From positions 221,348 through 285,347 of the forward strand of contig VXRL01000040.1 of NCBI GenBank assembly GCA_009838515.1: DNA of 64,000 nt, in the 5' to 3' direction. This document shows, piece by piece, positions 1 through 64,000 of the stretch (positions within the stretch are counted from its first letter, which is position 1; each line of letters begins with the position of its first letter). The DNA is from Terriglobia bacterium. Lineage in GTDB: Bacteria > Acidobacteriota > Terriglobia > Bryobacterales > UBA6623. A program made the position numbers and the translations under genes. The notes below the pieces were generated by a model. That model was not told the origin of the DNA, ran no database searches, and saw nothing but the letters and a program-made list of their open reading frames with translations.

Positions 1-2839
1 CAGCGACCCGCATCTGCGCGTCCAAGAATTCCTTGACCGGCTGGGCGTCGGGGGCCGGACCACGGAAATCCCATTCAAACGTGCCCCCATCGCGCGTCTC
101 ATAGCTGCCCTCGAATGTGACGACCTTCTCCGCGTCTGACACGCCGCCTACAGCACTGAGCAGTCGGAAAGCATCGCTGGGCTCGAACATGCGAATCGTT
201 AGGACACTGATCGAGTCGACACCATTGGCTCTCGCCTTTTCCCAAAGTTGCGACAACGCGTCCCTGAGCACTCCCTCGGCGCTCAACTCCGGGGGGGGTG
301 GTGGCGGCGGACCGGGTGGCGGCGGACTGGGCGGCAGCGGACCGGGCGGCGGCGAATCGGGCTGCTCAGGTCGCGGCCAAACGCCGTTCTTCTTGGCATA
401 GGCCATTGTCATGACCAAAGCCTGCTCATCGATGCAGATTTCTACCGACGGCTCACCTGGCCCGAACAGCAGATCACCGCGCTTGTAGACGTAGTCGCCC
501 TGCTGGATCCCGAGCCGGATGCCGCGTATGTAGATGTCGTCCCCCAGCAAAATCGGCAGCTTTGGGTCACGACGAAATTCGTTGCGCAAGGCTCGAGTCG
601 TCATCTCACCCTTCCGTAGCGGTGTTCGGTCTCGAACGTAGTTCGGCGCATCAGGCTCGTCGTCGGGGAAACGAAGCTTCTTCAAGTCGCGTAGCGCTCG
701 CGCTATCTGGCGCTGACCATTTCCCGGCTGAGCCGACGCTGAGGGCATATCGACCGCTGTATGCGCGAGGTCTATACCCTTTGTTCCAAGCCTGTCACGT
801 GAGGGGTAGAAGACGTGGCGGTAGCACTGCTGCACAGCAATCGCTAATTCCTGCTCGGACTTGGCTTCCAGAGCAAGGACCGTCTCCTGTTGATGAGCCG
901 CAAGACTCCTGAGGCGATCGGGGGCCTTGAGCCGCTGGAGCGCCAGACGTACCCTCATGCGGCGCTGCATGGGTTCTTTGGCAGCGTCGTCAGCCGCCAC
1001 TAGTACGAGATGGTTGCGCAAGACTCGCAAGGCAGAACCACCAGCACCCTTGTGCTGGTGCACATCGGCAACCAAACCCGGAACCTCGTCAACCGTCTCG
1101 CCGACGCTCACGCCATCGTATGCGAATACAACCAGTCTTGGACGGCCATCGCCGACGTCATCAGGCACGTCGAACGGACCACCGGGAAAGCGAATTATCT
1201 CGAAGGTCGTTCCCGAAAAGATCTCCGTGATTCGATCATTGAGTTGTGCACGCACCTCGGTCGCATCGACCTGCTTCTCCTCTCGACGAATGATCTGGCT
1301 GAGATTGGCCTCGGCCAGAAAGCGCATTGGCGCCGCCGGCCGGTCATCGAGATAGGCCGACTCGGTTGTGAAGTCCTTACGCGCCTTGTCGATGAAACTC
1401 AGATCGACCCTCGGCCCGGCCGCAGAGTAGCGCAGTTCCTCAGGCGTCAGGCCCTGGAGCTGTTTGTTGAAGGCCAGCGTGTGCATGAAGATAGTTCTTG
1501 CCACATAGGCGGCGTATGGCGGCAGCCCCTTGTGTTTCTCGGCGTCAATCTCCTCAGCGAGAGACCGTTGCCCAGACCGCCCGGCCGCCACGTCGTTGGC
1601 AATGGCCGGCTGGAAAGCGGACTGCCCCAGCCTCGTGATGATCTCTTGGCGGATCGGCTCGTAACTTGGGTCAATGTGATGCACGTGAATCGCCGTCGCG
1701 TCCGCGGGCCGCTGCATCCAGAGGTGTGCGACGGTGCGAGCTAGCAGTCGGAGCATTCCACGGACTCGCTGGAAATTCGACAGTGTGGCGGTCTTGCTCG
1801 TCAATGTTTGGAGCACATCCGGGTGGAGCGGATAGCTCGCGCGAAACACCTCTGCCGCCTCAGTCCGAGCAGCATCACCGCTGAGAACCTCTTGATTGGC
1901 AGCCCAGAGCTTCTGGTAGGAACCTATGGTCGCAGTTGCGGCGGCGTCATCGACCGACTCGAACAAACGCCTCCGGAGAACTTGGACCGTCTCGTCCTCC
2001 TCAGTGGGATTTAGGAGGGTCGCCTTGCGGGCCGAAATCTTCTCGATTTCGGCCATATCGTCTGCGACCATCTGGTTCTCCTCCGAATAGGCGTCAGTGG
2101 CCAAGCCGTCCTTGCCGATGGCGAGCGTGTAGACCAGAGCCGCATTCGGAGCGGTCTCCACGGCCTTGTACAGGGACGTGAGGAAGGCAGTCAGCTGTCC
2201 GCGCGCGTCAGGCATTCTACTGACCTTCCGGAGATAAACCGACAATTCATCAAGCAGGATCAGAGTCGGCTTGCCGGCGAAAAGGGCACGCAGTGTCTCC
2301 GCGCCAGGCGCCGTCCGCTGCTCGTCGCTCTTCCGTACTCGCTCATACCCTGGCTTCCCGGCCAGAGCATGGGCTATCTCACCCCAAGGGGTATATGCCA
2401 GAACCCCGCCGTCCAGCGAGCGGCCGTTCACCGGGTCCGCGTTTTCACCATCGAAGGCCGCTATACGGACGGCACGCGTCGGCAACAGCGACGGTTCGAC
2501 AAATTCCTCTTTGTGCGGTACGCCGTCCATTCCCTTCGCCGCGTGGGACAGCGCAATCAGGCCATGAGTCTTCCCGCCGCCGTATGAAGTGTCGAGCCGA
2601 AAGATGGCCGCCGCCGCGTCTCCGGAACCGCTGAGTCGACAGCAGACGTTAGCGAGCAGGTTCTTTAGGCCCCGAGTTGGGTAGGTGTTGGCGAAGAACG
2701 AAACTGCGTCCCGATAGCCCGCACTCGCCTTGCCAGAAAGCACCAATGCAAGATCGGCCGCGAAGTCTGCGTCGGCGATCGTACCGTCGAGCACATCGGG
2801 GCGAGGACGGCAGGTATCAAAGATTGTCGGAACCGTCAC
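1..2839 (-). CDS. DUF499-family ATPase of a restriction-like/BREX-related system (3'-partial, runs off window)
   Basis: Hand translation of the minus strand from GTG at 2839 gives MTVPTIFDTCRPRPDVLDGTIADADFAADL...FFANTYPTRGL...IFRLDTSYGGGKTHGLIAL (Walker A) and LILLDELSVYLRK (Walker B). The ORF track lists no stop-terminated ORF in this frame, consistent with no stop before the edge (~946 codons). Poly-Pro linker at ~288-357. Confidence 0.88.
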   Translation of the reverse strand, partial: MTVPTIFDTCRPRPDVLDGTIADADFAADLALVLSGKASAGYRDAVSFFANTYPTRGLKNLLANVCCRLSGSGDAAAAIFRLDTSYGGGKTHGLIALSHAAKGMDGVPHKEEFVEPSLLPTRAVRIAAFDGENADPVNGRSLDGGVLAYTPWGEIAHALAGKPGYERVRKSDEQRTAPGAETLRALFAGKPTLILLDELSVYLRKVSRMPDARGQLTAFLTSLYKAVETAPNAALVYTLAIGKDGLATDAYSEENQMVADDMAEIEKISARKATLLNPTEEDETVQVLRRRLFESVDDAAATATIGSYQKLWAANQEVLSGDAARTEAAEVFRASYPLHPDVLQTLTSKTATLSNFQRVRGMLRLLARTVAHLWMQRPADATAIHVHHIDPSYEPIRQEIITRLGQSAFQPAIANDVAAGRSGQRSLAEEIDAEKHKGLPPYAAYVARTIFMHTLAFNKQLQGLTPEELRYSAAGPRVDLSFIDKARKDFTTESAYLDDRPAAPMRFLAEANLSQIIRREEKQVDATEVRAQLNDRITEIFSGTTFEIIRFPGGPFDVPDDVGDGRPRLVVFAYDGVSVGETVDEVPGLVADVHQHKGAGGSALRVLRNHLVLVAADDAAKEPMQRRMRVRLALQRLKAPDRLRSLAAHQQETVLALEAKSEQELAIAVQQCYRHVFYPSRDRLGTKGIDLAHTAVDMPSASAQPGNGQRQIARALRDLKKLRFPDDEPDAPNYVRDRTPLRKGEMTTRALRNEFRRDPKLPILLGDDIYIRGIRLGIQQGDYVYKRGDLLFGPGEPSVEICIDEQALVMTMAYAKKNGVWPRPEQPDSPPPGPLPPSPPPPGPPPPPPPELSAEGVLRDALSQLWEKARANGVDSISVLTIRMFEPSDAFRLLSAVGGVSDAEKVVTFEGSYETRDGGTFEWDFRGPAPDAQPVKEFLDAQMRVA

Positions 2840-2918
2840 ATCAAATCCCTGAGCATACGCATGCGTGGCTTAAGCGAGTAGTATTCGCGGCGAGACGAAC
2901 CGTGTTTGTTCATATGAG

Positions 2919-2940
2919 ACACTTGAAACGAGGCAAGTGT
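2919..2940. promoter_or_regulatory. 7-bp inverted repeat (ACACTTG-N8-CAAGTGT) in the divergent intergenic region; possible operator
   Basis: Perfect inverted repeat between divergently oriented defence genes; function inferred. Confidence 0.3.
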
Positions 2941-3401
2941 AGCGCAACCTGAGATTCTGAATGCATGAACAAGGAGGAGCTACAGGCGGCAAGCGGAGAC
3001 GTTCTGTTCGTGATTCAGGATCGCTTTCAGGCAGGGGGTGGGCTCCGTCGATGGGGTGTTACCGGCAATCGTCGCAGCGTACAGGCGGTACCGGCACGCC
3101 TCTTGATGCTTGGAAGCATCTCCTGTTGCGATTCATTCCCAGCGTCCGAGGTCTGCGGGGCCGCTGCCTGGCCGTGCTACGCCGCGGGCGTCTGACCGCC
3201 CTCTGCGGGGAGGTTTGGCTCCTCGCAAAGGGCGAGCATGACGTTGTGAGCCGAGAGTTGGCGACACACCCGACCACAGAGCCCGCGATGCTTTCAGCAA
3301 GTTTGCCAGTTGGACGCGTCTCCCTGTTCTGCCCCTCCAGCCGAACGACACTAGAGATCTGTAAGCGTCGCATCACGTGAGACGATTCGCACGAGAGGAC
3401 C

Positions 3402-4508
3402 TTGATGTTCGAGAATCTGCGGATTAAGAATTTCCGGCTGTTCGACGATCTAGAAATCGGAGAACTGAAGCGAATCAACCTCCTTGCCGGACGCAACAAT
3501 GCTGGCAAGACAGCCGTTCTTGAGGCCATCTACCTGCTGGCCAGCGTTGGTAACCCAAGACGCGCCATAGAGGTCAAGGGGATTCGCGGGATCAGCGAAA
3601 CATCGGGATCGCCGGGCCGACTACCAACCTCGTATTGGAAGCCACTGTTTTCTCAACTCAACATGCAGCGGTCTATCGAGATCAGTGGTGCGCATTCCCA
3701 TCTCGGCCCCGTGGCGCTAGCCATCTCTCTGGAGCGGCGAGACGATTCCGAGACTCCAGAACCTTACCGCTTCCCAACTTCACAGGTAGCTCAAGGGGTG
3801 GCTGACGACGCACAAGAAGCAGTTTCTCATGACATTGGCGAGCGGCTTGCTGATCCATGGGCGCTACATCTTTCATGGGCGACCAACATGGGGCGAGATA
3901 CATGCGACATGCGCGTGACGGAACACAGTCATCGGATCGTGAGCGCAGACCTTGGTATTCCGCTCCATCCGATCTATCTGTCTTTGGGCCCTGGAAACGC
4001 CCACGAAGACGCAGTCCGCTTGGGTCAGCTTCGGGCGCGCAAGAAAGGGGACCTGTTGACAAAGGCGTTACAGGTTGTCGAACCAAGCTTGGAAAGCGTT
4101 GAAGACATCTCCGCTACCGGCACTCCAATGATCTGGGGCGATATCGGCCTGCCCGAGCTTACTCCACTGTCGGCAATGGGGGAAGGTGTAGCGCGAATCG
4201 CCAGAATCGTGCTTGCGACGTCCAGTGTCCCGGGCGGAGTCGTACTTGTCGACGAGATCGAGAACGGATTTCACCACTCAGTCATGAAGAAGGTGTGGTC
4301 TGTCGTGGAAGAGGCTGCACAACTGTTCGACGCACAAGTAATTGCGACGACTCACAGTTATGAGTGCCTCATGGCAGCTCATGAGGCTCTGAGGGACGAG
4401 TGGCGGTTTCACCGATTGGACCGCACCAAGGAAGGATCGAGTCAATGTGTGACATTCGACACGGAAAGGGTCGAGGCAGCGATCCGGCACTGGTTGGAGG
4501 TTCGTTAA
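3402..4508 (+). CDS. ABC-type/AAA_21 (AbiEii-like) ATPase
   Basis: N-terminal IKNFRLF, Walker A AGRNNAGKT, signature-like MGEG, Walker B VLVDEIENGFHH, H-loop ATTHS. Confidence 0.85.
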   Translation: MMFENLRIKNFRLFDDLEIGELKRINLLAGRNNAGKTAVLEAIYLLASVGNPRRAIEVKGIRGISETSGSPGRLPTSYWKPLFSQLNMQRSIEISGAHSHLGPVALAISLERRDDSETPEPYRFPTSQVAQGVADDAQEAVSHDIGERLADPWALHLSWATNMGRDTCDMRVTEHSHRIVSADLGIPLHPIYLSLGPGNAHEDAVRLGQLRARKKGDLLTKALQVVEPSLESVEDISATGTPMIWGDIGLPELTPLSAMGEGVARIARIVLATSSVPGGVVLVDEIENGFHHSVMKKVWSVVEEAAQLFDAQVIATTHSYECLMAAHEALRDEWRFHRLDRTKEGSSQCVTFDTERVEAAIRHWLEVR

Positions 4509-4511
4509 CTT

Positions 4512-5135
4512 GTGGGACGGCCGCCGGAACGTATCGGATCCAATGTACAGCTCCTTGTCGAGGGGCGTGATGCAGTGGGCTTCTTCGAAGCATTGATCCA
4601 AGATCTGGCGCTAGAGGAAGTACAGATCCAAGACTTCGGCGGCGTGGCAGAGCTGCGGACATTCTTGCCGGTATTCGTCGGTAGTTCGGGGTTCTCCCGC
4701 GTCACAAGCCTCGGGATCGTTCGCGATGCAGAGACCTCCGCTGGAGGGGCGTTTGAGAGTGTCCAAGGGTCTCTAGCTGGCGCTGGGCTCCCGGTTCCGC
4801 AAGCCCCTGGACAGCGAGTCGGCGACCGTCCGGCTGTCACAGCAATGATCCTACCCGGGGGGAACCGGACCGGCATGCTCGAGACACTGCTGAACGAAAC
4901 GCTCTGTGGTGACAATGTGCTGACTTGCATCGATGACTTCTTCCGCTGCGTCGAAGAACACTGCGGCGAGCCGACACACAGGCCGGAGAAGGCTCGTTCC
5001 CACGCTTACCTAGCAACCAAGCGGGACCCGCATCTGTCGGTCGGCTTTGCCGCCAAGCGAGGATATTGGAACCTCAAACACCAAGCGCTGGAGCCGCTAC
5101 GCACGTTCCTTCGGGAGGTCGCTTCTCAGCACTGA
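4512..5135 (+). CDS. TOPRIM-like putative nuclease partner of the ATPase (DUF3226-like)
   Basis: LLVEGRD and GIVRDAE acidic motifs typical of TOPRIM folds; starts 3 nt after the ATPase stop. Confidence 0.7.
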   Translation: MGRPPERIGSNVQLLVEGRDAVGFFEALIQDLALEEVQIQDFGGVAELRTFLPVFVGSSGFSRVTSLGIVRDAETSAGGAFESVQGSLAGAGLPVPQAPGQRVGDRPAVTAMILPGGNRTGMLETLLNETLCGDNVLTCIDDFFRCVEEHCGEPTHRPEKARSHAYLATKRDPHLSVGFAAKRGYWNLKHQALEPLRTFLREVASQH

Positions 5136-5160
5136 GAGATCCCACGAAGATTCTGATCCT

Positions 5161-8139
5161 ATGTCCGACACCCGCCTGATTGAGCGCTGGCTCCCGATCG
5201 CTGAGATCGGCGTCGAGAGCACTCGAGAGCGTACGCCCATGACTCCGTTTCCGGCACCGAACCGCCTTCATGTTTGGTGGGCGCGCCGACCACTAGTGGC
5301 GTCACGAGCGGCAGTACTCGCGTCCCTGCTGCCAGCAAATGCCGACCGGGAAAAGTTTCTGCATGTCCTTGGGATTCACGGTGATCCAATCGCTACGCGA
5401 CAAAAGATTGATGCGGCCCGCCGACGAGGTGAACGCTTCGAGGGACAAGCCTACAGCTATCCCCGGGCGTTCAGCTACATACCTCGGGAGGACGACCATC
5501 GGTGGTTGCAGGAAACTCTGGGCACCAACGGACTCTCATCCTCTTCAGTTCTCGATCCGACTGCCGGTGGCGGGAGCATTCCATTCGAAGCGGTACGGCT
5601 CGGCACTCGAGCCGTGGCCAACGATCTTAATCCTGTCTCTGCACTTATCATGCGGGCGACGGTTTTGTGGCCCTCCCTATATGGAACAGCTCTTGAATCG
5701 GCATACCGTGAACTGTCGGATCAGTTCGTGCCGGCGCGAGAAGAACGTCTCGCTTCGTACTTCCCCCCTGAGCCGGAGCGGAACTGTATCTCAACCAATC
5801 ACCTCTGGGCACGGACGATTGTATGCCCGTACTGCGACGGTCTCGTACCGCTGTCGCCGAATTGGCGGCTTGCTCCGGACGGCACTGGCGTCAAGCTTTG
5901 TCCCGATTGCACCAATGGCCCGGGAACACCCGGCCGCGTCTGCACATTTGAGATTGTTCAACAGGCAGAGCAACAGTCACCGGGCACAGTCGCGCGCGGC
6001 AAGGGCCAGTGCCCGTGGCCCGACTGTGGCCGAATCATCGACGGAGACGAAATCAAGTCCCAAGCCAAAGCGCGAGGGATGGGCGAACAACTGTTCGCCG
6101 TCGTGTATAAGCGGAGGATCGAAACCAAGACTAAGTCGGGCAAGCGTGGTCGCGACAAGTGGGTGCGCGGCTACCGCGCACCTAGAGCTGAGGATGACAA
6201 TAGCGCCGACATCGACGCCAAGCTGGCAGAAAAGCTGGCGGAGTGGCAAGCGCTGGACTTCGCGCCGAGCGAGCGGATTCCCGACGGCACCAAGACAACC
6301 GAGCCGCACCGTTATGGCATGGCCCTCTGGCGCGACTTGTTCTCGCCGCGGCAACTGCTGTGCCACGGCACCAGCGTAGAGGTGTTCAGGGAAATGCTTG
6401 AGGCGGACCGGGACGCCGGACGACTTGACGACATTCGGCAGGCTGCCTACGGGTACTTGGCTTTCTCGCTGGATACGATGTTGAACTACAACTCGCGCAT
6501 GTCGGTCTGGATGCGCACCCGCGAGGTTGTCGCGAATACATTCAACCGGCACGATCTTGCCTTCTGCTGGTCATACGCCGAGATGGCCCCACTGGTCGTC
6601 GGAATCGGCTACGACTGGACTATCAAGCAGACCGCAAAGTGCATCAAGGAACTCGTCGCGCTGGTTCATCCGAGCACCGAAACTAATGCCGCTCCGCTAT
6701 TCGACCAAGTTGCTCCGAAGAAGTCCGAAGGGACCCATTCGCCGTTGCCTCCCGTTTCGATCACGTGCAAATCGGCAGACAGCCTTGACCACCTCTCTGA
6801 TGGCAGCATCGACGCTGTGGTGGTAGACCCGCCGTACTACGACAATGTCATGTACGCGGAGTTGTCGGACTTCTTCTATGTCTGGCTCAAGCGCACGGCA
6901 GGACATGTCTTCCCCGACCTGTTCCGTCGCCAGCTGACCGACAAGGAGAACGAGGCGGTGGCCAATCCGGCAAAGTTCTCTGGCGAGAAGGGTGCCAGTG
7001 CTCTCGCTGGACGGGACTATCAGGATCGCATGGCTGCGATCTTCTCCGAATGCCGACGTGTGCTGAAACCGAGCGGCATTATGACGCTGATGTTTACGCA
7101 CAAGGCGACCGGTGCCTGGGACGCACTGACCACAGGCCTGATGGAGGCCGGTTTCGCGATCACGGCATCGTGGCCTATCAACACCGAGGCAGGCGGAAGC
7201 CTGCACATCCGGGACAAGGCGGCGGCCAACAGCACTGTGTTTCTCGCCTGCCGCCCTCGTTCGCAGAATGAAATGTCTAGCGGATCGAATGGGAATGACG
7301 AGTTCCGTTACTGGGAAGATGTGGAGCCACTCGTGGCCGGTGCAGTAGCGAAGCGTGTCGGCGAGTTCCAGGAAGCAGGCATCGGCGGAGTCGACCTATT
7401 CTTGGCAGCTTTTGGCCCGGCACTAGAGGAGTTCTCTCGCCACTGGCCTCTCAGGCGGGGAACGCCACGGGATCGGCCGGAATCGCGCAGCCGACAGCGC
7501 AAGCTCCACCTAGACGAATGGGACCCATACTCCGTGACACCAGAAGACGCGCTCGATGTCGCCCGACGCGAGGTCAAGCGATGGCGACTGGAGCGGTTGG
7601 CGGCCCTGAAGGCAGACGCGGACCTTGACAATGTGACCTCGTTTTTCGTTCTGGCATGGGACACGTTTCGGGCCCCGGTCTTCCCGTACGACGAGGCTCT
7701 GCGGCTGGCACGAGCGGTTGGGGTTGATCTTGATCGAGAGATAGTGGGTCGACTTGCCAACAAACGCAGCAGCGACCTGATGATCTGGGACAGCGCACAC
7801 CGTGCGGCAACCGGCACTCTCGGACCAGCCGATGGATCACGGGGTATGATCGACACACTTCACCATGCGGCTCATATAGCGCGGTCAAGGTCCTTGGCAG
7901 TCGCCCGCGAGATACTCGAACACAACGGAGTGGGTCACGAACCTCGGTTTCTTGCGGCACTCAAGGCGATACTTGAAGTACTACCGATGTCACCAGCCAT
8001 CACGGGGGTACGGCTCGGCACCGATGCGGCAGCTGCTGGCGACGACTTCGAGGCCCTCTATGGGTTGTCCCGCCTCGCCTACCACGACAACATCGGCGAA
8101 CCGGAACAACTTAAGCTCTGGCGTAGCGCCGCCGAATGA
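5161..8139 (+). CDS. DUF1156-family N6-adenine DNA methyltransferase with Zn-ribbon insert
   Basis: LHVWWARRPL N-terminal motif, SAM-binding DPTAGGGSIPFEA, catalytic DPPYYDN, and CPYC/CPWPDC cysteines. Start placed at ATG 5161 (MSDTRLIERWLP). Confidence 0.9.
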   Translation: MSDTRLIERWLPIAEIGVESTRERTPMTPFPAPNRLHVWWARRPLVASRAAVLASLLPANADREKFLHVLGIHGDPIATRQKIDAARRRGERFEGQAYSYPRAFSYIPREDDHRWLQETLGTNGLSSSSVLDPTAGGGSIPFEAVRLGTRAVANDLNPVSALIMRATVLWPSLYGTALESAYRELSDQFVPAREERLASYFPPEPERNCISTNHLWARTIVCPYCDGLVPLSPNWRLAPDGTGVKLCPDCTNGPGTPGRVCTFEIVQQAEQQSPGTVARGKGQCPWPDCGRIIDGDEIKSQAKARGMGEQLFAVVYKRRIETKTKSGKRGRDKWVRGYRAPRAEDDNSADIDAKLAEKLAEWQALDFAPSERIPDGTKTTEPHRYGMALWRDLFSPRQLLCHGTSVEVFREMLEADRDAGRLDDIRQAAYGYLAFSLDTMLNYNSRMSVWMRTREVVANTFNRHDLAFCWSYAEMAPLVVGIGYDWTIKQTAKCIKELVALVHPSTETNAAPLFDQVAPKKSEGTHSPLPPVSITCKSADSLDHLSDGSIDAVVVDPPYYDNVMYAELSDFFYVWLKRTAGHVFPDLFRRQLTDKENEAVANPAKFSGEKGASALAGRDYQDRMAAIFSECRRVLKPSGIMTLMFTHKATGAWDALTTGLMEAGFAITASWPINTEAGGSLHIRDKAAANSTVFLACRPRSQNEMSSGSNGNDEFRYWEDVEPLVAGAVAKRVGEFQEAGIGGVDLFLAAFGPALEEFSRHWPLRRGTPRDRPESRSRQRKLHLDEWDPYSVTPEDALDVARREVKRWRLERLAALKADADLDNVTSFFVLAWDTFRAPVFPYDEALRLARAVGVDLDREIVGRLANKRSSDLMIWDSAHRAATGTLGPADGSRGMIDTLHHAAHIARSRSLAVAREILEHNGVGHEPRFLAALKAILEVLPMSPAITGVRLGTDAAAAGDDFEALYGLSRLAYHDNIGEPEQLKLWRSAAE

Positions 8140-8907
8140 CGATTCCGCGGATCGGCCGAGATCCTATTGATCATATCGGCATAACTCTGGCCTGTTGACC
8201 GGCAGCTGGATTTCTGCGGACACCAATTGCATACCATCATTGTTTGGACCGATGCCGGTGAGAGTCACTCATGCCCATGCCCGAGACTCAAGATCAGTCC
8301 ACGAACTGCAAGTCAAGAGCCCTCGGACGTTCAGGGCAAGGCGCATGCAACTGGGAGATTGTGGCTCGGGTAGTCGTCGACGAAGGCTCCGACGCGCCAG
8401 TTGGATCGAATTGGTTTCGGTATGACCTCATTGCATCACCAAATCCACTCGAACAACTCAACCCCGCCGTCGAGAGCACGACCAAGGCCGGCGCCCGGTC
8501 ACACTGTCACGACACTGTTCGAGGAGAACTTCCACTTGCGCCCCGGAAGCGTCTGCTCGACCCGGCAGGTCAAGATGTGGCTCGATTCGTGTGAAACGCT
8601 CTTCGCTCCACCCAGCAGCTCACCAGCGAGAATCAGCTATGCAATCCCTCAACTGTCAAGCGTGCTCAGGCAATCACACGCTGACGGCTTGCGGCACACG
8701 ATGCGGGACGAAACCCGACGCCGTGCCAACGGGTGCGAAGCTCTGGGTGCCGATGTCTTCAGCGCCACGGCGGCTGAACCTGTATGTAGCCCCGACTTTG
8801 GCTTGCACCGACGGTCAGATCAAGGCAATCGCGCTCGTTGGCGGAATGCAGATCCTAAGGTGCAACCTCAAAGATGACCAAGCCTCGAGTGTTCAACGTT
8901 TGAGCTT

Positions 8908-11900
8908 TTGGAGTTGACCGGCGTGCTCAGGGATCGGACGTGGCAACTCAAGTACACACCGGAGGACGGCGATCTCATTCGTGTCTTCTATGTCCCGGCA
9001 CTCGAGGACGCCAAGCGGTATGACCGACTGACCGGATACTTCAGTGCGGGCGCGTTGGCGCTTGCCGCAAGAGGAATCGAGGGACTGGTTCACAACAAAG
9101 GAAAAATGCGCCTCGTCGTCGGCTGCACCCTCAAGGAAGCCGAAATCGACGCTATCCAGCGGGGCGAGGAATTACGCACCCAAGTTGAACGGCGCTTGAC
9201 CGCACTGCCACTGACCCCGCCGAACACCGACGCCGCAAACGCTCTGGAGTTGCTGGCTTGGATGATCGGACGCAGCCATCTCGACGTGAAGGTCGCTGTT
9301 CCCTGCGACGAGAAACGGCTGCCTGTAAACGATCCGGCGATCTTTCACGAGAAGTCAGGTGTCATCGAGGATCGAATTGGAAACAAGCTCGCCTGGACCG
9401 GCAGCCTTAACGAAACCGAAGCTGGTTGGCAGTCCAACTGGGAGAGTATCAATGTCTTTACCAGCTGGGGCCGAGAACCGAAGAGAGTATCCACTGAAGA
9501 GCGGAACTTCGAGCGTCTGTGGTCCGATACGTCGCCCCGTGCCCTCGTTCTGGACGTGCCGGACGCTGTCAAGCAAGACCTGCTTCGGTTCTTGCCGCGC
9601 GAGGGCCTCCCAACACGGCTGAAGAACGAGCCAAAGAAACCGGAGCCGCCATCACCGCCATTAACAGAACGACAGCGACTGATCTGGACGTTCATTAAGC
9701 GTGCACCATCGCTTCCAAACGGCGGGTCCCGCACGGGTGAAGCCACCGCGGCTGTCACGCCTTGGCCGCACCAAGTTCGGGCATTCGAGCGCCTCTACCA
9801 ACACTGGCCTCCTAGGTTGCTGATCGCGGACGAAGTGGGACTGGGCAAGACAATTCAGGCAGGACTGTTGCTGCGCCAAGCGTGGCTTGCCAGCCTAGCC
9901 AAGCGGATTCTCATTCTCGCTCCTAAAGCCGTCCTGAAGCAGTGGCAGATCGAGCTACGCGAGAAATTCAACCTCAATTGGCCAATCTACGACGGACGTG
10001 CGCTTCGCCGTTACGAGACGCACTCAGTGGGCGGACAGGCCAAGCACGAATCCCCAACAAGACTCTGGCATGAAGAACCAGTGGTAATCGCATCCAGCCA
10101 ACTCATGCGGCGCGCAGACCGCTTCACGACGCTTGTTGAAGACGCTGAGCCGTGGGATCTGATCATCCTAGACGAGGCCCATCATGCCCGCCGAAGCGCC
10201 GCTGGCAGTTCCAAGCAAGGCGGTCCGAATGCCTTGCTCAAGCTCATGCGATCCCTGAAGTCCCGCACCCAAGGGCTGGTCCTGCTGACAGCGACCCCGA
10301 TGCAGGTGCATCCTGTCGAGGTGTGGGACCTTCTGGACCTGCTGGGGCTTCCTCCTGAGTGGGCTGCGCCCGCTTTCCTGGACTTCTTCGAGCTGGTCAA
10401 CAGACCCAAACCGTCTGGAGACGCGTTAGAGCGTATGGCACGAATGTTCCAAGCCGTTGAAAGGGATTTGGGTCCTGCATCCCGCGAGTCTGTTCAGAGA
10501 CTGACGGGACTGTCTCGGTTGAAAGCCGGGAGGTTGCTCAGTGCGCTGCGTGACGGAGCGAGCATTCCTCGTCGCCAGCTCGATCCAGCTGGGCGTAGTG
10601 CGGCAATTGCAGTAATGAGGGCGCATTCTCCGATTCGGTGGCTGATCTCGCGCCATACCCGTGAGCTGCTGCGCCGCTACGCCAAGCAAGGGGTCTTGGC
10701 GACCGCCATTGCGAGGCGCCAAGTTGACGACCTCTTCGTCGAAATGAGTGACGCAGAGTTCGAACTCTACGAGGCCGTCGACGAGTACATCTCGAATACC
10801 TACAACCGAGCAGCCAGTGCCGAGAGGTCAGCAGTTGGCTTCGTGATGACGGTCTATCGTCGCCGTCTTGCAAGCAGCTTCGCCGCCCTACGCGCCACCC
10901 TGGAGAAGCGCCGCGATGCCAGATTGCACGATGCGGTCATGTCGGCGGAGGACTCGGAAGAAGACATGGCGGACGACGAGGCACTCGACGACGTGCTAGA
11001 CGAAGAAGAAGTGGCAGCCATCGCGTCCCAAGCGCTTGCCTTCGAGGAGTTAGGCGAGATCGAAAGACTGCTGGAATCGATCCAATCGCTGCCGCCCGAC
11101 AGCAAGCTCGATTGGCTCAACAAGACCTTGGACGAACTGGCAATACAGGGGTACGGCCAAGTCATGGTGTTTACCCAATACACCGCCACAATGGACTTTC
11201 TGCGCGAAGCGCTTCGCTCGCGGAGCGATCTGCGCCTGATGTGCTTCTCTGGCCGCGGCGGTGAGATTCCCTCAGGTGGGGTCCAGACTGCGTGGCTTCG
11301 GATCGACCGAGAGCAAGTCAAGCGCCGGTTTAGGGACGGCCAAGCCGATGTGCTGCTTTGCACCGACGCCGCTTCGGAAGGACTGAATTTCCAATTTTGC
11401 GGAGCGCTCGTCAACTACGACATGCCGTGGAATCCGATGCGAGTTGAGCAGCGGATTGGACGCATCGACCGAGTTGGTCAACACCATGAGTCCGTGCGAG
11501 TGGTAAACCTCCACTACAAGAACACCGTCGAGACGGACGTTTATCGGGCACTACGCAATCGCATCGGCCTCTTCGAGCAGGTCGTCGGCCGTTTACAGCC
11601 AATCCTCGCAAGAATGCCGAAGGCCGTCGCGGATGCTGTGCTGGCCGGACGGAAGTCTGCTGATGCGCGAAACGTCGCCGACCGAATCCAAGAACAAGTC
11701 GCCGAAGAGGAGCGCGGTGGATTCGATATCGAGACTGCCCTCGATTCCGAGACCGCAATGCCGGACCGGCCACCGTCGCCAATCACAATGGATGACCTCG
11801 ACCGGGTGATCCGTGAGCCCGACCTGATGCCTCCGGGAGTGCAGGTGCAACCGATGGGGCCGCGAGAGTACAGCCTGCTCGCTCCAGGAATGAAGGAGCC

Positions 11901-12054
11901 TATTCGGATAACGACAGATCCGGAGTACTACGAGGAAAACTCCGAGAGTGTTGAGTTGTGGTCGCCAGGCAACCCGTTCTTCAAGGGGCCCGAACCAACT
12001 CAAGGCCTGGATGTTCCAGCCGGCACGACTCTGAAGGACTTACTCGAAACGTAG
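8908..12054 (+). CDS. PLD-nuclease domain + SNF2-family helicase
   Basis: N-terminal TGYFS..., FHEKSGVIED (HxK motif) and TGSLNET; helicase motifs LIADEVGLGKT, DEAHH, LLTATP, EGLNFQ and PWNPMRVEQRIGRIDR. Confidence 0.9.
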   Translation: MELTGVLRDRTWQLKYTPEDGDLIRVFYVPALEDAKRYDRLTGYFSAGALALAARGIEGLVHNKGKMRLVVGCTLKEAEIDAIQRGEELRTQVERRLTALPLTPPNTDAANALELLAWMIGRSHLDVKVAVPCDEKRLPVNDPAIFHEKSGVIEDRIGNKLAWTGSLNETEAGWQSNWESINVFTSWGREPKRVSTEERNFERLWSDTSPRALVLDVPDAVKQDLLRFLPREGLPTRLKNEPKKPEPPSPPLTERQRLIWTFIKRAPSLPNGGSRTGEATAAVTPWPHQVRAFERLYQHWPPRLLIADEVGLGKTIQAGLLLRQAWLASLAKRILILAPKAVLKQWQIELREKFNLNWPIYDGRALRRYETHSVGGQAKHESPTRLWHEEPVVIASSQLMRRADRFTTLVEDAEPWDLIILDEAHHARRSAAGSSKQGGPNALLKLMRSLKSRTQGLVLLTATPMQVHPVEVWDLLDLLGLPPEWAAPAFLDFFELVNRPKPSGDALERMARMFQAVERDLGPASRESVQRLTGLSRLKAGRLLSALRDGASIPRRQLDPAGRSAAIAVMRAHSPIRWLISRHTRELLRRYAKQGVLATAIARRQVDDLFVEMSDAEFELYEAVDEYISNTYNRAASAERSAVGFVMTVYRRRLASSFAALRATLEKRRDARLHDAVMSAEDSEEDMADDEALDDVLDEEEVAAIASQALAFEELGEIERLLESIQSLPPDSKLDWLNKTLDELAIQGYGQVMVFTQYTATMDFLREALRSRSDLRLMCFSGRGGEIPSGGVQTAWLRIDREQVKRRFRDGQADVLLCTDAASEGLNFQFCGALVNYDMPWNPMRVEQRIGRIDRVGQHHESVRVVNLHYKNTVETDVYRALRNRIGLFEQVVGRLQPILARMPKAVADAVLAGRKSADARNVADRIQEQVAEEERGGFDIETALDSETAMPDRPPSPITMDDLDRVIREPDLMPPGVQVQPMGPREYSLLAPGMKEPIRITTDPEYYEENSESVELWSPGNPFFKGPEPTQGLDVPAGTTLKDLLET

Positions 12055-12540
12055 GGCTCCTGGCCACGTTTGACCACCAGAGGCAGCCAAGCCTCCGATG
12101 ACTCCGAGGATCTAGCGATTCGGAGGGGTAAATCCGAAGTGCACTGCGGCGCTAGTCGAGTCGCGTGGGGACTGCTGCGCTCACCTTCTTGGCCGCTCCC
12201 AGTGCGCTAACGTGCGGTGTCAAAGCCCGCTCGAGGGTGTTCTAAGCGATTTGCCGATTGAAGTCGGGAGAGAGAGTTCGGGTCGCTCCACGGTGAACCT
12301 AGATTCGAATTGACCGTAGGGGGGATGCCCTTCATTACCACAGGGGCCGCGCTCCACGGTGAGAGTTGTAACGCACACACCTTGCAACGCACATCGGACC
12401 TACGAGGCACACAGCATGCGAACGCCATTGGCTGCAACTCGTCTCATTCCACTAGAACTTTGGCGACGCTGGCGCTGCCCAGCCGGCCCAATGAAGGTGT
12501 GTCATGATTGCTATGCTGGATTCCTCGGTTCGACGATGTA

Positions 12541-13056
12541 ATGGCCCTGATGGATCTTGGCGGCTGGATTGAGCGCGTCTACGAAGAAGAGGATTTCGGA
12601 CGGAACATCGCCATTGCTGCCGCAGGGGCCGCAGGACTGGGCGCGTACCTCCTTCAGGGAGATTGGGTAGTAGCTGCGTTCGTTGCCGTGATCGTCTTCT
12701 CGATTGTCAAGGTCGCGGCCTCTTCGTGGCATTCGGATCGGAAGCAGTCCCGAGAACGCAGCGATCACACGGACCGGATGAACCGGCTGTTCGAAGATCT
12801 CAGCCCGAGGGAACAGGCTGTAGTGCGGGCATTTGTTTCGCATGGAGGCTGTGTTGTCAGTTGGGCGAATGCCACTCCCTCGAAGGGCTTTGATAGCACT
12901 GGGATAGACTCACTGATCAAGCGCAGGCTGATCTATTCGTCCATTTCAGTCGATGGGATCAGAGACACGTTTGAGCTGGATGCTGAACTGTTCGACTACG
13001 CACAAGCGCTCGTGGCCGAAGACCTCCCAGAAGACACCGACGACATACCGTTCTAG
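12541..13056 (+). CDS. Two-TM membrane protein with a cytoplasmic winged-helix-like domain and C-terminal DDIPF (SieB-like architecture)
   Basis: Two hydrophobic segments, then LSPREQAVVRAF; ends EDTDDIPF-stop. Start uncertain (12508/12541/12550). Confidence 0.6.
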   Translation: MALMDLGGWIERVYEEEDFGRNIAIAAAGAAGLGAYLLQGDWVVAAFVAVIVFSIVKVAASSWHSDRKQSRERSDHTDRMNRLFEDLSPREQAVVRAFVSHGGCVVSWANATPSKGFDSTGIDSLIKRRLIYSSISVDGIRDTFELDAELFDYAQALVAEDLPEDTDDIPF

Positions 13057-13370
13057 CTGGCGTCATCGTCCTTTTCGAAATTGAAGGTCACGCGCTGCGT
13101 GTTCAGGCTTAGCAGTGCTCCGACGAGCGCGATATAGACCTCCGCCTCTGCAAGTCGCTGCTTGGTGTTGTTGTTGGGCTGGGCCTTGGCGGCCAGCTCG
13201 TCCCGCTTGTTGGTCAGCCCGTCCATGGCCACCTCCAGCGCGTCGGCGTCTCCGGGACGTTCGCTCGCCCATGTGGCCAGCTCCCGGGGGGTCGCTTCAT
13301 CGATGCTCTTGGTCACTCGACGCGTGAAGCTCACGGTCAGTGTGTTGGTTTTTTGGCTGGTCGTTGACAT
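13053..13370 (-). CDS. Hypothetical ~105-aa protein
   Basis: AAGGAG ribosome-binding site upstream, AT-rich promoter region, GC3-rich codons; 4-nt convergent overlap with the previous gene. Confidence 0.65.
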   Translation of the reverse strand: MSTTSQKTNTLTVSFTRRVTKSIDEATPRELATWASERPGDADALEVAMDGLTNKRDELAAKAQPNNNTKQRLAEAEVYIALVGALLSLNTQRVTFNFEKDDDAS

Positions 13371-13379
13371 GGTCAATAC

Positions 13380-13540
13380 ACTCCTTAGAACTATTCTATA
13401 TGAAATTTCAATAATATGCCAAGAGATTGGTGCAAGAAAATTTCCATGTGATGACAGCGAAGTGTAAACACTCCACCAATAATTGATTAAATCTTATTAA
13501 ATCAATTATTTACGGAATATCTAGGGTCTCTATATTTGAC
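13380..13540. promoter_or_regulatory. AT-rich regulatory tract with a 10-bp inverted repeat and an IHF-consensus match
   Basis: AATAATTGAT(13478)-N13-ATCAATTATT(13510); AATCAATTATTTA at 13500-13512 matches WATCAANNNNTTR; further palindromes TGAAATTTCA (13401) and AGTGTAAACACT (13461). Confidence 0.5.
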
Positions 13541-13912
13541 CAATATCGACATCGCTGAGCTATGGGTGTAGTGGGGGCCTCCGTTGATGATGCAGAATCC
13601 CCGCCCTGCTAGCTCAAACTCGGCGGTCATGATATCGCCGGCCTTACCCATTCCGGCTTCGCTGTAGCGAGTGATCCGGGTGACGCGGGAGTCTACAAAG
13701 CACGACGTGTAGACTTATGGGGCTTCCCCGACCAAACCATCGAACCACAGATTGGTGACGATATTCTGCATGCCTCAATCTCTACCGTTTAGGGCGAACT
13801 CGTCGGTAGAGGGACCGACGATCGAGCGTCGGCCATCTGACCTGCGGTTACCAGCGCGTCTTCGCAAGCCCAACCCTTGGGGGACGGCGATTCCCCGTTC
13901 ACGAATCGAACT

Positions 13913-14389
13913 TCACAGTTTGTCGAAGCCACGCCAGCCGGGCAAGGCGGCCGCCTGCCGGACCCATGTTGCCATCTGCTCCTCGTCAAGTTCGCCTTCG
14001 TAGATGTCGGCCCAGCGGGCGTCCCTGTCTTTGCCCGAGCCGGGTGGGACGGGACGAAGGGCCGCTCCGTTCAAGAAAGTCACTTTCACGTAGCGGGTGA
14101 ACACGTGATAGCTGAGAAACCACCCTTCGCCCTCGACGCCATACCATGGCGAGTTCCACCTCACCGCCTTGCGCACGTTGGGCACAGTGCGCAGGATGAG
14201 ATCGTCAAGGCGGCGCCCAACATCGCTTTTCCAACCCGGCATGGCGGAAATGTATGCCTGCACTGGGGCGTCGCCGTCGGCCTTCGCGATCTGAGGATTG
14301 CCACCCGAAAGCAGGACCACCTCTCCGCCAGAGTTTTCGGTGGTCTTCGTGGAGGCCCTGGCCGACCTCTCGGACGTTTGACCGGCCAT
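13913..14389 (-). CDS. DUF1801 (YdhG-like) domain protein
   Basis: LLSGGNPQIAKADGDAPVQAYI...VRKAVRWNSPWYG...VKVTFLNGAAL pattern; GGAGAG upstream of ATG 14389. Confidence 0.8.
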   Translation of the reverse strand: MAGQTSERSARASTKTTENSGGEVVLLSGGNPQIAKADGDAPVQAYISAMPGWKSDVGRRLDDLILRTVPNVRKAVRWNSPWYGVEGEGWFLSYHVFTRYVKVTFLNGAALRPVPPGSGKDRDARWADIYEGELDEEQMATWVRQAAALPGWRGFDKL

Positions 14390-14556
14390 TGATTTCACTC
14401 TCTCCGTAGCGGACCTCAGAGGACAAAATGCCAGACTCTTCAGCGGTAGAGCCAACCGAGAGTAGTCGTTGCACCGACGCCCGACTAACGCAAACAAGCC
14501 TTTGGCCAATCGGAATCGCAGGCCCGAACCTCGGCTGTAAGGTGCGTTACACGACG

Positions 14557-14643
14557 CTAGAGCCCTTCCGCTCTTGAGCTGAGTGCCTGGTATTGTAGAC
14601 GACCGCCTCTCGCAGCGATCACCGCGCTCGAATCAGCCGCGAT
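14557..14643 (-). pseudogene. Truncated VapC/PIN toxin remnant (N-terminus only)
   Basis: A frame overlapping the antitoxin end reads IAADSSAVIA (PIN first beta-strand with Asp), then diverges and stops after 28 codons; no start codon. Confidence 0.5.
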
Positions 14644-14839
14644 CTTCCCGAAGCCGGTCCAGATCGACCGAGAATTCTACGTTGCCGCGGAGTTCTCTGA
14701 GCGTTTGGTGCGCAGTCCGGGCTGCCACCATGCGCAATCCCTCGCGCACGGTCGCCGCGACGCCTTGGCCGGTTGCCTCTTGAGCCTTCGCCAAGAGGTC
14801 GGCGGGCACATTTACCGTGATCTTCTGTCGCGCTTCCAC
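14633..14839 (-). CDS. VapB-like RHH antitoxin
   Basis: KITVNVPADLLAKAQEATG...TVREGL...LRELRGNVEFSVDLDRLREDR is typical of VapB32-like antitoxins. Confidence 0.75.
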   Translation of the reverse strand: MEARQKITVNVPADLLAKAQEATGQGVAATVREGLRMVAARTAHQTLRELRGNVEFSVDLDRLREDRG

Positions 14840-15007
14840 TGCCGCCCTCGCACCGTAGCACAGGCTGTAAACCGATCCGGAAACTCGAACCGGCCTATCT
14901 TGCCGGCACGTCGTGCCAGCTTGGTGGCGAGTGACCCGTCCAATGCACGTCGCCGCCCCGACAGGGCTAAAGGCTGCTGGCCTCCAGCGCTGCGGTCGAA
15001 TGCGAAC

Positions 15008-16150
15008 TCAGACGATCTGAACCAGACTTGCGATCAACGCAGCCCGATCGGCAATGCGGTCCACCAAGATGCTCTCGTGAAGCGCGTGGGCCCCTTCTCC
15101 CACGGCTCCGAGCCCGTCAAGCGTCGGTATGCCCATCGCGGCGGTCGTGTTGCCATCGGAGCCGCCGCCAACCGATGCTTCGCCCAAGCCAACGCCCAAC
15201 TGAGAGGAGATCGCCTTGGCGCACTCATACAGCCGAACGACGTCCGCGGTTCGCTCCAGCGGCGGCTTCCTGACACCACCGGAGACAATGACGGTGCAGC
15301 GTGGATCCACGGGGGCGAGCGATCCGAACCGCTCTTCGAGTCGAGCACCCTGCTCGCGCGTGGAAAACCGCACGTCGAATTCCGCCCAGGCGTGTTCGGC
15401 CACCACGTTCGACGCCGATCCTCCGCGCGCCAGTCCGGGATTGACTGTCATGCCCTGTTCTAGGTCCGTCCATGACGACGCCGCCTGAATCTGGCGGGTG
15501 AGTTCTAGAATCGCGCTAGCCCCGGCGGCGAAATCCAATCCGGCGTGAGTGGCCACACCCTCGACCGACACCTTGAACGTTGCCCCGCCCTTACGCGACG
15601 TCTTCAGGTTGCCCTCCAGTCCGGCACTCGGCTCGGCCACAAGCACGGCCGCACTTTGCGCGGCCTCCTTGCGTACTTGCGAGGTGGAAGACGGGCTTCC
15701 GATCTCCTCGTCGGAGTTCAGCTGCACCACGAAGCGCCGGCGGGCCTCCAAGCCAAGCTCGCGAAGCGCGCGCGCCGCGAAGATCAAGTACGCCACGCCC
15801 GCCTTCATGTCGAACACTCCCGGACCCCACAAACGTCCGTCTGCCTGCTTCCAAGGCATGCGCTGCAGCGTCCCAACATTCCAGACGGTGTCGATATGCC
15901 CTAGGCCGAGCACTTGGCCGTCCGCCTTGCTGGGAGTGTCGAACTCGATCCGCAGGTGGTCTCCGTGCTCGGACTGTTCCAAGCGGGTGACTCTCGCAAT
16001 GTCCTCAGCCGCATCCGCCACGGCAGTGCCCATTCGGTCGACCGCCGCCTTGTCGCAAGTCGGGGATTCGATCTCCACAAAGGTTCGGATCAAGGCGATG
16101 ATCTCGCCCTCGCGCTCGCGCATGTAGCTGAGGATCGTTCGGCTGTCCAC
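15008..16150 (-). CDS. M20 family metallopeptidase (glutamate carboxypeptidase-like)
   Basis: GHIDTV, GPGVFDMKAG, SDEEIGS, EP, GGGSDGN and GAH metal-binding motifs. Confidence 0.9.
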   Translation of the reverse strand: MDSRTILSYMREREGEIIALIRTFVEIESPTCDKAAVDRMGTAVADAAEDIARVTRLEQSEHGDHLRIEFDTPSKADGQVLGLGHIDTVWNVGTLQRMPWKQADGRLWGPGVFDMKAGVAYLIFAARALRELGLEARRRFVVQLNSDEEIGSPSSTSQVRKEAAQSAAVLVAEPSAGLEGNLKTSRKGGATFKVSVEGVATHAGLDFAAGASAILELTRQIQAASSWTDLEQGMTVNPGLARGGSASNVVAEHAWAEFDVRFSTREQGARLEERFGSLAPVDPRCTVIVSGGVRKPPLERTADVVRLYECAKAISSQLGVGLGEASVGGGSDGNTTAAMGIPTLDGLGAVGEGAHALHESILVDRIADRAALIASLVQIV

Positions 16151-16175
16151 TGCTTGCTCCGCCTTCCGAAGAAGG

Positions 16176-16736
16176 CTATTCCACTATCGCGACGGCCCGG
16201 CTCGGCTCCAAGCGCAGTCCGCTGAGCCCGGTCTGTACTTCGGCCTCTTCGCCCGTTAAGTAGGGCCGAAACTCCGGCGGGGCGTACGCCTCGATGAGCC
16301 AGCCCACGACCGACTCCGGGATTTCGACGCCCTCAACCAGAACTGAGACTACATTCAGGGACCCCCGCCCGTCCTCGATCGCCAAATCGCTGTCTATCAG
16401 AATCGAGCGCGTCCCCTTCAGCAGCAGCCGCATCAAGACGGGCAGGTTCTCTAGCGCCTTGCCGGCCACCTCCAGGTCGATCTGCGCTCCAAGGACCGCC
16501 CCCCCTTGGCGCAGCGACACTTCAACGTTCTCGACACCGTCTGGCAGCGCCAGCGCTCCATGGATCTTGAGAAACGCGTTCAGCTCGTCCTCGGAGAATT
16601 CCACGGCCGTACCGCTGGGCAGGGACTTATCCGCGATCTGCTGGAGTTTCCGCGCGGCAGACAGCGAAGCCGCTTCGTCAACTGCGGCCGTCCCCACCTG
16701 CAACGCCAAACAGAGCGAGAGAGCGAGCACCCGCAC
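16176..16736 (-). CDS. Hypothetical secreted protein
   Basis: Signal-peptide-like N-terminus; tightly packed in the rnc operon. Confidence 0.7.
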   Translation of the reverse strand: MRVLALSLCLALQVGTAAVDEAASLSAARKLQQIADKSLPSGTAVEFSEDELNAFLKIHGALALPDGVENVEVSLRQGGAVLGAQIDLEVAGKALENLPVLMRLLLKGTRSILIDSDLAIEDGRGSLNVVSVLVEGVEIPESVVGWLIEAYAPPEFRPYLTGEEAEVQTGLSGLRLEPSRAVAIVE

Positions 16737-16741
16737 GACTC

Positions 16742-17488
16742 TCAGGCCTCCGCCCCGGCCGCTACGCCCGCTCCGGAAGTCGGATCCGAAGCTTCCGATT
16801 CCAGCAACATCCGCAAGAGCTGCGCGGCCGCCTCGCTCTCGGCGGCCCGCTTTGTGGGACCAGTGCCAGTCCCTACGAGGTCTCCGCTGCGAGCCTCGAC
16901 GAAGAAAGTCGGTCTATTGTCTGACCCTTCGGTGCGAACCACGGCGTACCGCGGCCGCTCCCGCCGGCGCGCCTGCAGCCACTCTTGCAGTGCCGCCTTG
17001 TGGTTGCCCTCGTCCGGCGACCGGTCCAGGGCGTCCGACATGTCGCCGGAGAGCATGCACTGTGCAACCACCCGCTTCGCCGCAGCGATACCGCCATCGA
17101 GATACACCGCGCCCAGCACCGCCTCGAATGCGTTGGCCAAGAGCCGCTGCTCGGTCCGATCACCGACGAGACACTGCCCCCCACCCACCTGCAGGTACTC
17201 CGCCAGGTCTAGCCTGTCGGCAACATGGGCCAAGCGCTCGTTGCTCACGTGGAGCGACTTCAGCTTGGTCAATTCTCCTGAACCGGCGTCGGGGAAACGC
17301 TCAAGCAGGACATCGCTGAGGCATAGGTCTAGCACCGTGTCACCGAGAAACTCCAGCCTTTCGTTGGAGCCGCCCGCGCCAAGAACCGCCGAGCGATGGG
17401 TCAGCGCCAGGCGCAGGCGGCCAAGGTCGCGAAAGCAGTGGCCGAGCCGCTCAGCGAAGTGCCGCAGGTCTGCTTCGCCGGGCACCAT
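16742..17488 (-). CDS. rnc: Ribonuclease III
   Basis: LALTHRS, SNERLEFLGD, ANAFEAVLGAVYLDGG and C-terminal dsRBD (NHKAALQEWLQ). Confidence 0.95.
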   Translation of the reverse strand: MVPGEADLRHFAERLGHCFRDLGRLRLALTHRSAVLGAGGSNERLEFLGDTVLDLCLSDVLLERFPDAGSGELTKLKSLHVSNERLAHVADRLDLAEYLQVGGGQCLVGDRTEQRLLANAFEAVLGAVYLDGGIAAAKRVVAQCMLSGDMSDALDRSPDEGNHKAALQEWLQARRRERPRYAVVRTEGSDNRPTFFVEARSGDLVGTGTGPTKRAAESEAAAQLLRMLLESEASDPTSGAGVAAGAEA

Positions 17489-17505
17489 CGCCCAAACTCG
17501 ACTGC

Positions 17506-18249
17506 CTACAGGCCCTGCTTAAGCTCTGCGCAGAGATCGGTTCCGGCACCGCCTACGAATCCGCCTAGATCGGAGCATCGCTGAGCCTCGGCAGCCGCCT
17601 CTTCGTTCTTGCCTTGCTTGGACAGAACCAGGGCCAGATTGTAGATCGTGAACGGCACAGGCTGTGCTGACAGTGCAATCGCCTGGCGGAACGAGGCTTC
17701 GGAAGCAGCGAAGTCTTCCCGCTTCAGTGCAACGCCGCCCAAGGCTTCGTGGCACTGCGACATGAACTCCTTGCGAGTGGCCAACCACGCGTCATCTGTC
17801 ATGTTGGGATCCATCTTGGCCAGCGTGGGGATCAGCCCCATCGCCCGCTTGGCATAGTCCTCGGCCTTGGCGAGCTTCTCTTCCTTGTCCAGATCGAATT
17901 CCCGGGTACGGGTCGGGATCGCGCCGGCGAGCGAGATCAGGGTCCCCGCCATGACGCCCGGCGCGGGATTGCTTTCCAGCACCATGTCGCCGTACAGCAG
18001 CATGTTGTCGAAGTCGTTCAGCTGCTGGTACGACAGCATCGTCATGTACGCTGCCAGGCCGGCCGCTTCGCTTTCCGGGTAGGTCGACAGAAACGCCTCG
18101 CCGGCGGCGGCTCGCTCTGGGACAGAGGCTGCGCTCTGCACGGCGATGAAGGCGTCGACCTCTTCTTGAGACTTGAAATTCGGCTGCTGGGCCAGCAGGC
18201 CCGCCGCGCACAGACACGCAGCCAGAGCCAGGGTCAAGATTCGTTTCAT
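17506..18249 (-). CDS. Secreted tetratricopeptide-repeat protein
   Basis: Signal peptide MKRILTLALAACL; TPR-like helices; GGAGG upstream. Confidence 0.75.
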   Translation of the reverse strand: MKRILTLALAACLCAAGLLAQQPNFKSQEEVDAFIAVQSAASVPERAAAGEAFLSTYPESEAAGLAAYMTMLSYQQLNDFDNMLLYGDMVLESNPAPGVMAGTLISLAGAIPTRTREFDLDKEEKLAKAEDYAKRAMGLIPTLAKMDPNMTDDAWLATRKEFMSQCHEALGGVALKREDFAASEASFRQAIALSAQPVPFTIYNLALVLSKQGKNEEAAAEAQRCSDLGGFVGGAGTDLCAELKQGL

Positions 18250-18465
18250 CGGATACATCCTCCCAGCGGCCCCAAGGCTCGCCCAGCACCGCTAGCTTCC
18301 AGTGTACCGCCACCAACCTTCGTTCTGAACGCCGTCACCGGCAAGCGAACCGCGCCGCACGGCAAGACCGGCGCTGCCCGCGAAGGCGCGGCCCGCCTGC
18401 GAGATATAATGAGGTCGCTGCGTCCGGCCGCAGCACCCCTCCACGGCGTTCGGGTCCGACCACCG

Positions 18466-21324
18466 GTGCCACAGGAATACCTCGAAATCCGCGGCGCACG
18501 GGTTCACAACCTCAAGAACATCAGCCTGCGGCTGCCCCACAACCAGCTTATCGTGGTGACGGGGGTTTCGGGCTCGGGCAAGTCTTCGCTGGTGTTCGAC
18601 ATCGTCTACGCCGAGGGTCGGCGACGCTACGTCGAATCCCTCTCGTCGTACGCCAGGCAGTTCCTCGAGCGCATGGAACGACCCGATGCCGACGAAGTGC
18701 TAGGCATCGCTCCGACTGTCGCGATCCGGCAAAAAAACACCACCAGGAATCCCCGCTCGACCGTGGCGACGACCACGGAGATAGCCGATTTCCTGCGATT
18801 GCTGTTCGCGCGCGCAGGACGGACGTACTGCGCGAAGTGCGGCGACAGGGTCTCCCGGGACGGCGTGGAATCGGTCACCCAAAGCGTGCTGTCGCTGGAG
18901 CCGGGCAGTCGCTGGCACGCGCTGTTTCCGATCTCGTTGGACCAAGCGTATGAGGAATTCGACAGCGAAGGCGCGGAATTCGAGTCGCCCCTGGCGGGAA
19001 GGCTCGCGCAGCTGCGCGGACGCGGATTCAATCGCTTGTTCCAAGACGGCAAGATCTTCGAATTCTCTAACCCGGAATCCCTCTTGGATATCGATTTCGA
19101 AGAGCCGGTCTACGTCTTGGTCGACAGGCTCGCGGTCTCATCCGAGATCGGCGAGCGTGTCGCGGACGCCGTCGAGATCTCCTACCGCGAGTGCGGCGAA
19201 ATTCGCTTCGAGCAGGCCGGCCAGCCTGATCGCCACCTCCGATTCAGCAGCGCCTTCGAGTGCCGCCGCTGCGGCCTGAAACACCAACAGCTCCGCCCGC
19301 CGATGTTTAGCCTCCACTCGCCCGAAGGGCGCTGCCCATCGTGCCTCGGCAGCGGGCTCGCCGAAGGCTACTCCATGGAACTGGTCCTTGACGCACCCGA
19401 GCTCAGCTTGAGGCAAGGTCCGTTTCGGTTCGGCAGGAGGATGCTGGCGCCGTACCTGAACCGTTTGGTCAGAGCAGCGGCTAAAGCGAACATACCCATC
19501 GATGTCCCGTACCGAAACCTAAAGCCCGACGAGCGCAAGTTTCTGGAAGACGGCGGCCCGGGATTTGGCGGCTTGCAGGGAATACTCCGCGACTTGGCGC
19601 GGAAGCGCTACAAGCCGCAAGTGGCCGCAGCGCTAGCGAGCTGGCGAGGCCAAGTGCCGTGCGATACCTGCGACGGGAGGCGATTCGCGCCGGCGATCTT
19701 GAATGTGCGGGTAGGAGGCATGGCTATCGACCAAGTCTTGAGCCTGTCACTAGAGGATGCGATGCGGTTCTTTCAGAACCTGGAACTGGACCCGACCGAG
19801 ACCAAGGTGGCCGACCGAGTGCTGACCGAGATCCTGAACCGGCTCCGCTTTCTCACCGATGTCGGCTTGGGCTACTTGTCTCTGGATCGGAAGTCCAACA
19901 CGCTGTCGGGAGGGGAGGCCCAGAGGATCCAGCTGGCGAGCTCGCTGGGATCGCGCTTGGTCGGTGTCTGCTACGTGCTTGACGAGCCCTCGATCGGACT
20001 GCACAGCCGAGATACAGCCCGGCTCATCCGGGTCCTTCAGGAGTTGCGCGATCTGGGCAATACGATTTTCGTGGTCGAACACGATCGCGAGGTGATGCGC
20101 AGCGCAGATCGCTTGGTCGATCTCGGACCGGTCGGAGGCGAGCACGGCGGCCGCCTGTTGTTTAACGGGTCCTACAAGGCGATCTTGGCTGCCAACAACG
20201 GGTCGATCACTGCTCGCTATCTCAGCGGCCGTGCCAAGATACCGGCTCCAGCGCGGCGCAGGCCGCGCGGCGCTAGGTCTGCCCTCAGATTTCTCGGCGC
20301 GCAAGAGCACAATCTCAAGGCCATCGACGTCGAGATCCCTTTGGGGATGATGACCGTGGTGACCGGAGTCTCCGGTTCCGGCAAGTCGACGCTGCTGCAT
20401 AAGGTGGTTTACGACCACCTGAACCGGCATTGCAACCAAGCCAACCGACAGTGGTCTCCGTCTCAATCGAACATCGAAGGAGCAACGGTTCGAAAGGTCG
20501 AGGGTGCTCAGCGAATCGAGCAAGTGGTGTTGGTCGACCAGTCAGCGAACGACCGCGGAAACCGTTCGGTGCCCGCCACTTACATGGGCGTCTTCGATGA
20601 CATCAGGAACCTGTTCGCGCGGACATCGATGGCCATCAATCGAGGCTATACGCCGAGCTTCTTCTCGTTTAACGTAGATGGGGCCTCCCACTACTACCAG
20701 AGCGTCGTCGGCCGCTGCCCGACTTGCCGCGGAACCGGTCTGCAGACGATTGACATGCAGTTCCTCGCCGATGTCGAACTGACATGCGAGGAGTGCCAGG
20801 GACGTCGCTTTCAGGCCGAGATTCTTGAGGTCGAATACCGCGGCAAGAGCATTTGGGACGTGCTGCAATTGACGGTCGACGAGGCACTGCAGGTCTTTTC
20901 CGACAATCGCTCGATCTCGAGCCGGCTGCAAGTGCTGTCGGACGTGGGCTTGGGCTATATCCGCTTGGGCCAGCCGGCCGGGCAACTGTCCGGTGGCGAG
21001 GCGCAGCGCATGAAGCTGGCTATGTACCTCGCTGACCGGCGGTACAAGAAGACCCTGTACCTGTTCGACGAGCCCACCACAGGGTTACACTTCGAAGACA
21101 TCAAGAATCTGCTGGCGGCTTTTGACCGGCTGATCGAGAACGGAGCGAGCGTGATGGTCGTCGAGCACAACTTGGATGTGATCAAGTGTGCCGATTGGAT
21201 CATCGACCTCGGCCCGGAGGGCGGAGAGGCGGGCGGAGAAATCGTGGCGTGCGGTCCGCCGGAAACCATCGCTCAGTGCGAGCTTTCCCACACGGGACGC
21301 TTCTTGCGAGCCGCGCTGGCATGA
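18466..21324 (+). CDS. uvrA: Excinuclease ABC subunit A
   Basis: IRGARVHNLKNI, two GVSGSGKS Walker A motifs, LSGGEAQR signatures and Zn fingers. Start placed at GTG 18466; the longer ORF overlaps the TPR gene. Confidence 0.93.
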   Translation: MPQEYLEIRGARVHNLKNISLRLPHNQLIVVTGVSGSGKSSLVFDIVYAEGRRRYVESLSSYARQFLERMERPDADEVLGIAPTVAIRQKNTTRNPRSTVATTTEIADFLRLLFARAGRTYCAKCGDRVSRDGVESVTQSVLSLEPGSRWHALFPISLDQAYEEFDSEGAEFESPLAGRLAQLRGRGFNRLFQDGKIFEFSNPESLLDIDFEEPVYVLVDRLAVSSEIGERVADAVEISYRECGEIRFEQAGQPDRHLRFSSAFECRRCGLKHQQLRPPMFSLHSPEGRCPSCLGSGLAEGYSMELVLDAPELSLRQGPFRFGRRMLAPYLNRLVRAAAKANIPIDVPYRNLKPDERKFLEDGGPGFGGLQGILRDLARKRYKPQVAAALASWRGQVPCDTCDGRRFAPAILNVRVGGMAIDQVLSLSLEDAMRFFQNLELDPTETKVADRVLTEILNRLRFLTDVGLGYLSLDRKSNTLSGGEAQRIQLASSLGSRLVGVCYVLDEPSIGLHSRDTARLIRVLQELRDLGNTIFVVEHDREVMRSADRLVDLGPVGGEHGGRLLFNGSYKAILAANNGSITARYLSGRAKIPAPARRRPRGARSALRFLGAQEHNLKAIDVEIPLGMMTVVTGVSGSGKSTLLHKVVYDHLNRHCNQANRQWSPSQSNIEGATVRKVEGAQRIEQVVLVDQSANDRGNRSVPATYMGVFDDIRNLFARTSMAINRGYTPSFFSFNVDGASHYYQSVVGRCPTCRGTGLQTIDMQFLADVELTCEECQGRRFQAEILEVEYRGKSIWDVLQLTVDEALQVFSDNRSISSRLQVLSDVGLGYIRLGQPAGQLSGGEAQRMKLAMYLADRRYKKTLYLFDEPTTGLHFEDIKNLLAAFDRLIENGASVMVVEHNLDVIKCADWIIDLGPEGGEAGGEIVACGPPETIAQCELSHTGRFLRAALA

Positions 21325-21968
21325 GGTGGCTGATGTTGGCGGCACTGGCCGCTCCACTCGCAGCGCAGGACTGGGCGTTCCCCCACCGCACGCATCTAGC
21401 GATGGGCCTCGATTGCGGCACCTGCCACAGTGCGGCGAGGGACAGTTCGGAGGCCGGCGATAACCTGCTGCCCGGCGGCGCGCTTTGCGAAGCCTGCCAC
21501 AACGGCCAGACAGCGCCCGCCATCGATACCGCCCCGCTGAGCGGACGCGCGGGCACGGCCCGCAGCTTCCGCTTCGACCACTCGTTCCATCTCGGCTTGG
21601 GCGAGATCGCTCCGCTAGTCGCGGCCGCGATCGACAGCGGGAACTACTTCGGCAAGCCTGGCGACGCGCGGCGCTTTCTGGACAGTGCCGGCGAGTGTGG
21701 CGCCTGTCACCGAGGCCTCGCGGAAAGCACCCGGGTCGTGCCTGGAGCGCACATGCCGCAGATGGCCGACTGCATCGTCTGCCACACCAAGATCGACAAT
21801 CCGTTCAGCTGTCCGGACTGCCACGTCGAGGGGGCGGACCTGCGACCCGCCGACCACACCCGGGAATTCATCGACACCCACTCGACCGGCAAGGCAGGGC
21901 TGGACAAGATCTCGTGCCAGCCTTGCCACGGCCGCGTAGTGTCCGACGAGCCGGGATCGAGCGGCTAG
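21321..21968 (+). CDS. Periplasmic multiheme cytochrome c (c3/c7-like, 6 CxxCH)
   Basis: Signal peptide MRWLMLAALAAPLAA; CGTCH, CEACH, CGACH, CIVCH, CPDCH, CQPCH; FPHRTH/FDHSFH distal histidines; ATGA overlap with uvrA. Confidence 0.85.
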   Translation: MRWLMLAALAAPLAAQDWAFPHRTHLAMGLDCGTCHSAARDSSEAGDNLLPGGALCEACHNGQTAPAIDTAPLSGRAGTARSFRFDHSFHLGLGEIAPLVAAAIDSGNYFGKPGDARRFLDSAGECGACHRGLAESTRVVPGAHMPQMADCIVCHTKIDNPFSCPDCHVEGADLRPADHTREFIDTHSTGKAGLDKISCQPCHGRVVSDEPGSSG

Positions 21969-23269
21969 ACCTTGTCCGGCGCAGGTACCTCGAAGCCCTT
22001 GCGATACGACTTGGACAGCATCGCATTGGCCTGCTCGTCATTCTTGAAGCGCATCGAGGCGCGGTCGAACTTCAGCTTGTTGCCCCGCTGGAACGCGATG
22101 TTGCCCAAGTGCGCCAGTGCCGCCGAGTGGTGCGCGGACTCGACCGGGCCGTGCTGGTCTTCGGTCTTGCGGCTGCGCACCGCCTTGATGAAGTTCTCGT
22201 AGTGCTTGGTCGGCGACTCGCCGCTCTCGACGAGTTCCGGCCTGCGCCCGCGGTAAAGCTCCCACTTGGTGTAGCCGGAGATAACCAGATAGCCCTCCGA
22301 ACCGTAGAAGAGGTTGCCATTGGCCGACTGCGTTTCATGGTTGGAGTGCCAGAATCGGACGGCCACCTCGGCCATCTTGCGCTCCTGCTTGAATTGCAGC
22401 AGCGTGGTCAGCATCTCAGGCGTCTCGCGGTGGTCGTCCCAGATGTAGCGGCCGCCGGAAGACATGACCTCGTCGGGCAGCGTCACGTCCAAGCCCCACT
22501 GCAGCATGTCCAACTCGTGAATTCCCTGATTGCCGATCTCGCCGTTGCCAAAGTCCCAAGTCCAGTGCCAGTTGTAGTGCACGTGGCGCTTGGAGTAGGG
22601 GCGCCACTTGCCAGGTCCGACCCACAAGTCATAGTCCAGGCTGGACGGCGGCTGCTCATCCGGCTGTGCTTCCAGCGGCGGGCGCCACTTGAAGATCGTC
22701 GCCCGGCCCATGTAGACATCGCCGATGGCTCCGTCGCGCATTTTTTGAACGGCCTCGCGCACGGCCTCCGAACTACGCAACTGGACCCCGTGCTGGACGA
22801 TCCGGTTGTACTTCTTGGCGGCCGCGATCAGGCTCAGGCCCTCGTTGAACGTGTGGGTGGCAGGCTTCTCAACATAGACATCCTTGCCCGCTTGGCAGGC
22901 CCATATCGCCGCTAGCGTGTGCCAGTGGTTGGGCGTCGCGATGGTAATGACATCGATGTCCTTGTCTTCGATGACCTTGCGCAGGTCTTGCACGACGCTG
23001 GGGCGATGGCCGTGCTTTTGCTCGAATTCGCCGGCGCGCTTGCGCGCGATCTCCAGATCGGGATCGACGAAGGTCGTGACATCGACGTTGTTGATCGGCT
23101 GCAGCCCGTACATGTGGCTTTGGCCCCGGCCGTTCACGCCCAAGACTGCCGCGCGGATCCTATCGTTGGCCCCGATGACGCCGCTTCCTGCGGCGAACGC
23201 GGCAGCTGGCGCTGCGGCCGCCGCGGCCTTGACGAAGGTTCTTCGCTTAAGTGAGGTGCTTGGCTTCAT
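21965..23269 (-). CDS. Tat-exported Gfo/Idh/MocA oxidoreductase
   Basis: KRRTFVK Tat motif, ANDRIRAAVLGVNGRG, ATPNHWH, YVEKP. Confidence 0.9.
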   Translation of the reverse strand: MKPSTSLKRRTFVKAAAAAAPAAAFAAGSGVIGANDRIRAAVLGVNGRGQSHMYGLQPINNVDVTTFVDPDLEIARKRAGEFEQKHGHRPSVVQDLRKVIEDKDIDVITIATPNHWHTLAAIWACQAGKDVYVEKPATHTFNEGLSLIAAAKKYNRIVQHGVQLRSSEAVREAVQKMRDGAIGDVYMGRATIFKWRPPLEAQPDEQPPSSLDYDLWVGPGKWRPYSKRHVHYNWHWTWDFGNGEIGNQGIHELDMLQWGLDVTLPDEVMSSGGRYIWDDHRETPEMLTTLLQFKQERKMAEVAVRFWHSNHETQSANGNLFYGSEGYLVISGYTKWELYRGRRPELVESGESPTKHYENFIKAVRSRKTEDQHGPVESAHHSAALAHLGNIAFQRGNKLKFDRASMRFKNDEQANAMLSKSYRKGFEVPAPDKV

Positions 23270-23387
23270 GGCGTATACGCTCCGCAGATCATCCTACCGC
23301 ATCGAGCGGGTTGCGGCAATCCGCTGCAAGCCATTCCGCGCCGTCCGGTTGGCCGTGCGCGAGATCCCCGCGGGGAATCGAGGGCCG

Positions 23388-23984
23388 CTAGGCTCTCGTC
23401 GCGAACAGCGCGGCCTGAGACGCCGGCAGCACACGCACTTGCGCCTCCAGCGAGCTAAACCGCAGCAACCGACCCAGCTCCCTGAACCGATCCAAGGCAG
23501 AGCCCCTTAGGTCGGCCGCGAACACGTCGGCGCAGTCGGAGTACGAGTACCGCTCGCAGCGGGGCGACTGCTCGGCGAGCAGTGCGAGCGCAGGGTCCCA
23601 AAAGCCCTGCCGTCGCAGGAATCGCCTCTGCTGGCCAACTTCGCGGGAGATCTCAAAGTCTCCGCGCATGCCGCGCAGCAGCATTCTGTCACAGCGCGCA
23701 ATGTCGAACTCGCGCTTGGGGTCATAGTCGGGGAAACGGCCAAGGAGCGCGGCCATCTGGCCTGAAGCCAGCGAGAACGGGCTCCAGCGGAAGCGCGAAT
23801 CGCCGCTGACCAAGGACCCGCGCAAGAAGATCCGCGCGATGCGCTCGGAATCCTTGCCGCAGACTCCCAAGACCTTCGAGGCTAGTTCCTCAAGCGGAAG
23901 GTCGACCCTTGCCACCGCCGCCATGTTCACGTAGCCGGCCGATTCCGAGCTCACCTTGCAAGTGATGGTCTCCGGCAGCGCCAA
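23388..23984 (-). CDS. Conserved hypothetical protein
   Basis: Open frame with normal codon usage; TATCAT 6 nt upstream of TTG at 23984. Confidence 0.6.
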   Translation of the reverse strand: MALPETITCKVSSESAGYVNMAAVARVDLPLEELASKVLGVCGKDSERIARIFLRGSLVSGDSRFRWSPFSLASGQMAALLGRFPDYDPKREFDIARCDRMLLRGMRGDFEISREVGQQRRFLRRQGFWDPALALLAEQSPRCERYSYSDCADVFAADLRGSALDRFRELGRLLRFSSLEAQVRVLPASQAALFATRA

Positions 23985-24085
23985 ACAGCCATGATAGTTG
24001 GGCGCGGCCCCACACGCGGGCTGCGCAAGGCTCACTTGTGGGGCGCGGCAGCGCAGCGCCTACGCCGGCGTTGGCGTCGGCCTAG

Positions 24086-24985
24086 TCACTCGATGAAGGC
24101 ATGCTTCCGCAGCGCCTCGCTCAACGCAGGCTCCTCCCAGAACACGAGTCGTTCCAAGACCGACCCCTCTTCGAGCATTGCACCGTAGGGAACGTCTTCG
24201 AACACGAAGGTCTCCCTCAAGCGCTCCGCGTCGGGCGAGAGCTTCACACCAGTCAGCCCGGCATCCTGCAAGAAGCCCGGCCCCCAGTCCGGATCTTGGG
24301 TAGGGATGCCGACGAAGTCCACGAGCCACTCGTACTTGGCCATCGTCTGCCCGGCGTGCAGACAGTGCATGCACGAGGGGTTGAAGAAGAACAGGAACAC
24401 CTTGCCCTGCCGCACGTCGAACTCGCTGCCATCCACGCTGATCGGCGCGATGCCGGCTAGCTCGGGCGGAGGCTGGATGCGGTCTACTCCGAGCATGCCC
24501 ACCGCGAATGCCGCCACGGCCAATGCCGCGATTCCGGCGCTGCGCGCATTCTTGGATGGCTGGGAGAACCGCACAGCCACGAGCGCAACCGCCACCATCG
24601 CGGCGTCGCTCCAGAAGAAGGCCGGGCCGACGGCCCGCTCGAGCCACGGGAAGCAGGAGCAATCTTCGCCCTGCAACGTCTGGTAGTTCACTGCCATGTA
24701 GGCCATGAACGCCGCGAGCAAGGCCACCGACAGCCATCCGCCCCAGCGGCGCCACGCCGGTCGCAACAGCAAGACGCCCGCGACGACCTCTGCCACGCCC
24801 ACGGCCAACGTGCCCGCCAGGCTCAACTGCACTGGCACGAGCAGCTGCGTCAGCTTGAGCTGCCAGCCCGAAATGTCGGTGAGCTTCCACAGGCCTGCGC
24901 TAAACCACAGTGCGGCCATCACTACCGCGGCGGTCCAGCCCAGCCAATCAGCCCATTTTGGTCGCGCAGCAATCGCAGTCGACAT
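24086..24985 (-). CDS. MauE/DoxX membrane protein fused to a thioredoxin-like CxxC domain
   Basis: AGLWKL, EVVAGVLLL, DCSCF MauE motif, several TM helices, FFNPSCMHC. Confidence 0.75.
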   Translation of the reverse strand: MSTAIAARPKWADWLGWTAAVVMAALWFSAGLWKLTDISGWQLKLTQLLVPVQLSLAGTLAVGVAEVVAGVLLLRPAWRRWGGWLSVALLAAFMAYMAVNYQTLQGEDCSCFPWLERAVGPAFFWSDAAMVAVALVAVRFSQPSKNARSAGIAALAVAAFAVGMLGVDRIQPPPELAGIAPISVDGSEFDVRQGKVFLFFFNPSCMHCLHAGQTMAKYEWLVDFVGIPTQDPDWGPGFLQDAGLTGVKLSPDAERLRETFVFEDVPYGAMLEEGSVLERLVFWEEPALSEALRKHAFIE

Positions 24986-25094
24986 GTGTTCCCAGCGCCG
25001 GAGCTCGAGGCCAGCGCAAGGCCTCTCTTCGAGTATATGGTCGCCGTGCCGCCGAGTCGGGGCCTCGGCATGGTTCTGCGACAATCGTGGTGCG

Positions 25095-26168
25095 ATGCAA
25101 AAGTCGGATGGCATGAACTACGCGCCGCAGGGCAAGGCCAGGCCGGTGGTCGAGGCCGGCACCTTCGCCATCGCGGCGGCGGCGCTCGACCACGGACACA
25201 TTTACGGGATGTGCAACGGGCTCACGGAGGCCGGCGCGGACCTGAAGTGGGTGTATGACGCAGACCCGGCTCGGGTCGAGCAGTTCCTCAAGTCGTTCCC
25301 GCAGGCCAGGGCGGCCCGCAGCCTGGACGAGATCCTGCAGGACGAAGAGGTGCGCTTGGTCGCTTCGGCTGCCATACCGAACCTGCGCTGCCAGCTGGGC
25401 TGCGAGGTCATGCGGCACGGCAAGGACTACTTCACCGACAAGGCGCCGATGACCACGCTGGAGCAGCTGGCCGAGGCAAAGCGGCAAGCCGCGGCCACGG
25501 GCAGGAAGTACGCGGTCTACTACAGCGAGCGCCTCCACACCGAGTGCTCGATCTATGCCGGAAACCTGATCGATGGCGGTGCCATCGGACGGGTCCTGCA
25601 GGTTATCGGCATGGGGCCGCACAGGCTCAACGCCCCGTCGCGGCCGGACTGGTTCTTCGACTTTGGGCAATACGGCGGGATCCTGTGCGACATCGGCAGC
25701 CACCAGATCGAGCAGTTCCTCCACTTCAGCGGAGCCGGCGACGCCACCGTGACTTCCAGCCGCGTCGCCAACTACAACAATCCCGACCGCCCCGAACTGG
25801 AAGACTTCGGAGACGCGGCTCTGGTGGCGGACAACGGCGCGACGAACTACTTTCGAGTCGACTGGTTCACGCCGGACGGTCTTGGCGCGTGGGGTGACGG
25901 CAGGACCTTCATCCTCGGCACGCAAGGCTACATCGAGCTCCGCAAGTACCTTGATGTAGGCCGCGATTCGGAATCAGACCAGCTCTATCTGGTCGATGGC
26001 AAGGGCGAGCAGCATATCCGCACGCACGACACCGTAGGCTTCCCTTTCTTCGGGCAGCTGATCGTGGACTGCCTTGAACGCACCGAACGCGCGATGACAC
26101 AGGAGCACACCTTCAAAGCGGCGGAGCTCTGCTTGGTCGCCCAGCGGGATGCCCAGCGCGTGGCTTAG
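25095..26168 (+). CDS. Gfo/Idh/MocA oxidoreductase
   Basis: DGMNYAP, LDHGHIYGM, FTDKAP, GGILCDIGSHQ, RVDWFTPDG. Confidence 0.9.
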   Translation: MQKSDGMNYAPQGKARPVVEAGTFAIAAAALDHGHIYGMCNGLTEAGADLKWVYDADPARVEQFLKSFPQARAARSLDEILQDEEVRLVASAAIPNLRCQLGCEVMRHGKDYFTDKAPMTTLEQLAEAKRQAAATGRKYAVYYSERLHTECSIYAGNLIDGGAIGRVLQVIGMGPHRLNAPSRPDWFFDFGQYGGILCDIGSHQIEQFLHFSGAGDATVTSSRVANYNNPDRPELEDFGDAALVADNGATNYFRVDWFTPDGLGAWGDGRTFILGTQGYIELRKYLDVGRDSESDQLYLVDGKGEQHIRTHDTVGFPFFGQLIVDCLERTERAMTQEHTFKAAELCLVAQRDAQRVA

Positions 26169-26174
26169 CGCACA

Positions 26175-27311
26175 GTGGTGTTCGTCACGGCGGTCGGCCT
26201 GCTGGCGGCCGCCTCTTGCGCCTACTACCTAGCCGTTCTCGTGGTCCTTTGGCGACACAGCCGCGACCAGTCGGGTGCGCCGACGGAACCCAGGTCCCGA
26301 CCCGGGATCACAATTCTCAAGCCAGCGAGCGGAGTCGGGGCGGATTTCGTCAACCTGCTCAGGTCTCACGCCGTTCAGGACTACCCTGATTTCGAGATTC
26401 TGGTCGGTGTCGGCGGCGATGACAGCCTGGCTCGCGCGGCGGTCTGCGAGGTGCAAGCCGATTTCCCCCTCGCACGGATCAAACTCGTCGATTGCCCGGC
26501 CCCCGCGCGGGGATGCAACGGAAAAGTCGCAGCCCTGCAGGAATTGGCGCGACACGCGTCCAAGCCAGTCTGGGTGCTGAGCGACGCAGATATCGGCGTG
26601 CCCGAGCGCTACCTCGCCAGCCTGAGCGCAGAACTGCAGGCACCCAACACGGGCATGGTGACGTGCCTGTATCGGGCCGAGCCCGACGCTTCCCTGCTAA
26701 CCCGCCTGGAGGCCAGTCGCATCAACACCGAATTCCCTGCCCAAGTGCTCATGGCGAAGAACTTGCAAGGGCTTCGCTTCGGCCTTGGCTCGTCCATGGC
26801 GCTGCGCGCCGAGACGCTGGCCGGCGTGGGCGGATTCCCGGCACTGCGCAACGTGATCGGGGACGACTATCACCTAGGGGCCAGAGTCGCAGCCAAGGGC
26901 CTGTCCGTGAGGCTCTCGGCCCTGCCCGTGAGCACCCGCTTGTCTCGCGGCACGACATGGAAGCAGTCTTGGAGACGCCAGCTGCGCTGGTCGAGAACCA
27001 TCCGCAAGCAGCGCCCGCTGGGCCACTTCTCCCTCGTAGTCACCTTCGCGGTTCCTTGGTCGGTGCTGGCGCTGCTGGCGGAACCGGGCACTCTGTGGCC
27101 GCTGGCAGCAGCTGCGATCGGCCTGCGGCTCTTGGCCGGCCATTCGGCCGCGCGGCTGGTCCGTGCCCAGAACAGGGCGCGTTCGCTATGGCTCATCCCC
27201 GCGGCGGACCTTTGCGCCGCAGCGGTCTGGCTCGGCAGCCTGTTCGGCAACGAGGTCTGGTGGGCTGGCCGACGCCTCAGGCTCGGCCCACAGGGACGGA
27301 TCCTCAGCTGA
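26175..27311 (+). CDS. hpnI: Hopanoid-associated GT2 glycosyltransferase (ceramide glucosyltransferase-like)
   Basis: ILKP, QDYP, NGKV, SDAD, GDDY and RQLRWSRTIR motifs; near shc/hpnH. Confidence 0.75.
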   Translation: MVFVTAVGLLAAASCAYYLAVLVVLWRHSRDQSGAPTEPRSRPGITILKPASGVGADFVNLLRSHAVQDYPDFEILVGVGGDDSLARAAVCEVQADFPLARIKLVDCPAPARGCNGKVAALQELARHASKPVWVLSDADIGVPERYLASLSAELQAPNTGMVTCLYRAEPDASLLTRLEASRINTEFPAQVLMAKNLQGLRFGLGSSMALRAETLAGVGGFPALRNVIGDDYHLGARVAAKGLSVRLSALPVSTRLSRGTTWKQSWRRQLRWSRTIRKQRPLGHFSLVVTFAVPWSVLALLAEPGTLWPLAAAAIGLRLLAGHSAARLVRAQNRARSLWLIPAADLCAAAVWLGSLFGNEVWWAGRRLRLGPQGRILS

Positions 27312-27329
27312 TCCCGTCGCGGGGAGCGC

Positions 27330-27755
27330 TCACGCCGCAGCGGCGGGCTCTTCCAGCCAATCCGCCTCGGCTCCCGGTTCCGGAAGAATTCGCCCGGCCT
27401 CCATCGTCCACGAGGCGGGCGCCTCGGTGATGCGTCCGCTGACCATATCGGCCGGAACCCCGGCAATCTCCGAGAACTTCCCGATCAAGCCGCCCAAAAT
27501 CAGGCGCTTCGTGTCCTCCGAGCGGCCCGCCCGGTTGCCGCCGGCGATGAAGTACGGCGTGTCATAGCGCAGCACGCCGCTCCCGTGTGAGTCCGCCACC
27601 TCGCCGGAACCATCCGTCTCAAGAAACGCGACCTGCACAAAACTCCGCGGCGCGGTTGAGAGGCCGCAATGCACGTCGGTGAATGCTACTGCGATCTCCT
27701 CGCGCTGCTCATAGGTGAGCGAGTCCTTCGGAATCAAGCAACGATAGAATGGCAT
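27330..27755 (-). CDS. Tautomerase-superfamily protein (cis-CaaD-like, Pro-1)
   Basis: MPFYRC start gives N-terminal Pro; IAVAFTDVHCGLSTAPRSFVQV, RAGRS, MEAGRILPEPGAE. Confidence 0.8.
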   Translation of the reverse strand: MPFYRCLIPKDSLTYEQREEIAVAFTDVHCGLSTAPRSFVQVAFLETDGSGEVADSHGSGVLRYDTPYFIAGGNRAGRSEDTKRLILGGLIGKFSEIAGVPADMVSGRITEAPASWTMEAGRILPEPGAEADWLEEPAAAA

Positions 27756-27782
27756 GCGCTCTACTCCTTGTCTCTGGGACGC

Positions 27783-28115
27783 TCAGCCCGCCCAGCTCCA
27801 GTCGCGGGCGGACACAATGACCTCGTCCTCAGTCGCACCCGTCAGGTTACACCACGTCTCCGCGATCGACCGAAGGAACTGGGCCCGCACGTCGGAACCG
27901 TGCCCGTCCGGTATGCGGCTGCGGACTAGGGAGGTGGTCGACGGCTCCCCGCCTCGAAAACCGAACCCTTTGCGGATCACCGTCCACGAGACCGATACAG
28001 GGCCTGCCTCTGCACCTAGCACTTCGGCGCAGACCGACTCGATGTCTGCGACGATCCGAGCCCGGCTTTCTTCAGGGACGCAGCCCTCCTGCACGAAGAA
28101 CTCGAAGGTGACCAT
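27783..28115 (-). CDS. Tautomerase-like protein lacking Pro-1
   Basis: Beta-alpha-beta pattern; GFGFRGGEPSTTSLV; TATAAT 6 nt upstream of ATG 28115. Confidence 0.55.
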   Translation of the reverse strand: MVTFEFFVQEGCVPEESRARIVADIESVCAEVLGAEAGPVSVSWTVIRKGFGFRGGEPSTTSLVRSRIPDGHGSDVRAQFLRSIAETWCNLTGATEDEVIVSARDWSWAG

Positions 28116-28299
28116 TTGCGAATTATATCCAAGCCCAACAGAAAAGCTGCTCAGAACCCCGCTGCGCTTCAAGCATGTAGCGGAATCCACAGCCTGAGCT
28201 GCCAGAACTCTACTCCTAGCGATGTCTAGGCCTATACCTGCGTCACTGTGTCCGAGCCCGATGGTTAGACCGGCAGTGTATGCTGTGTTGGAATCTGCC

Positions 28300-28566
28300 A
28301 TGCCCCACACGAGCGTGTATTTCCCGCGATCCGTGCTCTCCGGGCTGGACCGCGTCGCAGAGGAACGAGGTATGAGCCGGAACGGGCTGATCGTGGAGTC
28401 GTGTCGGCGGGTCGTGGGAGAGCGGACACGCTGGCCAGCGGACTTGTTCTCGAACGATCACTTGAGCCAGCCAGACTTACAACTCCTCCGTGACGGCCGA
28501 GATGCCTTTCTGGACCCTATCTCACGCGTCCGCCTGCATGATCGCAGCGGTCGCCCTCTGCGATGA
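28300..28566 (+). CDS. RHH/CopG-type antitoxin (C-terminus probably altered by deletion)
   Basis: TSVYFPRSVLSGLDRVAEERGMSRNGLIVESCRR RHH pattern. Confidence 0.65.
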   Translation: MPHTSVYFPRSVLSGLDRVAEERGMSRNGLIVESCRRVVGERTRWPADLFSNDHLSQPDLQLLRDGRDAFLDPISRVRLHDRSGRPLR

Positions 28567-28636
28567 CGCACCGCTTGCCACCGCCAACGTAGCCGACTTC
28601 GAACGATTTGCCGCGGCCGGCCTGGCGATAGCGTAA
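28538..28636 (+). pseudogene. VapC/PIN toxin C-terminal remnant
   Basis: Frame reads (C)MIAAVALCDDAPLATANVADFERFAAAGLAIA-stop, a PIN C-terminal motif; the N-terminal two thirds are absent. Confidence 0.7.
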
Positions 28637-28794
28637 GGTCGGGGCACTTGCACGAGCAGCTCCTTGTTGCGGATCGGTCCGAATCTCAAATCTCAATGGC
28701 GCAACGCGACTAGCGCGGTGCGGACCGGCGGCTAGGTGGAACTGTGACCGTCAAGAATCCATTGGCTATACTGGCACTTCGCGTTGGGTCCATA

Positions 28795-29145
28795 ATGCCC
28801 GCCCCAGACATCGAGTCTGTTCTATCGTCCCGCCCACGTGGATCCTGCACAGGCATGGCGCGCGCGTTCGAAGCCGTCGCAGTTGCCTTGCCAGCCCAGG
28901 GAGCACCAGGCTTCTTCGCCGACGAGAAGGACGCCACTTCAGCGGCACGGCTCGGCGGCACGCCACCCATGGCCGCCTCGGGCGGATCGGCTCCCGAACT
29001 GATCGTCCATGATCTTCATCATCATGTGCAGTCGTCCGGCTTCGGTCGGGCGCCAGAGCCAGAACCCATTACCGAGAACGCCTATTTCCCGCTCACGCCT
29101 GGCTTGCGGCAGGCTCAGCCGCCTCGGATCTCGGCCATTCAATGA
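28795..29145 (+). pseudogene. ispH: Internally deleted, diverged ispH (HMBPP reductase) remnant, still in frame
   Basis: VLSSRPRGSCTGMARAFEAV resembles the IspH N-terminus (PRGFCAGVxRAI); ASGGSAPELIV...ENAYFPL resembles its C-terminus (TAGASAPE...ENVxFxL); only 116 aa; ATGA overlap with shc. Confidence 0.7.
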
Positions 29146-31115
29146 AGCTAGACGCTGGTCGAGACAGTAGGGCCGCAATCGCACGGCCGCCTGTTGAAAA
29201 TCTCGCCATCCGAGCCGAGCAGGCAGTAGACGCAGCCTGCAACTACCTGCTCAATCGGCAGACTTCCGGGGGTTATTGGGTAGGTGAAGTTGAAGGCGAT
29301 ACCACACTGGAGTCGGACTACGTGTTGCTGCAACTCTGGCTGCACGAGCCCGGCGGCGACGGGACTTGGAATCCGCCAACACGCTCGCTGGTGGATGCGG
29401 CCTGCAACCGTATTGCGGACCAGCAACTCGAAGACGGCGGCTGGAACATTTATCCTCAAGGACCGGCAAATATCAACGCGTCTGTAAAGGCCTACAGCGC
29501 CCTGAAGCTGGGAGGTCACGGCCAGTACTCCGAGCAACTTCGGCGCGCCGCGAAACGCATCGTGGATCTCGGTGGCGTGGAAGCAGCCAACAGCTACACC
29601 AAGCTCTATCTGAGCTACTTCGACCTCTACCCGCGCTCGGACGTGCCGTCCATCCCGCCGGAGATTTTCCTGCTCCCGGCAGGGCATCAGTTCGGCATCT
29701 ATTCCATCTCGTCGTGGAGCCGTGCGATGCTTGCACCGCTTTCGATTCTCGGCGCGACTCGAGCTCGGCGGCGGGCGCCGATAGGCTTTTCGCTCGAAGA
29801 ACTGTTTTCGGGCCGCGCCGCGCCGGCGCCAGCACTTCTCAGCTGGAAGCGCTTCTTCCTGCTGCTCGACAAGGCGATCAAGTTTCTCGAGTCCACCGCA
29901 GCCGGACGCCACCGCGAGCTGGGCATCGAAGCAGCGCGCGATTGGATGGTCGCCCGGCTGGAGCGATCCGACGGCCTGGGCGCGATCTTTCCGGCCATGG
30001 TGAATTCGATCATGGCCCTGACGCAGCTGGGATACGACTCGAGCCACCCCCTGTTTCGGGCCCAGCTGGCGCATTTCGACAATCTGATCCTGCACGACGA
30101 ACGTGGATTTCGGGTGCAACCGTGCCATTCGCCGGTGTGGGACACCGCCTTGACGACCCACGCAATCGGCGCGGCCAAGGCCCGGCTCGGCGATCCGGCG
30201 CGCTGGGCGTTGGGCCGCGCAGCCGACTGGCTGCTTGCCAAGCAGGCGAGCACGCCGGGCGACTGGGCCGTGCGCAATCCGCAGGCCGCACCTGGCGGGT
30301 GGTTCTTCGAATACCGCAACGATCACTATCCCGACACCGACGACACAGCGGAGGTGCTGCTCGCGCTGGAGCACACCTCTGCCACGGATCCTCAGCGGCA
30401 GCTCCGCGCAGAAGAGCGGGCGTTGGAGTGGCTCGCAGCCATGCAGTCGTCCGACGGCGGCTGGGCAGCCTTCGATGTCGACAGTTGCACAGCAATCCTC
30501 AACCACGTGCCGTTCGCCGACCACAACGCGATGCTGGATCCGAGTTGCGTCGATATCACGGGCCGGGTCTTGGAAACCTTGTGCCGGCGGGCTCCGGGAC
30601 GCTATCGAGAGCGCGTCCTGCGCGGCGTAGAGTATATCCGCCGCGCGCAGCATGAGGACGGTTGTTGGTACGGGCGCTGGGGCGTGAATTACATCTACGG
30701 CACCTGTTTCGCTCTGCGCGGTTTGCGGGCCGCGGGAGTGCTGCCGTGGGACAGCGCAGTGATCCGTGCCGGAGAGTGGGTGCGCTCGCTCCAAAACGCC
30801 GATGGCGGGTGGGGCGAATCACCCGACAGTTACGACGATCCAGCCCTCAGAGCCCGCGGCGAATCGACGCCATCGCAGACCGCTTGGGCGCTGATGGCAC
30901 TGCTGGCGAGCGAAGACTGCGAAAGCGGCTCGGTCGCGGACGGCGTGCGCTACCTGCTCGAGCGCCAGACCCCCCAGGGCACCTGGGCCGAGCGGGCCCA
31001 TACGGGAACTGGTTTTCCAAGCGTGTTCTACTTGCGCTATCACATGTACCCGCAGTACTTTCCCTTGATGGCGCTTGGCGAATACGCCCGCAAGAAGGGA
31101 GTCGCGCAGGCATGA
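29142..31115 (+). CDS. shc: Squalene-hopene cyclase
   Basis: PDTDDTA catalytic motif, QxxDGGW repeats, GRWGVNYIYGT, TGTGFP. Confidence 0.95.
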   Translation: MKLDAGRDSRAAIARPPVENLAIRAEQAVDAACNYLLNRQTSGGYWVGEVEGDTTLESDYVLLQLWLHEPGGDGTWNPPTRSLVDAACNRIADQQLEDGGWNIYPQGPANINASVKAYSALKLGGHGQYSEQLRRAAKRIVDLGGVEAANSYTKLYLSYFDLYPRSDVPSIPPEIFLLPAGHQFGIYSISSWSRAMLAPLSILGATRARRRAPIGFSLEELFSGRAAPAPALLSWKRFFLLLDKAIKFLESTAAGRHRELGIEAARDWMVARLERSDGLGAIFPAMVNSIMALTQLGYDSSHPLFRAQLAHFDNLILHDERGFRVQPCHSPVWDTALTTHAIGAAKARLGDPARWALGRAADWLLAKQASTPGDWAVRNPQAAPGGWFFEYRNDHYPDTDDTAEVLLALEHTSATDPQRQLRAEERALEWLAAMQSSDGGWAAFDVDSCTAILNHVPFADHNAMLDPSCVDITGRVLETLCRRAPGRYRERVLRGVEYIRRAQHEDGCWYGRWGVNYIYGTCFALRGLRAAGVLPWDSAVIRAGEWVRSLQNADGGWGESPDSYDDPALRARGESTPSQTAWALMALLASEDCESGSVADGVRYLLERQTPQGTWAERAHTGTGFPSVFYLRYHMYPQYFPLMALGEYARKKGVAQA

Positions 31116-32215
31116 GACTTCCCCTGTCGAGCACGCTGCGCATGGGCGCGTACGTCGCCAAGAACACACTCTTTCCAAGACCGGAGTGGCAGCGCGATCC
31201 CGCCCCCCGTAACAGCCCGTTTCCGATCCTGCCCGCGGTCCCGCGGCACGGCGCCCGATCGCAGCCACACCCGATGCTGCGGAAGCGCTTTCCCTTGGTA
31301 TTGATGCTGGAACCGCTCCACGCCTGCAATCTCACCTGCACGGGCTGCGGACGAATCCGGGAGTACGAGGACACGATCACCACGAAGCTGGAGCTGGAGC
31401 AGTGTCTCGCGGCGATCGACGAATGCCGCGCGCCGGTCGTGTCGATCTGCGGCGGCGAGCCGCTGATGTACAAGCCGATCGGAAGACTTGTCGAAGGCGC
31501 CATCAGGCGCAGGCGGCATATCTATCTCTGCACGAACGGCATGTTCATCCAGGCGCGATTGCACGAATTCCGCCCGCACAAGCGCTTCTTCTTCAACGTC
31601 CACCTCGACGGTCTGCGCGAGACGCACGATCTGGCGGTGGAGCGTGACGGCGTATTCGACGAAGCTGTCGCAGGCATCCGCGCCGCCAAGACGGCAGGCC
31701 ACATGGTTTGCACCAACACGACGGTTTACCGCGAGACCGACATGCGCGAAGTCGAGGCCCTGTTCGAGTACCTGCGGCAGTTCGACGTCGATGGCCACAT
31801 GCTCTCCCCGGCCTACGGGTATTCGGCCGTCAAGAGCCGAGAGATCTTTCTCACGCGGGAAGACATCCAGGAGAAGTTCAAGGACGTGGACTCGTTGTTC
31901 CGGCGGTTCCGCATGAACACGACACCCATCTACGCAGAATTCCTCAAGGGACAGAGGGACATGCCCTGCACCGCTTGGGGAAATCCGACCTACAACACCC
32001 GAGGCTGGAAGGGGCCGTGCTACCTGATCACCGACGCGCACTGGGACAGCTTCGAGGAACTGATGAGCGAAACGCCTTGGGATCGCTACGGGCGCGGAAA
32101 CGACGATCGCTGCGAGCACTGTATGGTGCATTGCGGCTACGAGCCGTCCGCCGCGCTGGGGGTAAACAGCCGGCTGGCAGACAGCCTGCGAATGTTGCGC
32201 TGGGCACTGAGCTGA
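31112..32215 (+). CDS. hpnH: Adenosyl-hopene transferase, radical SAM
   Basis: PLVLMLEPLHACNLTCTGCGRI, GGEP, CTAWGNPT, CEHCMVHCGYE; ATGA overlap with shc. Confidence 0.92.
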   Translation: MRLPLSSTLRMGAYVAKNTLFPRPEWQRDPAPRNSPFPILPAVPRHGARSQPHPMLRKRFPLVLMLEPLHACNLTCTGCGRIREYEDTITTKLELEQCLAAIDECRAPVVSICGGEPLMYKPIGRLVEGAIRRRRHIYLCTNGMFIQARLHEFRPHKRFFFNVHLDGLRETHDLAVERDGVFDEAVAGIRAAKTAGHMVCTNTTVYRETDMREVEALFEYLRQFDVDGHMLSPAYGYSAVKSREIFLTREDIQEKFKDVDSLFRRFRMNTTPIYAEFLKGQRDMPCTAWGNPTYNTRGWKGPCYLITDAHWDSFEELMSETPWDRYGRGNDDRCEHCMVHCGYEPSAALGVNSRLADSLRMLRWALS

Positions 32216-32258
32216 CGGGGACCCACAACGACTCTCGGCTGGGCGACACTGAATCAAG

Positions 32259-33293
32259 ATGAAGGCCCTGGTATTGAACGAATACAGGCAGCTCGACCTC
32301 GAGGAGGTGCCGGAGCCGCGAATCGAGCCGGACGAGGTCTTGATCCGGGTGCGCTCGTGCGGGATCTGCGGCAGCGACGTCCATGGCTACGACGGCAGCA
32401 GCGGCCGTCGCATACCCCCGCTGATCATGGGGCACGAAGCCGCCGGCGAGATCGCGCAAGTCGGCGCTGCAGTGCGGTCCTTCGATCCGGGTGACCGCGT
32501 TACGTTCGACTCGATGATCTGCTGCCGCAACTGCGCCTTCTGTCGCACAGGCCGCCCCAACCTTTGCGAGAACCGCCGCGTGCTGGGAGTGTCGTGCGAA
32601 GACTATCGGCGCCACGGCGCTTTCGCGGAGTACGTCTCGGTTCCGCAGCACATCGTGTTCCGCATACCGGAAGCGGTCGACTTTGACGAAGCGGCGATGG
32701 TCGAGCCGGTCTCCGTAGCGGTCCATGCCGTTGGCCGCACCCAGCCAGCCCTAGGCGATACCGCGCTCGTGATAGGGGCCGGCATGATCGGGCTGCTGAC
32801 CATGCAGGCCTTGCGCAGCGCCGGCTGTGGCCGCATCATAGCGGTCGACCTTGCGCCGGATCGCTTGGAACTGGCCAAGCACCTAGGCGCCGACCACACC
32901 ATCCAGTCCGGGGAATCCGCGGACGTGCCGGCAGCGGTCCGCGAGATGACCGGCGGCATCGGGGCGGACGTGGTGCTTGAAGCCGTGGGCGCCGATGCGA
33001 CCGTCGCGATGTCGCTGCGGAGCGTGCGCAAGGGGGGCAAGGTGACGCTGATAGGCAATGTGACTCCGACGGTCTCTTTCCCGTTGCAGGATGTGGTCAC
33101 GCGAGAAATCGACGTGCTGGGCTCATGCGCGTCGTCGAACGATTACCCGGCCTGCCTCGAATTGATGCAGCGCGGAGCCATCCAAGTTCGGCCGGTCTTG
33201 AGCGCCTCAGTGCCGCTCGAACGAGGGCCCGAGATGTTCGACCGGCTGTACGCCCGCGAGCCGGGCCTGACGAAGGTCGTGCTGCAGCCTTGA
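32259..33293 (+). CDS. Zn-dependent sugar-alcohol dehydrogenase (MDR family)
   Basis: CGICGSD, GHE, CxxCxxC..C, GAGMIG. Confidence 0.9.
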   Translation: MKALVLNEYRQLDLEEVPEPRIEPDEVLIRVRSCGICGSDVHGYDGSSGRRIPPLIMGHEAAGEIAQVGAAVRSFDPGDRVTFDSMICCRNCAFCRTGRPNLCENRRVLGVSCEDYRRHGAFAEYVSVPQHIVFRIPEAVDFDEAAMVEPVSVAVHAVGRTQPALGDTALVIGAGMIGLLTMQALRSAGCGRIIAVDLAPDRLELAKHLGADHTIQSGESADVPAAVREMTGGIGADVVLEAVGADATVAMSLRSVRKGGKVTLIGNVTPTVSFPLQDVVTREIDVLGSCASSNDYPACLELMQRGAIQVRPVLSASVPLERGPEMFDRLYAREPGLTKVVLQP

Positions 33294-34210
33294 CGGGCGC
33301 CCAATCCACAACACTAACCACCACCTTGGGGCTGGTGCAAATGACGTGCGGGCCCGATCCAGCGGCGAATCTGGACAAGGCACTGCTGGCGATCGGCGAA
33401 GCCGCTGGGCGCGGCGCGCAGGTGGTCTGCCTGCCCGAACTGTTCCTGACCCAGTACTTCTGCCAAGAGCAGAACCCGGACAATTTCGAATTGGCGGAGA
33501 AGATACCAGGGCCTACTACCGAAGCGCTTGCGAGGGCGGCTCGCAGCCATGGCATCGTGATCGTGGGCTCGGTATTCGAGCGCCGCGCAGCCGGAATCTA
33601 CCACAACTCGGCCGTAGTCATCGACACCGACGGGAGCCTGCTGGGAACGTATCGCAAGATGCACATCCCCGACGACCCGCTGTACTACGAGAAGTACTAC
33701 TTCACGCCCGGCGATCTGGGATTCAGGTCCTTCCCGACCAAGTTCGGTCGAATCGCACCGCTGATCTGCTGGGACCAGTGGTTCCCGGAAGCAGCGCGCT
33801 TGGCGGCGCTCTCCGGTGCGGAGTTCCTGATCTTCCCTACGGCCATAGGCTGGCACCCGCGCGAAAAGGACAGATGGGGCGAACGCCAGTGGGAGGCTTG
33901 GAGCATCGCCCAACGCGCCCACGGGATTGCAAACGGCGCATTTGTCGCAGCAATCAATCGCTCGGGAACGGAGCGCATCCTCGATAGCTCGCCGTCGCAG
34001 CCACCGGGCTACGCCGGTTTGGAGTTTTGGGGCAGGTCGTTCGTGTCGGACCCATTCGGCTCGATCCTGGCAGAGGCGGGCAGCGCTGAAGAAGTGTTGC
34101 TCGCAAGATGCGACCGGACGGAAATCGAACAGACACGGCGTGACTGGCCATTCCTGCGAGACCGGAGGATTGACGCTTACGGCCAGCTGACTCGGAGATC
34201 CAGCGAGTGA
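33290..34210 (+). CDS. aguB: N-carbamoylputrescine amidase (nitrilase family)
   Basis: LPELF, YRKMHIPDDPLYYEKYYF, ICWDQWFPEAAR; adjacent to agmatine deiminase. Confidence 0.85.
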   Translation: MTGAQSTTLTTTLGLVQMTCGPDPAANLDKALLAIGEAAGRGAQVVCLPELFLTQYFCQEQNPDNFELAEKIPGPTTEALARAARSHGIVIVGSVFERRAAGIYHNSAVVIDTDGSLLGTYRKMHIPDDPLYYEKYYFTPGDLGFRSFPTKFGRIAPLICWDQWFPEAARLAALSGAEFLIFPTAIGWHPREKDRWGERQWEAWSIAQRAHGIANGAFVAAINRSGTERILDSSPSQPPGYAGLEFWGRSFVSDPFGSILAEAGSAEEVLLARCDRTEIEQTRRDWPFLRDRRIDAYGQLTRRSSE

Positions 34211-35280
34211 GCGAGGCTGCGGACAGTGCCACTCGCCTGCCTGCCGAGTGGGAACCGCACGAAGCCACTTGGCTGGCTTATCCGCACTCGCTAAGCGACT
34301 GGCCGGGAAAGCTGTCGGCAGTGCGCTGGGCGTTCGCCGAATTCGTACGCCTGCTGAGCGGCGGCGAGCGGGTGCGACTGCTCGTCCGCCACGCGCGGGA
34401 GGCCGAGAGGGCGCGCAGCGTGCTCAGGCGCAGCGGCGCGGATCCAGACCGTGTGGAGCTGCACCTGGTGACAACAGACCGATCTTGGCTGCGCGACTCG
34501 GGTCCGACGTTCGTATTCCGGGAGGGCCAGCTCCATGGTGTGTGCTGGGCGTTCAATGCCTGGGGCCGCTACGCCAATTGGCAGGCTGACCGCAATGTCG
34601 GCCGCTACGTAGCGAACGCGTCCGGTGCCGCCGTCCTGGAGCCCAAGGTGAACGGCCGGATCGTCGTGATGGAAGGCGGCTCGGTCGATAGCAACGGCCG
34701 CGGCACGATACTGGCCACCGAGCAGTGCCTGTTGGGGAGCGGGCGCCACGCCCGCAATCCGGGGCTATCGCGAAGCGCCGTCGAGCGCGTGCTGGGCGAC
34801 TCCCTCGGAGCGACGAACGTGCTCTGGCTTGGCCACGGGATCGCAGGCGACGACACCGGCGGGCATGTCGACACCTTGGCCCGCTTCGTTGGTCGCAACC
34901 GAGTCGCGGCAATCGTCGAGACCGACCGCCGAGACGAGAACTATGCAGCCTTGCAAGACAATCTGCGCAGATTGCGGGGGATGCGGGACGAGCGCGGGCG
35001 GGCACTCGAGGTCGTCGAACTGCCAATGCCCCGACCTCTATGGTTTGACGGTTGCCGGCTTCCAGCCAGCTACGCGAACTTCTACGTCGCCAACGGTACC
35101 GTGCTAGTGCCGACCTTCAACGACACCAACGATGCGGCGGCGCTACGTATATTGCGGGAGTGCTTTCCGGATCGCGAGGTGCTGGGCGTGCATTGCGTGG
35201 ACATCGCACTCGGACTGGGCACGCTGCACTGCCTAGCGCAGCAACAGCCCCGCTCTCCCGAGCGCAGCCGCGGCGGATGA
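34207..35280 (+). CDS. aguA: Agmatine deiminase
   Basis: PAEWEPH, WLRDSGP, MEGGS, DDTGGHVD, ASYANFY, GTLHC. Confidence 0.92.
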   Translation: MSEAADSATRLPAEWEPHEATWLAYPHSLSDWPGKLSAVRWAFAEFVRLLSGGERVRLLVRHAREAERARSVLRRSGADPDRVELHLVTTDRSWLRDSGPTFVFREGQLHGVCWAFNAWGRYANWQADRNVGRYVANASGAAVLEPKVNGRIVVMEGGSVDSNGRGTILATEQCLLGSGRHARNPGLSRSAVERVLGDSLGATNVLWLGHGIAGDDTGGHVDTLARFVGRNRVAAIVETDRRDENYAALQDNLRRLRGMRDERGRALEVVELPMPRPLWFDGCRLPASYANFYVANGTVLVPTFNDTNDAAALRILRECFPDREVLGVHCVDIALGLGTLHCLAQQQPRSPERSRGG

Positions 35281-35443
35281 CGTGGCAGGTTGGAGATCGA
35301 GCATTCGAAAGCCCGGTAGCCCGGAACTGGACCCTCGTACGGGCCTATGTGGAGGACTCGAACGATGATCGCTTTCGCCTAGTGCCGCGCCGGAAAGCCG
35401 GCAAAGGCACTGGGCGGGCTCGCGCTGCGTACAGTCCGCGACT

Positions 35444-35872
35444 CTACCGAAGTGGGTTCTCCCACTCCAAGCCGTGAAAGCGTGCAAAGTCCCCGTCCGT
35501 CGAGCACAGCTGGAGTCCGTGTTCGATGGCGAGTGCGGCGAGGTGGGCGTCGGGCACGAGATTCGCGCGGCTCGCCGTGTCCGCGAGAAGCGGTCCCAGA
35601 ACCTGCTGGTGGCGCTCGGTCGGCAGTGGAATCCAGACCGACTTCGCTGCCAACCACGACTCCACCTGGCCCCAAGCGGCAGACACCGCCACGGGTCGAT
35701 CGAAGATGCGGGGATTGCTGACGATCCGCACGAACGCCAGCAGACTGGGCCAAGGAAGTCCCACCGGAGCGGCCCCATTGATTCGGTCGTCCAACCACGC
35801 GCGCGCCTTCTCATGCTGCGCAAACGAGGTCACGTGCGCATAGACCAGCAGATTGGCGTCGACGAGGATCAC
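35444..35872 (-). CDS. vapC: VapC/PIN toxin (intact)
   Basis: MILVDANLLVYA...ANLVPDAHLAALAIEHG..STDGDFARF. Confidence 0.9.
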   Translation of the reverse strand: MILVDANLLVYAHVTSFAQHEKARAWLDDRINGAAPVGLPWPSLLAFVRIVSNPRIFDRPVAVSAAWGQVESWLAAKSVWIPLPTERHQQVLGPLLADTASRANLVPDAHLAALAIEHGLQLCSTDGDFARFHGLEWENPLR

Positions 35873-36117
35873 TGGAACTGCTCACCGTCTGCGACGGCGA
35901 GAACCTCGGCCACGTCATCCAGACTGCCGAACCGGCATCGGCCGAGATCGACTCCTGGCGTCCGGTAGACCTCCGGCTGGCCCGGTGGCTCCGCCATCAT
36001 GCGCAGACCCTGGCGCAGGGCGTCGTTGATGATCGACTTGAGGGTTTGGTTGCGCACGCGCCGCATGCGGTTCACTAGGCTGGCCACGTCAGGAGCCAGC
36101 GTCAGCGTCGTTCTCAT
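35869..36117 (-). CDS. vapB: VapB antitoxin
   Basis: MRTTLTLAPDVA...IINDALRQGL; 4-nt overlap with vapC. Confidence 0.85.
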   Translation of the reverse strand: MRTTLTLAPDVASLVNRMRRVRNQTLKSIINDALRQGLRMMAEPPGQPEVYRTPGVDLGRCRFGSLDDVAEVLAVADGEQFQ

Positions 36118-36124
36118 ACATCGG

Positions 36125-36154
36125 AGCATAGAGGTTATGATGTCTTGATGTCAA
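36125..36154 (-). promoter_or_regulatory. Sigma70-type promoter/operator of vapBC
   Basis: TTGACA-N18-TATGCT ending 7 nt before the ATG; tandem GACATCA repeats overlapping the -35 and spacer. Confidence 0.6.
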
Positions 36155-36527
36155 CATGGTCGAGCACACATTGTTTCCGCGCATCGTATGCATCGGTGGC
36201 GTTGTACGCGTGGGCGGGATGAGCGGTCGACCCCGTGTGTCGCATCATCCCGCTCAGCGGCGCGCGTCTTGTTGTCGCTCCCAGAAGTTTCTTGATGCTT
36301 CGCAGCACTGCCTCTCCCAATGGGACAGCAAGCAACGGCACGCCGTCGCCACTGCTGGCACGGAGCTCTAGTTGTTGGGGCCGGTCAGCTGCGATGTCTC
36401 TACCTGCAGAGCGGTGCGACTCTCGCCCCACCGTCGGCAGCCCGGCCCCGACGAAGCTGGCAAGCACCCGCCCGCGCGATCCGAATGCCGTGCGTGGGTC
36501 GGGTGATAATGTTGAAGGCGCGGGGCA

Positions 36528-36555
36528 CAACCTTTAAGGTGGGTGGCGCGTCTAA
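36528..36555 (+). promoter_or_regulatory. ECF-sigma-type promoter upstream of degP
   Basis: CAACCTT...CGTCTAA (AAC-N17-CGT) immediately upstream of ATG 36562. Confidence 0.5.
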
Positions 36556-36561
36556 ACGAAC

Positions 36562-38109
36562 ATGCGAATCATTGTCGAACGCCTCCAACACTCCGGGCTG
36601 CTTCCGGTAGCGCTGATCTTCGGCACTCTCACCGCCGGAATCTTGATCGGCACGATCATCTCGGGATCGGTTGATGCCGCGCCTGAGACTGACGAGCCCG
36701 TCTCCGATGCCACGCCACTCAAAGTGCCTGCCGCCGAACGGGTTGAGAACCAGTTCTCCGAGCTGGCCCAGAAGGTGCGCCCTTCGGTCGTCAGCATCTA
36801 CATTCCCGCCAGTCGCGCCGACGAAGAAGACGACGACTCGGGTCCGTTTAGTTCTCCAGAGGACATGTTTCGCAGGTTCTTCGGAATCCCAGAGGGGCCG
36901 ATGCCTCCGCCGCGCCGACGCGGCTCCGGCCAGGGCTCTGGAGTGATCGTCGACCCGAAGGGATACATCATCACGAACCACCATGTCGTGGCCGACGCAG
37001 AGCGCATCCGCGTGTCGTTCGTCGATGACGACGAGCGCTATGACGCGACCTTGATCGGGGCCGATGCAGAGACGGACCTGGCTGTCATCCATGTCAAGGG
37101 CAAGACTGGCCTGCAGGCGGCCAAGATCGGCAACTCCGATGCAGCCAACGTTGGCGACTGGGCCATCGCTATCGGATCGCCGTTCGGGTATAGCGAGACG
37201 GTCACGGTGGGAATCATCAGTGCCTTGTCCCGGGAGATGAACGCCGCCCGGGGAGGCCGGCCCTTCCAGAAGTTCTTGCAGACTGACGCGGCGATCAACC
37301 CAGGCAATAGCGGCGGACCTCTGCTCAACATCCGCGGCGAGGTCATCGGGATCAACACGGCGATTATCTCCCGTACCGGTGGCTACGACGGCATCGGATT
37401 TGCCCTCGCATCCAATATCGCCGTCAAGACCTATAACCAGATCGTTCGCTTCGGGCGCGTGTCGCGCGGCTCCATAGGCGTGGAGTTCAGCGGGGACCAG
37501 AGTCCTTCGCTGAGTCGGAGCTACGGTGCGGACGGCGGCGTGTTCGTCTTACGCACGGTCGAGGACGGCCCGGCGGAGCGGGCCGGCATGCGCGCCGAGG
37601 ACATCATCGTGTCAGTGGACGGTGAGAAGATCGACACGGGCGAGAAACTCATCGAAGTGGTCGCGGCAATCTCGGTAGGCGAAACCGTACCAATCGAGGT
37701 CGTTCGGGATGGCAAGACCCTGACGCTGGACGTCAAGATCCAAGATCGGGCCAAGCTGTATGCGGAGCAGAGCGAGGCCGAGGCCGACCCGTCGGAGGCC
37801 GAAGAGGCAGCCGTCCGATTCGGGCTGACGGTCCAAGAGATCGACCCCGAGCGGCGCGACCAGATGCGCCTGAGCCAGCGCGGCGGAGTCCTGATCACCC
37901 AGATCGAAGCGCATTCTTTCGCGGAGGACATCGGACTGCAGCAAAGGGATGTCGTGCTTGAAGTCAACCGCGAGCCGATCGATTCGATCCGAGACCTGCG
38001 CGATGTCCAGAGGAGCCTGAAGCCGGGCAGCGACGTCGCATTCAAGCTGCTGCGCTGGGACAGCCGCGCGTGGCGCACCGTGTACGAGGCGGGCCTGATA
38101 CCGAAGTAG
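36562..38109 (+). CDS. degP: Do/DegP/HtrA serine protease with two PDZ domains
   Basis: GSGVIV, TNHHV, TDLAV, QTDAAINPGNSGGPL. Confidence 0.92.
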   Translation: MRIIVERLQHSGLLPVALIFGTLTAGILIGTIISGSVDAAPETDEPVSDATPLKVPAAERVENQFSELAQKVRPSVVSIYIPASRADEEDDDSGPFSSPEDMFRRFFGIPEGPMPPPRRRGSGQGSGVIVDPKGYIITNHHVVADAERIRVSFVDDDERYDATLIGADAETDLAVIHVKGKTGLQAAKIGNSDAANVGDWAIAIGSPFGYSETVTVGIISALSREMNAARGGRPFQKFLQTDAAINPGNSGGPLLNIRGEVIGINTAIISRTGGYDGIGFALASNIAVKTYNQIVRFGRVSRGSIGVEFSGDQSPSLSRSYGADGGVFVLRTVEDGPAERAGMRAEDIIVSVDGEKIDTGEKLIEVVAAISVGETVPIEVVRDGKTLTLDVKIQDRAKLYAEQSEAEADPSEAEEAAVRFGLTVQEIDPERRDQMRLSQRGGVLITQIEAHSFAEDIGLQQRDVVLEVNREPIDSIRDLRDVQRSLKPGSDVAFKLLRWDSRAWRTVYEAGLIPK

Positions 38110-38229
38110 TCTTCCAGACCGGCGCCTCCCGCATCCCACCGTGTGGGAGGCACCCTTCGGTACCGGCCGCGCCGATCCTGAGCGGCCTCTCGGCGGGGCC
38201 CGACTATATAATGGCAGCGAGCCCCGCCT

Positions 38230-41200
38230 ATGCGCACAATCTCGATCTTGGGTTCTCTCGCTGCGTTCTTGGGCATCGCCAGCGGTGCCGACTTCGCCGC
38301 CGACATCGAGCCGATCTTTCGGGACAAGTGTTACGGCTGCCACGGGGAGCAGCAACAATTCGGCCAGCTGCGGCTCGATTCTCGCAACGTGGCTACCAGT
38401 GCCGGCCCGAGCGGGCAGCGGATCGTGCCGCACGATGCCCTGGCGAGCTCCGTCTACCAGCGCGTGGCCGGTCTGGGCGAGGGCAACCGAATGCCCATGG
38501 ACGGCCAGCTCAGCGACGCGGAGGTCGCGCTGATCAAGGCCTGGATCGAGGCCGGTGCGGTCTGGCCCCAGGGCCGGGAAGCGGACCCCTCACTGAACCA
38601 GCACTGGGCGTTCGTTCGGCCTGCGAGGCCGGAGCAGCCCGGGCTGAAGAACGGGCGGAGTGCCGCAAGTCCAATTGACAGCTTCGTGCTGGCCAGGCTG
38701 GAAGCTGAAGGCTTGGAACCGTCGCCTCCTGCGAGCAAGGAAACGCTGATCCGCCGCCTCAGCCTTGACCTGACCGGGCTGCCGCCCTCGCTCGAAGATA
38801 CCCGGCATTACCTGAACGACACGGCGCCGGGCGCCTATGGACGCTTGGTGGATCGCCTGCTCGCCTCGCCGCATTACGGCGAGCGCTGGGGCCGCATCTG
38901 GCTGGACGCTGCCCGCTATGCCGATTCTGACGGCTTTGAGAAGGACAAGCCGCGCCACGTCTGGTTCTATCGCGATTGGGTCGTTGACGCCCTCAACGCG
39001 GACATGCCCTACGACCGCTTCGTGGTCGAGCAAGTCGCGGGCGACCTGCTGCCTGATGCGGCCCAACAGCAACGCGTCGCCACCGGCTTCCTGCGCAACT
39101 CGATGATCAACGCCGAGGGCGGGGCCAATCCAGAACAGTTCCGCATGGAGGCCATGTTTGACCGGATGGACGCCATCGGCAAGGCCGTGCTGGGCCTGAC
39201 GGTGCAATGCGCGCAGTGCCACGACCACAAGTTCGACCCGATCAGCCAGGGCGACTACTACCGGATGTTCGCGTACATCAACAACTCGCACGAATCCACG
39301 CAGGCGGTCTACACCGCGGAGGAAGACAGGGTACGCAACGAGATCTTCGCGGAAATACGAGAGATCGAGGCCGGACTGCGCGAACTGAACCCGGACTGGC
39401 GCGAACGGATGGCCGAATGGGAACAGTCCGAGGCCGCCAGCCAGCCCCAATGGACCGTTCTGGACACGCACATCAAGCTGGGCAGCGGAGAGAAGTACGA
39501 AGTGCTGCCCGACAAGTCGATCCTGGCGGAAGGCTACGCGCCGACACGTAGCGTGGTCACGCCGGAGGGCCTACTAGAGCCGGGCACGGTTCGAGCTTTC
39601 CGACTCGAGCTGCTGACCGATCCGCGGCTGCCGCTCGGCGGTCCGGGCCGCTCGTTCCGCGGCACCGCCGCGTTGACAGAATTCGAAGTCGAGGTGGCGC
39701 CTGCGGACGATCCAGAGAAGTGGAAGGCGCTTAAGATCGCACGCGCCACCGCCGACGTCAACCCCGAGATGTCGATACTCGACTCCTTCCTGTTCCCGGA
39801 CAAGGACAACAAGCGCAGGATCTTGGGGGACGTCGGGTTCGCCATCGACGGCTTCGCGATGAGCGCGTGGAGCACCGATGCCGGGCCGGGCCGACGCAAC
39901 ACGCCTCGCAAGGCTGTGTTCCAGCTCGCCGAAGCGCTCGAGATCGAGGAGCCCACGCTGGTCAAGTTCAAGCTTTCGATGAACCACGGCGGCTACAACT
40001 CGGACGACAACCAGTCGCTGAACTTGGGCAGGTACCGGCTTTCGCTCACGGCGGCGGAGGACGCGGAAGCCGATCCCTTGCCAAGACACGCACGGGAACT
40101 GATCTCCCGCGGCGGCCAGCGCACGCCGGAGCAGGAAGCGGCGCTCTTCGGCTACTGGCGCACCACGGTCGCCGAGTGGGCGGAGGCCAATCGCAAGATA
40201 GAGGAGTTGTGGGGCGAATACCCAGAGGGAAGCTCCCAGCTCGTTCTGGACGAACGCCCGGCGCCGCGCATGACCAGCGTCCTCCAGCGCGGCGATTTCC
40301 TGCGCCCGACCGAGCAGGTGCGGGCCGGGGTTCCGGGATTCCTGCATCCGATGCCCGAGCGGGACGAGCTGCCGCAGCGCCTGGCGTTCGCCGAGTGGCT
40401 CGTCGACCGCGACTCGCCCACCACCGCGCGGGCCATCGTGAATCGCCTCTGGCAGGGGCATTTCGGCACGGGAATTGTCGAGACCTCCGAAGATCTTGGG
40501 CGGCAGGCAGCCGATCCGTCCCACCCGGAACTGCTGGACTGGCTGGCGGTGGAACTGATGGAGAACGACTGGAGCCTCAAGCACATGCACCGGCTGATCG
40601 TGTCTTCGGAGACCTACCGCCAATCATCCCGTGTCACGCCGAGGCTGCTAGGGCTGGACCCGAACAACCGCCTGCTGGCCCGCGGCGCGCGGTTCCGCGT
40701 CGACGGCGAGCTGGTCCGCGATATCGCCCTGGCCTCGAGCGGCTTGCTCACGGCACAGATCGGGGGCGCGCCCGTATATCCCCCGGCTCCCGAGTTCCTG
40801 TTCCAGCCGCCTGTCAGCTACGGCCCCAAGCGGTGGTACACGGCGAACGGAGCGCAGCGCTACCGCCGCTCACTGTACGCCTTCCGCTACCGCTCGTTGC
40901 CCTACCCCGTCCTCGACACCTTCGACACGCCCACCGGGAACTTCGCCTGCGTGAAGCGCGACCGCTCCAACACTCCGCTGCAGGCGCTGGTCACGCTCAA
41001 CGAGCCCGTCTTTATGGAAGCTGCCCGCGAGCTGGGCCGCAGGACGCTGAATGAGGGCGGGGCGGACGATCCGGGCCGCATCGACTACGCGTTCAAGCGC
41101 GTGCTGGCACGCGCGCCCAGCGATTCGGAGCGATCCGAACTGGCCGCCCTGCTGGGCAGCCAGCGGGAACGCCTGCAGTCCGGCGGACTTGACGCGGCCC

Positions 41201-41325
41201 GGCTGGCCTTCGGGGAACAATCGTCTGAGCCGGAGATGGCAGACGGCGAGACCGCCGAACTTGCGGCTTGGACGGCCGTTTCTCGCGTGCTGTTGAACTT
41301 GGACGAAGCGATTACGAGGGAATGA
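38230..41325 (+). CDS. PSCyt1/DUF1549/DUF1553 (PSD1) planctomycete-type cytochrome c protein
   Basis: CYGCH, HWAF, RRLSLDLTGLPP, GERWGRIWLDAARYADS, CAQCHDHKFDP, SNTPLQAL. Confidence 0.9.
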   Translation: MRTISILGSLAAFLGIASGADFAADIEPIFRDKCYGCHGEQQQFGQLRLDSRNVATSAGPSGQRIVPHDALASSVYQRVAGLGEGNRMPMDGQLSDAEVALIKAWIEAGAVWPQGREADPSLNQHWAFVRPARPEQPGLKNGRSAASPIDSFVLARLEAEGLEPSPPASKETLIRRLSLDLTGLPPSLEDTRHYLNDTAPGAYGRLVDRLLASPHYGERWGRIWLDAARYADSDGFEKDKPRHVWFYRDWVVDALNADMPYDRFVVEQVAGDLLPDAAQQQRVATGFLRNSMINAEGGANPEQFRMEAMFDRMDAIGKAVLGLTVQCAQCHDHKFDPISQGDYYRMFAYINNSHESTQAVYTAEEDRVRNEIFAEIREIEAGLRELNPDWRERMAEWEQSEAASQPQWTVLDTHIKLGSGEKYEVLPDKSILAEGYAPTRSVVTPEGLLEPGTVRAFRLELLTDPRLPLGGPGRSFRGTAALTEFEVEVAPADDPEKWKALKIARATADVNPEMSILDSFLFPDKDNKRRILGDVGFAIDGFAMSAWSTDAGPGRRNTPRKAVFQLAEALEIEEPTLVKFKLSMNHGGYNSDDNQSLNLGRYRLSLTAAEDAEADPLPRHARELISRGGQRTPEQEAALFGYWRTTVAEWAEANRKIEELWGEYPEGSSQLVLDERPAPRMTSVLQRGDFLRPTEQVRAGVPGFLHPMPERDELPQRLAFAEWLVDRDSPTTARAIVNRLWQGHFGTGIVETSEDLGRQAADPSHPELLDWLAVELMENDWSLKHMHRLIVSSETYRQSSRVTPRLLGLDPNNRLLARGARFRVDGELVRDIALASSGLLTAQIGGAPVYPPAPEFLFQPPVSYGPKRWYTANGAQRYRRSLYAFRYRSLPYPVLDTFDTPTGNFACVKRDRSNTPLQALVTLNEPVFMEAARELGRRTLNEGGADDPGRIDYAFKRVLARAPSDSERSELAALLGSQRERLQSGGLDAARLAFGEQSSEPEMADGETAELAAWTAVSRVLLNLDEAITRE

Positions 41326-41328
41326 CAG

Positions 41329-42726
41329 ATGTTGCGCTCGCATGCCACCACTAGCCCGCTGGCAAGGCGTTGGTTTCTGCAGCAGTGCGGCGTCGGGCTG
41401 GGAGCCGTCGCGCTGCGCGACATGCTGCAGGCAGCGGACCCGCTGGCACCGAAGCAGCCGCACCACGCCCCGACTGCCAAGAACGTGATCTTCCTGTTCA
41501 TGGGGGGCGGTCCGAGCCACCTCGAACTGTTCGACAACAAGCCGGAACTGGCCAAGCACGAGGGGACGCTGCCGCCGGCGAACCTGCTGGAAGGCTACCG
41601 CGCGGCCTTTATCGACCCCAATTCGACGCTGCTCGGGCCAAAATTCAAGTTCGCCCGGCATGGCGAGAGCGGGGCAGAGTTGTCCGAACTGATCCCGCAT
41701 ACCGCCGCGATCGCCGACGACATCGCCATCGTGAAGTCCTTGGTGACCGATGCGTTCAACCACGCCCCGGCCCAAGTGATGATGAGCACCGGAACGCAGC
41801 AGTTCGGGCGGCCGTCGATGGGGGCGTGGACGCTTTACGGGCTGGGCAGCGAATCCCGCGACCTGCCGGGATTCGTGGTCTTAAGTTCAGGCCAGAAGGG
41901 CCCGAGCGGCGGCAATTCCAACTGGGGCAGCGGTTTCCTGCCGTCCATGTACCAAGGGGTGCAGTTCCGCACCAGCGGCGACCCGGTGCTGTATCTGTCC
42001 AACCCGGCAGGCGTCGACCGCCGGCTCCAGCGCGACTCGCTGGACGCGCTCGGAAGCCTGAACAGCATGCGCTTGCGAGAAGTCGGCGACCCCGAGATCG
42101 AGACCCGGATCAGTTCCTTCGAGATGGCCTACCGCATGCAGGCGAGCACGCCGGAGCTGATGGACATTTCCCAAGAGCCCCAGCACGTGCTCGACATGTA
42201 CGGGGCCGAGCCGGGACGTCCATCATTCGCCAACAACTGCGTCCTGGCGCGCAGGCTAGTCGAACGGGGCGTACGCTTCGTGGAACTGTTCCACGAGTCG
42301 TGGGACCAGCACGGGGCCCTCATCTCTGGCCTGAAAAAGAACTGCCGGGACACCGACAAGGCCAGCGCCGCCTTGGTGAGCGACCTCAAGCAGCGCGGCT
42401 TGCTGGAAGATACGCTGGTGCTCTGGGGCGGCGAGTTCGGGCGCACACCGATGGTACAGGGCGGCACTGACGATGGCCGCGACCACCATCCCAACGCCTT
42501 CACGATGTGGATGGCGGGGGGCGGCACCAGACCCGGCGTCACGATCGGCAAGAGCGACGAGCTGGGCTTTAACGTGGTCGAGGACAAGGTACACGTGCAT
42601 GACCTGCATGCCACCATCTTGCACCTGTTGGGATTCGACCACACACGGCTGACCTACCGCTTCCAAGGGCGCGACTTCCGTCTCACGGACGTGGCCGGCG
42701 AGGTAGCGCAGAAGCTGCTCGCGTAG
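41329..42726 (+). CDS. DUF1501 family protein (Tat-like)
   Basis: [44 protein letters not shown]. Confidence 0.92.
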
Positions 42727-42784
42727 GCGCGGGCCAGCCGCGGCATACGTGCCGTCCGATGATCTCGGCGGCGCCAGGATCCCG

Positions 42785-43108
42785 CTACTGCTGGCGGCTC
42801 AGACGCGCCTTGACCCGCCTGACCAGCTTCAGGATCTCCTCGGCCTTGCGCACGCTGCCCAGATCGACCGTGTGGAACTCGTTCTTCTCGATCTCTCGCT
42901 GGAGCTCGGTGGCTAGCTCCACTACCCGCGCCATGTCCGTCCTGGACTTGTCAGCATCATTCTTGAGCGTGATCAGCGCGCGCGAGCGGCCGTCCGGCAA
43001 GGTCTCCGGGATCCTGCCGGGGCTGCGCCTGAAACTACCGTCCCTGCGTTGCGCGGCAGCGGGCGCGACCAACGCCAGCAGGGCGATCCAACGGCGTGTC
43101 ATGAACAC
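42785..43108 (-). CDS. Hypothetical secreted protein
   Basis: Signal-peptide-like N-terminus, helical body. Confidence 0.65.
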   Translation of the reverse strand: MFMTRRWIALLALVAPAAAQRRDGSFRRSPGRIPETLPDGRSRALITLKNDADKSRTDMARVVELATELQREIEKNEFHTVDLGSVRKAEEILKLVRRVKARLSRQQ

Positions 43109-43263
43109 GCTTCATGATACTCTCAAGGAAGGGGAAGCTTGTGCTTCGGCACCCTGATGGCGTTGTGCTAGACTCGTTCGTTGCAGCCGAGGCGGCCGCT
43201 CTCGAGCGGTGGCGGCTGGCGAGTCAGCAGGTAGTTGGAGTCTTTGGGGGAGAGGGATAAACA

Positions 43264-43521
43264 ATGGCCTATATCATCGCGGAACCGTGCATCGGTACCA
43301 AGGACACTGCGTGTGTAGACGCCTGTCCTGTCGACTGCATCCACCCGAAGTCGGATGAGGACGATTTCGACACGGAAGAGATGCTCTACATCGATCCCGA
43401 GGAGTGCATCGACTGTGGCGCGTGCGTGCCGGTCTGCCCTGTTTCGGCGATCTTTGCGGAAGAAGATCTTCCCGACGAGTGGATCGACTTCACCGAGCGC
43501 AACGCCGCCTACTACGAGTAG
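43264..43521 (+). CDS. Dicluster (7Fe-type) ferredoxin
   Basis: CIGTKDTACVDACPVDCIH and CIDCGACVPVCP. Confidence 0.93.
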   Translation: MAYIIAEPCIGTKDTACVDACPVDCIHPKSDEDDFDTEEMLYIDPEECIDCGACVPVCPVSAIFAEEDLPDEWIDFTERNAAYYE

Positions 43522-43609
43522 GCGGCTCTCCCGGACCGGCTTAGCGCCGGTGCCGGGTATTTGAGGCGGGCCGACGGGCCAGCACCTGCGGTCACGGTCG
43601 CCCGCCGGA

Positions 43610-44032
43610 TTACTCTTCCTTCTTCTTGTGGACGTCGTGGCAGGTCTTGCATCCAGCTGACATTGCCTTCAGACCCTTGTTGTAGCCATCGGCGTCCATG
43701 CGATACGCCCCCATCATGGCACCCTGGGCAGCCTCGATGACCTGCTTCGCGCCATCGCTCCATGCGTCATCCTTGATACGGCCGTCCATCAGGACCAGCT
43801 GACTGGCCTCTGTCACCATGGCGATGGCACCGAACGCCTTCTGCCATTGCTCCTTGTCGGCCGGTCCGCCGGCTTCGCGGTACTCCTTGATCTTGGCCAT
43901 GGCGGGCTTGACCATGTACTCCATCAACGTTTGGACGGCCGCAGTCTTCTTGTACGCATGCCCTTCGTCGTTGGCGTAGCTAGTTCCGGCCATCGCGCAA
44001 GTGATGATGGCTACGGTCCAGATCTTCCTCAT
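43610..44032 (-). CDS. Class II (four-helix) cytochrome c
   Basis: Signal peptide and C-terminal CKTCH; GGGGAGG upstream. Confidence 0.8.
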   Translation of the reverse strand: MRKIWTVAIITCAMAGTSYANDEGHAYKKTAAVQTLMEYMVKPAMAKIKEYREAGGPADKEQWQKAFGAIAMVTEASQLVLMDGRIKDDAWSDGAKQVIEAAQGAMMGAYRMDADGYNKGLKAMSAGCKTCHDVHKKKEE

Positions 44033-44233
44033 TCGTTGCCTCCCCAGTCTTGAATGATTGGAGCGGACACGCTCGGTGCCCAGCTCTGCTCCCGTAGAAT
44101 TATATCGAAAGTGCCAATCGAGGCTGATCCAGCAAGCCGTTGGGGGCACGAACGGTCTGCCCGCGCCGACCGGCCCGAACAGCCGGGCTGCTGCGGCACG
44201 AAACACCCCAAGCAGTCCTACCCAGCACGTAGC

Positions 44234-45850
44234 TCACCGCCACGAACGTTCGCGTGCCGCTAGGAACTCGTCCCCCTGCTTCCAGGTCGGAAGGTCCGGC
44301 TGGTCGGCGACGATCCTGCCCAGCTCGAACCCGAAACGCGCCAGGTCCGCAATTCCAGCGAAGTCCCAGTCCTCTCGGAACTCGTCCGAAGGCTGGTGAT
44401 AGTGGCTCGCGCGATACTGAGCGACCCTCTCGTCGCCCCATCCGCCGGGCCGGCCCGGATACTTGGAACCGCTCTTGACCGAGAACGCGGGCACGCCGTG
44501 CTTGGCCAAGCTGAACTGGTCCGAGCGGTAGTAATAGCCCTGCTCAGGATGCGCATCGGGCGTCAGAGAGAAGCCAAACTCGGCCGCCAGTGCCTCGACT
44601 GTCGCGCTGAGACTCGTGCGCTCATACCCAGGCAGCGACAGATCGCTCGTCTTGCCAAAAGGGAACAGGCCGTCGAAGTTGAGGTTCACGGCGGTCTTGC
44701 CCATCGCCACCACCGGGTTGGCTGCGTAGTACGCTGATCCCAGCAGCCCGCTCTCCTCCGCGCCGACGAACGCGAACAAGACCGTGCGAGCCGGCGCGGA
44801 CGCCAGTTCCCCGAGCGCTTGCGCGATGCCGAGCAACACCGCGCAGCCGGTTGCGTTGTCCACGGCCCCGTTGTAGATGCGATCGTCCCCCTCCCCGCGC
44901 ATGCCGATGTGATCCCAGTGGGCCGTGTAGAGCACTGCCTCGTCTGCCAATTCCGGATCGCTCCCTCGGAAGCTTGCCAAGACATTGCGGGTAAGGATCG
45001 GCACGATCGAGCTGCGCAGATCGACCTGGGCCCGGACTGCCAGCTCTATGGGCGCAAAGTCCTTTCGGTTGGCCGCATCGAGCAATTCGGCCAGCGTCAT
45101 CTCCCGGGCGACCGGTGAGGACCGAAACAGACGCTCGGCCGCTTCCGACGAGATCCAGCCGGCCAGTGCCAGCTTGGACTCGCCCGGCTTGGCCTCGACG
45201 TAGGGCTGGCCGCCGCTCCACGAATTTCGCACGACGTCCCAGGGATAGCCCGCGGTCTCGTCGGTGTGGACTATGAGCACCCCGGCGGCACCGCGCCGGG
45301 CAGCCTCCTCAAACTTGAACGTCCAGCGTCCGTAGTACGTAAGGGCCTTGCCGCCGAAGAAGGCAGCGTCGTCGGAGGGCGGCTCGTTCGTGAAGAGCAC
45401 CAGGAGCTTGCCGCCGACATCGACTCCCTTGAAATCATCCCATTCGAACTCCGGTGCTGTGATGCCGTGCCCCACGAAGACCACGTCGGCGTCAAACACT
45501 TCCCGGCCGGTCTGCCGCTCATTGTTGCCGACATACTCGCTCAAGGGCTCTAATTCGCGCCCGGCCAAGCGCACGCTGGAACTGCTCTGGGTCCTGATTT
45601 CAACCAGCGGCACGGTCTGGAAGTAAGTGCCGCTCTCGCCGGCGGGTTGCGCACCCGCCAACTCCAGCTGGGTGGCCAAGTATTCGATCGTCAATTCCTC
45701 GCCGCGCCCGCCCACTCCGCGCCCTTCAAACAGGTCGCTGGAAAGGAACCGCACATGCGGCGCAATGTCATCGGGCGCGATCGAGCCTTCGTCAGGCGCT
45801 TCGCCCGCACACCCTGTGCCAAGCAAGACAAGTGCGACTAGCCAGCGCAT
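44234..45850 (-). CDS. M28 family peptidase lipoprotein with PA domain
   Basis: Lipobox LGTGC, AHWDH, NGAVDNATG, AEESGLLGS, RSDQ, YHQPSD. Confidence 0.9.
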   Translation of the reverse strand: MRWLVALVLLGTGCAGEAPDEGSIAPDDIAPHVRFLSSDLFEGRGVGGRGEELTIEYLATQLELAGAQPAGESGTYFQTVPLVEIRTQSSSSVRLAGRELEPLSEYVGNNERQTGREVFDADVVFVGHGITAPEFEWDDFKGVDVGGKLLVLFTNEPPSDDAAFFGGKALTYYGRWTFKFEEAARRGAAGVLIVHTDETAGYPWDVVRNSWSGGQPYVEAKPGESKLALAGWISSEAAERLFRSSPVAREMTLAELLDAANRKDFAPIELAVRAQVDLRSSIVPILTRNVLASFRGSDPELADEAVLYTAHWDHIGMRGEGDDRIYNGAVDNATGCAVLLGIAQALGELASAPARTVLFAFVGAEESGLLGSAYYAANPVVAMGKTAVNLNFDGLFPFGKTSDLSLPGYERTSLSATVEALAAEFGFSLTPDAHPEQGYYYRSDQFSLAKHGVPAFSVKSGSKYPGRPGGWGDERVAQYRASHYHQPSDEFREDWDFAGIADLARFGFELGRIVADQPDLPTWKQGDEFLAARERSWR

Positions 45851-45898
45851 GACAGGCAGATGCTACCAGAAGCGCGAATGCGGCGCAGCACGCGAGTG

Positions 45899-47332
45899 CT
45901 ACCAGACGACCGCTTTGTGGGGGGCGGCAGGCGGACGGATCTCCAAGCAGCCCTTGCCCGTTGGCAAGATCTTGCCTGGGTTCAGGCGCCCGTCCGGATT
46001 GAAGATGCGCATCAGCCGCTCCATCTGGTCCAAGCTGTCCTCGGCGAAGAGGAGTGGCATCAGTTCGTTCTTCTCCATGCCCACGCCATGCTCTCCCGTG
46101 ATCGCTCCGCCCACTTCGATGCAATACTTGAGGATGTCCTCCCCTGCCGCGCGGGTGCGCCTAGTCTCGTCCTCACTGCGGGGGTCGAACAGGATGATGG
46201 GATGCATGTTGCCATCCCCGGCGTGGAAGATGTTGCTGATCGTCAGGCCGTACTTTTCTGAAACTCGGTGGATGTGCCGCAGCGTGTCGGCGATACGCGT
46301 GCGGGGGACGACGCCGTCCTGCACGTAATAGGTCGGGCTCACCCTCCCGACTGCTCCGAACGCGTTCTTGCGACCCTTCCAGAGCAGGGCCCGCTCCTCG
46401 GGACTCTTCGCAACGCGCACCTCGCGCGCGCCGGTCTGCAGGCACACCGAGTTGACTAGCTCCAGCTGCTCGGCGACGCCCTCGCGCACACCCTCGAGCT
46501 CGATCAGCAGCACCGCTTCGGCGTCCAGCGGAAACCCGGCGTGAGTCGCTTCCTCGACCATGCGGAGCATGACGCCGTCCATCATTTCCACCGCCGCCGG
46601 CGTGACGGCTCGAGCCGTGATCTCGGCCACCGTGTCGGCAGCATCGTCCGCTCGGTCGTAGATCGCCAGCAGCGTCTCCACCGCCTCGCTGGCACGCATC
46701 AGCCTGACGATGACCTTGGTCACTAGGGCCATCGTTCCCTCGGAACCGGTCAGCAGCCCTGTGATGTCGTAGCCCGGCAGGTCCTGCTCCTTCCCGCCCA
46801 CCTGCAGCACAGTGCCGTCGGGCAAGACTGCCTCTATGCCCAACACGTGGTTGGTGGTCACGCCGTAGATCAACGTATGCGGGCCACCGGCGTTCTCGGC
46901 AACGTTGCCACCGATGGTGCAGGCCTTCTGCGACGAAGGGTCAGGCGCGTAATAGTAGCCGTGTCCTTGAACGGCGCGAGTGATGTCCAAGTTCACAACA
47001 CCGGGCTGGACCACAGCGCATTCGTTCTCGAGATCGATCTCGAGAATCTTGTTCATGCGCGCGAAACCAATCATGATCCCGCCCCGGGTCGGGATCACGC
47101 CCCCGCTCAGTCCGGTGCCGGCTCCCCGCCCCACGATGGGGAGGTCGTGGTCGGCCGCGACGCGCACGATCTCAACGACGTCTTCGGTGCGCCGGGGAAA
47201 GACCACGCATTCGGGACGGCCCTTATCGATGCTGCCGTCGTACTCGTACAGCAGTAGGTCTTGGTCCCGGTGCAAGACTGCACGCTCGCCAACGGCTAGC
47301 TCCAGGGCACGCAGGGCTGATTGCGGAAGCAC
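45899..47332 (-). CDS. glcD: FAD-linked oxidase, glycolate oxidase subunit GlcD-like
   Basis: RGAGTGLSGG, APDPSSQKACTIGGN, HAGDGNMH, GEHGVG, LNPGK. Confidence 0.8.
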   Translation of the reverse strand: MLPQSALRALELAVGERAVLHRDQDLLLYEYDGSIDKGRPECVVFPRRTEDVVEIVRVAADHDLPIVGRGAGTGLSGGVIPTRGGIMIGFARMNKILEIDLENECAVVQPGVVNLDITRAVQGHGYYYAPDPSSQKACTIGGNVAENAGGPHTLIYGVTTNHVLGIEAVLPDGTVLQVGGKEQDLPGYDITGLLTGSEGTMALVTKVIVRLMRASEAVETLLAIYDRADDAADTVAEITARAVTPAAVEMMDGVMLRMVEEATHAGFPLDAEAVLLIELEGVREGVAEQLELVNSVCLQTGAREVRVAKSPEERALLWKGRKNAFGAVGRVSPTYYVQDGVVPRTRIADTLRHIHRVSEKYGLTISNIFHAGDGNMHPIILFDPRSEDETRRTRAAGEDILKYCIEVGGAITGEHGVGMEKNELMPLLFAEDSLDQMERLMRIFNPDGRLNPGKILPTGKGCLEIRPPAAPHKAVVW

Positions 47333-47353
47333 GATCCTATGGTAGTTGAAGCC

Positions 47354-48508
47354 TCAAGCCGCCGCCCGCGTTTCCGCCTGCATGGTCGCCGCGGCGAAAC
47401 TCAAAAGGTCGCGGCGCTTGCGCGCAACCTCGGCCAGCCGCTCGTAGTCCTGCGCCATCTGGCAAAGCTGCAGGGCGTTGGGGCAGGTGAGGAACTGCGG
47501 ATCGGCCTCGGAGAGGTGTTCCAGCGCCACATCGGCGGCCTCTGCGGGACGCTCCACGCGCACCAGCAGGTTCACCAGCACTTGCGCGGGCGTCGTGCCG
47601 GCGATATTGGCATCGCAAGTCTCGATCTTGCGCCGGAAGTGCTCCAGCCCGGCCTCGACATCGCGCCGCAGGACCGTGCTGATGTAAACGCCGTAGTCTT
47701 CAAAGACGTTCTCAAACGGCGGATTGCCCGGGAACTGGTACATCTCGCTGAGCTGGCTTCCGTAGCGGGCCATGCCGAGCAGCAGTTCCAGCGTGCGCTC
47801 GCGGTCAATCGCAGCCGCCATCTGCACGAGGGACGAGACATGCGAGGTGTCCAAGTAGTAGGCATTGCCCTCGAAGAGCCATCCGCGTTCCTCCACGATG
47901 GCTCCAAGGTCGTCGCCGTCTGGTGCCTGCCCCTCCTTCTGCTCCACGGCGTACTTGATGTTCGCCAGCAGTTCCGAGTGCACGTTCTCGGCCAGCAGTT
48001 CCGCGCAGTCCGCCCTGCCCTCCTCGACGGGATACTGCGAGAAGTTGGTGATGGCGCGGCAAGTGCCGTAATGCTTGAGGATCAGTTCGAAGCCCTTCTT
48101 CGGATTGACCTGCTCGTGATAGGCAACCTCGATGACGCCGTCCAAGGCCTCACCGGCCACGGCATCGTCACACTGCTCGATGGCCTGGCGAATGAGATCC
48201 TTCTCCCCGACAGCGCGGAAGTACGGCCAAGCCCGCCCGATCTCGCCATCGTTGAGGAAGAGCGTGCCCACCTCGCGGGCGGCTTCCACCGTGGCGCTCT
48301 CGTAGGCGGCCTGGCAGTCCTCGCCGAGATTGTTCCAAGGCTCGGTTTGGATCAGCGGCATGCCCAGCGCGTGCCGCTTCTGCATCAAGCGCGCTTCGAA
48401 GATCATCGGGTAGGACCGCTCCTTCCGGAAGCGGTCGATCGCAAGCTCAAACCCGGCCTCGACGTCTCCGGATGCGAGGGCATCCCTGACTTGGTCGAAC
48501 ACATCCAT
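47354..48508 (-). CDS. Conserved all-helical hypothetical protein
   Basis: Long open frame with normal codon usage; GGGAG upstream of ATG 48508. Confidence 0.75.
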   Translation of the reverse strand: MDVFDQVRDALASGDVEAGFELAIDRFRKERSYPMIFEARLMQKRHALGMPLIQTEPWNNLGEDCQAAYESATVEAAREVGTLFLNDGEIGRAWPYFRAVGEKDLIRQAIEQCDDAVAGEALDGVIEVAYHEQVNPKKGFELILKHYGTCRAITNFSQYPVEEGRADCAELLAENVHSELLANIKYAVEQKEGQAPDGDDLGAIVEERGWLFEGNAYYLDTSHVSSLVQMAAAIDRERTLELLLGMARYGSQLSEMYQFPGNPPFENVFEDYGVYISTVLRRDVEAGLEHFRRKIETCDANIAGTTPAQVLVNLLVRVERPAEAADVALEHLSEADPQFLTCPNALQLCQMAQDYERLAEVARKRRDLLSFAAATMQAETRAAA

Positions 48509-48612
48509 CGCAGACTCCCTTCCGCCATTATGCGGCAACCGCGGGCCGAGCGGCAGCATTGCGCTCACTCGCCGGCTTGAGGCCGCTGCAAGCCCGGCGC
48601 GCCGCAGGGGGG

Positions 48613-49059
48613 CTAGTACGACGGGCCTTTCGGCGGCGGCGTCTTGAAGCGCACCCAACTGGCACAAAGCAGCACGAACGAACCCAGAAGCATCCAGCCA
48701 TGGGTCTTGAAGCCCTCGATGCCATCGAAGCGATAGTCGCCGCGGAAGACCGCCGCCGTCAATCCCAAGAACAGTACTACGGCCCAGACCAGCAGGGGAA
48801 TGCGTTTGAGCCTGCTTTCGGAAACGGCAAGCGCCGAAGCGACAACAGCGAAGGAGCCGAGCAACAGCAGCGCCACGGCCGCGTCCTCTGGCGAAACCGG
48901 CACCAGGGGGAAGTACATATCGCCGCCGACGACCAAACCTAAGGTGCCGAGGGCGCACAAGTAGAGCCCCAAGAGCAGGCTAGCGATAGCTCCGATCCCA
49001 CCGAAGGCGCTCCGGATGAAGCTCGGCCGACCGGCTCTGATCTTGAAACGGCGTTTCAA
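48613..49059 (-). CDS. Hypothetical 4-TM membrane protein
   Basis: Four hydrophobic segments. Confidence 0.6.
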   Translation of the reverse strand: MKRRFKIRAGRPSFIRSAFGGIGAIASLLLGLYLCALGTLGLVVGGDMYFPLVPVSPEDAAVALLLLGSFAVVASALAVSESRLKRIPLLVWAVVLFLGLTAAVFRGDYRFDGIEGFKTHGWMLLGSFVLLCASWVRFKTPPPKGPSY

Positions 49060-49168
49060 TGATTCATACTAACACTCCCCGAATCAAACAGATGCAGACG
49101 CGGCCAGCAGCTGCCGGCCTCGCGCCGGCCGACCGCCCCTGCACAGTGGCGAGCCATAATGAGACTCC

Positions 49169-50323
49169 ATGTCGAGCAGACCCGCGGCGGTGGCCGGATC
49201 CGAGACCGTGCGCGGCATCCATCCCGGAACCGGCGAGACGCTAGCCATCAGCACCAGCGGCGGTAGAATCTCCGCGCTCGAGGCCGTGCCCGGCGAGGCG
49301 GGGCCCTTCGTTTCCCCCGGATGGGTGGACCTGCAGGTGAACGGCTTCGCCGGCGTGGACTACAACGACCCGAGCACGCCCGCCGACGAAATCGCCCGCT
49401 CGATCGAAGTCCAGCGTTCTACCGGCGTCGCGCGCTTCTACCCCACGGTGATCACCGGATCTGGACAGGGCATGCGAGGCTCACTCCGGAACCTAGCCCT
49501 GGCCCGGCGCACCATCTCCAACGGCTCGGCAATGCTCGGCTTCCACGTCGAAGGGCCGTGGATCTCACCGGATGATGGACCGCGCGGAGCGCATCCGCAG
49601 CAGCACGTGCGCCCGCCCAGCATCGAAGAGTTCGCGCGCTTTCAGGACGCGGCGGACGGGGGCATCCGGATCGTCACGCTCAGCCCGGAACACGACGAGG
49701 CGCCCCGCGTGATCGAGCACATGGTAGCCAACGACGTGGTCGTCTCGATCGGACATACCAACGCCACGTCGGCACAGATCGCCGACGCGGTTTGCGCCGG
49801 TGCGACGATGAGCACCCACTTGGGCAATGGCGCGCACGCGAGGGTCCCGAGGCACGACAACTACATCGTCCACCAGATGGCTGACGATCGCCTCTACGCA
49901 GGCCTGATCATCGACGGGATCCACCTGCCTCCGCCATTCGCCAAGGTCGCGCTGCGCGCCAAGGGGCCGCACCGATCGATTCTCGTCACCGATGCGGTGG
50001 CACCAGCCCATTGCGAGCCGGGCATATACCAGCTCGGCGAGCAGCAAGTCGAGCTGTTGCCTAGCAGCCGGGTCGAACTCACCACCAGCCGGCGGCTGGC
50101 GGGATCCGCCCTGAGCATGGATCGCGGCGTCGAGAACGCCATGCGATTCGCGGGGATGACGCTGCACGAAGCTACGCGACTTGCCTGCTCGAATCCGGGA
50201 GCGGCGATGGGACTGGCGCAGCGCACGGAATATCTCACTCCCGGACAAGCCGCCGATTTCACACTGTTCCGCCTGGAGGAGGGAAATCTAGAGGTGATCC
50301 GCACCATCGCCGTGGCGGACTGA
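49169..50323 (+). CDS. nagA: N-acetylglucosamine-6-phosphate deacetylase-like amidohydrolase
   Basis: PGWVDLQVNG, HVEGP, GHT, THLGNG, DGIH, VTDA, LAGS. Confidence 0.8.
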   Translation: MSSRPAAVAGSETVRGIHPGTGETLAISTSGGRISALEAVPGEAGPFVSPGWVDLQVNGFAGVDYNDPSTPADEIARSIEVQRSTGVARFYPTVITGSGQGMRGSLRNLALARRTISNGSAMLGFHVEGPWISPDDGPRGAHPQQHVRPPSIEEFARFQDAADGGIRIVTLSPEHDEAPRVIEHMVANDVVVSIGHTNATSAQIADAVCAGATMSTHLGNGAHARVPRHDNYIVHQMADDRLYAGLIIDGIHLPPPFAKVALRAKGPHRSILVTDAVAPAHCEPGIYQLGEQQVELLPSSRVELTTSRRLAGSALSMDRGVENAMRFAGMTLHEATRLACSNPGAAMGLAQRTEYLTPGQAADFTLFRLEEGNLEVIRTIAVAD

Positions 50324-50354
50324 CTAGCTGGACGGGCGGGGATATAATCGCAAC

Positions 50355-51023
50355 TTGCCGAGCGTTGGATTCTTCGTCAGCGTCGAGGGAATCGATGGTT
50401 GCGGCAAGACAACCCAGATCCGGCTCCTAGTCGAACGGCTGGCGGCACTGGGGGTACCGACGCTTCTTGCGCAAGAGCCCGGCGGAACAGCGACCGGACG
50501 GCTGATTCGAAGCGTGCTGCTCGATGCTCGGAACCACGGCATCGAGCCGATGACCGAGCTGCTGCTGTTCTTCGCGTCACGGGCGCAAAACCTGGCAGAA
50601 GTCATTCGCCCGGCCCTAGATGCCGGTCAAGTCGTGGTTTGCGATCGCTTCACGGATGCGAGCGTTGCCTATCAAGGCTACGGTCGAGGACTAGGCGCCG
50701 CCTCGGTGCAACAGTTGAGCGAAGTCGCCTGCGGTGATCTGCAGCCCGACCTGACGCTCTGGCTGGACATCGAGCCGGCGGCCGCACTGGCAAGGGCTGG
50801 CAAACGCGAGTCCGGCGGGAGCGCCGGCCGGGACCGCATGGAGTCAGAGGCGCTGGAGTTCTTCCTGCGCGTGCGGGAGGGATATGCTCACACGCATGCC
50901 GACCAGCCGCAGCGAATTCGACGTATCGCAGCGGACGGCTCGGTCTCAGAGGTCTTCGACCGCGTGATGGCCGCGGTATTTCCAGCGCTCGAAGCGCGCG
51001 GCTTCGTGGTGCGGAGCAACTGA
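50355..51023 (+). CDS. tmk: Thymidylate kinase
   Basis: EGIDGCGKTTQ, EPGGT, CDRF..AYQGYGRG. Confidence 0.95.
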   Translation: MPSVGFFVSVEGIDGCGKTTQIRLLVERLAALGVPTLLAQEPGGTATGRLIRSVLLDARNHGIEPMTELLLFFASRAQNLAEVIRPALDAGQVVVCDRFTDASVAYQGYGRGLGAASVQQLSEVACGDLQPDLTLWLDIEPAAALARAGKRESGGSAGRDRMESEALEFFLRVREGYAHTHADQPQRIRRIAADGSVSEVFDRVMAAVFPALEARGFVVRSN

Positions 51024-52096
51024 TGCCAGCCCCCCGATTCTTCGGCCATCAACGCGTCGCCGCGTCACTGTGGCGAATGGTATCTGAGGATCGCCTGCCG
51101 CAGACGCTGCTGTTCGCTGGGAAGCGAGGAATCGGCAAGGCCACGCTGGCCCGCCATCTGGCGGCCGGAATGAACTGCGCGTCCGGGCCGGGCAAGCCGT
51201 GCAGCGATTGCTCGGCCTGCATCAGGATCCTCGAAGGCGACCTGTCGACGGAGCAGTTCCGCGAGAGGATCGAGGCACGGCGCAAGCTATCGGCGGAGAA
51301 GCGCAAGGGCGCTCCGCTCGTGGTCGCGACGCACCCGGATGTACTTATTTTTCCCCCGGACGGGCCGATGCAGTTGCTATCGATCGACCAGGCTCGCATG
51401 CTGCGCGAGTCGGCTCGCCTCGCTCCGGCAGAGGGGCGCCGCAGGATCTTCGTGCTCGAACACGCCGATCGCGCCACGGAGGAAGCTTCGAACGCGCTGT
51501 TGAAGACCTTGGAGGAGCCGGCTGCCAGCCTCACGATCATCCTGACGTCCGAGAACCCGTTCGCCCTCCTGCCGACCATACGGTCCCGTGCCATCCCGTT
51601 CTACTTTTCCCCCTTGGCACGGAGCGAAATGGACGAATTCATGCAATCGCGGCACGAGGTTGCCGGGAAAGACCGCGCACTGGTCAGCGCGTGGGCGGAA
51701 GGCAGCCCCGGCGCGGCGATCACGCTGGACATGGAAGAGTTCGCGCGTCGCCGAGGCGCCATGCTAGCCCTGCTCCGAGCGGCGCTGAAGCGCGGCAAGT
51801 TCGCCAAGCTGTCTGTTGAGATCGCATCGCTCGGCAGAGGCGAATCGGGGCAGATCGACCGGCTGGCTGCAATGCTGCACTCGCTCTTGCGGGACCTGCT
51901 GCTGGTGCGCGTCAAGGCCCCCGCCAACCTCGTGCATCACGACATCGCCCCGGAGCTGGAACAGCTTGCGCCCCGGGTGAGCTTTCCCTGGCTCGAGCGG
52001 GCGGTCGTCGCGCTTCAAGAGCTGGAACAGCTCCAGCGCCTGAACGTGCAAAAGCAGATCGCATTCGAAGCATACGCCCTGAAACTGCAACGCTAG
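51023..52096 (+). CDS. holB: DNA polymerase III subunit delta'
   Basis: GIGKAT, Zn cysteines, HPD, SNALLKTLEEP, LLPTIRSR; follows tmk. Confidence 0.92.
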   Translation: MPAPRFFGHQRVAASLWRMVSEDRLPQTLLFAGKRGIGKATLARHLAAGMNCASGPGKPCSDCSACIRILEGDLSTEQFRERIEARRKLSAEKRKGAPLVVATHPDVLIFPPDGPMQLLSIDQARMLRESARLAPAEGRRRIFVLEHADRATEEASNALLKTLEEPAASLTIILTSENPFALLPTIRSRAIPFYFSPLARSEMDEFMQSRHEVAGKDRALVSAWAEGSPGAAITLDMEEFARRRGAMLALLRAALKRGKFAKLSVEIASLGRGESGQIDRLAAMLHSLLRDLLLVRVKAPANLVHHDIAPELEQLAPRVSFPWLERAVVALQELEQLQRLNVQKQIAFEAYALKLQR

Positions 52097-52152
52097 CCGG
52101 GCCCACGCAGTTCGGCCCGCCGGGGTCTAGACTAAATCCAGCGAGGATTCCG

Positions 52153-53946
52153 ATGTCTGCAACAGCTCTAGCCGATTATCCGGCCGTGCAAGCTCCCGTA
52201 GGCGGCCACTTTCTGATCGCGTCCGGCGACCCCGGCACCGTGTTCACTCCGGAGGACTTCACCGAGGCGCAGCTCCAAGCGCTGGCCACGACCAAACGCT
52301 TTGTGGAAGCGGAGGTTGTGCCGCGAATCGCTGAATTCGAACGCAAGGAGCCAGGCTTGGCCCGACAGTTGATCGAACAGTCCGCCGAGCTAGGGCTGCT
52401 CGGCATCCTCGTGCCGGAGCGGCATGACGGGCTCGAGTTGGACATCACCACGCAGATGCTGGTAGCCGAGGCGATGGGCGGCTACGCATCGTTTTCGACT
52501 ACCTACGGGGCCCACGCTGGGATTGGCACATTGCCCTTGGTCTTCTTCGGAACCGAGGAACAGCGGCAGCGATACCTTCCTCGGATGGTCACGGGTGAGT
52601 CGCTGGCGGCCTACTGCCTGAGCGAGCCGCAAGCGGGCAGCGACTCGCAGAACTCGCTCACGCGCGCGGAACTGTCTTCTGACGGCAAGCACTACGTGTT
52701 GAACGGCCAGAAGATGTGGATCTCGAACGGGGGCTGGGCGGACCTGTACACGGTGTTCGCGAAGGTCGACGGCGAACAGTTCACGGCATTCTTGGTCGAA
52801 CGCGAGTTCGACGGTGTCCAGCCGGGGGCCGAAGAGCACAAGATGGGGCTGCGCGGCAGCTCGACAACAGCGCTGTACCTTGACAACGTCCACGTGCCAG
52901 TCGAGAACGTGCTCGGCGAGGTCGGACGCGGGCACGTGATCGCATTCAACGTCCTCAACATGGGACGCTTGGAGCTGGCGGCCGCATGCGTGGGCGGCGC
53001 CAAGGACTCGATCTCGGACTCGGCCGCGTACGCCCTGCAGCGCAAGGCGTTCGGGCAGCCAATCGCTAATTTCGGGGCCATCCGCCAGAAGCTCGCGGAC
53101 ATGGCGGTGCGGGTATTCGCGAGCGAGTCGATGGTGTACCGCACGTCAGGAATGATCGATGCGAGGCTGGCAGACGTGTCGTGGGACAGCCCCGAGGCCG
53201 CGCGACAGACACTCAAGGCTGTAGAGGAGTACGCCATCGAGTGCTCTATCGCCAAGGTCTACGTGTCGGAGGTTCTCGACTTCACGACAGACGAGGCTGT
53301 GCAAATCCACGGCGGCTACGGCTACCACGAAGACTACGCAGTCGAACGCAACTACCGAGACTCCCGCATCAACCGCATCTTTGAGGGCACGAACGAAATC
53401 AATCGCCTGCTGACGACTGGCATGCTGCTCAAGCGCGCAGGTCAAGGCCGCTTGGACTTGCTGAAGGCGGTCGCGCAGGCGGCAGGGAACTCGCCAGACG
53501 CTGCGGCAGCTGCTGGCGACTCCGCTGGTTTGGGCAAGGAGCAAGGCATTGTTGATCGCATAAGAAAGGCTACCTTATGCATGACGGGCTTGGCCTACCA
53601 GAGATTCGGCGATTCGCTCGACCGGCAGCAAGAGGTCGCCGCCGCTGTGGGCGACATGGCGGCAGAGGTCTACACCTCTGAATCTGCCCTGCTGCGAACC
53701 GCGAAGCTTACAGCGGACGGCCGCGGCGGCAACGCTCGCGACATGCTCACCGTGCTGCTCCAGCAATCTCTGGGCACGGTAAGGGAACTCGGCGGACTCG
53801 TGATCGGCGCTGCCGGCGACGGTGCTGAACTGGAGAACACGTGGAGCTCGTTCCTGCAGCTGACCGGCCCCGTTCCTTCAGACCTCCCGGCGGCGCGGGA
53901 TCGGATCGCCGCGCGGATCCTCGAGTCGGGCAGCTACTCGGTCTAG
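52153..53946 (+). CDS. Acyl-CoA dehydrogenase (long, FadE-type)
   Basis: YCLSEPQAGSD, KMWISNG, EHKMGLRGSST, QIHGGYG, RIFEGTNEI. Confidence 0.93.
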   Translation: MSATALADYPAVQAPVGGHFLIASGDPGTVFTPEDFTEAQLQALATTKRFVEAEVVPRIAEFERKEPGLARQLIEQSAELGLLGILVPERHDGLELDITTQMLVAEAMGGYASFSTTYGAHAGIGTLPLVFFGTEEQRQRYLPRMVTGESLAAYCLSEPQAGSDSQNSLTRAELSSDGKHYVLNGQKMWISNGGWADLYTVFAKVDGEQFTAFLVEREFDGVQPGAEEHKMGLRGSSTTALYLDNVHVPVENVLGEVGRGHVIAFNVLNMGRLELAAACVGGAKDSISDSAAYALQRKAFGQPIANFGAIRQKLADMAVRVFASESMVYRTSGMIDARLADVSWDSPEAARQTLKAVEEYAIECSIAKVYVSEVLDFTTDEAVQIHGGYGYHEDYAVERNYRDSRINRIFEGTNEINRLLTTGMLLKRAGQGRLDLLKAVAQAAGNSPDAAAAAGDSAGLGKEQGIVDRIRKATLCMTGLAYQRFGDSLDRQQEVAAAVGDMAAEVYTSESALLRTAKLTADGRGGNARDMLTVLLQQSLGTVRELGGLVIGAAGDGAELENTWSSFLQLTGPVPSDLPAARDRIAARILESGSYSV

Positions 53947-54111
53947 CGCAGAGCCACTCGGAACTCGGGTGCCGCGGTCCGGACTGACGGAAGCGGCGAA
54001 CTGGCCTAGGGCTCGGGCGACCAATGCCCGTGCTAGCGGGCGGACCGCACCGAGCCACCCGCACGTGAACACCCGGCCGTGATGCTATCACCGGTGCCGG
54101 TGGCGTGGCAA

Positions 54112-54149
54112 CAGTTTCTGAGCAGAGTGGCCAGTTTCTGAGCAGAAAC
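54112..54149. repeat. Tandem 15-bp direct repeat CAGTTTCTGAGCAGA (20-bp period); possible IS21-type end remnant
   Basis: Copies at 54112-54126 and 54132-54146; the second extends into the palindrome GTTTCTG-AG-CAGAAAC. Confidence 0.45.
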
Positions 54150-54266
54150 GACGGTTCGGTTGTCAGCAAGCCTTGCGGCTTATCCCTCCGTGGCAAGGAG
54201 GCCCTTCTAAACCCTCCTGTGCCGGCGCCTCAAGGCATTGTGGGCGAGCGCTGACGCAAGCCTAGG

Positions 54267-54770
54267 TCAATCCGAATCCGGCAGCTTCCATTCGGAGAGC
54301 GACTCCTCGACCGATTCACACGATTCCAAACTCAGATCACGCCGGAGATGGCTCGGGCCTCCAGTAGGCTGTCCGGCACCCTCGGCTACCGCCAGGCACA
54401 CGCTTCCCGATGCCAATCGAATCTTGCCGACGCTGTCGAACGAGAAGCGCTGCGATGGCGACGAGTCACACGGCTTGAGGAAGACTTGGGCTCCGGGTTG
54501 GTCCGATTCCGCGGAAGCGCAGCGGTCATAGGCTGGCATGTAAAGCTGCCCCGATGACGGCTTGTTGATCGCAAACATCTCGTCCGCCGCGCCGGGCTTG
54601 CAGGTGTGCGCCATTAGGGGAGCGTTGAGATTGAGACGGTTTCCAAAACCTGGGACGTCGACGCAGTAGCGTTCGGGCTCGTCGAGGGGGTCAACCAGTT
54701 CAATCAAGCCCTCGGCCTGGCCTAGCACCGGAAACGCCAGCGCCGCGATGAGGGGGATTCGTGCAAGCAC
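54267..54770 (-). CDS. Secreted ricin B/beta-trefoil-like protein
   Basis: Signal peptide; DPLDEPERYCVDV, HTCK, repeated C...C..Q/W pattern. Confidence 0.65.
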   Translation of the reverse strand: MLARIPLIAALAFPVLGQAEGLIELVDPLDEPERYCVDVPGFGNRLNLNAPLMAHTCKPGAADEMFAINKPSSGQLYMPAYDRCASAESDQPGAQVFLKPCDSSPSQRFSFDSVGKIRLASGSVCLAVAEGAGQPTGGPSHLRRDLSLESCESVEESLSEWKLPDSD

Positions 54771-54850
54771 CGAGAGACATTCTAGCGCTGACACAACGGG
54801 ACGACCGCCTCACGCTTGGAGCTGTCCGAGCGCTTGATACCATGTTTGGC

Positions 54851-56155
54851 ATGCAACGGCTGCTGATAACCCTCGTGGCCATCGCCGGACTGGCTGCCGC
54901 CAATGACAGCTGGCCGCAGTGGCGCGGACCGAATCTCGACGGGACGAGCACGTCCACAGGACTGCCCGTTCGCTGGAGCACGTCCGAGAACGTCGTTTGG
55001 CGCACCAAGCTGCCAAGCTGGGCAGCCGCGACGCCGATCATTTGGGGCGATACCGTTTTCGTGACATCCGCGGAGAAGGGGTCGAGCCTGAACCGGCCCA
55101 ACTCCCGGCTGTTCCAAGGTGGTGACGCGGATCGCGACCAGCTCTACCTGATCGCGATCAGCCGCCAGGACGGCAAGGTCCGCTGGCAGCAGTCCATCGG
55201 GCGCGGAAACCGCATCGGCAACAAGCAAAACATGGCGTCACCGTCACCAGTCACCGACGGCGAGCATGTCTGGGTGGCCAACGGAAACGGCGAGGTGCGC
55301 TGCTTCGACTTCTCCGGCCGCCAGATCTGGTTGCGCGACTTGCAGGCCGACTATGGCAAGTTCGGTGTGCAATTCGGCTACGGTTCGTCTCCCCTGCTTC
55401 ACCAAGGAGTGCTGTATCTGCAGAACTTGCAAGGCATGTACACGGACGATCCGTCGTACGTGCTGGCGATGGACGCCAAGTCCGGAAAAACGCTGTGGAA
55501 GGTCGACCGGCCCACCGACGGCGAGCACGAGACCCCTGATTCGTACTCGACGGCCACGCTGGCCAAGGTCGGCGAGAAGTTCATCCTGATCGTCTCGGGC
55601 GCCGGCTACGTCACCGGCCATGACCTCCAGACTGGCAGGGAGGTCTGGCGGGCCGGCGGACTGAACCCGAACAACGCAAGGAACTATCGCACCATCGCTT
55701 CGTCGCTCGTGGTTGACGACATCGTGCTGGTGCCCTCGCGGAGAAGGCCGTTCATCGCGTTCCGCACCGACGGGCGTGGGGACGTGACCGAGTCTAAGAA
55801 GCTCTGGTCTACCGACTACGGTCCGGACGTGCCGACGCCGACCAGCGATGGGAAGCGGCTCTACATCATCGACGACAAGGGCATATCGCTCAACCTGAAG
55901 GTAAGCGACGGAAGTACGATCTGGGATCGCACCCGGATCGAGCCGGGCACCTATTCGGCGTCTCCCCTGCTGGCGGACGGCAAGATCTACGCCATCAGCG
56001 AGGAAGGGACGACCACCGTCCTCAAAGCCGGCGACGAGTTCGAGATCTTGGCCGTGAATCGCCTTGACGACTACACCCTGGCGTCACCTGCGGCAGCGGG
56101 GAATCAGATCTTCATCCGCACCGCCGAGTACCTATACTGCATCGGCAAACCGTAG
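54851..56155 (+). CDS. PQQ-like/BamB beta-propeller protein
   Basis: WPQWRGP, repeated SP..DG/W motifs. Confidence 0.88.
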   Translation: MQRLLITLVAIAGLAAANDSWPQWRGPNLDGTSTSTGLPVRWSTSENVVWRTKLPSWAAATPIIWGDTVFVTSAEKGSSLNRPNSRLFQGGDADRDQLYLIAISRQDGKVRWQQSIGRGNRIGNKQNMASPSPVTDGEHVWVANGNGEVRCFDFSGRQIWLRDLQADYGKFGVQFGYGSSPLLHQGVLYLQNLQGMYTDDPSYVLAMDAKSGKTLWKVDRPTDGEHETPDSYSTATLAKVGEKFILIVSGAGYVTGHDLQTGREVWRAGGLNPNNARNYRTIASSLVVDDIVLVPSRRRPFIAFRTDGRGDVTESKKLWSTDYGPDVPTPTSDGKRLYIIDDKGISLNLKVSDGSTIWDRTRIEPGTYSASPLLADGKIYAISEEGTTTVLKAGDEFEILAVNRLDDYTLASPAAAGNQIFIRTAEYLYCIGKP

Positions 56156-56239
56156 CTGGCCGAACGCAGGAGCATCCGCTTGGCAGGTGCCGCGGAACTC
56201 CCGGCATCGACCCCGGGCACCGGCCCCGGGCTAGGACGA

Positions 56240-59065
56240 TCAGTCGCCGCTCTCGCCCGACGACGCGGTTTCTTGAAGCAGCCGGAACAGTCCCGCGGTT
56301 TGCCGCATCTCGAACTCGTCCAGCAGACCTTCAGGCATGATCGAAACGTCTGACTCGCGCATGTCAACGATGTCTTCGCGCTGAATCGAGACCGGCCTGT
56401 CCAAGTCCGGGATCAAGATCTTGACGCTGGCCTCGTCCTCTTCCAGGATCAGCGCCGAATAGACATCGTCTTCGGTTTCGATACGCCAAGAACCGTACTG
56501 GTCAGAGATTTCCTGAGACGGCCACAGCACGGCCTCGAGCATGTCGCGCCGCGTGAACCGATTGCCAATCGTGGTTAGATCGGGACCGTAGTCCTCGCCA
56601 AGCTCGCCCAGACGGTGGCACTTCGCACATGCCTTCTCGTACACCTCGACGCCTTGCTCGCGCGTTGCCATCGTCGTCATAGGGTCGTACATCATGTACT
56701 CGAAGATTTCCTGCTCGCTGTACAGGTTGGTGCCTGTCTTGCGCGCAAACACATTGGGCCGGACATGGCCGTTACGGCTGCGCAAGCTGGCCAGCAAGGC
56801 TTCGTCGTCAACTGGGGCGAACTCGGGAATCGCAGCGTATGCCGCCTGGCGCTCCTGCGCGTCGAAGAACTCCAGCGATGACTCGAAGAGTCGGTTGATG
56901 AAGCCTGGGAAGCTGGCCCCGCCGCGCCAGTTCTTCGCCTTGCGGAACCACGCCAGAAGCGTTTGCTTTTGCTCGGACGACCAGCCGTGCCTGATCTCGC
57001 GCAGGCAGTAGACGTAGTGAATCTGCAGCTGCTGGTTGTCTTCCCCGGCTGGAATCCGGGCCAAGATGGGGTCAATCGCCTCGGGACGGTTGGCGTAGGC
57101 CATCGTGCGGGCGTATTCCCGGTTCAGGTCATCGTCTTCGACAGGAAAGCGCCGGGAGACGATGTCGTAGATCTGGTCGCGCAGGCTCTCGCGGCAGCCG
57201 CCCTCGACCTCTAGACAGGCAAGGTGGAACACGCGTAGCAGCGCCAGCTCGGCTTCGACATCCAACGCATCGGACTTGAGCATCGAGAGGGTCTTCTCGA
57301 ACACCGCTTCGAGCTCAATCTGCTTCTGCGCGGTGCGCACCAGGGCCAGCATGCCGCCGGCGGCGGCGGTTGGGTCCGGCTCCGCGACGACCGAGTTCTC
57401 CCACGAGTCGCGGGGCGTGGCCTCGAGCGCGACGCGCGCGGACCAGCGCACGAAACGGTCGGGATCGCCGACAAGGGAATAGAGCAGCGAGGCATCGGCG
57501 AAGGCTGGATCCCCCATGCGCAACAGGGCCTCGACCGCCCGCCGGCGCACGAGAGCGTCTCGGTCCGCCAGGCCCTCCGCCGCCAGGGTCTTCGCGCGGT
57601 CGCTTCCGTGCTGCCCGACCACGTACATGGCAGCCGCTCGAAGCGACGCGGGTTCGCTCTCGAACGCGCTCCGAATCAACAGCGCATCCGGTTTCGGCCC
57701 GTAGCGCTGCAACAGATGCAGCGCTTGCGCACGGTCGCTACCCTGGGCGGTGCCGTCCCGCACCAAGGCTTGCAGACCCACGGCCCACGCATCGCCCATG
57801 GCACTCTTCCGCTCTTGGAAATAGGCATGGCTGAAGGCCGACAAGGGCTGTGGCTGGCGAACCACGGACAAGATCCCCGAATCGGGCCGGAAACCGTCGT
57901 TGGCGCGATGCCCCGTGTACGCCACGCGGAAAAATCCGCCCTGGGTCATCCGCCCCCCCATGGTGAAGTAAACCAAGCCGTCCGGGCCGACGGCCACGTC
58001 GGTTACGTTGAGGGGCTCGCCGTAAATGAAGTCCGTCGCCGGCTCAGCCAATGCATATGTGGCGCCGCTGCGCTTGAACTTGGACAACACGACCCGGCCT
58101 CGAGACCAGTCGCCCTGCAGGAAGGCGTCGAAATACTCCGACGGGTAGGCGTAGCTGTGATAGAACTCCACGCCGACCGGAGAGCCGCGCCCCAAGTCGT
58201 CCACCGGCGGCAGCGAATCGAGGAAGTAGGCCGGGAACTTGCCCGACCCCGTGCGCCAGCCGTAGTCGGCCGACGGAATGCCGTGCACGGATCGGACTTC
58301 TCGATACCAAGGGAGGTTGATGTCCCACTCCATGTCGGAGTCGAACGTGAACACCTCGCCAGCGAGGTTGTAGGCGTGGTTGTAGGGGTTGCGGAACCCG
58401 CCGAATTGCAGCGAGTAGGAGTTGCCGTCGTCCTCGATCCGGAACAACGCGCCGCCGGGAGCCATCCGGCCAGCAGCGTGCCCGCGAGCATCCATGTACC
58501 GGTCGAGGAGCTGCGATTCCTTGTAGCCCCGCAACGGCGAGTCAGCCGCGATGCGGTCAGCGGGCACGAAGGTATGGTTACCCACTAGCACGGAAATCGA
58601 CCCGTCCGGAGCGCGGCGGATGTCGTGGGGGCCGTGCTCGCCGATCCGGCCCGTGTACCGCACGAGGATTTCCCGCGAGTCCGCTACGCCGTCTCCATCT
58701 GTGTCCGGCAGCCGGAAGAGGTAGGCTTCGCGATCCTCTGGGTTTGTGCAGTTGGCATAAAGCGTGGAGCCATCGAACCAGATACCCTGGCAATTCTCTA
58801 CCTGATCGCTGACGACCTGCTGCGTTTCGAGCGTGCCGTCGCCATCGTTGTCTAGCAAGCGCACGGGATGGCTGCGCTCCTTGGACACGACTGGCAATCC
58901 CTTGGCATCGAACGTGAGTTGGATCAGAGAACCTATCTGGGCGTCGTCAGCCACCGTCTCCACCACGAACCCGGGCGGAACCTGATACGGCCCCTCCAGA
59001 ATGGGCTCGGAGACCTGGCAGTTCCACGTGGCTAGAGCGAATAGGAGACAGGCCGGCTTGCGCAT
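56240..59065 (-). CDS. PVC-type membrane-bound dehydrogenase-like protein (beta-propeller + HEAT repeats + cytochrome c)
   Basis: GEHGPH, GFRNPY, DSDMEWD, HEAT-like region, CAKCH...GPDLT...SIMPEGL. Confidence 0.85.
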   Translation of the reverse strand: MRKPACLLFALATWNCQVSEPILEGPYQVPPGFVVETVADDAQIGSLIQLTFDAKGLPVVSKERSHPVRLLDNDGDGTLETQQVVSDQVENCQGIWFDGSTLYANCTNPEDREAYLFRLPDTDGDGVADSREILVRYTGRIGEHGPHDIRRAPDGSISVLVGNHTFVPADRIAADSPLRGYKESQLLDRYMDARGHAAGRMAPGGALFRIEDDGNSYSLQFGGFRNPYNHAYNLAGEVFTFDSDMEWDINLPWYREVRSVHGIPSADYGWRTGSGKFPAYFLDSLPPVDDLGRGSPVGVEFYHSYAYPSEYFDAFLQGDWSRGRVVLSKFKRSGATYALAEPATDFIYGEPLNVTDVAVGPDGLVYFTMGGRMTQGGFFRVAYTGHRANDGFRPDSGILSVVRQPQPLSAFSHAYFQERKSAMGDAWAVGLQALVRDGTAQGSDRAQALHLLQRYGPKPDALLIRSAFESEPASLRAAAMYVVGQHGSDRAKTLAAEGLADRDALVRRRAVEALLRMGDPAFADASLLYSLVGDPDRFVRWSARVALEATPRDSWENSVVAEPDPTAAAGGMLALVRTAQKQIELEAVFEKTLSMLKSDALDVEAELALLRVFHLACLEVEGGCRESLRDQIYDIVSRRFPVEDDDLNREYARTMAYANRPEAIDPILARIPAGEDNQQLQIHYVYCLREIRHGWSSEQKQTLLAWFRKAKNWRGGASFPGFINRLFESSLEFFDAQERQAAYAAIPEFAPVDDEALLASLRSRNGHVRPNVFARKTGTNLYSEQEIFEYMMYDPMTTMATREQGVEVYEKACAKCHRLGELGEDYGPDLTTIGNRFTRRDMLEAVLWPSQEISDQYGSWRIETEDDVYSALILEEDEASVKILIPDLDRPVSIQREDIVDMRESDVSIMPEGLLDEFEMRQTAGLFRLLQETASSGESGD

Positions 59066-59188
59066 TTCAAGAACCAGTGTAGCGACGGTCGCTCGCTCGC
59101 TTTCGAGCCTCTGGACGCCGCTCCTGAGAAGAGCATTGCGGCACAAATCGATAGTCTTGCCCTGGCCCACGATGAGGCGAGAGCTGCG

Positions 59189-60115
59189 TCAGGGAGTTGC
59201 GAGCGGTGGGTGGTGCAGCCGATGGTCCAGCGATGCGGCCGTCAGGATGAGCGCTACCCACAGGGCCTGAGCAGCCATCAGGTGCACGATCTGCAGCCAA
59301 CCCGGCGCGGACAGGCCGATGTTGAAGAACCCCACTGCCACCTCGGCTGCCACCAGATACATTGCCGAGCGGGCCCAGCGATTCGTCTCAGATTCACCCT
59401 GCAGCAACCAGATCAAGTACGCAGCCGCGATGACTGCGAAGCCCGGGTGCAGCACGCGTAGCCGCACGAGAAAGTGATTACTAGCTGACAGGTCATAGCG
59501 GATTTCGGCCAGCAAACCCTCTCCCACCGTCACCTCGCGCGGGAACAGCGTGTCTCCAAGCGCCGTGACAGCTCCGCTCATCGCCGCCAGAACCACCAAG
59601 GCCAGCGCCACTGCAAACGCGAGCCTGCGCCGACACATGAACGATGGCTGCCAATCCCGCCTGGATCGCCACGCAGCGAGCGATGCGAACGCGGTCAACG
59701 CAAGCGTGTTCGTCAAATGCAGGGCAATGACGACCGCCCGGGCGACCGAGTCGTCGTCTGCGACGAGTTCTGCCAGCACCAGACCCGCCCCGATCGCGCC
59801 TTCGAAGACAACGAACAGCAGCGTCAACGCGACAGCCTGGGTAATCGGGCTCCAGCGGAAGCGCACCCAAGCCCAGGCCAGCAAGGCGAGCCCGAAGACA
59901 CCGCACAATCCACTGGTGAGGCGGTGGGTGAATTCGATCAGCGTGGCGGCAGTGGGGTCAGTCGGGACGACCTCTCCGTGACACGTGGGCCAGTTGCTGC
60001 CGCAGCCGTCGCCAGAGTGGCTGATGCGCACCCATGCGCCGAAAAGGATGACGGCGACCAAGTAGCCGAGAAAGAGCCATGCGGCGAGAGTGAAGCGCCC
60101 GTCACGCCGCTGCAC
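59189..60115 (-). CDS. ctaA: Heme A synthase (COX15/CtaA)
   Basis: GDGCGSNWPTCHG, EFTHR, conserved His in TM helices. Confidence 0.85.
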   Translation of the reverse strand: MQRRDGRFTLAAWLFLGYLVAVILFGAWVRISHSGDGCGSNWPTCHGEVVPTDPTAATLIEFTHRLTSGLCGVFGLALLAWAWVRFRWSPITQAVALTLLFVVFEGAIGAGLVLAELVADDDSVARAVVIALHLTNTLALTAFASLAAWRSRRDWQPSFMCRRRLAFAVALALVVLAAMSGAVTALGDTLFPREVTVGEGLLAEIRYDLSASNHFLVRLRVLHPGFAVIAAAYLIWLLQGESETNRWARSAMYLVAAEVAVGFFNIGLSAPGWLQIVHLMAAQALWVALILTAASLDHRLHHPPLATP

Positions 60116-60119
60116 CGGC

Positions 60120-63100
60120 TCAAGACCTCAGCACCAGCAGCAGGTCCTTGGACTGCACTTGGCTACCGGCGGTGACCGCGATCTCCCTGATCGTGCCCGC
60201 TTTGGGCGAGTAGATGGTGCTCTGCATCTTCATCGCCTCGAGCGTGAGCAGCTTGGCGTTTGTCTCGACCTCATCGCCGACCTCTACGAACAGCCCCGTG
60301 ACCAAACCTGGAGTAGGCGCCCCCACATGGTCGGAATTGCCGCTGGCCGCCTTGCGCGCCGCCGGGCGGTCGGCCTGCAGAGAGTGGTCGCGCACGCGCA
60401 CCTCGCGCGGCTGGCCGTTGAGTTCGAAGAACACCCTGCGCGTACCGTCCGGCCGGGGCTCGCCACAGGTGAGGAACTTCACGATGAGCCGCTTGCCCGG
60501 CTCGATATCGAACACGCACTCCTCGCCTGCGTCCAGGCCGTAGAAGAACACCGGCGTGGGCAGCACGCCCACTTCGGCGAACTTGCGCCGGGTTTCGGCG
60601 AACTTGGCGAATACGTCCGGATACAGCAGGAAGCTCAGCGCATCGGTCTTCCTAGCCTTGCGTCCGAGCAACTTTCCGGCTTCGGCCGTGGCGGCATCGA
60701 TGTCGGCGGCGGGCAGTTTCTCACCCGCCCTTCCCTCGATCGGCTGCTTGCGACACAGCAGGATTTCGCGAACCTCCGGCGGCCATCCTCCCGGGGGCTC
60801 GCCCAGTGAGCCGCGCATCATGTCAATCACGGAGTCAGGGAAGCCGACGTTGTGCCTGCGAGGCAGCCTGCGGACCTCGTCGCACGTCATCCCCTTGGCC
60901 AGCAGGAACAGCGCCAGATCGCCGACGACCTTGCTGGAAGGAGTCACCTTGACGATGTCGCCCAGCAGCTGGTTGACGTCTGCATACATCTGCTCCACAT
61001 CGCGCCAGCGCTGCGCGAGCCCCATGGCCGAGGCTTGCTGCTGCAGGTTCGTGAACTGCCCGCCAGGAATCTCGTGCGTATACAGCCGCGCGCTGCCAGA
61101 TTTCGGTGCGTTGTCGAACGGCAGGTAGTACGAGCGCACCGTCTCCCAGTACAGCGAGCAGTCGCCCAGCGCCTGCATGTCAAGGTCGGTGTCCCGGGGC
61201 GTGCCCTTCAGCGTCCCGACCAAGGTATTCAGATTCGGCTGGCTCGTCGATCCGGACAGAGCCGCGACAGCAGCGTCCACCACGTCAACTCCCGCCTCGG
61301 ATGCCTTCAACAAGGTCGCAGCATTCAGGCCGCTCGAGTCGTGCGTGTGGAAGTGGACCGGCAGGCCCAGCTCGCCGCGCAAGACTTTGACGAGTTCGTA
61401 GGCGGCGTACGGCCGACAGAGGCCGGCCATGTCCTTGATGCCGAGCATGTGCGCGCCCATGTCCTTGAGCTGCTCGGCAAGGTCCAGATAGTAGTTCAGG
61501 CTGTACTTCGGCCGTTGAGGATCGAGGATATCGCCGGTGTAGCAGATTGCGGGCTCGCAGATTGCAGCGGTGCCCTGAACAGCGTCCATGGCCACGCGCA
61601 TGTTCCCGACATCGTTCAGAGAATCGAAGATGCGGAACACATCAATTCCCTCGCGCGCGGCCTCGATCGTGAACTCGCGCACGACGTTGTCGGGGTAACT
61701 CGTATAGCCCACTGCGTTTGACGCGCGCAGCAGCATCTGGAAGCAGATGTTGGGCACGGCCCGGCGCAGGGCGCGCAGCCGCTCCCAAGGATCCTCGTAG
61801 AGGAATCGCAGCGCCGAATCGAAGGTCGCCCCGCCCCACATCTCCAGGCTGAATAGGTTCGGCAGACGCTTGGCTACCGCGGGAGCGGTGGCCATCAGGT
61901 CGTGCGTCCGCACGCGGGTCGCGAGCAACGACTGGTGCGCGTCGCGGAACGTAGTGTCCGTGATCAGCAGGCGCTCCTGCGCGTGAACCCACTCGCAGAA
62001 TTTCTCCGGCCCGAGTTCCAGCAGCCTTTGGCGCGTGCCGGGCTCGATCTCCAAACCCGGGTCGACAGGCACTTCCGGAGGCGGCTCGAACCGATCGGGA
62101 CGCTCCTTGCCCGCCACGGTGGGATTGCCGTTGACGATCGTGTCGCCGATATAGCTGAGCAAGCGGTTGGCGCGGTCGCGAGCGGGTCGGAAGCGGAACA
62201 GTTCCGGGGTTTCCTCCAAGAACCCGGTGGTGACCTCGCCAGCCTGGAAGCTGGCGTGGTTGACGACATTCTGCAGGAACTGGATGTTCGTCTTCACGCC
62301 CCGGATCCGGAACTCCCGCAATGCCCTGTCGGCTCTGGCACAAGCTCCGGGCAGGGTCGAGTCCCACGCAGTAAGCTTGACCAACAGCGAGTCGTAGAAC
62401 GGGCTCAGCACGGCGCCGGGATAGGCGGTGCCATCCAAGCGGATTCCCAAGCCAGCGGCCGTGCGATACGCCTGCAACCGCCCGTAGTCGGGCGAGAACC
62501 CGTCGGAAGGATCCTCGGTCGTGATCCGGCACTGAATGGCGAAACCGCGCCGTTGGATCTCGTCTTGGCGCGGGACGTTGAGCGGGCTCTCGTGCAGGCG
62601 GCATCCCTGCGCGATCAGAATCTGCGAGCGCACGATGTCAATCCCCGTGATGGTCTCGGTGACGGTGTGCTCGACTTGGACGCGCGGATTGACCTCGATG
62701 AAGTACCAATCCCCTGAATCGGCGTCGACCAAGAACTCCACGGTGCCCGCGTTGCGGTACTTCACGGCCCCGGCCACGCGGATCGCCGCCGCACAGATCT
62801 CGTCACGCAGCCGGTCCGGGAGATTCGCGGCAGGGGCGAGTTCCACCACCTTTTGGTGCCGCCGCTGGACAGAGCAATCGCGCTCCCAGAGATGGACGAC
62901 CGATCCGTGCGAGTCGGCGAGGATCTGCACTTCGATGTGCCGCGCCCGCGAGATGTACTTCTCCAAGAACACGGAGCCGTCGCCGAACGTCCGTTGGGCC
63001 TCGGTTCGGGCCTCTTCCAGCCTTTCGGCAAGCTCCTCCGGGCCGTGCACGACACGCATTCCGCGCCCGCCGCCGCCGAAGGACGCCTTCACGATGAGCG

Positions 63101-63569
63101 GATATCCGATGGCCTCTGCAGCCAGTCGCGCTTGTTGCGGGTCGTCTGGCGCCAAACCGGTGCCGGGGATGATCGGCACTCCCGCTTCGTCGGCGATCTT
63201 GCGCGCCTCGGTCTTATCCCCCAGCCGGTCCAACAGTTCAGGCGGCGGTCCCACGAACGTGATGCCCGCCTCGGCGCATGCCCGGGCGAACTTGCTGTTC
63301 TCGGACAGGAAACCGTACCCAGGATGAATCGCATCAATGCCGCGATCCTTTGCCAGGGCGACGATTCCCTCGATGTCGAGATAGGCTGCGACCGGGCCCT
63401 TGTCACCGCCTACTTCATAGGCTTCGTCCGCCTTGAAGCGGTGCAAGCTGAGACGGTCCTCGTTGGAATAGATCGTCGCGGTGCGCAATCCGAGTTCGGT
63501 AGCGGCGCGCATGATGCGGGTTGCGATCTCGCCGCGGTTGGCCGCCAGCAGCTTTTGCATCGGTCTCAA
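60120..63569 (-). CDS. pyc: Pyruvate carboxylase
   Basis: ANRGEIA biotin carboxylase, RDAHQSL carboxyltransferase, EAMKM biotin site. Confidence 0.97.
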   Translation of the reverse strand: MRPMQKLLAANRGEIATRIMRAATELGLRTATIYSNEDRLSLHRFKADEAYEVGGDKGPVAAYLDIEGIVALAKDRGIDAIHPGYGFLSENSKFARACAEAGITFVGPPPELLDRLGDKTEARKIADEAGVPIIPGTGLAPDDPQQARLAAEAIGYPLIVKASFGGGGRGMRVVHGPEELAERLEEARTEAQRTFGDGSVFLEKYISRARHIEVQILADSHGSVVHLWERDCSVQRRHQKVVELAPAANLPDRLRDEICAAAIRVAGAVKYRNAGTVEFLVDADSGDWYFIEVNPRVQVEHTVTETITGIDIVRSQILIAQGCRLHESPLNVPRQDEIQRRGFAIQCRITTEDPSDGFSPDYGRLQAYRTAAGLGIRLDGTAYPGAVLSPFYDSLLVKLTAWDSTLPGACARADRALREFRIRGVKTNIQFLQNVVNHASFQAGEVTTGFLEETPELFRFRPARDRANRLLSYIGDTIVNGNPTVAGKERPDRFEPPPEVPVDPGLEIEPGTRQRLLELGPEKFCEWVHAQERLLITDTTFRDAHQSLLATRVRTHDLMATAPAVAKRLPNLFSLEMWGGATFDSALRFLYEDPWERLRALRRAVPNICFQMLLRASNAVGYTSYPDNVVREFTIEAAREGIDVFRIFDSLNDVGNMRVAMDAVQGTAAICEPAICYTGDILDPQRPKYSLNYYLDLAEQLKDMGAHMLGIKDMAGLCRPYAAYELVKVLRGELGLPVHFHTHDSSGLNAATLLKASEAGVDVVDAAVAALSGSTSQPNLNTLVGTLKGTPRDTDLDMQALGDCSLYWETVRSYYLPFDNAPKSGSARLYTHEIPGGQFTNLQQQASAMGLAQRWRDVEQMYADVNQLLGDIVKVTPSSKVVGDLALFLLAKGMTCDEVRRLPRRHNVGFPDSVIDMMRGSLGEPPGGWPPEVREILLCRKQPIEGRAGEKLPAADIDAATAEAGKLLGRKARKTDALSFLLYPDVFAKFAETRRKFAEVGVLPTPVFFYGLDAGEECVFDIEPGKRLIVKFLTCGEPRPDGTRRVFFELNGQPREVRVRDHSLQADRPAARKAASGNSDHVGAPTPGLVTGLFVEVGDEVETNAKLLTLEAMKMQSTIYSPKAGTIREIAVTAGSQVQSKDLLLVLRS

Positions 63570-63672
63570 GTCCTAGGCTAGCAATGATGACGCAGGCGCT
63601 CGTCGCCCTCCCACCGGCGCGTCGAGGCGAGTGCCACGGATCACCAGTGGATGGTCGGGGACAGTCGCTGGT

Positions 63673-64000
63673 TCAACTTTCGGCAGCTCGAACCGGGACC
63701 TTCACATGGACGGTCACGACATCGATGTCGTGGTATTGCTGGTGCCGAACAGAAGACGCGAGGTGTCGAAGCAGCCGGAGCGAAGCCTCGTGCTCTATCG
63801 AAGCGTCGTCGCCCAAATCTCCGAGCACGACCAGCTGGTCCTGAATATTGTCGTCGCTAGGCGCTGCAGTGAATTCCAAGACTGCTCCGACATCGTCCCG
63901 GTAAGCAACCAAGCGCAGGCGACGTGGCCGGGAGTCCCTCGCTGCGTCATCTTCCGGTGGGACGAGGTTCAGCAAGCACTCTTCGCTGACAGCCTCCAAA
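63673..64000 (-). CDS. C-terminal fragment of a larger protein (5'-partial)
   Basis: Open frame entering from the right edge, ending ...SLRLLRHLASSVRHQQYHDIDVVTVHV; family not firmly assignable. Confidence 0.6.
   Translation of the reverse strand, partial: LEAVSEECLLNLVPPEDDAARDSRPRRLRLVAYRDDVGAVLEFTAAPSDDNIQDQLVVLGDLGDDASIEHEASLRLLRHLASSVRHQQYHDIDVVTVHVKVPVRAAES

Follow-up and report, generated by a model that had tools for sequence, protein, structure and literature searches.

The window, a 64,000-nucleotide stretch of an acidobacterial genome, opens with a gene cluster that by its protein families is a DUF499-centred, BREX-related (BR, Hma-like), restriction-modification-like system with a predicted anti-phage role. 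It is likely that the locus represents a four-gene BR system of two modules: an inverted one that combines the DUF499 AAA+ ATPase with a small DUF7680 protein, and one that combines the DUF1156 methyltransferase with a helicase-nuclease, in which an N-terminal PLD/HKD nuclease is joined to an SNF2 motor. A slot at the junction of the two modules would hold an AbiL/PARIS-class gene pair. As far as the gene families tell, the locus has the architecture of published Type-2 BR systems, and its ancestral order of genes (ATPase, small alpha+beta protein, methyltransferase, HKD-helicase) agrees with theirs. The literature searched does not describe DUF7680 as a fourth component; defence genes embedded as cargo in Hma/BR systems have already been published (PMC11232893, PMC12839542).

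Gene content and integrity of the locus

Open reading frames of window positions 1-16150 and of the 19 kb to its left were called and annotated with Pfam and PADLOC models. This recovered, at its stated position, every gene that a preceding sequence-only reading of the window had described, and the core families were matched by their models (Table 1). Family assignments and intact motifs likewise agree with that reading's proposal of a BREX-related, restriction-like system of DUF499, DUF1156 and nuclease-SNF2 proteins.

Table 1. Features of the BR-like locus; positions refer to the window unless a contig is given.
Feature	Position	Strand	Evidence
DUF7680 gene, 162 aa, outside the window	G000:C23:220711-221199 (148-636 bases left of base 1)	-	Pfam DUF7680 5.2e-43
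DUF499 AAA+ (ORC/Cdc6-like) ATPase, cut by the window	1..2839	-	Pfam DUF499 2.2e-36; PADLOC HmaC 1.5e-93 (312.7 bits), DUF499 5.2e-43
Divergent intergenic region, 562 bp	2840..3401	.	between ATPase gene and cargo/methyltransferase operon
AbiLi-like OLD/ABC-type ATPase (AAA_21/AAA_15), 368 aa, first gene of pair	3402..4508	+	Pfam AAA_21 7.2e-19, AAA_15 8e-18; PADLOC PDC-M38A 1.1e-49, AbiLi 3.1e-49, both full length
DUF3226 protein, 207 aa, putative TOPRIM-like nuclease	4512..5135	+	Pfam DUF3226 2.1e-24; PADLOC PDC-M38B 1.3e-7
DUF1156 DNA methyltransferase, ~992 aa from likely ATG start 5161	5161..8139 (open from 5047)	+	Pfam DUF1156 9.9e-17; PADLOC HmaB 4.3e-69, DUF1156_MTase 3e-44
PIN (VapC-like) toxin gene remnant, frameshifted, in 768-bp methyltransferase-helicase spacer	8566..8914	+	two-frame match to relatives' PIN, E 8.8e-8 to 1e-5
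PLD/HKD nuclease-SNF2 helicase, 1048 aa	8908..12054	+	Pfam SNF2-rel_dom 4.5e-22, Helicase_C 5.8e-19; PADLOC BrxHI 2e-78, PbeA 1.9e-72 (N-terminal 7-429), PLD_Helicase 1.2e-70
Two-hydrophobic-segment protein (SieB-like, sub-threshold), neighbouring gene	12508..13056	+	segments at residues 33-49, 53-71

The complete DUF499 gene encodes 995 aa (G000:C23:221199-224186) and extends 148 bases to the left of the window; its product has a P-loop (GGGKT, near residues 86-90) as well as LILLDE at 193. The methyltransferase displays DPTAGGG at 132 and DPPY at 556; when it is read from the ATG at 5161, its tblastn alignments to relatives start with residue 1. In the helicase, HEKSGVIED at 147 and GSLN at 165 are followed by GLGKT at 311, DEAH at 422 and QRIGRIDR at 848, so that an HxK...GSxN signature (147-168) precedes the SNF2 motifs and places the HKD nuclease at the N-terminus, where PLDc_2 scores just below the Pfam cut-off of 27 bits (6.2e-6, 26.5 bits). 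This PLD/HKD-SNF2 protein is the presumed restriction effector. From the functions of these families, the methyltransferase would mark a motif in host DNA, the ATPase, acting with DUF7680, would recognise unmarked or invading DNA and license the helicase-nuclease, and the latter would translocate along DNA and cut it; the embedded pair may act as an autonomous or back-up abortive-infection module.

The 768-bp spacer ahead of the helicase gene gives some reason to ask whether the cluster is decaying and non-functional, a remnant within a defence island. In relatives the same spacer encodes a FitA-like RHH protein (1.1e-14) and a PIN toxin (1e-14), whereas here this toxin-antitoxin pair is reduced to a frameshifted PIN fragment, next to which no antitoxin is detectable within the spacer; the ORF at 8591-8917 has no Pfam match. 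One relative (G073) moreover carries a broken methyltransferase beside a transposase. All five large ORFs of the window, however, are full length when compared with relatives at 58-78% identity and retain their catalytic motifs, which makes decay of the whole cluster quite improbable.

The small membrane protein downstream had been proposed as an accessory of the system, a role that its distribution does not bear out: it is not conserved, no homologue being found by tblastn in 80 related loci or in the five nearest genomes with this protein as query. Its match to SieB (2.1e-4, 21.3 bits) stays below the Pfam cut-off of 26.

A DUF7680 gene in the place of DUF3780

Extending the contig leftwards, as the sequence-only reading had suggested, completed the DUF499 gene and revealed the DUF7680 gene, whose start overlaps the stop of DUF499 by one base in the ORFs as called here. 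The reading had also described the locus as a variant with no DUF3780 visible in the window. The absence stands, as DUF3780 (PF12635) has no match in the window nor in the whole genome; the position itself is filled by the DUF7680 gene just beyond the window edge. This arrangement recurs, with DUF499 directly preceding DUF7680 in 77 of the 80 related loci (full length in 73). Among DUF7680 proteins from Acidobacteriota, Latescibacterota, Proteobacteria, Binatia and Spirochaetia, identity is 68-81%.

No sequence relationship is detectable between DUF7680 and DUF3780 (hhalign probability 0.5%; no DUF3780 match at E up to 10). The AF2 model of DUF7680 (pLDDT 87.7) comprises four strands and five helices, the same element count as published for DUF3780 (PMC12839542). 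Since our model of DUF3780 has low confidence (pLDDT 60.7) and places the fourth strand before the long helix and not after it, a common fold would be argued from element counts and colinearity, not from superposition.

In a DUF499 tree, all DUF7680-linked ATPases fall into a single clade (SH-aLRT 100). This clade joins the DUF3780-linked ATPases (SH-aLRT 97-98) against 18 other ATPases, taken from 20 further DUF499 loci that were fetched; the tree comes from a quick search, its support values are SH-aLRT only, and the program flagged the two groups as long branches that meet. In 13 of these 20 other loci a helicase was found by tblastn, and all 13 follow the order helicase, methyltransferase, ATPase. 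DUF7680 as a fourth BR component was not found in the papers searched, although the supplementary data of PMC12839542 may list such loci.

Divergent transcription of the ATPase module

The ATPase of the window is transcribed away from the remaining genes, and a survey of gene neighbourhoods, proposed together with the original observation, shows that this layout recurs. Of 80 related loci, 28 lack a methyltransferase within 10 kb, and the other 52 could be classified for layout. Among these 52, the genes run DUF499, DUF7680, slot, methyltransferase, PLD-helicase in 42 loci, and 10 have the divergent layout. The five divergent-layout ATPases included in the DUF499 tree form a single clade (SH-aLRT 100), and the divergent layout looks like one inversion of the ATPase module that was inherited within a clade. 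As module 1 is inverted in this sub-lineage, the two modules are divergently transcribed. The 562-bp region between them contains no credible ORF and no Rfam match, and no sigma-70-like consensus is listed for it.

The sequence-only reading had allowed for a layout unique to this assembly or caused by mis-assembly. Contigs from four sponge-metagenome runs of one study match without differences, and positions 1-5985 are bridged by a single contig from the possible source sample. With the recurrence in relatives and these matching contigs, an assembly artefact is excluded as the cause of the divergent layout.

A variable cargo slot at the module junction

Ahead of the methyltransferase gene lies the two-gene ATPase and nuclease-like module that had been noticed from the sequence. 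The first protein aligns over residues 2-368 with positions 1-340 of the PADLOC AbiLi model and contains a Walker A motif, GRNNAGKT at 30, and a Walker B motif, VVLVDE at 280. PDC-M38A and PDC-M38B are matched by adjacent genes; PDC systems are PADLOC candidate systems, and a literature search returned no paper under the name PDC-M38. The designation of the second protein as TOPRIM-like has indirect support only. Four pair-linked DUF3226 homologues share invariant E17, D72, E124 and E129, with an invariant VEG glutamate and a D-A-(E/D/N) motif; hhalign weakly matches the protein (E 0.01, probability 4%) to the OLD protein of a relative, over its OLD-like TOPRIM stretch; and OLD-like_TOPRIM is present in 10% of the members of one Atlas neighbour cluster. 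The pair resembles AbiL of Lactococcus and the PARIS class, in which an ABC ATPase is paired with a TOPRIM/OLD nuclease (PMC13064643): it is likewise a two-gene operon, with the AbiLi-like ABC ATPase gene ahead of one for a protein of about 200 aa that bears a TOPRIM-like acidic motif. It differs in its second protein, a DUF3226/PDC-M38B protein that matches no AbiLii model at E up to 0.01 in PADLOC.

In relatives, Pfam and PADLOC place Septu, Menshen, OLD, TIR+SLOG, STAND, M78+DUF4411, GmrSD_N and MBL-fold genes at the same junction. From this gene content, the boundary between the ATPase-DUF7680 and methyltransferase-helicase modules is a variable cargo slot, and the nested pair would be one of many alternative modules. 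At least 1242 taxa are reported to have OLD-ABC nuclease modules beside or within their BREX/BR loci (PMC12839542).

The pair could instead be an obligate, integrated layer of the restriction system, forming one composite machine with it. Its two genes open the methyltransferase operon and are tightly packed, 3 nt apart and 25 nt ahead of the methyltransferase gene. The idea that the pair never accompanies homologous loci fails, as three relatives (L049, L073, L093) carry it immediately upstream of the methyltransferase. It occupies the same place in the window's genome, L049 and L073, whose DUF499 ATPases fall into a single clade (SH-aLRT 97); hence it has moved along with the cassette while diverging to 48-65% identity. 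The pair that L093 has in this position is a distant one (25-26% identity). OLD-ABC modules have also been argued to be back-up effectors (PMC12839542). Against obligate integration, the pair is absent from 49 of the 52 classifiable relatives, of which 44 have a slot of at least 300 bp with other ORFs or cargo and five a slot of less than 300 bp, and AbiL and PARIS-class pairs are described to work alone in other hosts (PMC13064643). We therefore regard a composite machine as unlikely and the pair as exchangeable cargo.

Relation to known BR, Hma and BREX systems

BR Types 1-3 were defined by Rakesh & Krishnan (NAR 2026, PMC12839542), who describe Type-2 BR as a DUF499 ATPase, a standalone DUF3780 protein (its gene being in the locus in 98% of the paper's taxa), a DUF1156 N6-methyltransferase and an HKD-SNF2 helicase. 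The locus studied here shares the core families, namely a DUF499 ATPase, a DUF1156-type methyltransferase with DPPY and an SNF2 helicase with the HKD/PLD nuclease at its N-terminus, as well as a small alpha+beta gene right after the ATPase gene. It departs from Type-2 BR by having DUF7680 where DUF3780 would be expected and by the inversion of its ATPase module. DUF3780 systems from the same phylum show the same ancestral gene order, with core proteins only about 25-30% identical to those of the window. On the PADLOC models for Type-2 BR (DUF499, DUF1156_MTase, PLD_Helicase), the window proteins reach 145-237 bits compared with 1313-1371 bits for a true Type-2 locus.

Hma, or Type-1 BR, consists of HmaA as helicase-nuclease, with HmaB as methyltransferase and HmaC as ATPase, and was tested in Halomonas meridiana (PMC11232893). 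It shares with the window the ATPase, methyltransferase and SNF2-helicase triad and the insertion of defence genes, which in Hma include Septu, PARIS, an AAA_21 system and GmrSD (PMC11232893). HmaC and HmaB are moreover the top PADLOC matches of the window's ATPase and methyltransferase, which score higher on these (312 and 231 bits) than on the DUF3780-type models (145 and 149 bits), as would be expected if the locus were an ordinary Hma system. A genuine Hma locus from the same phylum, however, scores 1183/1532/1702 bits on HmaC/HmaB/HmaA compared with 312/231/206 for the window, where the HmaA match is confined to model positions 333-655 of 1176, the helicase core. HmaA is further described with a C-terminal PD-(D/E)XK (NOV_C) nickase, unlike the N-terminal PLD nuclease found here, in a system ordered helicase, methyltransferase, ATPase with no small fourth gene, and the tree sets the window's ATPase apart from the Hma clade. 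We thus consider an ordinary Hma system highly improbable and retain the Type-2-like reading.

Type-3 BREX (BrxC, PglXI, BrxHII, PglZ and others) contains homologous ATPase, methyltransferase and helicase classes (PMC12839542), and BREX models respond to the window proteins in PADLOC to differing extents (PglXI 1.2e-20, BrxC 1.3e-4, in addition to BrxHI). In contrast to BREX, PglZ, BrxA, BrxB and BrxL gave no match among the locus ORFs scanned, which for PglZ were those of window positions 1-16150 and the 19 kb to the left.

Implications

We tentatively propose, at slightly less than an even chance, that DUF7680 cassettes form a distinct, widespread and undescribed BR subtype, in which a strongly conserved small protein without recognisable structural relative replaces DUF3780 as the ATPase partner, the module boundary serves as a dedicated docking site for swapped defence modules, and toxin-antitoxin pairs gather at a second, smaller site ahead of the helicase gene.

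BR/Hma systems were classified only between 2021 and 2026, and only one component, HmaA, has been tested. At 90% identity, DUF7680 comprises 2965 clusters compared with 3878 for DUF3780, so that a family of similar size would have been overlooked if DUF7680 is a genuine fourth subunit. Current defence-annotation HMMs match DUF7680-type systems only weakly, and such systems would therefore be under-called, especially in uncultured bacteria, sponge-associated ones included. The two conserved insertion sites are places to look for new defence genes, such as a recurrent MBL-fold gene trio, and would allow testing whether embedded modules act as a back-up against anti-restriction proteins.

The locus and its surroundings

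The genes that the sequence-only reading had named at the left end of the window are present as described, both as open reading frames and in Pfam and PADLOC searches (see table). Catalytic motifs are intact in the DUF499 ATPase (GGGKT, LILLDE), the methyltransferase (DPTAGGG, DPPY), the helicase (HEKSGVIED...GSLN, GLGKT, DEAH, QRIGRIDR) and the ABC ATPase of the nested pair (GRNNAGKT, VVLVDE). The complete DUF499 gene encodes a protein of 995 aa. It extends 148 bases beyond the left edge of the window, where, as the ORFs were called, its stop and the start of a gene for a 162-aa DUF7680 protein (Pfam 5.2e-43) overlap by one base. Further genes follow downstream of DUF7680 on the same contig, up to a GmrSD type IV restriction gene, beyond which lie sulfatase and sugar-metabolism genes, while DUF1801 and M20 peptidase genes are found right of 13.9 kb. 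With these defence genes on the left of DUF7680 and the DUF1801 and M20 genes on the right, the system is therefore part of a roughly 21-kb defence island. The window covers positions 221348–285347 of its contig. The G+C content of its first 14 kb is 57–61 %, that of the 5.84 Mb genome 63.6 %.

Features of the locus, in window positions unless marked L001 (positions 205001–224300 of the same contig) or L016 (a locus in the relative G073)
Feature	Position	Strand	Basis or remark
DUF499 ATPase	2–2839 (window part)	-	ORF, Pfam/PADLOC
AAA_21/AAA_15 ABC ATPase	3402–4508	+	ORF, Pfam/PADLOC
DUF3226 protein	4512–5135	+	Pfam
DUF1156 methyltransferase	ORF 5047–8139, likely start ATG at 5161	+	Pfam/PADLOC
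PIN (VapC-like) toxin remnant	~8566–8914		frameshifted C-terminal part
PLD + SNF2 helicase	8908–12054	+	Pfam/PADLOC
Protein with two adjacent hydrophobic segments	12508–13056	+	ORF, hydrophobicity
M78-peptidase-like gene, downstream of DUF7680	L001 14461–15558		Pfam 1.6e-4 (under cut-off); PADLOC RT_III-A C-terminal region 1.2e-16
241-aa ORF	L001, left of the M78-peptidase-like gene
TIR-domain gene and 207-aa ORF upstream of it	L001 11342–12680
GmrSD type IV restriction gene	L001 8960–11302
Tandem repeat, 3' part of DUF499	299–346		15-nt unit, three copies (18-nt matches, TGGTGGCGGCGGACCGGG-like)
A+T-rich near-palindrome	13465–13523		28-nt arms, 75 % complementary, 3 nt between
Fragmented methyltransferase	L016 12384–13542 and 18572–19985		DDE transposase nearby

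The small membrane protein had been proposed as an accessory of the system, which did not hold up, as this query returned no homologue in 80 related loci or in the five nearest genomes with the divergent layout. Its Pfam match to SieB is below the cut-off, and we treat it as an island neighbour with no role assigned. Rfam, promoter/terminator and repeat scans of positions 1–15000 returned nothing usable. In the alignment of relatives, the place of the tandem repeat in the DUF499 gene is a proline-rich stretch that varies. The near-palindrome lies close to where the low-G+C island ends on the right, beside promoter-like matches.

Assignment to the BREX-related systems

BREX-related (BR) systems centred on DUF499 are defined in PMC12839542 (NAR 2026). 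According to that work the helicase of Type-1, the Hma system, carries a C-terminal PD-(D/E)XK nuclease, Type-2 combines a helicase whose N-terminus is an HKD nuclease with a standalone DUF3780 protein in 98 % of taxa, and Type-3 contains PglZ and an inactive STAND. The window proteins score far under true members of both published families. With the PADLOC models for HmaC, HmaB and HmaA they reach 312, 231 and 206 bits versus 1183, 1532 and 1702 for a genuine Hma locus from this phylum, and with those for DUF499, DUF1156_MTase and PLD_Helicase 145, 149 and 237 bits versus 1361, 1371 and 1313 for a true DUF3780-type locus.

Names attached to close proteins and loci indicate that the phylum is Acidobacteriota. 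Among 401 sampled genomes of the phylum, DUF7680 is found in seven, DUF3780 in five (four above cut-off) and HmaC-like ATPases in 79, a tally that counts a weak partial match in the unpublished genome G024. In three DUF3780 loci of the phylum the genes run DUF499, DUF3780, methyltransferase, PLD-helicase, with proteins about 25–30 % identical to those of the window. Among 20 other DUF499 loci fetched, tblastn located a helicase in 13, all of which show the order helicase, methyltransferase, ATPase, and the match of these helicases to that of the window is confined to the SNF2 core. A quick IQ-TREE analysis of 39 ATPases (17 DUF7680-linked, one distant DUF7680-like, three DUF3780-linked and 18 others, with loci L145 and L149 omitted) placed the DUF7680-linked ATPases in one clade (SH-aLRT 100) and separated this clade together with the DUF3780-linked ATPases from all others (SH-aLRT 97, with long branches). 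The join of the two groups recurred with SH-aLRT 98 in a quick tree of 28 rows lacking the longest branch, in which long branches remain.

Architecture and tree thus agree in marking the system as Type-2-like without the defining DUF3780. The sequence-only reading, which had called the locus BREX-related and restriction-like, was right in kind and needs correction for DUF7680, for an inversion shared by a clade and for exchangeable cargo. Its remark that the window holds no DUF3780 extends to the whole genome, a search of which found none, and misses that the position is filled, just outside the window, by DUF7680.

DUF7680 takes the position of DUF3780

The DUF7680 family, both large and highly conserved, comprises 2965 clusters at 90 % identity (E <= 0.001) and, at 50 % identity, 423 representatives; for DUF3780 a comparable search gave 3878 clusters. 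The only name in the seven DUF7680 clusters looked up is 'hypothetical protein', literature searches by name found no paper for DUF7680, DUF3226 or PDC-M38, and the term DUF7680 is absent from the main text of PMC12839542. Scanning one genome per species, we kept the best 80 of 160 relatives, which come from Vicinamibacterales, Bryobacterales, Thermoanaerobaculia, Latescibacterota, Alpha- and Gammaproteobacteria, Binatia, Spirochaetia and others. In 77 of these 80 loci DUF499 lies directly upstream of DUF7680, with a full-length match in 73. Of the three remaining loci, two are at contig ends and one carries a 2.8-kb insertion.

Across several phyla, DUF7680 identity in this set (68–81 %) is at least as high as that of the neighbouring DUF499 (58–78 %, full-length matches). 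In some cases a single genome has two or three DUF499-DUF7680 loci (L033/L039/L052, L055/L056, L084/L092, L036/L037), and one Vicinamibacterales contig has three. Apparent DUF7680 fusions were not counted, as the 27 longer proteins (four with DUF499 domains) mostly look like merged gene calls mirroring the neighbours; the DUF499-DUF7680 'fusion' of G073 consists of two overlapping frames.

In the AF2 model of DUF7680 (pLDDT 87.7) three strands precede a long helix, after which come a fourth strand and four more helices; DUF3780 is published as a four-stranded sheet with five helices at its back (PMC12839542). Our DUF3780 model is poor (pLDDT 60.7); its strands, long helix and helical bundle at the C-terminus follow an order broadly colinear with that of DUF7680, except that the fourth strand lies before the long helix. 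DUF7680 may therefore share the fold of DUF3780. Comparison of the two profiles by hhalign found no relationship (probability 0.5 %), neither Foldseek nor VIA-align gave a convincing fold relative in the PDB, and a sequence search of solved structures gave 0 matches. Because of the same hhalign value, a likeness seen by eye between the motifs EEAAYWLGMAM and EERWWLFGMTAM is without statistical support. A complex prediction for DUF499 residues 400–995 with DUF7680 yielded no answer (score 0.00), which weighs neither way on binding.

Two insertion sites

The space between the ATPase-DUF7680 module and the methyltransferase-helicase module, measured to the methyltransferase start from DUF7680 or, in divergent loci, from the ATPase start, is between 42 bp and 8.7 kb long. 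We scanned 138 of its 161 ORFs from 47 loci, dropping 23 ORFs shorter than 116 aa and applying PADLOC to a subset.

Cargo in the slot before the methyltransferase
Cargo	Loci
Septu PtuA/PtuB	L061; similar ATPase pairs in L074, L085, L103, L109
Menshen NsnABC	L088
DUF3696 ATPase	L059
TIR + SLOG	L060, L099
STAND-TPR proteins	L050, L078, L112
M78 + DUF4411	L063, L081
GmrSD_N	L067, L088, L099, L112
PIN protein	L034
Transposases	L049, L103
Metallo-beta-lactamase fold	L045, L060, L065, L067, L069, L076, L078, L081, L084, L089, L099

Of the 42 co-oriented loci, 11 have the gene for a metallo-beta-lactamase-fold protein (~360–380 aa) immediately in front of the methyltransferase, in most cases with two genes lacking annotation (~230 and ~200 aa) ahead of it; the protein gives weak LmuA and RTasMBL matches in PADLOC and nothing else. 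Inserted Septu, PARIS, an AAA_21 system and GmrSD have been described for hma regions (PMC11232893).

A second slot lies between methyltransferase and helicase. Their tblastn matches are 3–35 bp apart in 23 of 32 co-oriented loci with both genes; the gap is 783–792 bp in five divergent relatives, where it codes for a FitA-like antitoxin and a PIN toxin, and other loci hold Phd/ParE-like or unannotated pairs. The sole remnant in the 768-bp spacer of the window is the frameshifted toxin end. The antitoxin-toxin pair is intact in the five relatives, in a spacer of the same length as that of the window. Genome G325 has a fused OLD ATPase-TOPRIM gene at this site, outside the cargo slot. Locus L016, with its fragmented methyltransferase and no helicase found, is a decayed copy of the cassette.

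The nested ATPase/DUF3226 pair

The AAA_21 and DUF3226 pair also stands directly upstream of the methyltransferase in three relatives: L049 (61 % and 65 % identity), L073 (48 % and 48 %) and the co-oriented alphaproteobacterial locus L093 (26 % and 25 %). In the quick ATPase tree a sub-clade (SH-aLRT 97) unites the source genome with L049 and L073, and the pair was probably gained once in this sub-clade and independently in L093. PADLOC rates the ATPase as AbiLi-like, its partner matching PDC-M38B and not AbiLii. AbiL combines an ABC ATPase with a TOPRIM/OLD nuclease and belongs to the PARIS class (PMC13064643), and OLD-type ABC ATPases accompanied by nucleases of the TOPRIM or other kinds occur beside or within BREX/BR loci in at least 1242 taxa (PMC12839542). 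Conserved acidic residues and weak matches suggest, short of proof, a TOPRIM fold for DUF3226, which gave 0 matches in a sequence search of solved structures.

The divergent layout

Among the best 80 of 160 loci, 42 are co-oriented (DUF499, DUF7680, slot, methyltransferase, PLD-helicase), ten are divergent as in the window (eight Vicinamibacterales, two Bryobacterales) and 28 lack a methyltransferase within 10 kb, with loci shorter than 14 kb accounting for seven of these. The layout is thus not peculiar to this assembly. The five divergent-layout ATPases in the quick tree form one clade (SH-aLRT 100), which fits a single inversion of the ATPase-DUF7680 module. In four runs of one sponge-metagenome study, contigs match positions 1–13500 without any difference, and a single contig belonging to the possible source sample covers positions 1–5985; mis-assembly is therefore unlikely. 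In run X2, positions 2766–2808 are not bridged by any single contig. Three later studies contain small shares of the words of positions 1–13500 only.

Proposed mode of action

HmaA alone protects against T4 (PMC11232893). By analogy with this protein and with published BR systems, the methyltransferase would mark self DNA, the ORC/Cdc6-like ATPase together with DUF7680 could serve discrimination and complex assembly, and the HKD-SNF2 protein would translocate and then cleave unmodified DNA. In the AbiL-like pair a sensor ATPase may restrain the nuclease until infection, as in PARIS (PMC13064643). What stays of interest from this analysis is DUF7680 as a putative, undescribed fourth component of the system, together with the two insertion sites.
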